A DNA stretch of 23,878 nt. Origin: an uncultured archaeon (lineage in GTDB: Archaea; Asgardarchaeota; Thorarchaeia; Thorarchaeales; Thorarchaeaceae). The DNA lies in contig CAZPWM010000043.1 in the NCBI GenBank assembly GCA_964590575.1, positions 1 to 23,878 on the forward strand, read 5' to 3'. This document shows positions 1 to 23,878 of the stretch, piece after piece (the stretch's first letter is position 1; every line of letters begins with the position of its first letter). Made by a program: the position numbers and the translations under genes. The notes beneath the pieces are model-generated. The model saw only the letters and a list, made by a program, of their open reading frames with translations, had not been told where the DNA came from and did not search any database.

Positions 1-135
1 CACGGAATAGTACTTACACTCTATTTTTGTAAGCTTAAGGGGTTTGAAGCAATATCTTATGAACGGTGGAGTCAGCTTGAATTTTTGGCTTGGGGCCTTG
101 TCAGAGATGGTCGAGTTCTTGTAGACCTTGTATAG
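1..135 (+). CDS. C-terminal part of a probable histidine phosphatase (phosphoglycerate mutase-like) protein, 5'-truncated by the window
   Basis: Frame 1 is open from base 1 to TAG at 133-135 (my translation, not in the ORF track): HGIVLTLYFCKLKGFEAISYERWSQLEFLAWGLVRDGRVLVDLV*. The HG + helix + W..L.F pattern resembles the C-terminal half of histidine phosphatases. Confidence 0.55.
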   Translation, partial: HGIVLTLYFCKLKGFEAISYERWSQLEFLAWGLVRDGRVLVDLV

Positions 136-184
136 CCACCCAATCTTTTTGTATATCGTTGGATACGAAGCAGAGTGAATTGAC

Positions 185-697
185 ATGACGAAGGTTACCA
201 AGAAGATGATTACATCGTTTTCCAAATTCAAGTCTGAATGGGAAAGAGATTCAGGAAAACCAGAAAATACTATCATGTACTACTTAATTGCAGTACTCAA
301 TATTGAGAAGGATCCAGATCTTGCTGATGCAATGATGACCATTGTTGTTTCGAAGAAGGACACACTTGAAGACAGTGGGTCTCAATCCGGACTGAAGCTA
401 GGTAGGAGTGCAAAGTACTTCATTGGTCAATTCAAGAAGAACAAGAACATTGCACGTTCGTATGTTGGTGGGACTCCTGAGAATGGCTACCGGATCGACA
501 AGGATAAACTTACCATGACCGTTACAAAGAAACAGGAACATGGCAAGGGTCTGAAAATATTCATTGATAGCGGTGGCAAAGATATGGACACTCCGTTACA
601 ACTTCAAGCTAATAATGACGGGCAGTGGAAATTAATTGAGTACAGCTCTGTCTGTACTGGAGTGCGCAAGTCACCTGAGGAAGAAGGCGACTTCTGA
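185..697 (+). CDS. Conserved hypothetical protein, DUF6935-like
   Basis: 170 aa with motifs ARSYVGGTPENGY and IFIDSGGKD..PLQL...GQWKLIEYSS, which I recall as the DUF6935 pattern. TATA-like TTTTTGTATAT ~30 nt upstream; T-tract at ~729-734 downstream. Confidence 0.6.
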   Translation: MTKVTKKMITSFSKFKSEWERDSGKPENTIMYYLIAVLNIEKDPDLADAMMTIVVSKKDTLEDSGSQSGLKLGRSAKYFIGQFKKNKNIARSYVGGTPENGYRIDKDKLTMTVTKKQEHGKGLKIFIDSGGKDMDTPLQLQANNDGQWKLIEYSSVCTGVRKSPEEEGDF

Positions 698-740
698 TTC
701 TGCATGGGTCTTCAAGACCTATACCTCCTTTTTTCGACGA

Positions 741-1226
741 TTACTCCTGAAGAGAGGATAGAATCTGGGTCATATCTGGACATTTTTGAACGTTCTCGGA
801 TAGAACGTCGATATACCGAATAATTCCTTTCTTATCAATGACAAAGAGTCCACGTTTGCCATAACCCTCCTTCGGTGTAAAACAATCATACTTTAGTGTA
901 ACATCTCCAAGTGGTTCACGGTCAGACAATATCGGAAATCCGAGACCATGAAGATTCTTCGACCATGCATTATTTTTCCTGATTGAATCCATATTTACTC
1001 CTAAGACCTTCGTATCAAACTCACTGTACTTGGTGAGGTTGTCCTTGTAGAGTAGAAGATAATTCTTACACGAATCGCTGAGGTTTCCCGGATTCAATGC
1101 TAGAAGAACATTGCATTTTCCTCTATAGTCTGAGAGTCTTATCCTATTTCCGTCTTGATCAGGCAGCTCGAAATCAGGAGCTTCTTCTCCAACGTTAAGA
1201 CATACGTTTTTTTCACGTAATAGCAT
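741..1226 (-). CDS. Peroxiredoxin family protein (AhpC/TSA, AhpE/BCP-like)
   Basis: VGEEAPDFELPDQDG..RLSDYRGK; PxxxSxxC active-site motif (PGNLSDSC); FPILSD; catalytic Arg in KRGLFVIDKKGIIRY. ATG at 1226 preferred because GGTGA precedes it (ORF track start is 1238). Confidence 0.88.
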   Translation of the reverse strand: MLLREKNVCLNVGEEAPDFELPDQDGNRIRLSDYRGKCNVLLALNPGNLSDSCKNYLLLYKDNLTKYSEFDTKVLGVNMDSIRKNNAWSKNLHGLGFPILSDREPLGDVTLKYDCFTPKEGYGKRGLFVIDKKGIIRYIDVLSENVQKCPDMTQILSSLQE

Positions 1227-1247
1227 GGCAATCACCAATTTATCATA

Positions 1248-1332
1248 TTAACTATAGTTAAATATCTTTTGTAATAGGTTCTATTCCACTTTATAAGTAA
1301 CCATAATACTTAAATATTGTAATAGTATTACA
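1248..1332. promoter_or_regulatory. AT-rich divergent promoter region with two palindromes (candidate operators)
   Basis: Perfect palindrome TTAACTATAGTTAA at 1248-1261; inverted repeat TGTAATA-G-TATTACA at 1318-1332 with an extra half-site TGTAATAG at 1270-1277; TATA-like TTTATAAG (1290-1297) and CTTAAATA (1309-1316). Confidence 0.5.
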
Positions 1333-1342
1333 CAATACATAA

Positions 1343-1378
1343 CAACTGTAAGAGACTGCGTGGGTCTGACGACAGTTG
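1343..1378 (+). other. Predicted 5'-UTR stem-loop of the peptide transcript
   Basis: CAACTGT (1343-1349) pairs with ACAGTTG (1372-1378); inner stem AGACT/GGTCT. The 3' arm abuts GGAGGAG at 1378-1384. Confidence 0.5.
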
Positions 1379-1395
1379 GAGGAGCTGCAGGAAAA

Positions 1396-1503
1396 ATGGC
1401 TGATGAAGAAACGAGTAACAAAACCTTCGCAAAGCGAGGGACTGGAAATCCGGGACTCAGAACGCTTGATTCCCTGTACTACGACTATGCTCGCATTAAG
1501 TGA
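1396..1503 (+). CDS. Small peptide P1, 35 aa: MADEETSNKTFAKRGTGNPGLRTLDSLYYDYARIK
   Basis: ATG at 1396 to TGA at 1503, preceded by GGAGGAG. Too short for the ORF track. Confidence 0.6.
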   Translation: MADEETSNKTFAKRGTGNPGLRTLDSLYYDYARIK

Positions 1504-1524
1504 GTCTAAATGGAGGTGAAGTGT

Positions 1525-1620
1525 ATGGCACTTGCGAAAACCGATAAGAGGAAGCTGAATCACGGGAAGAAGATTCAGACCACAGAAGCTTTGGCTTATG
1601 CTTATCTCTACAGAAGGTAG
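1525..1620 (+). CDS. Small peptide P2, 31 aa: MALAKTDKRKLNHGKKIQTTEALAYAYLYRR
   Basis: ATG at 1525 to TAG at 1620, preceded by a near-perfect archaeal SD, GGAGGTGA (1512-1519), with 5-nt spacing. Confidence 0.7.
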   Translation: MALAKTDKRKLNHGKKIQTTEALAYAYLYRR

Positions 1621-1654
1621 GGGTCGTAGCATCAGCCATGCGGATTAATCTAAC

Positions 1655-1700
1655 ATGAGATCGTGCTCGGGTCTTACTCGGGCACACTCATTCTCATTTT
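1655..1700 (+). terminator. 3' stem-loop followed by a pyrimidine/T-rich tract, closing the peptide unit
   Basis: GTGCTCGGGT-CTT-ACTCGGGCAC (1663-1685; 10 bp with two G.U pairs), extendable by ATGAG/CTCAT, followed by TCTCATTTTC. Confidence 0.5.
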
Positions 1701-1754
1701 CTACATACTCGCTTTTCTCGGTGGTTTTATACTCCCGATGGTGTACTAAAGCTC

Positions 1755-2087
1755 ATGGGGGCTCAAGTCAACACACAGCTTTCGAATTACATGGTCTATG
1801 ATATTCGAGGTTTCACTGAAATAGATGCAGTCTATGAATTAGCTATCAAGATTACTGATGAGGTAATGGAGGGAATTGCTAGGCTTGCCTATAGGAACAC
1901 CATCGAAACTGCAACTCTCTTTATCACAGAATCTGGTGCTCAACTCATCATTCTTGCACATTCATTCGATGAAGAACTCATTGCTCCAGCTTTCCGAAGC
2001 ACGCTCAAGAGTGTTTCATATGATTCAGAAACAGGATACATCCAACGTTATGTCATTCCAATCCTAGATGTTGAATCTCCGACTTAA
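1755..2087 (+). CDS. Hypothetical protein (110 aa)
   Basis: Globular-looking composition. TTTTATA box at ~1725-1731 suggests a leaderless start. No family recognised. Confidence 0.65.
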   Translation: MGAQVNTQLSNYMVYDIRGFTEIDAVYELAIKITDEVMEGIARLAYRNTIETATLFITESGAQLIILAHSFDEELIAPAFRSTLKSVSYDSETGYIQRYVIPILDVESPT

Positions 2088-2164
2088 TCTGGGCATAATG
2101 TACTATGGCTGTAAAGAAGGGTTCATATAATACTCTTCACTTGTGAGCGCAGGTGTCTGGAACT

Positions 2165-3295
2165 ATGAAACTAGAACGTTTTGAGCTTGAACGCAGCCAG
2201 TCCGAGTGGGAACATCGTGTCAAGTATAATCTCAGTGAGAGCGGTGTGGAACCAATGCATATCAGGGACCTGCTTGACACACCAGAGTTAAGAAACCAAC
2301 TTCTCGACCTACAACTTGGATACTCTCAGACAAACGGAACAGTTGCCCTTCGTGAAGCCATATCCTCCCACTATCCCGGGACTACTGCTAAGAATATCCT
2401 TGCTACCACTGGCGGAGCTGAAGCAAACTTCCTCGTGACCTGGTGGCTACGCAGGGAGAACCCGGACCGTGATGAGCTTGTCTATCTTATTCCAAACTAC
2501 ATGCAGATTGGCGGCATCTGGAAGAATCTTGGTGGAAAAATCATTCCTTTCAAGCTCCAGATGCATGATGGTAAATGGGTGCTTGACCTTGAAGGTCTGA
2601 AGAAATCAGTTTCAAAGAGGACCGCTGCAATTGCAATCTGCACACCCAATAATCCCACAGGAAAAATCCTATCAAAAGAAGACCTCACGACAATCGTTGA
2701 TATAGCAAAAGAGCACGATGCGTGGGTGGTCTCAGATGAGATCTACCGCGGGGCAGAGCTTCAGGAAGGTAAAGCTCCTTCAATGCATGGCCTCTCTGAC
2801 AGGATTCTCATCACTTCAAGTCTTTCAAAGGCGTACGGTCTCCCTGGCCTGAGACTGGGTTGGGTCGTCTGTCCAACACCTCAAGTGGCTGTTGAGCTCT
2901 GGACCTATTCTGATTATACAACTATCTGTCCTGCGAAGACAAGCGACTGGCTTGCGACGCTTGCGTTGTCACCTGAGGTTCAGGCTAAGATCGAGAAACG
3001 AACTCGAAAGGTTGTTAGCGAGAATTGGACTATCATGGAGAGGTGGATTGCTTCCCACTCTGACATGATGTCGGTAATAGCCCCTGAAGCTGCTGCTATC
3101 TGCTTCATCAAACTAAGAGATGACATTGACTCACTAGATTTCACTACACGGCTCAGAAAGGAAAAGAGTGTCCTCCTCTCCCCCGGTGATTACTTCCAGA
3201 TGCCCGGATTCATCCGTATCGGGTTCGGTAGTGAGAAGGAGTACCTTGAGTCTGCTTTGGAGACGATCGGTGAGCTTTTGGCTACCTACAAGTAG
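2165..3295 (+). CDS. PLP-dependent aminotransferase class I/II (aspartate aminotransferase-like)
   Basis: Motifs YNLSESG, TTGGAEAN, PNNPTG, SDEIY, SLSKAYGLPGLRLGW (PLP lysine) and RIGFG. ATG at 2165 follows AGGTG; alternative GTG at 2153. Confidence 0.93.
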   Translation: MKLERFELERSQSEWEHRVKYNLSESGVEPMHIRDLLDTPELRNQLLDLQLGYSQTNGTVALREAISSHYPGTTAKNILATTGGAEANFLVTWWLRRENPDRDELVYLIPNYMQIGGIWKNLGGKIIPFKLQMHDGKWVLDLEGLKKSVSKRTAAIAICTPNNPTGKILSKEDLTTIVDIAKEHDAWVVSDEIYRGAELQEGKAPSMHGLSDRILITSSLSKAYGLPGLRLGWVVCPTPQVAVELWTYSDYTTICPAKTSDWLATLALSPEVQAKIEKRTRKVVSENWTIMERWIASHSDMMSVIAPEAAAICFIKLRDDIDSLDFTTRLRKEKSVLLSPGDYFQMPGFIRIGFGSEKEYLESALETIGELLATYK

Positions 3296-3511
3296 ACCAT
3301 TGGATTTCTCGTCTAAAAATCACACTTTCATTGCACTTTTGACCATAGATGGTTCTTAATAAAAGTTATAATAGTTATTTTAGAGAAAATAATATCTATT
3401 CGTGCTTATGATGCCACAGATGAAGTTATCAGCCCTTATTTTGATGTATACTGGCTTTTGTATCTTTAGATATTTCGAACACACATTTTGAATGCATTTG
3501 TTTCTACTATA

Positions 3512-3547
3512 TTCTTGCAGTCGAAAAAAGATTGCAGGATGCAAGAA
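3512..3547 (+). other. Predicted 5'-UTR stem-loop with an alternative 3' arm, upstream of peptide P3
   Basis: TCTTGCAGTC-GAAAAAA-GATTGCAGGA (3513-3539). TTCTTGCA (3512-3519) can alternatively pair perfectly with TGCAAGAA (3540-3547). Confidence 0.5.
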
Positions 3548-3550
3548 AGA

Positions 3551-3670
3551 ATGGCGACAGAGGTGAAACAGCCGGAAACGAAGCCAATGAGTGATGAGCT
3601 CACGGAGAAAGAGGAACGAGAGCTCGCTCTGTTGGTGGAGTTGGCGAAGATCTACTATGATGGTCCGTGA
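3551..3670 (+). CDS. Small peptide P3, 39 aa: MATEVKQPETKPMSDELTEKEERELALLVELAKIYYDGP
   Basis: C-terminal part of track ORF 3488..3670; alternative ATGs at 3539 and 3587. Purine-rich coding-like composition. Its stop overlaps the GTG of the TPR ORF (GTGA). Confidence 0.6.
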   Translation: MATEVKQPETKPMSDELTEKEERELALLVELAKIYYDGP

Positions 3671-4206
3671 AAGGAGATCATAGGAAAAATCGGACGTGTC
3701 AAAAATTGTCAGGGACAGAGATAGAAGATGAGAATATACTAGGACATCTCCAAGAAGCGATTCAGAGAGTGGAGAACTCTGAAGGGTTGAAGTCCGCGAT
3801 AGGGGTCGAGTACGCGTGCCTGCTATCAATGATGCTTGAGCCCAAAAACCCAACGATGTGGAACGCATTAGCCTTGGTCTACATGATGTCCGATCGGGCA
3901 AAAGAAGCCGAAGAAGCAATTGAGAGGTCTCTGGATATCGATACTTCCAATGCTTGGACATGGACAATCTGGAGCGACCTCCTTAGACAGGAGGGTAGAT
4001 TAGTTGATGCAGAGCGGGCATATCGAATGGCCGCGGAACTGAACCCGAACGATGCATATGTCTTGCGGCATCTCGCGATGCTCTACTCAGCACGTGGGGC
4101 TTATCCGGAAGCTGTGGACCTATTCGAGACACTCATCCCGTTCATACCTAATGATCAAGAACTCTGGGATGCATATGCTGCATGTCTTCGAAGATTAGCG
4201 GACTAG
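3667..4206 (+). CDS. Tetratricopeptide repeat (TPR) protein
   Basis: About 3.5 TPR repeats: EPKNPTMWNALALVY...AEEAIERSLDIDTSNAWTW...AERAYRMAAELNPNDAYVLRHLAMLY...AVDLFE. Start may instead be TTG at 3706. Confidence 0.85.
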   Translation: MKGDHRKNRTCQKLSGTEIEDENILGHLQEAIQRVENSEGLKSAIGVEYACLLSMMLEPKNPTMWNALALVYMMSDRAKEAEEAIERSLDIDTSNAWTWTIWSDLLRQEGRLVDAERAYRMAAELNPNDAYVLRHLAMLYSARGAYPEAVDLFETLIPFIPNDQELWDAYAACLRRLAD

Positions 4207-7020
4207 CTACTCTACGTTTCTGAAGTCATCGGCTAAGTTGCTACTTAGACCTTTCTTGGTAGCAAAGTACGTTGTGACGAAGGCCGACATAAAGCTAAGC
4301 AAGATGATACCTGTGAGCAGGGGCATAGGAAAGACAAGGAATGTAGGGAGTCGAGACCAGACGATCTCAGTGGTAACGCCGAGAAATGCGAGTGGTAGCT
4401 GAAGCATGAGTAGTGACAAGAACAAGCCCACGATGGATCCTATGAATATCCCTAGGAGCATACTCACTCCCACATCAACTAGGACCGATTGCATGATTGA
4501 TGAGTTGGGTGTGCCCATTGCCCTCAGGATAGAGAACTGCTTCTGGAAACGTCGTGTCTTTACCACTGAGATGATCATCAGTCCAGCTGTAAGATAAATC
4601 AGGGAGAACAACAGGTTAAGAGTATAAACACCGTAGATAGATTGCCCAGTTCGTGAGTCTAACACCTCGTCAATGTTCGCCTGTGACGAGATTATCTCCT
4701 CAGTCGTGATATTGGTCCTGCTTGTGATATCCTCTATCACTTTGGTGTAATTCGCATCATCTGCAAGATCTACATAGATCTTGTTTACAGATGATGTGTT
4801 GAGTGTGTTCTGGATGTAGCTAATGTTCATTATGAGGAAATCACGAACTCCCGGTTCGCCAGGGAAGTAGCTTATTGTTCTAGCAGTATAGTCTGAAGAC
4901 ATGACATCCACGATAGAACAATCAAGAGTGTAATTTAGAGTGGAATTCATCTGAATGGTCACAAGCACAGAATCATGGTAGACTGGTTGCCCTAAGGAAT
5001 AATATTGCACAGGCATAAATGAGCTGATGATGTTTGTTTTATTCTCAGCGAGAAGTGGGATTGTTTTGTATGGATTCTCACTCATTGTAAAATAGGGGAG
5101 CAGAAACGCAGTCTGAACCCAGCTTATCGGATCGATTGCGAAGATAGTGAGTGATGTGTTCACACGAACTAGCTCCTGTTGTTTGGTTGCATGTAGGTAC
5201 ATTACACGAGCATAGGTTTTCAACAGAGCACTGGCATTGTTCACACCTTCAATATCTCTGATTACCCCGACGATGTCATTGGATACATTTCTCAAATCTT
5301 CATCCACATTGATGACAATATCCGCCCCCACATCAAAATTGAACAACTCCTCCATGTGCGTTGAGCCTGTGGTAGATGACACGGTTGAGAAAAAGCTTGC
5401 AGTGAAGACTAGTCCTATGAACATCACACCCAATGCTTCACTCCTCTTTGCCAAGATAGCATTCCTGGATACCATTAAGGCTCCTACAGTTCGCGATGCA
5501 CTTCGGAACAGGTTGAGCAATCTAGACTTAACAAAAGCGGTCGGTATTGAGAGTATTCTCGATACCGATAGGATGAACACGCCAAACATGGTTATGACCA
5601 AGACTGCAAAGAGAACCAATCCAGTGGGAGAAACTGCTCCAGAACTGAGTATTGATAATAGCGGTGTTAAGAGAAGACCGGATACTATAACCGCTAATAC
5701 ATCCGCTACAGGAGTGCTAATCATTTCCTTTCCTGCAAGGGATTGTCTCTCAACAACTGAGTGCGCCTCATCAGGTGTCATGAGGAGTGCATTGACTGCT
5801 GATGGTAGTGATATGGCAAAACCCACAATAAATGAAAACACGAATATAATTGCGATTGATGTCGGCTCTAGAAGTAGATTGAAGGTGGATAATTCCTCTT
5901 CACTAAAGACTAGGAGTTGTCTGACTCCTCCAGAGAGAATCGCTGCGAGTGCTCCAGTTAGAACCGCTCCTAAGCTTCCTATTGTTCCGGTCACAAGAGC
6001 GCTAGATATGACCCAGTTGAATGACTGCCATCCTGAGGCCCCTCTTGTGATTAAAGTTCCTACATCTTGTCTACGTTGGTCCTCCATCAGTTTCGAGTTA
6101 TAGGCTAGTAGCATCACACCCATCACAATGCTGGGGATTGAGAATGCCAGAGAAATTATGGTCATTGTTGAAGCCCAGGTGTTGTATCCATAGACAATTC
6201 CAAGGATTTCGAATTCAGTCACTCTTGCGTACGGGAGAGTACGCTGTTCTATTCTCTTCTTCACATCATAAAGCGATGATTCAACAAGACTCGGACTACC
6301 ATGAATGATGAAACTAGAATCAAACACTGTCCAGATACTATAAGCTGCTTCATGTACTGATTGCAGTCCCACATTTCCTAATTCTGATACAAGACTATTG
6401 CGAGTGGTAATCATCCGAAGTGAAGTGATTGGGTTTCCATCGGCATCTCGACTACTGCTGAATATGTTGCTTGCAAAAATCCCTCCTACAGTGTAACTTG
6501 CGTTGTATTTCTGGTCGTTGTTATTTGTGTTTGTGGCCAGTATCTCTGCAACGTAGGTGTTGCCAATCTTGAATCCCAAATATTCCGCCCAATCGCGTTC
6601 CAAGTAACACATGGTATCATTCAAGTCGAGCGACCCTGTCTGAACTTGAATAGCATCTGGGAACGTCTGAAAGAATGAACTATCTACACCAAGGTAGGTG
6701 TACTTTTTGAATCTGTTCTCTGGAAATTCACTGTCAAATCCATTAATGAAGGCAACTACCTCTGTATTCACAACCAGATCTTGTTCCTCTACAATCACTG
6801 CGATGTTCTCGATAGTTGTTGCATTTGTATCATAGAATTCAGATGTACACTGAACCTCCATATCGACAAGGATGTCTTGAGTCATTTCTTCAAGCACATT
6901 CGCACTTGTACTGTCCATGTAGAACAATACTCCACCCAAAACTCCTGCAGATAATGAAAACATGAGCAGAGTCGCTAGGACTTGAGGACTCCGTGACACA
7001 AGTCTCGAAAGTAGAAACAT
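4207..7020 (-). CDS. ABC transporter permease, FtsX/MacB-like (duplicated architecture)
   Basis: 937 aa with two extracytoplasmic domains and TM bundles; motifs RRQDVGTLITRGAS, VGADI and KQFSILRAMG. Confidence 0.88.
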   Translation of the reverse strand: MFLLSRLVSRSPQVLATLLMFSLSAGVLGGVLFYMDSTSANVLEEMTQDILVDMEVQCTSEFYDTNATTIENIAVIVEEQDLVVNTEVVAFINGFDSEFPENRFKKYTYLGVDSSFFQTFPDAIQVQTGSLDLNDTMCYLERDWAEYLGFKIGNTYVAEILATNTNNNDQKYNASYTVGGIFASNIFSSSRDADGNPITSLRMITTRNSLVSELGNVGLQSVHEAAYSIWTVFDSSFIIHGSPSLVESSLYDVKKRIEQRTLPYARVTEFEILGIVYGYNTWASTMTIISLAFSIPSIVMGVMLLAYNSKLMEDQRRQDVGTLITRGASGWQSFNWVISSALVTGTIGSLGAVLTGALAAILSGGVRQLLVFSEEELSTFNLLLEPTSIAIIFVFSFIVGFAISLPSAVNALLMTPDEAHSVVERQSLAGKEMISTPVADVLAVIVSGLLLTPLLSILSSGAVSPTGLVLFAVLVITMFGVFILSVSRILSIPTAFVKSRLLNLFRSASRTVGALMVSRNAILAKRSEALGVMFIGLVFTASFFSTVSSTTGSTHMEELFNFDVGADIVINVDEDLRNVSNDIVGVIRDIEGVNNASALLKTYARVMYLHATKQQELVRVNTSLTIFAIDPISWVQTAFLLPYFTMSENPYKTIPLLAENKTNIISSFMPVQYYSLGQPVYHDSVLVTIQMNSTLNYTLDCSIVDVMSSDYTARTISYFPGEPGVRDFLIMNISYIQNTLNTSSVNKIYVDLADDANYTKVIEDITSRTNITTEEIISSQANIDEVLDSRTGQSIYGVYTLNLLFSLIYLTAGLMIISVVKTRRFQKQFSILRAMGTPNSSIMQSVLVDVGVSMLLGIFIGSIVGLFLSLLMLQLPLAFLGVTTEIVWSRLPTFLVFPMPLLTGIILLSFMSAFVTTYFATKKGLSSNLADDFRNVE

Positions 7021-9791
7021 TATGCCCCCTCCATATATGGCCTTGCTTCAGTCCATGTGCTGTTTAATGAATCAATCAGGTTAACCCGTGAGCTCAATGC
7101 TGCAATCACACCAATGAAAATTACAACACAGAATATGAAGAAAGAGAGAATTATTGCCATTAAGGACCATGGGGCGAGAATGGTTACCGATGATGGATAG
7201 ATGTAGATTACCCCTCCGTAATTCCGAACTGCAGCGAGGAGTGAATTCACTGTTAAGAAAGGTGTGAATAAACCAAGTAGAATGACACTAATCAGAAGAA
7301 GTACTAGCATCTCTGAGGCTTCAGTCTTTATTACAAGATTTCTCTCTGCTCCAAAAGACCTGAGAAGCGCAATCTCTCTTTTTCTTGACTTGACACCTTC
7401 TATCGCGTAGACCGTGAAGGCTCCAAAGATTGTACCAACACTAAGAATTGTCAGTAGAGTGTCAGTAGAACGGTCTAGGCCATAGATTTCCTGTGATGTG
7501 TAGATCTCAACTTCACGGAAGGCAGATGCCCATTCATCCTCTTCCAGAACCTCAGTCCATCCATTATTAAGATGTTTTTCCGCTATGAGAGTCGCGTTGG
7601 ACTGGTCATCTACTCTCATACAAAACACGTTCTTGACGTCTGACACTCTTGATAAGATGTTCTCCACATCCTCCCTGTTCACCCATATTTTTTCTGCACC
7701 TACAGCATATGTCCACTCAAATCCAGGATATGGATTGTATCCACTACTGAAAGTCAATAAATCTGGAAGTGCCCCAACAACTCCGATGATGCTGAACTCC
7801 AGAGTTTCGAGCTCTGTTTCGTTCCTCCAGAAAGCCCTCAATAGACCACCGGTTGACAAGCCATACTGTTCTGCGATGTCCTGTGTTATGATAGCTCCTG
7901 AATCGGTTAATGCCAGCTGCTCTATCAATGTTCCAAGACTTGACTCATTTAGTCGATTGCCCACAGAATCGTATCCTACTTGTAAGTATTCAGTCGGTTC
8001 TAACGCGACAAACTCGTATGATCCTTCTGCGCCTGTAGACAAGGAGAGTGATAACATACTGAGGAGACTCCCAGTTGAGGATGGAATATTTTCAGAGAGA
8101 TTACCAATGAACGAATCCCACAGAACTGATTCGTCCGAATCGAGATGGAATGCCAAATCTCCACCAATAGCAAACCTCGTTTGATTCATTCTTGTATACG
8201 GCAATGTTGCATCGTTAATTGCATAGTTCCATCCCAGACTCATAGCCAGTACTAGAACCATGATAAGCGGTCCTGAAGAAACAGTTGCCTTGCTTATCCG
8301 TCGAATCCCAATAGCTGCAGGTATCTTCCCAACCACAGCACCGAACATTCTCGAGAATAAGTTGGAACCTCGCCTTAATCCCTTGAGTGCCAAACTTGTT
8401 AAACCAAAAAACAATGTGAAAGGCAAGAAACTTAGAATGTAGTAAAGAAGGGGGTTCCTTGTGACAACAGTACCTTCCAAATTGAGCGACACAAGTAACA
8501 CAACACTTAGTGCAAGGAGAACAGCATCACCTTTCATGAAACTCAGTGCTCTAGTTATTCTCGCGAGCCTTCCAGTCCTTTCTTTTGCAGTTATTCTAAA
8601 GACGCCTTTCATCTGATGTAAAGCTAATACGATGAGAGGCAGTGTCACTCCTGCAATTACAGAAAAAACCAGACCGCCAAATGAGATTAGAAGTGGTTCG
8701 GTGAACACCCTCTGGAAATTTATCATGAAGAAACCATTAGACGCGATAGCAAATCGACTTGCTACAACACCAACCACAAAGCCGGGTATAATCGAGAGGG
8801 CCGCCATGGTTATAATTTCAATATATACTGATAGACTAACTCGGGAACGTGAGGCTCCCCGGGCTATCAACATATTAATCTCGTAATCCCTTTCACTCCA
8901 AATATGATTGATAACCAGATATATGACAGCCAGCTCAAGAAGAATTGCTCCTCCACTTCGGAGAATCTGTGATATACGAAGGTCTGATAGATATTCCATA
9001 TAATCGTCAATTCCATCAGATAGGAAGTTGATGACATAATACTCTGATTCCCCTCCTCTCGCATAGAGGGGATCCAGTCTTATGATTTCATCATCTATTT
9101 CTTGAAGAAAGCCTAGGGATCCTGCTGGATCATAAGGGACAACTTTGCTTCTATCAACATCTGCATAGATGTAACTGAATGTCAAAAAGCGATTTAATGT
9201 CGAGTGAAAGATTACATGACCACAAGTGTAGAAGTATGGATTTGGATGGTCACTCTCCCCATGCTCAAAGATGCCGGTTACAGTTGTAGGCCGATATGAG
9301 GGATCATAGGGATCCAAAGGGGTAAAGGAGTAACTTACTTGGTCTCCTATTTCAACATCGAGAAGATCTGTGATAAGAGTGGAGATAGCTATTTCAGAAT
9401 TATTCACAGGAAAGCGTCCATCTATGATTGTGATTATGGTTGGGAATGCTTCAATGAACTCCTCATTATATCCCATACCGAATGTGTTTGCTTCCCGCCA
9501 ACTTCCAGATGTTGTTGATGCAAGATAGGTGAATGTTCCTCTGATTCCTGCAGCTCTCCTGATTCCCACAATCTCTCTAAAATCGTCTATTTCGGAATCT
9601 ATCCCACTTCCTGCAGCGACAAGTGACAATGGACCGATATCATTACTTGATGTCCATACTTCCATTGAATACGAGTCAACAAGGACCATTGTGCTAGCAA
9701 TTATGGCTGACGTGAGCATGAAACATAGAAGGGCTATTGACTTCCTCCTCTTGCCTTGAAATGCATCATAACCTACAGGAGTCACAACCAA
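7020..9791 (-). CDS. ABC transporter permease, FtsX/MacB-like (duplicated architecture)
   Basis: 923 aa; motifs IDGRFP..NSEIAI, ERDYEINMLIARGAS, IGGDL and RKREIALLRSFGA. Its stop overlaps the next ATG (TAATG at 7020). Confidence 0.88.
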   Translation of the reverse strand: MVVTPVGYDAFQGKRRKSIALLCFMLTSAIIASTMVLVDSYSMEVWTSSNDIGPLSLVAAGSGIDSEIDDFREIVGIRRAAGIRGTFTYLASTTSGSWREANTFGMGYNEEFIEAFPTIITIIDGRFPVNNSEIAISTLITDLLDVEIGDQVSYSFTPLDPYDPSYRPTTVTGIFEHGESDHPNPYFYTCGHVIFHSTLNRFLTFSYIYADVDRSKVVPYDPAGSLGFLQEIDDEIIRLDPLYARGGESEYYVINFLSDGIDDYMEYLSDLRISQILRSGGAILLELAVIYLVINHIWSERDYEINMLIARGASRSRVSLSVYIEIITMAALSIIPGFVVGVVASRFAIASNGFFMINFQRVFTEPLLISFGGLVFSVIAGVTLPLIVLALHQMKGVFRITAKERTGRLARITRALSFMKGDAVLLALSVVLLVSLNLEGTVVTRNPLLYYILSFLPFTLFFGLTSLALKGLRRGSNLFSRMFGAVVGKIPAAIGIRRISKATVSSGPLIMVLVLAMSLGWNYAINDATLPYTRMNQTRFAIGGDLAFHLDSDESVLWDSFIGNLSENIPSSTGSLLSMLSLSLSTGAEGSYEFVALEPTEYLQVGYDSVGNRLNESSLGTLIEQLALTDSGAIITQDIAEQYGLSTGGLLRAFWRNETELETLEFSIIGVVGALPDLLTFSSGYNPYPGFEWTYAVGAEKIWVNREDVENILSRVSDVKNVFCMRVDDQSNATLIAEKHLNNGWTEVLEEDEWASAFREVEIYTSQEIYGLDRSTDTLLTILSVGTIFGAFTVYAIEGVKSRKREIALLRSFGAERNLVIKTEASEMLVLLLISVILLGLFTPFLTVNSLLAAVRNYGGVIYIYPSSVTILAPWSLMAIILSFFIFCVVIFIGVIAALSSRVNLIDSLNSTWTEARPYMEGA

Positions 9792-9855
9792 CCGGAATCG
9801 CCTTCTAAGTAAACTCTCACAATCTACGAAAACCAGAAGTTATGGTTCTTTCTAA

Positions 9856-9873
9856 TAAAACGCACTTTTATAG
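9856..9873 (+). promoter_or_regulatory. Archaeal BRE/TATA-like promoter for a probably leaderless gene
   Basis: AAAACGCAC-TTTTATAG; the TATA at 9866-9872 lies ~26 nt before ATG 9898. Confidence 0.5.
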
Positions 9874-9897
9874 CAGGAGCGTATATTCATCCTTTTC

Positions 9898-11094
9898 ATG
9901 GAAATCCAAATAATCCCCTTCTTTTCACCCATCTCACCTAAGGGCATTAAGGATGATGTGCTTGAGCATATGTCAAACATCAAGGGAAATATCATTGAAC
10001 CTGATAACTTCAGAATCAAATCTGAAATTAGCCGATACTATCTCTTCATTGGTACTGGTGGCACAGAGAATGAGGTTGCAGATTTCTTGAGAAAGAACCC
10101 TCTTCCTCCACCAGTGATAATACTCAGCTACGAACTCCGAAACTCCCTCCCAGCTGCCATGGAGATTCGGTCATACCTGCAGCAAGAGGGTCTTGAGGCT
10201 CGGATAATACACTCACCTCTTGATGAATTGACACAGATGGTTATTGAGTGGCAAGAGTTTACTGAAGTCCTTTCTAGAATCAGAAACAGCACTCTTGGAA
10301 TCGTTGGACAACCCTCGTCATGGCTCATTGCATCAAACATCAATCCTGACAAGGTGCGGAATCATTGGGGGTTGACCATCAAGCAATTACCCTTGGACTC
10401 ACTCATTGAGTCAGCAAGATCAGCTGGCAACTCAGAACATGTGGACTCGTTTAAGCAGTCTTCTACCTCATGTACCCCGTCTGATGATGAGATTAGAAAA
10501 GCTGGCTTGGTAGCGCAAGCTCTGAAGCTTGCCCAGAAAGAGAACCTGAATGCAGTAACAGTTGAATGTTTCAGTCTTCTCATGGAAACAAGTGTATCCG
10601 GCTGTTTTGCACTTTCTCTTCTTAATGATCTTCAGGAGTCAACCGCTGGTTGTGAGGGCGATGTTCCAGCAACCTTCACAATGTTGCTTGGGCGGATGCT
10701 TACAGGTCAACTAGGCTTCATGTCAAATGTGACTCATATTGATAAAGGTGAGAACGCGGCAATCTTTGCTCATTGCACACTTCCCACTAAACTCGCAGAG
10801 AGCTATGAAATCACAACTCATTTTGAAACCGGACTAAGTATCGGGATTCGCGGGACATTGAAACCGCAAGATGTCACAGTATTCAAGGTTTTTGGAGAAG
10901 ACCTCAGCCAATACTGGGTTTCAGATGGTGAAATTGTCGAAAACCTGGTGAATGAGACTGGTTGCAGAACGCAGGTCCGTGTAAGACTAGATGAGGATGT
11001 TGAATATTTTCTAGAACGTTCACTGGCAAATCATCACATACTCTTCCCTGGCAGGCATGCAGAAAAAATTCGTAAGTTCTTCTCATTTGCCTAG
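9898..11094 (+). CDS. L-fucose/L-arabinose isomerase family protein
   Basis: Motifs GTGGTE, NSLPAAMEI, TVECF, GCEGDVPA, AHCT, THFE, CRTQ and LANHH. Confidence 0.85.
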   Translation: MEIQIIPFFSPISPKGIKDDVLEHMSNIKGNIIEPDNFRIKSEISRYYLFIGTGGTENEVADFLRKNPLPPPVIILSYELRNSLPAAMEIRSYLQQEGLEARIIHSPLDELTQMVIEWQEFTEVLSRIRNSTLGIVGQPSSWLIASNINPDKVRNHWGLTIKQLPLDSLIESARSAGNSEHVDSFKQSSTSCTPSDDEIRKAGLVAQALKLAQKENLNAVTVECFSLLMETSVSGCFALSLLNDLQESTAGCEGDVPATFTMLLGRMLTGQLGFMSNVTHIDKGENAAIFAHCTLPTKLAESYEITTHFETGLSIGIRGTLKPQDVTVFKVFGEDLSQYWVSDGEIVENLVNETGCRTQVRVRLDEDVEYFLERSLANHHILFPGRHAEKIRKFFSFA

Positions 11095-11543
11095 AGTGTA
11101 ACAGGATCTCCTTCAGGTAAATCACGTTCATCAAAAGGAATAGCTTCTAGACTTGTCATTATCCTTTCAAATCGTGAAATGAACAGGTCCTCATCGAAAT
11201 CAGTGAGTTCTCCTTCAATTGCTTCATCCATCTTCTGATACAGATAGTCAAAATCGTCTATACCTATACTTTGATCGATGATGCCCGACTTCTGTAGAAT
11301 GATGAAGAGAGTCCTATCCTCACTAAGATCTACGCCATTGTTAATCTGAAGCTTAGTTCTCGACTCCTTTGAATAGAAAAACCTGAGCATAGCATAGACC
11401 ATAGCATCGTAGAGTGCGGCTACTCCATCTTCCTTTCGTCCCTCTGATAGACGAATTCGACCTCCTCTCACATGAAGTCTGGCTCGAAGTAGTGACGCAT
11501 CTGCTTGTTGGAGAGTATCATCTATCAGTCCGAAGTGAGGCAT
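11091..11543 (-). CDS. Conserved hypothetical helical protein
   Basis: 150 aa; conserved-looking N-terminus MPHFGL...LLRARLHVRGGRIRL..G....AALYDAM. Convergent CTAG stop overlap with the isomerase gene. Confidence 0.75.
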   Translation of the reverse strand: MPHFGLIDDTLQQADASLLRARLHVRGGRIRLSEGRKEDGVAALYDAMVYAMLRFFYSKESRTKLQINNGVDLSEDRTLFIILQKSGIIDQSIGIDDFDYLYQKMDEAIEGELTDFDEDLFISRFERIMTSLEAIPFDERDLPEGDPVTL

Positions 11544-11605
11544 AACTATCGTTAATGAATTTTCTATAGATATACTTGATGATACGGATGTTTCAGAGTT
11601 TAGAC

Positions 11606-11696
11606 ATTGTAATAACTGTCAATATCCCGACCTATTAAGGTCCTACTGAATTGATCGCGTTTTCCCATTTGGATTGCTGTCAATACCTGTCTATAC
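11606..11696 (+). promoter_or_regulatory. Repeated CTGTCAATA-like motif upstream of the RadA paralog
   Basis: TTGTAATA 11607-11614, CTGTCAATA 11616-11624, CTGTCAATA 11677-11685 and CTGTCTATA 11687-11695. Confidence 0.45.
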
Positions 11697-11755
11697 TTCC
11701 CTGACTGAAAAACATTCCATCGAATCTCTCTAGACCTTGATTGGCCCTATAGTGA

Positions 11756-12535
11756 ATGAGAAGAGATTTGGGATTGACTGAAATGCTACTAACACCTTTC
11801 CAGACTGCTGACAGAATCCAACGAGTCATGTGCAAAACAGGAACTCCTACTCTAGACAGTCTTCTAGATGGTGGATTTGAGACAGGTCTCGTCTATCTTT
11901 TCTATGGTTCTGACCAACTCAATGATGTCCTTTTGCGAGCTGCTGTTCACGCACAACTTCCTTTGATTAATGGTGGGTTCTCAAGTCCGTCAATTATGAT
12001 TGATAGTTCGAATATGGTAGATATCGTCAAGCTAAGAGACACTTCATTCCAGCTAGGGCTGGAACCGGAAAGCGTTATGGATATGATCTATATATCACGA
12101 GCCTTCAACTCAACTCAGACCTATGACATAGTTATCAACCATCTTGATGAGTTCCTTGAGAGAATTCCTACGAAAGTGTTAATCCTTCCAGGTCTTGTAG
12201 ACCTCTTCATCAATGAAGGCTTAGACGCAGCAAGAACAAGGCAAATGACCCATCTTGCAGCTCGAATCAATGCTTTCACTCTTAGACACAATCTTGTCAC
12301 TCTGATTTCTACGCGTATCAAAACAACGCAGTCGAATTGCCCTCCTGTTGGAAAAACGTTGGCAAGCTCAGCACAGGTCCATATCCATATTGATGAAACT
12401 CCCATGCGAACAGTATACTCACTTATGAAACATCCAAGCTTACCAAACCGCAACGAGTCCCAAATGCGAAAGGGTTCTGCTTTTGGAGTGACACTTCCCT
12501 TGGACTATTTCTTTAAGGATGATTTGTCTACTTGA
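11756..12535 (+). CDS. RadA/Rad51 paralog with inactivated ATPase motifs
   Basis: RadA hallmarks TGTPTLDSLLDGGFETG, QLP..GG, IDSSN and IYISRAFNS. Walker A is replaced by YGSDQLND and Walker B by VLILPG. No N-terminal HhH domain. Alternative start ATG 11783. Confidence 0.85.
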   Translation: MRRDLGLTEMLLTPFQTADRIQRVMCKTGTPTLDSLLDGGFETGLVYLFYGSDQLNDVLLRAAVHAQLPLINGGFSSPSIMIDSSNMVDIVKLRDTSFQLGLEPESVMDMIYISRAFNSTQTYDIVINHLDEFLERIPTKVLILPGLVDLFINEGLDAARTRQMTHLAARINAFTLRHNLVTLISTRIKTTQSNCPPVGKTLASSAQVHIHIDETPMRTVYSLMKHPSLPNRNESQMRKGSAFGVTLPLDYFFKDDLST

Positions 12536-14186
12536 GTGTCTTGCCACACTCTGGGCAGAACTTTGAGTTTGTTGTGATCTCTGCCCCGCACTCTGGACAC
12601 TTGCCAACAATTTTTGTGTAGAGTGGTTCGAGTTTATCACGAACACCGTCTTTCAATAATTGTCTCTTGAAGATGTCATCAATTCCCTTTGAGAATGACT
12701 TAATCGATTCCGGTTTCTGAAGTACATTACCTGATTCACATGCTGTACGGAATGATGCCTTGAAGGAAGCACTGTCTTTCATCTGATTATTAACGGTCTT
12801 TCGAATGAAAGATTCAAGACCTGCATCAAGAGGTTGAGGTGCGTAAGGAAGACCAACTCGATTATTTGGCATGATAATAGGTGGGAACACTACCGGATTC
12901 CCTGACGTATAGGTAGCAACCCATGTCTGGATATGAATTAGAGTTAGGGGTGTTAGACCTTTAATCGAATCATTTTCAAGTGTGAGTTTCTGGATGCGTT
13001 CTAGCTCGTGTCGTAGAGCATCAACCCTTTTCTCTACAAGCTCATCCATTCTCTCTATTGCTTCGATTACTTGCTTCTTTTGTTTATTGAACTCGAGCTC
13101 CTTAGCATCCCTTTCTTCTCTCATTTCCTCGATTTTACTTTGAAGGATTTTTGTTTGCGTGTCAACACTTTCTTCCTCTTTCCTTATGTCTTCTCCAAGC
13201 TTGGAATCGAGGTCCTCCGCACGTGCAGTTGTTGCCTCAGCAAAATCATCTATTGAGTCAATGACATCAGTATATGATGGTACAGTCACTGCAAGATTAT
13301 CAACGAGGATCTTGTACCTCTCAATAGCTTCCTCTAGATCAAGCTGACTCAATAATGTTCGAGCGGATTTGATGTCCTCAATCACTTGGGTGAAGAAGCG
13401 TTCAATCTCGACAGTGTTTCTAGCGAACTCCGCTAAAATTGCACGTCTATCCTTCTGATGTTTGTCCTTCAGACTATATGCTTTCTCTGATAACCTATCT
13501 TGAAAGTTCTCTATACGAAGCCGCGTTGATTCTTCCTGAGTGTTAAGACGCTTTTCCCAGCGACCCATCTCAGCTGTCATAACATTTTCCATAACTTTCA
13601 GCTGATCAGTGAGTTTCTCTTTGGTGATTTTCTGAAGTCCCTCCATTGTTCCTAGGCGCTGACGAGCTCCTTCTATCAAATTCTGGAAGTCTTCACTGAT
13701 GGTCAATGCAAGTTGTGAGTCAATCTTTAGTTCTAAGGTATTGAGGTTCTCGTTCGGATCCACCTCCCTCACCCGATTTCCTTGGGCAACGAACAGGTTT
13801 GGCTCTTGGACGTTTCTTATTTGGTGGACCTTTGGCTCGATGTTTCTGAGTAACGGGAGTGCTTTATCAACGCCCTCTGGGATGTCCTCGAACCTTACTA
13901 TCTCAGTACTCAGTATGCGACGAACTGGTCCCGTCGCAGTATCCTCACTAAGTTCTATCTTAGTTGATGATTCACCAATTGCTGATAAAACAATAGAGTT
14001 CGTGTCTGAAATTTGAACGATCCAGAAGGGTACTGAAACTGGAGACAGGAACTTGAGATTCGCCTTGTCTTTCCTATTCGACTCGGCTAGTATGAACGCC
14101 ATAGCTAGGGCTGCTTCTTCTGTATCAACAACCAATTTGCTTCCTTTCTCTTGAAAGAGGAAATCCAAAGTAATCTGTCGGACCAT
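12528..14186 (-). CDS. Long coiled-coil protein with a C-terminal zinc ribbon
   Basis: 552 aa: N-terminal alpha/beta segment (SVPFWIV), ~240-aa E/K/L-rich heptad region, C-terminal CPECG..TNSKFCPECGKTL. SD-like AGGTGG before the ATG. Confidence 0.85.
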   Translation of the reverse strand: MVRQITLDFLFQEKGSKLVVDTEEAALAMAFILAESNRKDKANLKFLSPVSVPFWIVQISDTNSIVLSAIGESSTKIELSEDTATGPVRRILSTEIVRFEDIPEGVDKALPLLRNIEPKVHQIRNVQEPNLFVAQGNRVREVDPNENLNTLELKIDSQLALTISEDFQNLIEGARQRLGTMEGLQKITKEKLTDQLKVMENVMTAEMGRWEKRLNTQEESTRLRIENFQDRLSEKAYSLKDKHQKDRRAILAEFARNTVEIERFFTQVIEDIKSARTLLSQLDLEEAIERYKILVDNLAVTVPSYTDVIDSIDDFAEATTARAEDLDSKLGEDIRKEEESVDTQTKILQSKIEEMREERDAKELEFNKQKKQVIEAIERMDELVEKRVDALRHELERIQKLTLENDSIKGLTPLTLIHIQTWVATYTSGNPVVFPPIIMPNNRVGLPYAPQPLDAGLESFIRKTVNNQMKDSASFKASFRTACESGNVLQKPESIKSFSKGIDDIFKRQLLKDGVRDKLEPLYTKIVGKCPECGAEITTNSKFCPECGKTLK

Positions 14187-14270
14187 TAAACCACCTTCTA
14201 GTTGGAGAAAGTCCTGCGTTCAGTCTTTAATTACGTTTGTTGGGTTGTCCTCCAAAATGTATAGTCTGGG

Positions 14271-15128
14271 TTACCATCCAAGGTCTAAATCACTTGAATC
14301 GAATAGTTCGTCGTGGCTTTTCTCCTCTCCTGAGAGCCGCAATGGGAACTCTACAAACGGATCAAGTGCCAGACCAACCTCCATCACTACCTTAAGAACG
14401 GGTGAGATTTTGATGAGTTTGCCTTTGAAAGGGTTCAATGAACTCCAGTTAAGAAGAATCGTTTCTTCTATCCATTTATCAAAATCGTTGAAAGTTATCG
14501 GTATATGTTTCTCACTAATCACTATTTTAGAGTCCAGCTTACTTCCTTTGCAAACTATATCTTCTCTTCTAAGAATGTCAATCCGGACGCCTTTAATTCT
14601 GGGCCGTTCTTTCACAAGAAATCTTACTTGAAGCCCCTTGTTTGGTCTAAGAATATCTGTTGGAATTTCGACTTGTAAGTGCTCTACTTGCTTTCCTATC
14701 GGTTCTGATTCAGATATCGGCTCAGGAATATACGGTGGTGGTCTCGATTTTATGGCAAGCTCAATCTTTGATTTTGGATCCAATGCTCGGTCAATCTCCA
14801 CTACTGCCTCAATACTGTAATCAATCGCACCATGGAATCCTACGTGGACTGGAGGGATTTCCGTCGGTAGTGTGAATTCAAACTCAAAAGGAGTGTTCCC
14901 TGAGTAAACGTCCCCTCCCTCGCAGATTATAATGTCTTCATGTAGGAGTTCGTGAGTATCACTCACATGGACCTTTCCTGCTTGGTAGTGGGTATATTCT
15001 TTTCCTCTTATCTTCATCATGATTCTGTTGCATGTGAAATTGCTGTCCGTACTAACCAATACATGTCCCCTGACCTCATCACCAGGTTCGAATGTATCCT
15101 TCTCAGTTTGAATCGTGATCTCTCGCAT
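14271..15128 (-). CDS. Arrestin-fold protein (Arrestin_N/SpoOM-like plus second beta-sandwich domain), paralog B
   Basis: FEPGDEVRGHVLV, IRGKEYT, GNTPFEFEFTLPTEIPP, GAIDYSIEAVVE. ATG 15128 gives 285 aa, colinear with paralog A (track start is TTG 15173). Confidence 0.82.
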   Translation of the reverse strand: MREITIQTEKDTFEPGDEVRGHVLVSTDSNFTCNRIMMKIRGKEYTHYQAGKVHVSDTHELLHEDIIICEGGDVYSGNTPFEFEFTLPTEIPPVHVGFHGAIDYSIEAVVEIDRALDPKSKIELAIKSRPPPYIPEPISESEPIGKQVEHLQVEIPTDILRPNKGLQVRFLVKERPRIKGVRIDILRREDIVCKGSKLDSKIVISEKHIPITFNDFDKWIEETILLNWSSLNPFKGKLIKISPVLKVVMEVGLALDPFVEFPLRLSGEEKSHDELFDSSDLDLGW

Positions 15129-15193
15129 ACTACATTCAACCAACTGCTTACATCTTAGTTTGGATGAAAGCAAATAGGGTTTTCTTCAACTGT

Positions 15194-16054
15194 CTAATTG
15201 AACCCAAAATCAAATGCTATAGAGTCAAGAATGTTCTCGGTCTCTTCCTCTATCTTCTCGCCAGACACTTTGATTCGATAGGTCACATCTGGATCAAAAT
15301 CCCATTTCATTTCAAGGACAACTCTAAGGAAAAATGATGTTCTTAGAAGCTTCGATTGAATTGGCACGCGCTTCCATCCCTCGCCAATAACCTCCTCCCG
15401 CCAACGATGAAATTCTCCTGCCATAAACGAGATGATTTTTCTTAAAATTGTGACATCATGTGTGCCTTTGCTCCCTCTGCATTTCGCGTATTCCCTTCTT
15501 CTAATCTCTAGACGTACAGCACTTGCGCGAGAATGTTCCTCTACCATGAATCGAACAGGAATCCCTTTCTTAATCCTGAGAATGTCACTCTGAATTTCGG
15601 TGTGGAGAATACCAGTGTCCTTGTTCACCGGATTATATCCATCAGGTTCAGATAGGTAGATGGGCTGAATAGGTAGGACTCTGAACCGACGAGTAATCTT
15701 TGGATCTATAGCCCAATCCATCTCAACGACCGTTTCTACGCTATATTCGATGAAGCCGTTATACCCTGAATATGTTGGTGGCAGTCCTTCATTCAGTTTG
15801 AACTCGAATGGAAATTCATTCCTCCCAGCAGGAATCTCAGTTATGTCACAGAGTTCGAATTCTCTATTAAGAAGAATGTGCTCATCGGTTATCCTAGTAT
15901 CCCCAGACCCCATCTCAGTCCTCTCTTTTCCCTTGACCCTAAGGATGACCCTGTTGCAATCAAAGGACTTGTCAGTATCCACGATGACAATACCACTAAT
16001 GCTACCGCCTGGTTTGGCGCTCCGCTGTGAGAACTTGATGTCCACAACCCGCAT
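15194..16054 (-). CDS. Arrestin-fold protein (Arrestin_N/SpoOM-like plus second beta-sandwich domain), paralog A
   Basis: KPGGSISGIVIV, VKGKERT, AGRNEFPFEFKLNEGLPPTYSGYNGFIEYSVETVVE; 286 aa. Confidence 0.82.
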   Translation of the reverse strand: MRVVDIKFSQRSAKPGGSISGIVIVDTDKSFDCNRVILRVKGKERTEMGSGDTRITDEHILLNREFELCDITEIPAGRNEFPFEFKLNEGLPPTYSGYNGFIEYSVETVVEMDWAIDPKITRRFRVLPIQPIYLSEPDGYNPVNKDTGILHTEIQSDILRIKKGIPVRFMVEEHSRASAVRLEIRRREYAKCRGSKGTHDVTILRKIISFMAGEFHRWREEVIGEGWKRVPIQSKLLRTSFFLRVVLEMKWDFDPDVTYRIKVSGEKIEEETENILDSIAFDFGFN

Positions 16055-16105
16055 TTACTAATCCAACCACCGACCGTGTTTCTCTTGAGCACAAATATCC
16101 TTTTG

Positions 16106-16120
16106 CAATAAAAAAAAGAA
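16106..16120 (-). terminator. T-tract terminator candidate downstream of the phosphatase gene
   Basis: Minus strand reads TTCTTTTTTTATTGC ~25 nt after the stop at 16142. Confidence 0.4.
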
Positions 16121-16141
16121 TCTTGGTTTCACTACGAAGGT

Positions 16142-16843
16142 CTAATCGAGTATTAACGAGCTGGTGATGCCTGCAATATTAAGTACTATCTGCGATCCTG
16201 TATATGTAACACCAAGACCTCCGAGGTACGGTTCTCTATCGTCCGAAACTAGAGGTCTCTTGAGAAGAATCCTCTTTGCACACATCATGGCAAGATCATG
16301 GGTTACATGAACGTGCATAATATTCTCTTTCAGTGAGGTCAGTCTCTTTATTGTGTCTGCTATCAGTCTGTCTTTATAATCGTCAAAGAGCTCCATTCTC
16401 TCGCCAAATCCTCCATCCACCCATGTGTTCACAAAATCCGTGACGTTTCTACCATCTGGATGAAGGTTCCTCCAAACCGCCTCCTGTATGACTTGAGGTC
16501 CAACTAGCGAAGGAAGTGGATCTATATCGATCACTTCTCCTCCCTGTAGTGTGAATCCCTCAGCAATAGCTTCCGCAGTTTCAAAGCACCTAGGCACGAA
16601 GCTTGTATAGATATGCATTTTCCGACTCCGTGGTATTCTCTTGCCAAGTTCAAGAGACATTTTTTTTCCTAGCTCAGTGAGACCTCCACTCACCATCTCA
16701 TCATGATTTTGTATCGTGTTTCGGTGGGAATGCCTGACAAGGAATATCAGGGGGTGTTCTTGAGGTACCACAGCCATCCATTCTAGTATTTTCTTGGCAC
16801 TATAGACCCATTTCTGATTATCCCACGTTTGTTCGTCAGTCAT
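16142..16843 (-). CDS. Histidine phosphatase superfamily protein
   Basis: LVRHSHR (RHG variant), GLTELGK, TSFVPRCFETA and HVTHD. Confidence 0.88.
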   Translation of the reverse strand: MTDEQTWDNQKWVYSAKKILEWMAVVPQEHPLIFLVRHSHRNTIQNHDEMVSGGLTELGKKMSLELGKRIPRSRKMHIYTSFVPRCFETAEAIAEGFTLQGGEVIDIDPLPSLVGPQVIQEAVWRNLHPDGRNVTDFVNTWVDGGFGERMELFDDYKDRLIADTIKRLTSLKENIMHVHVTHDLAMMCAKRILLKRPLVSDDREPYLGGLGVTYTGSQIVLNIAGITSSLILD

Positions 16844-16861
16844 TGAAAGGCCTCTTTTCAG

Positions 16862-17284
16862 TCAGAGATTTTCTCGTACTCCGGCTTGTACAACTCTTTG
16901 ACAACTCGGGCAGGTGAAGTCAGTGGCCCCAATCCATTCTACTCTGTCCAACTCAAGCTTATCCGAACAATGTGGACAGTATACAGGTACAACATACACC
17001 GAACCTATTGTGGGACTTTCATAGGTGGGATAAGTAGGTTGGAGAAATTTCCTCTGGACCATTGTTTGATCGCTTGGTATACCCCCTCCAGCTCTACATG
17101 CAATCCCCACAATGATGAGAATTAGAGATATCAACCCCAAAGTCCAGGCTAGAATTGGGAATAGGATAGGCCAGACATACTCTGTTATGCCCAATGATTC
17201 GAACATGATAAAGATGAACAGGAAGGTAATCCCTAAGCTGAATATGATGGATAGAACCACCCTTTTCAAGACGAAACTACTCAC
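16862..17284 (-). CDS. Membrane protein with two TM helices and a C-terminal zinc ribbon
   Basis: Two hydrophobic helices, a Pro/Tyr linker (QPTYPTYESP) and CPHC...CPSC. TATA-like CTTTATAG ~35 nt upstream on the minus strand. Confidence 0.8.
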   Translation of the reverse strand: MSSFVLKRVVLSIIFSLGITFLFIFIMFESLGITEYVWPILFPILAWTLGLISLILIIVGIACRAGGGIPSDQTMVQRKFLQPTYPTYESPTIGSVYVVPVYCPHCSDKLELDRVEWIGATDFTCPSCQRVVQAGVRENL

Positions 17285-17361
17285 ATGGATTCACTGGTTC
17301 CCTCTCTTTCTGTAGTCCTATAAAGGTTCAGACGGCCCGAAAATGAATATCTGCGTGGAGT

Positions 17362-17523
17362 CTATTCAAGATCTTGCAACATGATTTCTTTTTCTCGGAT
17401 TTGCCGAGCTTCAAAGATTAATAGAGGCTCACCCGGACTTTGTGAGTTGACAGTGTAGCTTCTGTTAGTTTCGACTATCTCTCTCGGTCGTATGAGTCCA
17501 TTAGGATGAACTGATGATTCCAA
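17362..17523 (-). CDS. Possible small ORF (53 aa from TTG) or gene remnant
   Basis: Open frame MESSVHPNGLIRPREIVETNRSYTVNSQSPGEPLLIFEARQIREKEIMLQDLE*. The frame stays open ~22 codons further upstream with no ATG. Confidence 0.25.
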   Translation of the reverse strand: MESSVHPNGLIRPREIVETNRSYTVNSQSPGEPLLIFEARQIREKEIMLQDLE

Positions 17524-17628
17524 GAAATTCCTAGTAGAACATACAATCTCTGAGATATATCGAGGCTTGGCAGGTACCGTAAAGGTTACTTACAGTAAGG
17601 TGTGCCGTCCAATGAGAGGCTGGAGCAG

Positions 17629-19611
17629 ATGAGTGAGTTCAAACTAGAAGCCCCATTCAAACCCACTGGTGATCAACCACAGGCTATTGAGAAGTTAGTG
17701 GAGGGTCTCGAGAGTGGACTTCAGAATCAGACTCTACTGGGTGTCACAGGCTCTGGCAAAACATTCAGCATAGCTAACGTCATCGAGGCATACAACAAAC
17801 CGACCCTTGTTATCTCTCATAACAAGACGCTGGCTGCTCAACTGGCCTCTGAGTACAAACAGTTCTTTCCTGAAGCGGGAGTGGAGTACTTCGTCAGCTA
17901 CTATGATTACTATCAACCTGAAGCCTATGTTCCCAGTAAAGACATGTACATCGAGAAAGAGGCTGACATCAATAGAGAGATTGAACGACTTCGCCACTCG
18001 GCAACCCATTCTCTGAGGTCTCGAAACGATGTTGTCGTTGTGGCATCCGTGTCCTGTATATATGGCGTTGGAAACCCGAGTGAGTACGACTACTTCAGGA
18101 TGTATATTGAACGAGGGAACCAAATTGACCGCCGCGATATTCTCGAACGACTTGTAGCAATGCAGTATGAAAGAAACGACATGGACATCAAGCCTGGAGT
18201 ATTCAGGGTTCGGGGTGATGTGATCGATGTGTATCCTGCCGCCTCTGAGAATAGTTATCGAATCGAATTAGATGGTAACAAGGTGTCACGACTTACTATG
18301 CTTGAAGGTCTTACAGCACGGAAGATGTATGAACCAGACTGGATTGAGCTGTATCCAGCTAAACATCACGTTGCTCGCCATGAGACAATTCTCGAGGCAC
18401 TAGAACCTATTGAACAAGAGATGCATGAACGTGTGGAGTGGTTCAAAAAACAGGGAAAGCTCGTAGAAGCTGATAGGCTCAGGAGACGTACATTGTACGA
18501 CATCGAGATGTTGAGAGAAGTCGGTATGTGTGGGGGGATTGAGAATTACTCTCGATTCATCGATGGACGTGAAAAAGGGCAAAAACCGTACACATTGCTA
18601 GACTACTTCCCAGATGATTTTCTTATGATAATTGATGAGAGCCACATGACCATCCCTCAGATAGGTGGAATGTACAATGGGGATTTAGCACGAAAGAATA
18701 ACCTGGTTGACTTCGGTTTCAGACTGCCATCCGCTATCGACAACAGACCTCTCAAGTTTGCTGAGTTCGAGAAGTACATGAAACACGTAATCTACACAAG
18801 TGCCACACCTGGACCCTTCGAGAAGAAAGTAAGTCAGCAGGTAGTAGAGCAGCTATTGAGACCCACAGGTCTCTTGGACCCCGCTATCACAGTCAAGCCA
18901 GTTATTGGACAGGTTGACCACCTATTAGGAGAGATACAGACAACAGTTGAGAGGGGTGATAGGATCCTTGTCACGACACTCACAAAAAAGACCTCTGAGA
19001 TGCTCAGTGAATACTTGGTCGAAGCAGGGATTAAGGCACGATATCTCCACTCTGACATCGGGACTGTGGAGCGGATTGAGATTATCCGTCAGCTTCGTCT
19101 TGGCAAGTTCGACGTGCTTGTTGGCATCAATCTTCTGAGAGAAGGTTTGGATCTACCTGAGGTGGGACTTGTAGCCATCCTAGATGCTGATAAGGAAGGA
19201 TTCCTACGTACAGACTGGGCACTTATACAGACAATGGGTCGCGCAGCGCGGAATGTCAATGGACAGGTCATCCTTTATGGGGACCACACATCAAAGGCAA
19301 TGCAAACTGCTATCGATGAAACAAACCGTAGACGAGCATACCAGCTCAAGTATAACGAGGAGCATGGTATTCAACCAATATCAATCACGAAGTCAATTCA
19401 AGACATTGCACAGGGAATCAAGACATTTGAGAAGACCAGTCAAACGAAACTCGAGGACTTCGACCCGTTTGAAGTTGACGAGCTGACTGATTATATAATT
19501 GACCTCGAGGAGCAGATGAAAGAAGCTGCTAGAAAACTCGAGTTCGAGAAGGCTGCACGACTCCGGGACCAGATCACAGCACTTCGGAAAAGGATAGAGG
19601 GAATACAATAG
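17629..19611 (+). CDS. uvrB: Excinuclease ABC subunit B
   Basis: PTGDQPQAI, Walker A GVTGSGKT, beta-hairpin SYYDYYQPEAY, DESH, GINLLREGLDLPEV, QTMGRAAR and C-terminal UVR domain (LEFEKAARLRD). ATG 17629 preferred (track start is GTG 17602). Confidence 0.98.
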   Translation: MSEFKLEAPFKPTGDQPQAIEKLVEGLESGLQNQTLLGVTGSGKTFSIANVIEAYNKPTLVISHNKTLAAQLASEYKQFFPEAGVEYFVSYYDYYQPEAYVPSKDMYIEKEADINREIERLRHSATHSLRSRNDVVVVASVSCIYGVGNPSEYDYFRMYIERGNQIDRRDILERLVAMQYERNDMDIKPGVFRVRGDVIDVYPAASENSYRIELDGNKVSRLTMLEGLTARKMYEPDWIELYPAKHHVARHETILEALEPIEQEMHERVEWFKKQGKLVEADRLRRRTLYDIEMLREVGMCGGIENYSRFIDGREKGQKPYTLLDYFPDDFLMIIDESHMTIPQIGGMYNGDLARKNNLVDFGFRLPSAIDNRPLKFAEFEKYMKHVIYTSATPGPFEKKVSQQVVEQLLRPTGLLDPAITVKPVIGQVDHLLGEIQTTVERGDRILVTTLTKKTSEMLSEYLVEAGIKARYLHSDIGTVERIEIIRQLRLGKFDVLVGINLLREGLDLPEVGLVAILDADKEGFLRTDWALIQTMGRAARNVNGQVILYGDHTSKAMQTAIDETNRRRAYQLKYNEEHGIQPISITKSIQDIAQGIKTFEKTSQTKLEDFDPFEVDELTDYIIDLEEQMKEAARKLEFEKAARLRDQITALRKRIEGIQ

Positions 19612-22514
19612 TGAAGAGTGCCACCAACGATAGAGGCAAAGGCGCACCAGAAGTGCCTTTAGATGGCCCTCAGTCCATAGTAGTCGTTGGAGCAGCTGAA
19701 CACAATCTTCGCCACATCAACTGTGAGATTCCAAAGAACAGTTTCACAGTGGTCACCGGTGTCAGCGGATCTGGGAAGAGTTCGCTGGTCTTCGACACGA
19801 TTTTTGCGGAGGGGCAGAGACGGTTCATAGAGTCCCTCTCAGCCTATGCACGACAGTTTCTGGGGATGTTGGAGAAACCAAAGGTCGACTTCATGTCAGG
19901 ATTGTCCCCATCTATCTCCATCGATCAGAAAAGCGTTAGCAGAAACCCGAGAAGCACAGTTGGGACTATCACTGAGATTTACGATTATCTACGACTGCTC
20001 TATGCAAGAGTAGGAGTTCCTCATTGTCCACAGTGTGGGAAGATGATTGAACCACAGACGTCTCAACAGATGGTTGACCGTGTCCTTCAGATAAAAGAGG
20101 GCACGCAAATCATGATTCTTGCTCCCATTGTAAGGGGGCGAAAAGGTGAATATCGGAGAGAGTTCCGAGACCTCATCAAGAAAGGCTTCATTCGAGCTCG
20201 TGTAGATGGTGAATTGATAGAGATTGAAGAAGGGATGTCCCTCGACCGCTATTTCAAGCACACAATCGAAGTGGTCGTTGATAGACTGCGGGTGAAGGAC
20301 TCAGAACGTAGTCGTGTCTCTGAAGCCATAGAAACCGCTCTCAACATGGCAGAGGGTGTCGTCACCATCGAGAAGACTGGTGGCCCACTCACACTCTCTG
20401 AGCAGTTCGCATGTGTAGACTGTGGCATCAGTCTTCCAGAGATGGAACCGAGAATCTTCTCCTGGAACACACCACAGGGCGCGTGCACAAACTGCACTGG
20501 TCTTGGTGTCGTTCGCGAGTTTGATACTGACTTGTTCATCAAAGATCCCAATCTGTCACTAAACGAAGGTGCGATGATTCCTGATAACTGGGTGCTTCGA
20601 AGAGACCTCTTCAAGAAGGTGGCTGAGAAGTATGGCTTTACACTTGACATGCCTTGGAAGGATTTCACTGAGAAACAGAAGCAGATAATCTTCTATGGCA
20701 CCAAAGAAAAGTATGATGTGACATGGGAAGGCGAGAACGAAGAAAATGAAGTGAAGTATTCCGGTCATTACAAGAGAAGTTTTGAAGGATTCATACCCCG
20801 TGCACAGAGGACCTACAAGAGGACTAAGTCTGATTGGAGGCGGAGGGAGATTGAGCGTCTCATGTCTGCTCAACCGTGCCCGGTGTGCAATGGTAATCGT
20901 CTTCGACCTGAGTCTCAAGCCATCACGTTTGGAGACCGCTCCATCTCAAGCTTAGGGAGCATGTCCATCAAGGACCTTCAAGAGTTCATTGAAGGAACTA
21001 AAGTAAAGAAGCAGCTCCGCCCTGTTTCTGATCCAATAATCAAAGAGATACTCGGAAGGATAGGTTTCCTGCAGGATGTGGGATTGGAGTATCTTACGCT
21101 GGAACGACCTGCTCCGTCACTTGCAGGTGGTGAAAGCCAGCGAATTCGACTAGCTAGCCAGATTGGTTCAAACCTTGTCGGCGTCACCTATGTATGTGAT
21201 GAGCCCAGTATAGGGCTTCATGCACGCGATAACCTGCGGCTGTTGAAGTCGTTGATGAATCTGAGAGACCTTGGAAACACAATCCTAGTTGTCGAGCATG
21301 ATGAGGAGACAATCAGGAATGCTGACTATGTGATAGACCTTGGTCCTGGTGCTGGAGCTGAGGGTGGCGAAGTGGTAGTTGCTGGTACACTTGATAAGAT
21401 TCTCAAGTCGAAAAAGTCACTCACAGCAAAGTTCCTTCGGGGAGAGGATGAAATTCCGGTCCCTACTGAACGAAGAAAATCCAATGGTCGATTCATAGAG
21501 GTCCGTGGATGTCGCCATAACAACTTGAAGAACCTGAACGTTCGCATCCCTCTTGGACTGTTCGTTGCAGTGACAGGAGTAAGTGGTTCTGGAAAGTCAT
21601 CTTTTGTCGTAGAGACCCTCCAGCGAGAACTAGCACGCAAGTTCCATCGTGCTGAGGCAAAGCCTGGAGACCACGACGAGATCATAGGCGTTGACCAGCT
21701 TGACAAGGTTATAGTCATTGACCAGAGTCCAATTGGGCGAACACCCCGTTCCAACCCTGCTACGTATGTCGGGCTATGGAGTCCCCTGAGAGACCTCTTT
21801 ACGAGCCTGCCAGAGTCGAAGATACGTGGATACAAACCTGGTAGATTCAGTTTCAATGTGAAAAGTGGTCGATGCGAGACCTGTAAGGGAGCAGGAGTAG
21901 AAGTCATTGAGATGCAGTTTCTTCCACCTGTCCAAGTCACATGCAGCGAGTGCAAGGGTCGACGTTACAACAGAGAGACCCTGCAAGTGCGATTCAAGGG
22001 AAAGAACATCGCTGATATTCTTGACATGAGGATAGATGAGGCACACGAGTTCTTTGAAGGAATACCGTCTATCCACCGAAAACTAGAAACTCTCTGTGCA
22101 GTGGGGATGGGTTACGTGAAACTTGGACAGCCAGCTACGACTCTTAGCGGTGGAGAAGGACAGAGGATCAAACTGAGTAAGTTCCTCTCACGACCTGCAA
22201 CTGGACAGACCCTGATTCTGCTGGATGAGCCCACAACGGGGCTTCATTTCGCTGACATCAAGAAGCTCCTTGAGGTCCTCCATCGATTGGTCGACCTCGG
22301 TAACAGTGTCTTAGTGATTGAACATCAACTGGATGTTGTCAAGACCGCAGATTATGTGATTGATCTAGGTCCCGAAGGTGGCGATGATGGAGGCTACATT
22401 GTTGCTGAAGGTACACCCGAAGATATCGTTGCATGCGAAATATCCTACACAGGTCAATATATGAAAGAACTACTAAAGCTGTCAAAAAGCGCATCTGGAG
22501 GGAAGAAGAAGTGA
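19611..22514 (+). CDS. uvrA: Excinuclease ABC subunit A
   Basis: Two ABC ATPase modules (GVSGSGKSS twice; LAGGE and LSGGE; DEP), zinc modules, UvrB-binding and insertion domains. Confidence 0.98.
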   Translation: MKSATNDRGKGAPEVPLDGPQSIVVVGAAEHNLRHINCEIPKNSFTVVTGVSGSGKSSLVFDTIFAEGQRRFIESLSAYARQFLGMLEKPKVDFMSGLSPSISIDQKSVSRNPRSTVGTITEIYDYLRLLYARVGVPHCPQCGKMIEPQTSQQMVDRVLQIKEGTQIMILAPIVRGRKGEYRREFRDLIKKGFIRARVDGELIEIEEGMSLDRYFKHTIEVVVDRLRVKDSERSRVSEAIETALNMAEGVVTIEKTGGPLTLSEQFACVDCGISLPEMEPRIFSWNTPQGACTNCTGLGVVREFDTDLFIKDPNLSLNEGAMIPDNWVLRRDLFKKVAEKYGFTLDMPWKDFTEKQKQIIFYGTKEKYDVTWEGENEENEVKYSGHYKRSFEGFIPRAQRTYKRTKSDWRRREIERLMSAQPCPVCNGNRLRPESQAITFGDRSISSLGSMSIKDLQEFIEGTKVKKQLRPVSDPIIKEILGRIGFLQDVGLEYLTLERPAPSLAGGESQRIRLASQIGSNLVGVTYVCDEPSIGLHARDNLRLLKSLMNLRDLGNTILVVEHDEETIRNADYVIDLGPGAGAEGGEVVVAGTLDKILKSKKSLTAKFLRGEDEIPVPTERRKSNGRFIEVRGCRHNNLKNLNVRIPLGLFVAVTGVSGSGKSSFVVETLQRELARKFHRAEAKPGDHDEIIGVDQLDKVIVIDQSPIGRTPRSNPATYVGLWSPLRDLFTSLPESKIRGYKPGRFSFNVKSGRCETCKGAGVEVIEMQFLPPVQVTCSECKGRRYNRETLQVRFKGKNIADILDMRIDEAHEFFEGIPSIHRKLETLCAVGMGYVKLGQPATTLSGGEGQRIKLSKFLSRPATGQTLILLDEPTTGLHFADIKKLLEVLHRLVDLGNSVLVIEHQLDVVKTADYVIDLGPEGGDDGGYIVAEGTPEDIVACEISYTGQYMKELLKLSKSASGGKKK

Positions 22515-23878
22515 CAGGTTTCATTCAGGTGCGAAAAGCTGAGGAACACAACCTCAAGAAGATTGATGTCGACATTCCCCGAGACCGTCTAGTTGTTGTG
22601 ACAGGACCCAGTGGATCAGGGAAAAGTACACTTGTGTTTGACACGATCTTCGCTGAAGGTCAGCGTCGATATGTCGAGTCCCTGTCATCCTACGCTCGAA
22701 GGTTCCTTGGACGGCTTGATAAGCCAAAGGTGGATAAAATCACAGGTTTACCTCCTGCGATATCTATTGAACAGAGAGGACGGACTAAGAACCCTAGAAG
22801 TACTGTAGGAACGAGCACTGAAATTCATGACTACCTTAGACTACTCTATGCGAACATCGGTGTCCCACACTGTGGTGAATGCAACCAACCGATGGAACAG
22901 CTAACCGCAGAATCTGCAGCGCGTCTGCTGCTTGATGAGAACGGAGGTCAGCGTATTCACATTCTTGCCCCTGTTGTGAGAGGTGAGATCGGTAATCATC
23001 AAGAGGAACTGGATAGTCTCTTCAAGAATGGTTTTGCTCGTGTTCGAGCCGATGGGGAGATCCATGAAATCGAGGATGTCGAGCTAGATGCACGCAAGAA
23101 GCACGACATTGAAGTTGTCGTCGATAGGCTTGAGTTGAGTCAGAAACATCGGGAGCGATTGATTGGTTCCCTTGAGACTGCTCTTGAGACTGGTGAGGGA
23201 GCAGCTATTGTTGCTCGAGAAGGACAAGCGGACCTTGTATTTGCTGAACAGCTCATGTGTCCCAAGTGTGGAATTCAGTATGACAAATTAGGTCCGAAAG
23301 CATTTTCATATAACAGACCTGACGGTGCCTGTCCAACTTGCAATGGTCTTGGTGTCACAATGTCGATTGACCCCGACCTCATTGTAAATGATAAGAACAT
23401 GACTGTGCGAGATATAAGTCGCAGGATAAATGGCAAGGAACGTCCGTGGTTCGTAAAACGAGTTCAGACTCTTGGAGAAGAGAAGGGCTTCACACTCGAA
23501 ACTCAGTACAAGAACTTCACAAAAGCTCAGGTTGACGTCTTCATGTGGGGGAAGCCGAATGTCATGCTTTCCTATGTGATGGAGGGTCAGGAGTCATACT
23601 GGGAAGTTGAACGGAAGTGGATTGGTCTTGTTCCTTGGCTTGAACGACTCTTTGAGAACAGCAAGAGTAGCGATAAAAGTTGGTATCAATGGTGGGCTCG
23701 TAGGATTGCAAACGAATTCTCTCGAAAAACACCCTGTGAGTCCTGTGGTGGAAGAAAACTGAAACCCGAGAGCCTCGCAGTGACAGTTAGTGACAAGCCC
23801 ATCGATGAGTTGACAGCGATGACCATCGAGGAAGCAGTACAGTTTTTCGAGAATATTGCGTTGACAGAACGCGAGCAG
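22511..23878 (+). CDS. uvrA: Second excinuclease ABC subunit A paralog, 3'-truncated by the window
   Basis: Not in the ORF track because it has no stop. GTG at 22511 overlaps the uvrA stop (GTGA); open for 456 codons: MTGFIQVRKAEEHNLKKIDVDIPRDRLVVVTGPSGSGKSTLVFDTIFAEGQRRYVESLSSYAR...NPRSTVGT...CGEC...CPKC...CPTCNGLG...CESCGG. Confidence 0.95.
   Translation, partial: MTGFIQVRKAEEHNLKKIDVDIPRDRLVVVTGPSGSGKSTLVFDTIFAEGQRRYVESLSSYARRFLGRLDKPKVDKITGLPPAISIEQRGRTKNPRSTVGTSTEIHDYLRLLYANIGVPHCGECNQPMEQLTAESAARLLLDENGGQRIHILAPVVRGEIGNHQEELDSLFKNGFARVRADGEIHEIEDVELDARKKHDIEVVVDRLELSQKHRERLIGSLETALETGEGAAIVAREGQADLVFAEQLMCPKCGIQYDKLGPKAFSYNRPDGACPTCNGLGVTMSIDPDLIVNDKNMTVRDISRRINGKERPWFVKRVQTLGEEKGFTLETQYKNFTKAQVDVFMWGKPNVMLSYVMEGQESYWEVERKWIGLVPWLERLFENSKSSDKSWYQWWARRIANEFSRKTPCESCGGRKLKPESLAVTVSDKPIDELTAMTIEEAVQFFENIALTEREQ

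Follow-up and report, generated by a model that had tools for sequence, protein, structure and literature searches.

A 516-bp gap between a peroxiredoxin gene and a gene for a 110-aa protein (p110) in a Thorarchaeota archaeon appears, with the support of an ortholog comparison, to be a self-contained and conserved two-peptide transcription unit. The start region of its first frame (ORF1, peptide p1) and a box located just past the second frame (ORF2, peptide p2) are predicted to form a covarying long-range RNA duplex, referred to below as the clamp. We interpret this locus as an autonomous bicistronic microprotein operon with free p2 and clamp-masked p1, a reading to which we assign a probability of roughly 0.55. 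The unit lies within the 23,878-nt stretch of DNA analysed here (the window). A preliminary description of the window had proposed two peptides with their own signals at positions 1290-1700, and all features it claimed are present at these positions and conserved in related species. The features are as follows:

1290-1297: TATA-like box TTTATAAG, seen in the sequence
1297-1317, + strand: core promoter block, BRE/TATA-like, ending in TTAAATAT, from 19 orthologous loci
1318-1332, no strand assigned: perfect 15-bp palindrome TGTAATAGTATTACA, downstream of the TATA box and upstream of the expected transcript start
1343-1378, + strand: 5'-terminal leader hairpin, outer stem 1343-1349/1372-1378, inner stem 1353-1356/1364-1367
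1378-1384, + strand: Shine-Dalgarno-like GGAGGAG of ORF1, with a long spacer of 11-13 nt
1385-1405, + strand: 5' arm of the predicted clamp, 1385-1389 and 1397-1405 paired, 1390-1396 bulged, ORF1 start codon covered
1396-1503, + strand: ORF1, encoding p1 (35 aa), MADEETSNKTFAKRGTGNPGLRTLDSLYYDYARIK, open in orthologs
1512-1519, + strand: full-length Shine-Dalgarno site GGAGGTGA of ORF2, with a 5-nt spacer
1525-1620, + strand: ORF2, encoding p2 (31 aa), MALAKTDKRKLNHGKKIQTTEALAYAYLYRR, open in 19/19 loci
1630-1643, + strand: 3' arm of the predicted clamp, a 14-nt box CATCAGCCATGCGG, reverse complement of the ORF1 start region
1656-1690, + strand: 3' hairpin, GTGCTCGGG (1663-1671) with CTCGGGCAC (1677-1685), extended by TGAG (1656-1659) with CTCA (1687-1690)
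1691-1702, + strand: T-rich tract TTCTCATTTTCT after the 3' hairpin, T-rich in most orthologs
1716-1732, + strand: promoter-like block TTTCTCGGTGGTTTTATAC of the 110-aa gene, conserved in most orthologs

The gap is found at 69-83% identity in 17 of the 24 same-genus genomes drawn, and the gene order is kept in 17 of 19 orthologous loci. In genome G012 the p1/p2 unit is instead placed downstream of the p110 gene, and p110 is missing from two orthologous loci. Together with the separate promoter-like block at the downstream gene, this supports the view that the unit is autonomous. Upstream of ORF1, positions 1297-1317 form the non-coding block with the highest conservation in the alignment of the 19 loci, and the transcript would be expected to start at approximately 1338-1342, as this is the usual, established distance from TATA box to start site in archaea. 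The palindrome TGTAATAGTATTACA in between may be an operator or a promoter-proximal element. Reading the alignment by eye, we found it to be exact in 11 of the 19 orthologs and to carry one mismatch in three; in four loci (L013-L016) a direct repeat of the half-site takes its place, and L019 has a degenerate form. The inverted-repeat form is therefore lost in 5/19 orthologs, the first half-site alone being invariant, and nine distinct genomic sites match the palindrome with at most two mismatches. The leader hairpin that follows (-15.1 kcal/mol, z -3.2) has z < -1.5 in 14/17 orthologs, recurs in both the minimum free energy (MFE) and centroid folds of 1340-1705, and shows covariation in its stem, with one pair being C-G in nine sequences and U-A in six.

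At the other end of the unit, the 3' hairpin (-19.1 kcal/mol, z -4.0) has z < -1.5 in 16/17 orthologs, with two-sided changes in five of its nine pairs. It is likely to be a transcript end or a stabiliser. A scan for bacterial-type terminators returned no sites and did not call this hairpin, and the T-rich tract behind it is a candidate archaeal termination signal. The hairpin was also considered as a SECIS element or kink-turn, which was rejected as the preceding AUGAG forms an ordinary covarying helix with CUCAU, and as the hairpin has no Rfam match. At gathering score Rfam gave no hits, and its only rows in 1150-1850 are at chance level (E 4.9-8.5). The TATA centre of the 110-aa gene lies ~27 nt before its ATG at 1755; a leaderless transcript is therefore expected for this gene, and the block at 1716-1732 would mark where the unit ends on its 3' side. 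The p110 protein itself, modelled with a pLDDT of 80.7, lacks a convincing structural counterpart (Foldseek best E 0.012; VIA-align best Z 5.7, below the noise level of the tool). Two minus-strand ORFs (113 aa, 1291-1632; 63 aa, 1496-1687) were discarded as not conserved, with varying lengths and early stops in the orthologs, and the ortholog comparison revealed neither an antisense RNA nor any other conserved minus-strand feature. A tRNA scan found no genes, and one metatranscriptome run with 13% of the sampled words yielded a single 151-nt contig (2155-2300) and no match to 1290-1700, which is uninformative on the expression of the unit. The earlier proposal of a self-contained unit is supported, as the orthologs conserve a promoter block belonging to the unit, the leader hairpin, both Shine-Dalgarno sites and the 3' hairpin.

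On the evidence of the orthologous frames, both ORF1 and ORF2 are shown to be under protein-level selection. Checked for frameshifts, stops and synonymous bias, as the preliminary description had advised, the orthologs have open frames with a pN/pS of 0.41 for ORF2 and of 0.66 for ORF1, compared to 0.85-1.34 for shifted frames of the two; the ORF1 value is moderately below 1 and has to be read with the caveat that the RNA helix also constrains the first codons. ORF1 is open in 17 of the 19 orthologous loci, being deleted in L017 and interrupted by a stop in L019. The internal indels of both frames are all multiples of three, comprising in-frame deletions of 9 nt and 3 nt in ORF1 and of 3 nt in ORF2. 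In ORF2, diversity is 0.44 at third positions and 0.25 at the other positions, and Leu24 of p1 is invariant although it is encoded by four different codons. In a neutral simulation, which assumed equal rates at all sites and from which the broken-ORF1 loci L017 and L019 had been removed beforehand, all 17 ORF1 frames stayed open in 3 of 1000 runs and the ORF2 frames in none of 1000. Conservation extends to the ribosome-binding sites, with GAGGAG of the ORF1 site conserved across the ortholog alignment and GGAGG of the ORF2 site invariant in the 19 loci.

The two peptides differ in their distribution. p1 is genus-specific and present as a single copy in 20/28 genomes of the genus. Exact p1 is absent from a collection of 15 billion proteins for the window, with either the 35-aa or the 47-aa start, and so are the exact orthologs for 7 of the 8 looked up. 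The expectation that gene callers would miss the unit hence applies to p1, whereas p2 is present in this collection, unnamed. A profile of p2 matched 71 of 400 Asgard genomes, and a profile built from 55 sequences gave 524 matches in 78 of them, with p2, itself one of the sequences used to build the profile, as the top match (61 bits, E 8.9e-16). These 78 genomes comprise the window's own genome and 77 of the 85 others of its taxonomic family, covering all 16 genera; none of the 314 Asgard genomes outside this family was matched by the 55-sequence profile. Each genome carries ~1-13 copies. The members are ~29-36 aa long, with a MAL... start, a basic middle and a C-terminal [ST]-x-A-[ILV]-x-[YH]-[AS]-[YF]-x-[YF]-R-R, and are usually encoded in tandem A-B or A-B-C micro-operons, where C is a common, acidic third peptide. 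In these tandem genes the Shine-Dalgarno site is embedded in the Arg-Arg-stop codons of the preceding gene. p2 matches this A/B micro-peptide family in length, start, C-terminal motif and tandem operon. The tail of p1 also aligns with the family motif, without statistical support (hhalign of p1 vs p2, E 0.24), and p1 is no significant member of the family.

Among 1.84 billion representative proteins, only 59 clusters match the family, one of them a spurious repeat protein. The other family loci have unrelated, often convergent neighbours, and transporter or immunity genes are not regularly found next to them. The synteny of any one locus type is stable from species to species. Neither p1 nor p2 matched Pfam (E up to 0.01) or NCBIfam (E up to 1), and both profiles were without hits among PDB sequences (E up to 10). 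PADLOC returned no matches, the ESM Atlas held no usable match for p2 or for a 70-aa read-through form, and PHROGs gave two weak, chance-level rows (E 0.025 and 0.19), both for paralogous peptides of a single locus (L083). Fusion proteins of B and C were considered as a possible 'Rosetta stone' and set aside, as all six in the protein library show Gln exactly where the loci have TAG. The likeliest explanation is that genes on short contigs were called with TAG read as Gln; one of the fusions continues through a second TAG, and a TAG is found at the B-C junction in 6 of the 7 related JGI metagenome loci translated. The B-C fusions are 70 aa long; there are also p1-p2 'fusion' proteins of 74 aa, whose Trp, like the Gln of the B-C fusions, may be a stop read under another code. 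Read-through with pyrrolysine was rejected, with no PylS in the genome (22 bits vs a cut-off of 178).

Both peptides are polar and charged, without a hydrophobic stretch, and carry Glu or Asp four positions before a conserved aromatic position, where family members have Tyr, His, Phe or Trp. AlphaFold2 models p2 with helices at residues 3-17 and 20-28 and shows the conserved tail as helical, with a mean pLDDT of 89 for residues 21-30. A complex prediction for p1 and p2 scored 0.03, which speaks neither for nor against binding.

The clamp was predicted by RNAalifold unguided. Across 17 sequences, 98.2% of its cells are paired, and three pairs of the 10-bp core are doubly changed; none of 500 shuffles reached the observed values of the whole structure, in which the long-range duplex joins the 5' and 3' hairpins as the third conserved helix of the unit RNA. 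It is also present in the MFE and centroid folds of 1340-1705 (z -4.26). Duplex energies range from -15.9 to -30.7 kcal/mol in all 17 orthologs, with a mean of -22.1 kcal/mol for matched pairs vs -18.2 kcal/mol for mismatched species pairs. In an extension helix the pairing is kept by each lineage with different letters (UGCA/UGCG, GACCA/UGGUC, GAGCA/UGCUC, or a continuous ACACA.../...UGUGU), and in G012 a change of GCT to GTT in the start region is accompanied by the matching G-to-A change in the box. The box begins 10 nt past the ORF2 stop in the window, and the duplex starts 6-13 nt past the p2 stop in 16/17 orthologs. A 6-codon frame beginning inside the box was dismissed, as it is not conserved in the ortholog alignment. 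None of 36 sister or paralogous loci has a clamp-like duplex (mean -8.8 kcal/mol), which rules out the clamp as a family-wide feature. The preliminary description had overlooked both the large multi-copy family of p2 and the pairing of the 3' region with the ORF1 start.

Under our preferred reading, p2 would be translated constitutively from the perfect GGAGGUGA site at its 5-nt spacing, and p1, whose Shine-Dalgarno site is weakly spaced and whose AUG is masked, would be translated only when the clamp opens. The likeliest opener would be a ribosome terminating on p2, the front edge of which could reach the duplex 6-13 nt downstream; alternatively, the 3' box may be lost through processing. With either opener, p1 synthesis could only accompany or follow that of p2. 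The choice of opener is purely conjectural, and no more than the first few pairs would be within reach of a terminating ribosome; the duplex could also serve stability or processing instead. As for the function of the products, we would guess that the conserved C-terminal helices dock on a partner, be it the second peptide of the pair or a cellular or RNA target common to both, and that the basic, variable N-terminal part acts as a flexible arm. The pair would then be a small regulatory binder rather than an enzyme substrate. A wider version of this reading, which we consider less likely than not, envisages a Thorarchaeaceae-wide system of several hundred micro-genes, in which the basic A/B peptides with their aromatic helix and the acidic C peptide may form small hetero-oligomers that act on a conserved cellular target and termination on p2 may license the clamped p1 by 'backward' coupling.

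Translational coupling through RNA folding has a precedent in MS2-type phages, where long-distance pairing couples the coat and replicase frames and ribosomes on one frame open the hidden start of another. The present unit would share with them a start hidden in a long-range duplex and, by inference, products in a fixed order or ratio. Here the opener would be the downstream frame and the hidden start that of the upstream frame, which would reverse the direction of coupling compared to these phages. For archaea, 5' and 3' untranslated regions (UTRs) were found to be jointly needed for translational regulation in Haloferax volcanii and Halobacterium (Brenneis and Soppa 2009, PMC2636863). That requirement was shown with reporters, and the abstract of the study names no defined base-paired duplex, whereas a specific covarying duplex is predicted here.

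A second reading, rather unlikely in our view, sees the locus as a toxin-antitoxin-like or self-regulating module, in which the folded mRNA would be inert for p1, 3' processing would free p1, and p2 or an acidic sister peptide would neutralise it. Such a module would fit a start region paired over a long distance with sequence near the 3' end, and also the palindrome at the promoter, the autonomous multi-copy cassettes whose neighbours are not conserved across locus types, and the many loci pairing basic peptides with an acidic partner. Fold-back inhibition of this kind is known from the hok family, type I toxin-antitoxin loci of enterobacteria, in which the full-length mRNA is translationally inert. 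The fold-back element of hok mRNA is mentioned in PMC3562002. With hok/sok the present unit has in common small frames and 5'-3' long-range pairing, while a translational block can only be surmised here. The unit differs from hok in its archaeal host and in that the first of two frames would be masked, by a box directly behind the stop of the second. The polar p1 and p2 do not match the hydrophobic, ~50-aa membrane toxin and the cis antisense RNA of hok/sok; their hydrophilic character is unlike that of known type I toxins, and the ortholog comparison gave no sign of an antisense RNA or of a conserved feature on the minus strand. Furthermore, the locus types are stably syntenic across species and not mobile, the clamp was found in 0/36 sister loci tested, and PADLOC was without a match.

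A different kind of peptide system is found in the leaderless multi-peptide bacteriocin operons of Firmicutes, of the aureocin A70 and enterocin L50 types. These likewise encode tandem cationic peptides of ~30 residues without a leader, with several paralogues per operon. The Thorarchaeota peptides differ in being polar and archaeal, in their short aromatic helix, in the common acidic third peptide, and in having no transporter or immunity gene as a regular neighbour.

It is improbable that the peptides are RiPP- or cofactor-like precursors with a conserved Tyr-rich C-terminal core that is modified by an enzyme whose gene lies in another part of the genome. The idea of RiPP-like precursors, already raised in the preliminary description, draws on their small size, tandem multi-copy genes, invariant aromatic C-terminal motif and acidic residue four positions before Tyr. 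A short peptide with a conserved acidic residue and Tyr at a fixed distance in the core is characteristic of PqqA-type precursors, and precursor genes far from their maturase are known in other systems. Nevertheless, a Pfam search of the 22 window ORFs confirmed that the window has no radical SAM or YcaO gene, and it also lacks lanthionine, ATP-grasp and P450 genes. No such enzyme was found within ~5 kb of three same-genome sister loci (23 ORFs) or among 85 flanking ORFs elsewhere, which speaks against the idea, as does the absence of a nearby signal or export function. In addition, Trp, His or Phe freely replace Tyr, and the pattern of conserved and variable positions would fit a buried helix in the model.

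The Tyr codons could alternatively belong to a tyrosine-sensing leader, in which ribosomes slowing at these codons of ORF1 and ORF2 would shift the fold and thereby control read-through into the 110-aa and aminotransferase genes. ORF1 ends with three Tyr codons in four and ORF2 with three in five, in each case just 5' of the stop, and the box, the hairpin and the T-rich tract then follow; the aminotransferase gene lies two genes 3' of the unit, in an order kept in 17/19 loci. We nonetheless regard this as quite improbable. Trp replaces Tyr in half of the p2 orthologs, and several p1 and p2 sequences have His, Phe or Leu instead. Ser/Thr, Ala and Leu, being invariant or nearly so, show at least as much conservation as Tyr. 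The p2 family is spread over many loci with unrelated neighbours, a conserved promoter-like block of its own precedes the 110-aa gene, and the unit stands after p110 in G012 and persists in two loci without p110. Mutually exclusive terminator and antiterminator pairings did not appear in the RNAalifold or MFE folds. Finally, a structured non-coding RNA with both frames incidental would account for a region that folds better than shuffles (z -4.26) into three conserved helices, and for synonymous sites of the ORF1 tail that are fairly conserved among close species, but is highly improbable given frames open far beyond neutral expectation, in-frame indels, most variable third positions, correct Shine-Dalgarno spacing, hundreds of paralogous frames that retain the peptide motif despite differing DNA, and no Rfam family at E up to 10.

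Compared to what is known, the RNA clamp and an apparently undescribed, ~30-residue, tyrosine-rich peptide family that seems to be confined to one archaeal family would be new. Catalogues of archaeal or global small proteins (Ribo-seq of Methanosarcina mazei, PMC11456600; Haloferax volcanii, PMC10117724; smORFs, PMC11364881) report, in the parts consulted, comparable proteins of <70 aa translated from previously unannotated frames, mostly without an assigned function. No mention of the p2 family was found there or among the papers listed by literature searches on small proteins of Thorarchaeota and Asgard archaea.

Asgard archaea attract study as the closest known relatives of eukaryotes, and their small proteins and translational control are barely known; the locus offers a concrete, conserved and testable example of both. 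With more than 500 copies in one archaeal family, the p2 peptides have been only partly called, and searches of curated libraries gave no relatives. In annotating Thorarchaeota genomes, frames of 30-35 codons should be retained when they have a strong Shine-Dalgarno site. If the duplex does control translation, archaea would resemble bacteria and RNA phages in using long-range mRNA folding to regulate the order and stoichiometry of genes, and the clamp would supply a mechanism for the cooperation of 5' and 3' UTRs in haloarchaea. Should the 'backward' coupling prove true, this would be the first base-pair-resolved 5'-3' mRNA switch in archaea.

The window derives from a Thorarchaeota (Asgard) metagenome-assembled genome, and related records bear the name Thorarchaeota. 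The putative p1/p2 micro-operon lies in an intergenic gap, and all features listed for it in the preliminary description (TATA-like box, palindrome, stem-loop, Shine-Dalgarno-led frames, hairpin, and T-rich tract) were found in the sequence. The layout of the gap and its surroundings is as follows:

741–1238, minus strand: AhpC/TSA peroxiredoxin gene (Pfam), upstream border of the gap
1239–1754: intergenic gap of 516 bp between the peroxiredoxin gene and a 110-aa gene
1290–1297: TATA-like TTTATAAG (sequence)
1318–1332: perfect palindrome TGTAATAGTATTACA (sequence)
1343–1378, plus strand: 5' stem-loop (sequence, folding)
1396–1503, plus strand: p1, a 35-codon frame behind GGAGGAG
1525–1620, plus strand: p2, a 31-codon frame 5 bases after GGAGGTGA
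1663–1685, plus strand: 3' hairpin, followed by a T-rich tract
1725–1732: second promoter-like block TTTTATAC, ~27 nt upstream of the ATG of the 110-aa gene (alignment)
1755–2087, plus strand: 110-aa gene, downstream border of the gap
next after the 110-aa gene: class I/II aminotransferase gene (Pfam)
4207–9791, minus strand: two adjacent giant proteins, each >900 aa, with FtsX-type permease domains
14274–16054, minus strand: two adjacent arrestin-N-like proteins
19611–23878, plus strand: UvrB, then two consecutive UvrA genes
other window genes: DUF6935, TPR, Rad51-like, and histidine phosphatase (Pfam)

Neither a tRNA (tRNA scan) nor an Rfam family was detected at 1290–1700, and the sole RNA run found for the window covers the aminotransferase gene alone. 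A perfect 14-bp palindrome, TTAACTATAGTTAA, is located at 1248–1261 in the promoter region of the divergent peroxiredoxin gene and has nine genomic sites with at most one mismatch, several of them in AT-rich intergenic stretches. A 28-codon GTG frame at 1663–1749 (plus strand), which would encode a very hydrophobic peptide and overlaps the 3' hairpin and the next promoter, is probably not coding, as the orthologous region contains indels of many lengths.

The gap matches 17 of the 24 same-genus genomes drawn (69–83% identity), with no convincing match at the DNA level beyond the genus. In the 19 orthologous loci fetched and aligned, the p2 frame is open throughout and the p1 frame in 17, p1 having been lost by deletion in L017 and interruption in L019. 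Every indel within the frames has a length divisible by three (9 and 3 nt in p1, and two of 3 nt in p2), unlike those in the flanks, which are of any length. Pairwise comparison gave a pN/pS of 0.41 for p2 and of 0.66 for p1, compared to 0.95–1.03 and 0.85–1.34 for the two shifted frames. Diversity in p2 peaks at third codon positions (0.44 vs. 0.25), and the invariant Leu24 of p1 is encoded by four different codons. When neutral evolution was simulated on inferred trees, assuming equal rates and with the two broken p1 copies removed beforehand, none of 1000 runs kept every frame open for p2, and 3 of 1000 did so for p1. At the level of sequence evolution, these patterns show p1 and p2 to be two selected frames, and the frame statistics contradict a pure RNA gene. 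Two minus-strand frames (113 and 63 aa) were rejected as genes and are broken up in orthologs. The expectation that gene callers would miss both peptides held for p1 but not for p2: the public protein collection contains p2 and lacks the exact p1 sequence of the window and of 7 of the 8 p1 orthologs looked up. In one ortholog (L010, G002:C27), the p2 start codon is CTG rather than ATG, and p1 and p2 share a reading frame interrupted by a single TGA. Two public predictions from short contigs (P0139 and P0140) fuse p1 to p2 with Trp at the TGA, a form that is probably due to gene calling and, less likely, represents a true fused lineage.

Outside the frames, conservation is highest in a promoter block (1297–1317), the first half-site of the palindrome, the two Shine-Dalgarno sites, a box that closely follows the p2 stop, and the second promoter-like block. 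Transcript starts were placed by geometry, and the distance of the last block from the ATG suggests that the 110-aa gene has its own, leaderless start. Of the 19 orthologs, 11 carry the palindrome unchanged and three carry it with one mismatch, and L013–L016 have a direct repeat of the half-site instead, making a role as an operator uncertain. Hairpins with z < −1.5 are predicted at the 5' position in 14 and at the 3' position in 16 of 17 orthologs, both with compensatory changes; the 3' hairpin was not called by a bacterial-style terminator scan. In 17 of 19 loci, the p1/p2 unit is found ahead of the 110-aa gene; in genome G012 the unit lies downstream of it, and two loci are without that gene. 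The 110-aa gene, which adjoins the unit almost always, is an orphan restricted to Thorarchaeota (74 relatives); its product has no Pfam family and a confidently predicted alpha/beta fold (pLDDT 80.7), for which structural searches gave no convincing match.

A profile of p2 orthologs, searched in six frames over 400 Asgard genomes, matched 71 genomes, almost all in one taxonomic family and with several matches each. These sister loci form a recurrent micro-operon built of frames A, B and, often, C. Frame A (33–36 codons) starts with MALTTNN... or similar behind a very short leader lacking a Shine-Dalgarno site, and frame B (27–30 codons) starts with MALAKT..., using A's closing Arg-Arg-stop codons as its Shine-Dalgarno site. 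A and B have the tail [ST]-x-A-[ILV]-x-[YH]-[AS]-[YF]-x-[YF]-R-R in common. The acidic frame C (34–40 codons) combines a variable N-terminal part with the invariant end (E/D)-V-L-x-[WLM]-E-A-T. Tandem A-B-(C) loci occur in the window's genome (C29:5640–5964, minus strand; C1:87872–88330, plus strand; C73:43–373, plus strand) and at L042–L050 and L069–L096, and each Shine-Dalgarno site in such operons is made from the preceding gene's Arg-Arg-stop codons. B and C share a frame, with a single TAG between them, in 19 of 24 family loci and in 6 of 7 among the JGI metagenome loci L110–L118, and A and B in just 10 of 25. This sharing between B and C may reflect a constraint on the spacing of the Shine-Dalgarno site or else programmed read-through; PylS was not found in the genome. 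Public B–C fusions from short contigs (P0008, P0026, P0032, P0055, P0058, and P0059) carry Gln at the TAG, and the B–C and p1–p2 fusion predictions probably stem from gene calling under alternative genetic codes.

A broader profile built from 55 family sequences gave 524 matches in 78 of the 400 genomes (1–13 per genome), namely the window's genome and 77 of the 85 others of its taxonomic family, covering all 16 genera, and none in the 314 genomes outside it. A search of 1.84 billion representative proteins yielded just 59 matching clusters, comprising 58 such peptides and one spurious repeat protein, and the entries looked up are unnamed or "hypothetical". Of 28 genomes in the genus, 20 have p1, as a single copy, with no match beyond the genus at E ≤ 0.01 and a non-significant alignment of the p1 tail with the family motif (hhalign E 0.24). 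Searches of Pfam, NCBIfam, PADLOC, PDB sequences, and the ESM Atlas returned nothing for p1/p2 and nothing meaningful for A/B/C, and PHROGs only two weak rows for paralogous peptides (E 0.025 and 0.19). Literature searches on Thorarchaeota/Asgard small proteins gave nothing on the A/B family; archaeal small-protein surveys (PMC11456600, PMC10117724, PMC11364881) offer a parallel for p1/p2 as small proteins. A tyrosine-sensing leader is unlikely because Trp, His or Phe can take the place of Tyr, residues other than Tyr are no less conserved, and the family occurs in unrelated contexts.

A RiPP-like precursor role had also been proposed for the peptides, together with the absence of a radical SAM/YcaO-like modifying enzyme from the window. 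Pfam assignments of the window genes confirmed the latter, and RiPP-type enzymes were equally absent around the three sister loci of the window's genome and among 85 ORFs flanking other family loci, leaving a RiPP precursor role for p1/p2 without any enzyme partner at these places. At 15 loci from at least two genera (L046, L048–L050, L072, L075, L083, L085, L087, L089, L095, L096, L112, L113, L115), one type of A-B-C operon ends within ~100 nt of a convergent UbiE/COQ5-like SAM methyltransferase gene, an arrangement that may represent either conserved gene order or a functional link. Synteny is stable and particular to each locus type, for example with hemerythrin and eEF1A at one and EamA and HAD at another, indicating that the family cassettes are old chromosomal residents and not mobile elements.

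Comparative folding shows three conserved helices in the predicted p1/p2 transcript, among them a putative clamp on p1. The box CATCAGCCATGCGG (1630–1643) after the p2 stop is the reverse complement of the p1 start region, and unguided RNAalifold predicted a 10-bp long-range helix between the two. Pairing is retained in 98.2% of cells across 17 sequences, with two-sided changes at three pairs (G-C to A-U at two of them, in three sequences and one sequence, respectively, and U-A to A-U at the third, in two sequences), and none of 500 shuffles reached the values observed for the whole four-helix structure. Folded alone, 1340–1705 (−118.4 kcal/mol, z −4.26) contains this helix and adds a 5-bp extension (1385–1389 with 1639–1643) across a 7-nt bulge. 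The extension differs by lineage with pairing kept: UGCA/UGCG in most orthologs, GACCA/UGGUC in L013 and L014, GAGCA/UGCUC in L018, and, in L015 and L016, ACACA/UGUGU within a continuous 12–13-bp helix. In G012, the second p1 codon is GTT, not GCT, and the box has the matching A. For the start region paired with the 42 nt that open the 3' UTR, duplex energies range from −15.9 to −30.7 kcal/mol (z −2.2 to −6.0) in all 17 orthologs, averaging −22.1 kcal/mol for matched vs. −18.2 for cross-species arms. None of 36 sister loci tested had a duplex with z < −2 (mean −8.8 kcal/mol), so that the predicted clamp is specific to the p1/p2 locus type.

The Shine-Dalgarno site of p2 is perfect and well spaced; that of p1 is followed by a long spacer, and the p1 AUG is paired in the predicted fold. 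p2 would be made freely and p1 only upon opening of the clamp. The duplex begins 6–13 nt past the p2 stop codon in 16 of 17 orthologs, and the favoured opener would be a ribosome finishing p2, its leading edge touching the first duplex pairs, with p1 synthesis coming after p2. The main alternative opener is a possible hok-style 3' trimming that removes the box, and a purely stabilising role of the clamp is also possible. Fold-back inhibition operates in hok-type mRNAs, where 3' trimming opens the fold, and long-range RNA coupling in RNA phages; both parallel the clamp, as does a functional 5'/3'-UTR interaction of haloarchaea. The hok fold-back element is mentioned in PMC3562002, and the haloarchaeal interaction is reported in PMC2636863. 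A toxin-antitoxin-like module would have the fold-back logic in common with the p1/p2 unit, but its peptide chemistry, antisense RNA, and mobility are not matched.

The function proposed for the peptides is a reasoned guess. The AlphaFold2 model of p2 has a helix over the conserved tail (residues 21–30, block pLDDT 89) and a less certain one over the basic part. As the two variable positions of the tail are one helical turn apart, the model fits a helix that would be buried on most sides and may serve these peptides as a docking element.

Follow-up and report, generated by a model that had tools for sequence, protein, structure and literature searches.

Three Micro-Genes and Their Coding Status

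The window, i.e., the whole 23,878-nucleotide stretch of DNA that was analysed, contains three very small ORFs in addition to genes for a TPR protein, an aminotransferase, and a protein of 110 aa:

1396–1503, + strand: P1, micro-protein of 35 aa, MADEE…LDSLYYDYARIK (tail also given as …GLRTLDSLYYDYARIK)
1525–1620, + strand: P2, basic micro-protein of 31 aa (MALAKTDKRKLNHGKKIQTTEALAYAYLYRR), MALAK…LAYAYLYRR, a B-type member of its family
3551–3670, + strand: P3, acidic micro-protein of 39 aa, MATEV…LAKIYYDGP, invariant in its tail, E-[LFW]-A-[KR]-I-Y-Y-D-G-P-stop

Each ORF, with its tyrosine motif, was found exactly where an earlier note on this DNA had located it. All three begin with MA, and the motif lies 5 residues from the stop in P1 and 2 residues from it in P2 and P3. 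Comparison with orthologs showed in-frame dN/dS values of 0.48 (P1), 0.25 (P2), and 0.21 (P3), against 0.7–2.0 off frame (0.9–2.0 in the case of P1), with an excess of differences at third codon positions in all three. This constraint was not limited to a C-terminal arrest motif, as the N-terminal halves gave dN/dS values of 0.46 (P1), 0.17 (P2), and 0.31 (P3); both halves of each peptide are constrained, the C-terminal half of P3 (0.10) being the most constrained part of that peptide.

A reading in which the ORFs are not translated, and their conservation is that of RNA or DNA elements, would agree with the conserved hairpins that flank them, with the lower synonymous divergence in the 3′ half of P1 (pS 0.20 vs. 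0.43), and with the RNA-library contigs, which in the window cover positions 2155–2515 only, within the aminotransferase gene and outside the peptide ORFs. However, codon-position pattern and dN/dS pick out one frame in each of P1, P2, and P3, open frames of the right size are retained across hundreds of family matches, the amino-acid motif is held in paralogs despite differing DNA, and proper SD and ATG signals are present, which makes this explanation highly improbable. No match to P1, P2, or P3 was obtained in Pfam and NCBIfam, and the literature search found no description of them, in agreement with the earlier claim that the peptides are undescribed. Judged from their sequences, P1, P2, and P3 are real, conserved micro-genes that were missed by gene finders.

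Relationship among the Three Peptides

The earlier note had proposed that the three peptides form one family, whose shared L-x-x-h-Y-[YL]-[DY] tail would be recognised by the TPR protein in a signalling or helix complementation system. All three do combine a charged N-terminus with a Tyr-rich C-terminal stretch, and the motif as written proved to be rare, although as a pattern fitted post hoc, with 5 matches among the 22,335 ATG-ORFs of 20–60 aa of the whole genome, three of them being P1, P2, and P3. A hand-made nine-residue pattern near the stop, [ST]x[DE][SA][LIV]x[YH]x[YF], was found in 6 of 158,034 frames, four of them members of the P2 family and one of them P1; as this pattern was also fitted after the fact, its presence in both P1 and the P2 family is suggestive only.

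In contrast to these likenesses, profile comparisons with hhalign were non-significant for P1 vs. P2 (E 0.23) and for P1 vs. P3 (E 0.016, probability 2.9%, 11 columns), and produced no alignment between P2 and P3. HMMs of the P2 family built from paralogs (A-type, B-type, and combined) retrieved neither P1 nor P3 at E ≤ 100 from all 158,034 frames. Moreover, none of the four other P2-family loci of this genome has a TPR gene as neighbour, the P1–P2 unit relocates independently of P3–TPR, and the upstream regulatory motifs differ between the P1–P2 and P3 units.

The idea of P3 as a TPR half-repeat found no support either. P3 had no Pfam match of any kind at E ≤ 1, and its profile aligned with that of the TPR protein over a single column (E 0.26). 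The single family with one receptor thus appears quite improbable to us. On balance, we consider it somewhat more likely than not that the region comprises two separate micro-gene modules of one Thorarchaeota (Asgard) genus, each working as proposed below.

The P1–P2 Unit and Its Signals

The first module (about 1305–1722) would comprise, in this order, a TATA box, an operator-like palindrome, a 5′-UTR hairpin, an SD, P1, a second SD, P2, and a terminator hairpin with T tracts. The signals read around the two ORFs are as follows:

1305–1332, + strand: promoter region of P1–P2, with TATA-like box CTTAAATA (1309–1316) and perfect palindrome TGTAATAgTATTACA (1318–1332), a candidate operator
1343–1378, + strand: 5′-UTR RNA hairpin, CAACTGT…ACAGTTG, abutting the SD GGAGGAG (1378–1384)
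1512–1519, + strand: SD site of P2, GGAGGTGA, 5 nt before the P2 ATG, read from the sequence
1663–1722, + strand: terminator-like hairpin (1663–1685) followed by T tracts, closing the P1–P2 unit
1725–1732, + strand: TATA-like box of the 110-aa gene, TTTTATAC, around 23 nt before its ATG (1755)

The TATA-like box and the palindrome are conserved in 16 orthologous upstream regions. The palindrome in its exact form occurs once in the genome, and contig C15 has a single near-copy; the promoter and operator roles of this segment are putative. As the earlier note had stated, a stem-loop precedes both peptide loci, at 1343–1378 and at 3516–3536, each of them conserved in orthologs. The first has an MFE of −15.1 kcal/mol (z −1.9), its 6-bp helix is 86.5% paired in 15 orthologs, and compensatory changes were detected in 3 of its 6 pairs (8 cells; reached by 1 of 500 shuffles). 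P1 ends ATT AAG TGA, with the separate GGAGGTGA serving P2, which ends AGA AGG TAG with no ORF after it. The hairpin at 1663–1685 (MFE −21.1 kcal/mol, z −4.0; none of 200 shuffles folds as well) was not flagged by a scan for bacterial-type terminators; read by eye, it is kept in orthologs with changed arms and T runs after it.

P1 is a single-copy gene specific to the genus, with HMM matches in 19 of 27 further genomes within the genus and in 0 of 59 beyond it, and in 20 of 20 P1 matches a P2 ortholog was found 17–54 nt downstream.

The arrangement of a promoter, short Tyr-rich ORFs, a strong hairpin with T tracts, and then structural genes, which most genomes of the genus share and which includes an aminotransferase of class I/II, could be taken for a Tyr-codon-rich leader attenuating an operon of the 110-aa gene and the aminotransferase through the terminator hairpin. 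Such a leader is hardly credible in view of the TATA-like box TTTTATAC, which lies between the hairpin and the 110-aa gene, is conserved in 15 orthologous spacers, and probably acts as a promoter outside the peptide units. Furthermore, the P1–P2 unit was found apart from the 110-aa gene in genome G014, with the same promoter, palindrome, and hairpin plus a terminator, on a contig where the search for the 110-aa gene gave no match in G004, and after the 110-aa gene in G012. P2 paralogs are free-standing or lie ahead of unrelated genes, and residues other than Tyr are conserved equally. On the grounds of its own terminator, the TATA box of the 110-aa gene, and the relocated units, P1–P2 is most unlikely to be a leader of the aminotransferase; the same evidence lends no support to a link in function with this gene or the 110-aa gene, both of which the earlier note places between the loci, P1–P2 lying elsewhere in two genomes.

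The P2 Family and Its Chains

P2 belongs to a multi-copy family of basic micro-proteins (MALAK…STxAIxxAYxYRR) whose lengths extend from 22 aa, in a single copy below threshold, to some 40 aa. The HMM of the family detected nine members at five loci of this genome, always in tandem; P2 paralogs were detected at E values of 1e-4 to 1e-12, and P2 itself was recovered at E 6e-8 to 7e-12 with HMMs whose only input was paralogs from other loci and genomes. All 27 other genomes of the genus carried members, with 3–13 matches each (E ≤ 0.01), nearly all of them open frames of 29–42 aa; in the taxonomic family at large, members were present in 70 of 85 genomes, covering 15 of 17 genera. None was found in 191 genomes of 27 other Asgard families (E ≤ 1e-4), and by this distribution the P2 family is lineage-specific.

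Two types were distinguished within the family, the A type, MALATNSRNTSVLKNK…STEAITYAYQYRR, and the B type, MALAK…ISTDAITHSYMYR; an acidic third peptide, the C type (…EEVLxLEAT), often follows them. A/B subtypes with C-type third peptides appeared in 8 of 19 further loci read downstream, plus two loci here. In these head-to-tail chains, the terminal Arg codons and the stop of one ORF (AGG AGG TAA/TAG) constitute the SD of the next, as in AGG AGG TAA followed 4–6 nt later by ATG; this overlap was found at C29, C1, C73, and C127 and at most of the 19 further loci read downstream. By this sharing of sequence between neighbouring ORFs, the members of a chain would be produced together. P1 occupies the A position of such a chain, with no detectable homology to A-type peptides.

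Neighbouring genes vary at every P2-family locus and indicate no target; those at the four other loci here encode a TrmB-type protein, an HTH protein, an amino-acid kinase, an ATC hydrolase, and one MFS protein. Most likely, A, B, and C are small proteins acting in trans, which would assemble together, the basic A and B with the acidic C.

A different role, in which the chained basic peptides (A, B, and P1–P2) are toxic or antimicrobial, in the manner of leaderless bacteriocins or toxin–antitoxin pairs, and the acidic C neutralises them, was also considered. It would be in line with small, cationic, leaderless, tandem, and multi-copy peptides, with the charges counted from the sequence, in which A and B, both basic at about +5 to +6, are paired to an acidic C at about −4, and with the direct coupling of one chain to an MFS transporter gene, both here and in G002. 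Nevertheless, the family is conserved in 15 of 17 genera under purifying selection with no pattern of strain-level variation, the four other loci here lack immunity, ABC-export, or processing genes, the peptides are polar, being neither hydrophobic nor amphipathic over their length, and the P1–P2 unit has no acidic third peptide. A toxic role is thus very unlikely in our view.

The P3–TPR Pair

The second module (3516–4206) is proposed to be a bicistron formed by a conserved hairpin, P3, a spacer of 35 nt, and the TPR gene:

3516–3545, + strand: P3 upstream element, hairpin TGCAGTC-N7-GATTGCA (3516–3536) and invariant GGATGCAAG (3537–3545)
3671–3705, + strand: P3–TPR spacer, 35 nt, sequence conserved, with a weak SD-like GGACGTG (3692–3698)
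3706–4206, + strand: TPR protein, 166 aa, probable TTG start, three TPR repeats, a capping helix, and a conserved N-terminal segment of 45 residues

The hairpin at 3516–3536 (MFE −13.7 kcal/mol, z −4.6) keeps its 7 pairs in eight orthologs, all changes being one-sided to G-U, and the adjoining GGATGCAAG is conserved whatever the reading frame. P3 is a single-copy gene, detected in 20 of 27 further genomes within the genus and in 2 of 17 genomes of a second one. Across 185,579 species genomes, the DNA pattern encoding A[KR]IYYDGP-stop gave 11 matches, every one in a record titled Thorarchaeota or Promethearchaeota.

The longest TPR ORF (179 aa) begins at GTG 3667, and for this ORF the GTGA overlap with the P3 stop described in the earlier note is indeed present. 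However, the GTG is not conserved, and in 9 of 19 orthologous TPR upstream regions the frame is interrupted by stops after this position and before the conserved [M/L]S[GE][ST][ED] start. Because of these stops, the TPR gene most likely starts at TTG 3706, 35 nt past the P3 stop, and the overlap does not apply to the real start; several public annotations also give a TPR protein of 166 aa. P3 lies 29–40 nt ahead of the TPR start, on the same strand, at the 18 orthologous loci that were measured, and a terminator between the two was not seen. The ORF matches Pfam TPR_2, TPR_19, and others, all of them TPR-type families, and the AF2 model of the protein is all-helical, with a TPR domain plus two N-terminal helices (pLDDT 82; above 88 for residues 45–166 and 43–55 for residues 1–45).

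The synteny with the TPR gene expected by the earlier note was borne out for P3, which adjoins it on the same strand at 23 of 23 loci in two genera, including the second genus and loci L097–L100, where no aminotransferase match was found nearby. On the other hand, three genomes of the genus (G008, G024, and G015) have a well conserved TPR gene and no P3, and therefore the TPR protein can exist without the peptide. Fused P3–TPR proteins were absent among 103 homolog clusters of 101–210 aa, and none of the eight sequences read, the longest included, carried a P3-like N-terminus.

In the mechanism that we propose, P3 and the TPR gene would be co-transcribed, and ribosomes finishing P3 would re-initiate at the weak TTG with which the TPR gene begins, giving P3 and the TPR product in fixed proportion. 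The acidic, helical P3, with a charged N-terminus that by its sequence has no hydrophobic stretch, would then be a partner or ligand of the TPR protein, bound through its invariant E-h-A-[KR]-IYYDGP tail. Such putative binding is plausible.

Several of these features would be equally expected of a purely cis-acting uORF, whose nascent …IYYDGP-stop slows termination or stalls the ribosome and sets the TPR output from the weak TTG, the free peptide having no function. P3 has the orientation of the TPR gene and lies 35 nt before its start, and conservation of the peptide peaks in the final ~10 residues by the stop. This role is matched equally well by the conserved tail ending Gly-Pro-stop, by the location of P3 upstream, and by the weakness of the start that follows; in E. 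coli, a C-terminal Pro before the stop slows termination. The TPR start is TTG with a weak SD in the close species with P3, and ATG with a strong SD (GGAGGTG) where P3 is divergent or absent, that is, in distant species and in the three P3-less ones where the TPR gene persists. In contrast, purifying selection extends to the N-terminal half of P3 (dN/dS 0.31), the length of the peptide is held at 38–41 aa, the stop varies among TGA, TAG, and TAA, one ortholog of the second genus ends in …GYNGT instead of …GP, and the helix keeps its hydrophobic face, E-[LFW]-A-[KR]-I, in the way that protein interfaces are conserved. We take the cis-acting uORF as a serious possibility, though a doubtful one, and keep the partner or ligand role of P3 as the preferred reading.

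Significance

Asgard archaea are studied from genomes and few cultures only, and annotation skips ORFs shorter than about 40 codons. The window shows that their genomes hold conserved, selected, multi-copy micro-genes, apparently equipped with their own promoters, operators, and RNA hairpins and with a distinctive translation chaining. In its widest form, our interpretation would be that Thorarchaeaceae possess an unseen layer of co-translated micro-proteins, made up of the A/B/C chains with up to 13 HMM matches per genome, of which P3–TPR would be the case with a visible receptor, the IYYDGP tail docking on the TPR protein; taken as a whole, this is rather unlikely to hold. If true, docking of P3 would perhaps order the conserved, poorly modelled N-terminal 45 residues of the TPR protein. 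A ligand–receptor relationship in P3–TPR would extend peptide–TPR recognition to archaea, and P3 as a regulatory uORF would provide them with one of the rare candidates for control by a nascent peptide. In any case, with the coordinates and HMM seeds these genes can be annotated and sought in metaproteomes and metatranscriptomes.

Comparison with Known Systems

The chains resemble the multi-peptide leaderless bacteriocins, such as aureocin A70, garvicin KS, and enterocin L50, in that two to four cationic peptides of 30–45 aa are encoded head to tail without a leader. In contrast to them, the P2 family is conserved across a taxonomic family (70 of 85 genomes) with 3–13 copies per genome, its peptides are polar, and export and immunity genes are absent at the four other loci here.

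With respect to regulatory leader and arrest peptides (TnaC, SecM, MgtL), P3 is likewise short, located just upstream of a gene that it may control, and has a C-terminal motif ending Pro-stop. However, all of P3 is under selection, its N-terminal half and its length included, and the P1–P2 and A-B-C chains are free-standing units with terminators of their own. To our knowledge, no leader or arrest-peptide mechanism has been described in archaea.

Finally, the RRNPP systems of Firmicutes and phages pair peptides with TPR receptors (Rap-Phr, NprR-NprX, PlcR-PapR, AimR-AimP). The TPR protein found here differs from those receptors in having 166 aa and no HTH, phosphatase, or other enzymatic output domain, and P3 differs in lying upstream of the TPR gene rather than downstream, and in being acidic and, as read from its sequence, without a hydrophobic export signal; the host is an Asgard archaeon. 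The likeness consists of a very small ORF that adjoins the gene of a TPR protein (23 of 23 P3 loci) and of a peptide whose conserved part is its C-terminal 6–10 residues. If P3 does dock on the TPR protein, they would constitute the first archaeal peptide/TPR-receptor pair, an intracellular analogue of RRNPP in the closest prokaryotic relatives of eukaryotes.

Coding Status of P1, P2, and P3

The window is the entire 23.9-kb contig C43 of a genome (G000) that has a size of 3.4 Mb and a completeness of 91%. The three micro-ORFs P1, P2, and P3 and the genes between them are arranged as follows, with the TPR ORF located 3' of P3:

1396–1503 (+): P1, 35 aa, MADEETSNKTFAKRGTGNPGLRTLDSLYYDYARIK
1525–1620 (+): P2, 31 aa, MALAKTDKRKLNHGKKIQTTEALAYAYLYRR
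1755–2087: gene for a 110-aa protein without family, between P2 and P3
2153–3295: class I/II aminotransferase gene, between P2 and P3
3551–3670 (+): P3, 39 aa, MATEVKQPETKPMSDELTEKEERELALLVELAKIYYDGP

The coordinates, lengths, MA starts, and motif positions that the earlier note had assigned to these ORFs were all found right when the sequence was re-read. In the orthologous region, gathered from 21 further genomes of the genus, tblastn found all three ORFs, with identities comparable to those of the flanking proteins. Pooled Nei–Gojobori dN/dS values, calculated in the annotated frame and in the two other frames, were 0.48 in frame and 0.9–2.0 off frame for P1 (12 sequences), 0.25 and 0.8–1.2 for P2 (10 sequences), and 0.21 and 0.7–1.6 for P3 (7 sequences). 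In addition, the third codon positions held an excess of differences and the N- and C-terminal halves of each ORF were both constrained, the tail of P3 being the tightest (dN/dS 0.10, with 0.11 for the neighbouring 110-aa gene). From these in-frame ratios, the third-position excess, and the constraint on both halves, we conclude on sequence grounds that P1, P2, and P3 are all protein-coding.

The 3' half of P1 (1450–1503) showed a pS of 0.20 versus 0.43 in the N-terminal half, which hints at extra nucleotide-level constraint, e.g., from RNA structure or from the ribosome-binding region of P2. RNA contigs from two metatranscriptome runs were found only over 2155–2515, within the aminotransferase gene. 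Within the window, scans against Rfam and for tRNA genes gave no match, nor did Pfam and NCBIfam for P1, P2, P3, the P2 paralogs, or the 110-aa protein, and nothing relevant was found in abstracts of the literature on peptide motifs and on small proteins of Asgard archaea and Thorarchaeota.

Relationship among the Three Peptides

The earlier note had joined the three peptides, through a C-terminal motif, into one family with a cognate TPR receptor. The motif is rare, with matches in 5 of the 22,335 ATG-ORFs of 20–60 aa in the genome, three of them P1, P2, and P3 themselves, in a count that used a pattern written to fit these peptides. Profile–profile comparisons of the ortholog alignments (A1, A2, and A3 for P1, P2, and P3) were non-significant, with E 0.23 for P1 versus P2, E 0.016 and a probability of 2.9% over 11 columns for P1 versus P3, and nothing for P2 versus P3, and neither P1 nor P3 was among the hits of paralog-enriched HMMs of the P2 family at a limit as loose as E ≤ 100. 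A distant relationship between P1 and P2 is possible, since P1 shares with the P2 family a nine-residue pattern that is nearly unique genome-wide (6 of 158,034 frames). No operator common to the P1–P2 and P3 units was found, and P3 gave no match to TPR profiles.

The genes are more than chance and the unifying interpretation was partly right: real, conserved genes and the pairing of P3 with the TPR gene stand, and the single family is what these comparisons do not bear out. Together, these are new micro-protein genes of Thorarchaeota, specific to their lineage, one from a large family and another conserved beside a TPR gene.

The P1–P2 Unit

P1, a single-copy gene, is restricted to the genus: 19 of its 27 other genomes have it, and none of 59 genomes outside does. 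A P2 ortholog was found 17–54 nt 3' of P1 in all 20 P1 matches (G000 included). A conserved TATA-like box, a palindrome, a hairpin, and the Shine–Dalgarno (SD) sequence GGAGGAG lie, in this order, upstream of P1. The palindrome is perfect (TGTAATAgTATTACA, 1318–1332) and, in this exact form, unique genome-wide; one near-copy lies on another contig. The 5' hairpin (1343–1378) has a 6-bp helix that is 86.5% paired in 15 orthologs, with compensatory changes in three of its six pairs. A second, strong hairpin is located 3' of P2 (1663–1685, z −4.0), and its orthologs keep the structure with changed arms, followed by T tracts.

The near-copy of the palindrome (TGTAATATGTAATACTATTTCA, G000:C15:20240–20300) is intergenic, ahead of a membrane-protein gene, and may represent a second site for the same regulator.

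Genome G014 contains P1–P2 in another genomic context, together with the promoter, palindrome, 5' hairpin, and terminator hairpin; in G004, the pair lies on a contig without a detected match to the 110-aa gene, and in G012, it is placed 3' of that gene. As P1–P2 has its own signals and also relocates, it is an autonomous two-gene unit, probably a regulated one, and not a leader of an aminotransferase operon.

After the T tracts, TTTTATAC was found about 23 nt 5' of the ATG of the 110-aa gene, and a TATA box at this distance suggests that the mRNA of this gene is probably leaderless. No ORF was conserved between P2 and the 110-aa gene among the spacer orthologs. Of the 24 genomes sampled within the genus, 21 encode the 110-aa protein; none of the 16 from outside does. 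Its AF2 model (pLDDT 76.6) is an alpha/beta sandwich without a match in the PDB by Foldseek at E ≤ 0.001, the best VIA-align Z being 6.3 (an EpsL/PilO-like alpha/beta sandwich), in the range of common arrangements.

The P2 Family and Its A-B-C Chains

An HMM of the P2 orthologs unexpectedly turned up paralogs in G000, with nine members at five loci (contigs C43, C29, C1, C73, and C127), always in tandem. Their Arg-Arg-stop tails are encoded by (A/C)GG AGG TAA/TAG, which contains GGAGGT, and the ATG of the next small ORF lies 4–6 nt on; thus, each ORF carries the SD site of its successor within its own tail codons. A search with a paralog-enriched alignment (A5) detected the family in all 27 other genomes of the genus (3–13 matches each), in 70 of 85 from the taxonomic family, and in 15 of the 17 genera of the class. 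No match at E ≤ 1e-4 came from 191 genomes of the phylum that represent 27 other families. Nearly all matches fell within stop-to-stop frames of 29–42 aa. Three types were defined from twenty further loci of six genomes, 19 of which were read downstream:

A type: 33–37 aa, MALATNSRNTSVLKNK…STEAITYAYQYRR
B type: 29–32 aa, MALAKT.KRK…ISTDAITHSYMYR, includes P2
C type: 34–40 aa, acidic third peptide with the invariant tail …EEVLxLEAT-stop

The C type is invariably the closing ORF of an A-B-C chain, and it was seen at 8 of the 19 loci that were read downstream as well as at two loci of G000. The copies aligned (A11) are those at L047:1378–1491 (−) and L051:257–370 (+) plus eight loci of other genomes. 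A weak further copy was seen at G000:C2:28547–28609. P3 was rejected as a relative of these acidic peptides (hhalign E 0.08, one column). The other chains of G000 are as follows:

C29:5638–5961 (−): A-B-C
C73:49–373 (+): A-B-C
C1:87878–88301 (+): A…B-B'
C127:2–152 (+): A-B-MFS transporter

Three of these four chains are no more than about 800 nt away from a contig end, and those of C1 and C73 have almost the same promoter and 5' segment, suggesting that the assembly breaks at the repeats. An MFS transporter gene directly follows one chain (C127, and in genome G002), and the neighbours of the others are unrelated (TrmB-type, HTH, amino-acid kinase, and ATC hydrolase genes). On the paralogous loci, aragorn gave no match, and a search of the ESM Atlas with P2 gave no usable one.

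We favour the reading that the products of the A, B, and C chains, like those of P1–P2, are small trans-acting proteins that would be co-produced and would assemble by charge, basic A and B with acidic C. A role of P1–P2 as a Tyr attenuator is less likely than this.

P3 and the TPR Gene

P3 is also single-copy. Of the 27 other genomes of the genus, 20 carry it, as do 2 of 17 in a second genus. Its position beside the TPR gene, which the earlier note had pointed out, extends to every locus: the TPR gene is next, on the same strand, in 23 of 23 P3 loci, and the pair is present also at loci without a nearby aminotransferase match. The invariant part of P3 is E-[LFW]-A-[KR]-I-Y-Y-D-G-P-stop, with tails …EWAKIGYNGP or …GYNGT in the second genus, and the back-translated tail pattern gave 11 matches in 185,579 species genomes, restricted to the lineage. 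A 7-bp hairpin 5' of P3 (3516–3536, z −4.6) is kept, with G-U-compatible changes only, and an invariant GGATGCAAG, conserved in any reading frame, lies 3' of it.

Within 3655–3685, GGAGGTCATAGG comes right after the P3 stop in orthologs and could pair with CTATGA of the YYD codons; this fold is non-significant (z −1.6) and absent from distant orthologs. On the other side of the TPR gene, two adjacent, very large FtsX-type permease genes (4207–9791, −; 937 and 923 aa) converge on it, both with long extracytoplasmic regions between the FtsX domains.

The GTGA overlap with the P3 stop had been taken as the TPR start (GTG 3667), a placement contradicted by 9 of 19 orthologous upstream regions, where in-frame stops or another frame precede the conserved N-terminus. 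The conserved start is [M/L]-S-[GE]-[ST]-[ED]. Its codon is TTG here (3706), as in closely related species, and more distant species have ATG together with a strong GGAGGTG. The spacer from P3 measures 29–40 nt (18 loci). The resulting 166-aa form is already used by several public annotations. In its model, three repeats and a cap (residues 45–166) are predicted with confidence, the repeats above 88 pLDDT, and residues 1–45 (3706–3840) are strongly conserved (ILGH, EYACLRSMMLEP) yet reach a pLDDT of only 43–55.

P3 is missing from genomes G008, G024, and G015, where the TPR gene is still well conserved, with an ATG start and a strong SD. In these same genomes, a gene for a 195-aa membrane protein with a Cys-rich N-terminus and two hydrophobic segments lies on the opposite strand between the aminotransferase and TPR genes (oriented loci):

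L042:1737–2324 (−): 195-aa gene
L043:4060–4647 (−): 195-aa gene
L044:4051–4638 (−): 195-aa gene

The TPR ORF of G015 is truncated (125 aa). A P3–TPR fusion in this clade was rejected, the in-frame …NGGGP-MSGSE being only the translated SD region GGAGGTGG. No such fusion was found among 103 homolog clusters, of which eight sequences were read: the N-terminal extension of P0045 results from reading through the P3 region out of frame, and no P3-like N-terminus occurs in the seven others. TPR sequences with and without P3 showed no informative differences. The modelled complex of TPR (19-row alignment) and P3 (21-row alignment) scored 0.02 versus a mark of 0.32, which we take neither way on binding.

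Possible Mechanism and Comparison with Known Systems

The window holds two independent, conserved micro-gene modules, one with a member of a family marked by SD-in-the-tail chaining and the other in strict synteny with a TPR gene whose start is a weak TTG where P3 is present. We infer that P3 and TPR would be co-transcribed, that TPR translation would rely on ribosomes finishing P3 (termination–reinitiation), and that P3 would use its tail to partner the TPR protein. In the main rival reading, P3 acts purely in cis, as a regulatory upstream ORF for the TPR gene, which would account for its conservation being concentrated in the tail beside the stop, for the weak downstream start, and for its dispensability in three genomes. 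However, selection on the N-terminal half of P3, its fixed length, its variable stop codon, and the Pro-to-Thr variant of the tail fit such an upstream ORF less well.

The P3–TPR pair resembles the bacterial RRNPP peptide–receptor pairs in layout only. The TPR protein has no output domain and P3 no export signal; therefore, the pair is no member of that group. Finally, toxin or bacteriocin-like peptides are a less likely reading of the chains and of P1–P2 than the charge-assembled proteins favoured here, and the A-B-C chains, although similar in form to leaderless multi-peptide bacteriocins, differ from them in conservation and context.
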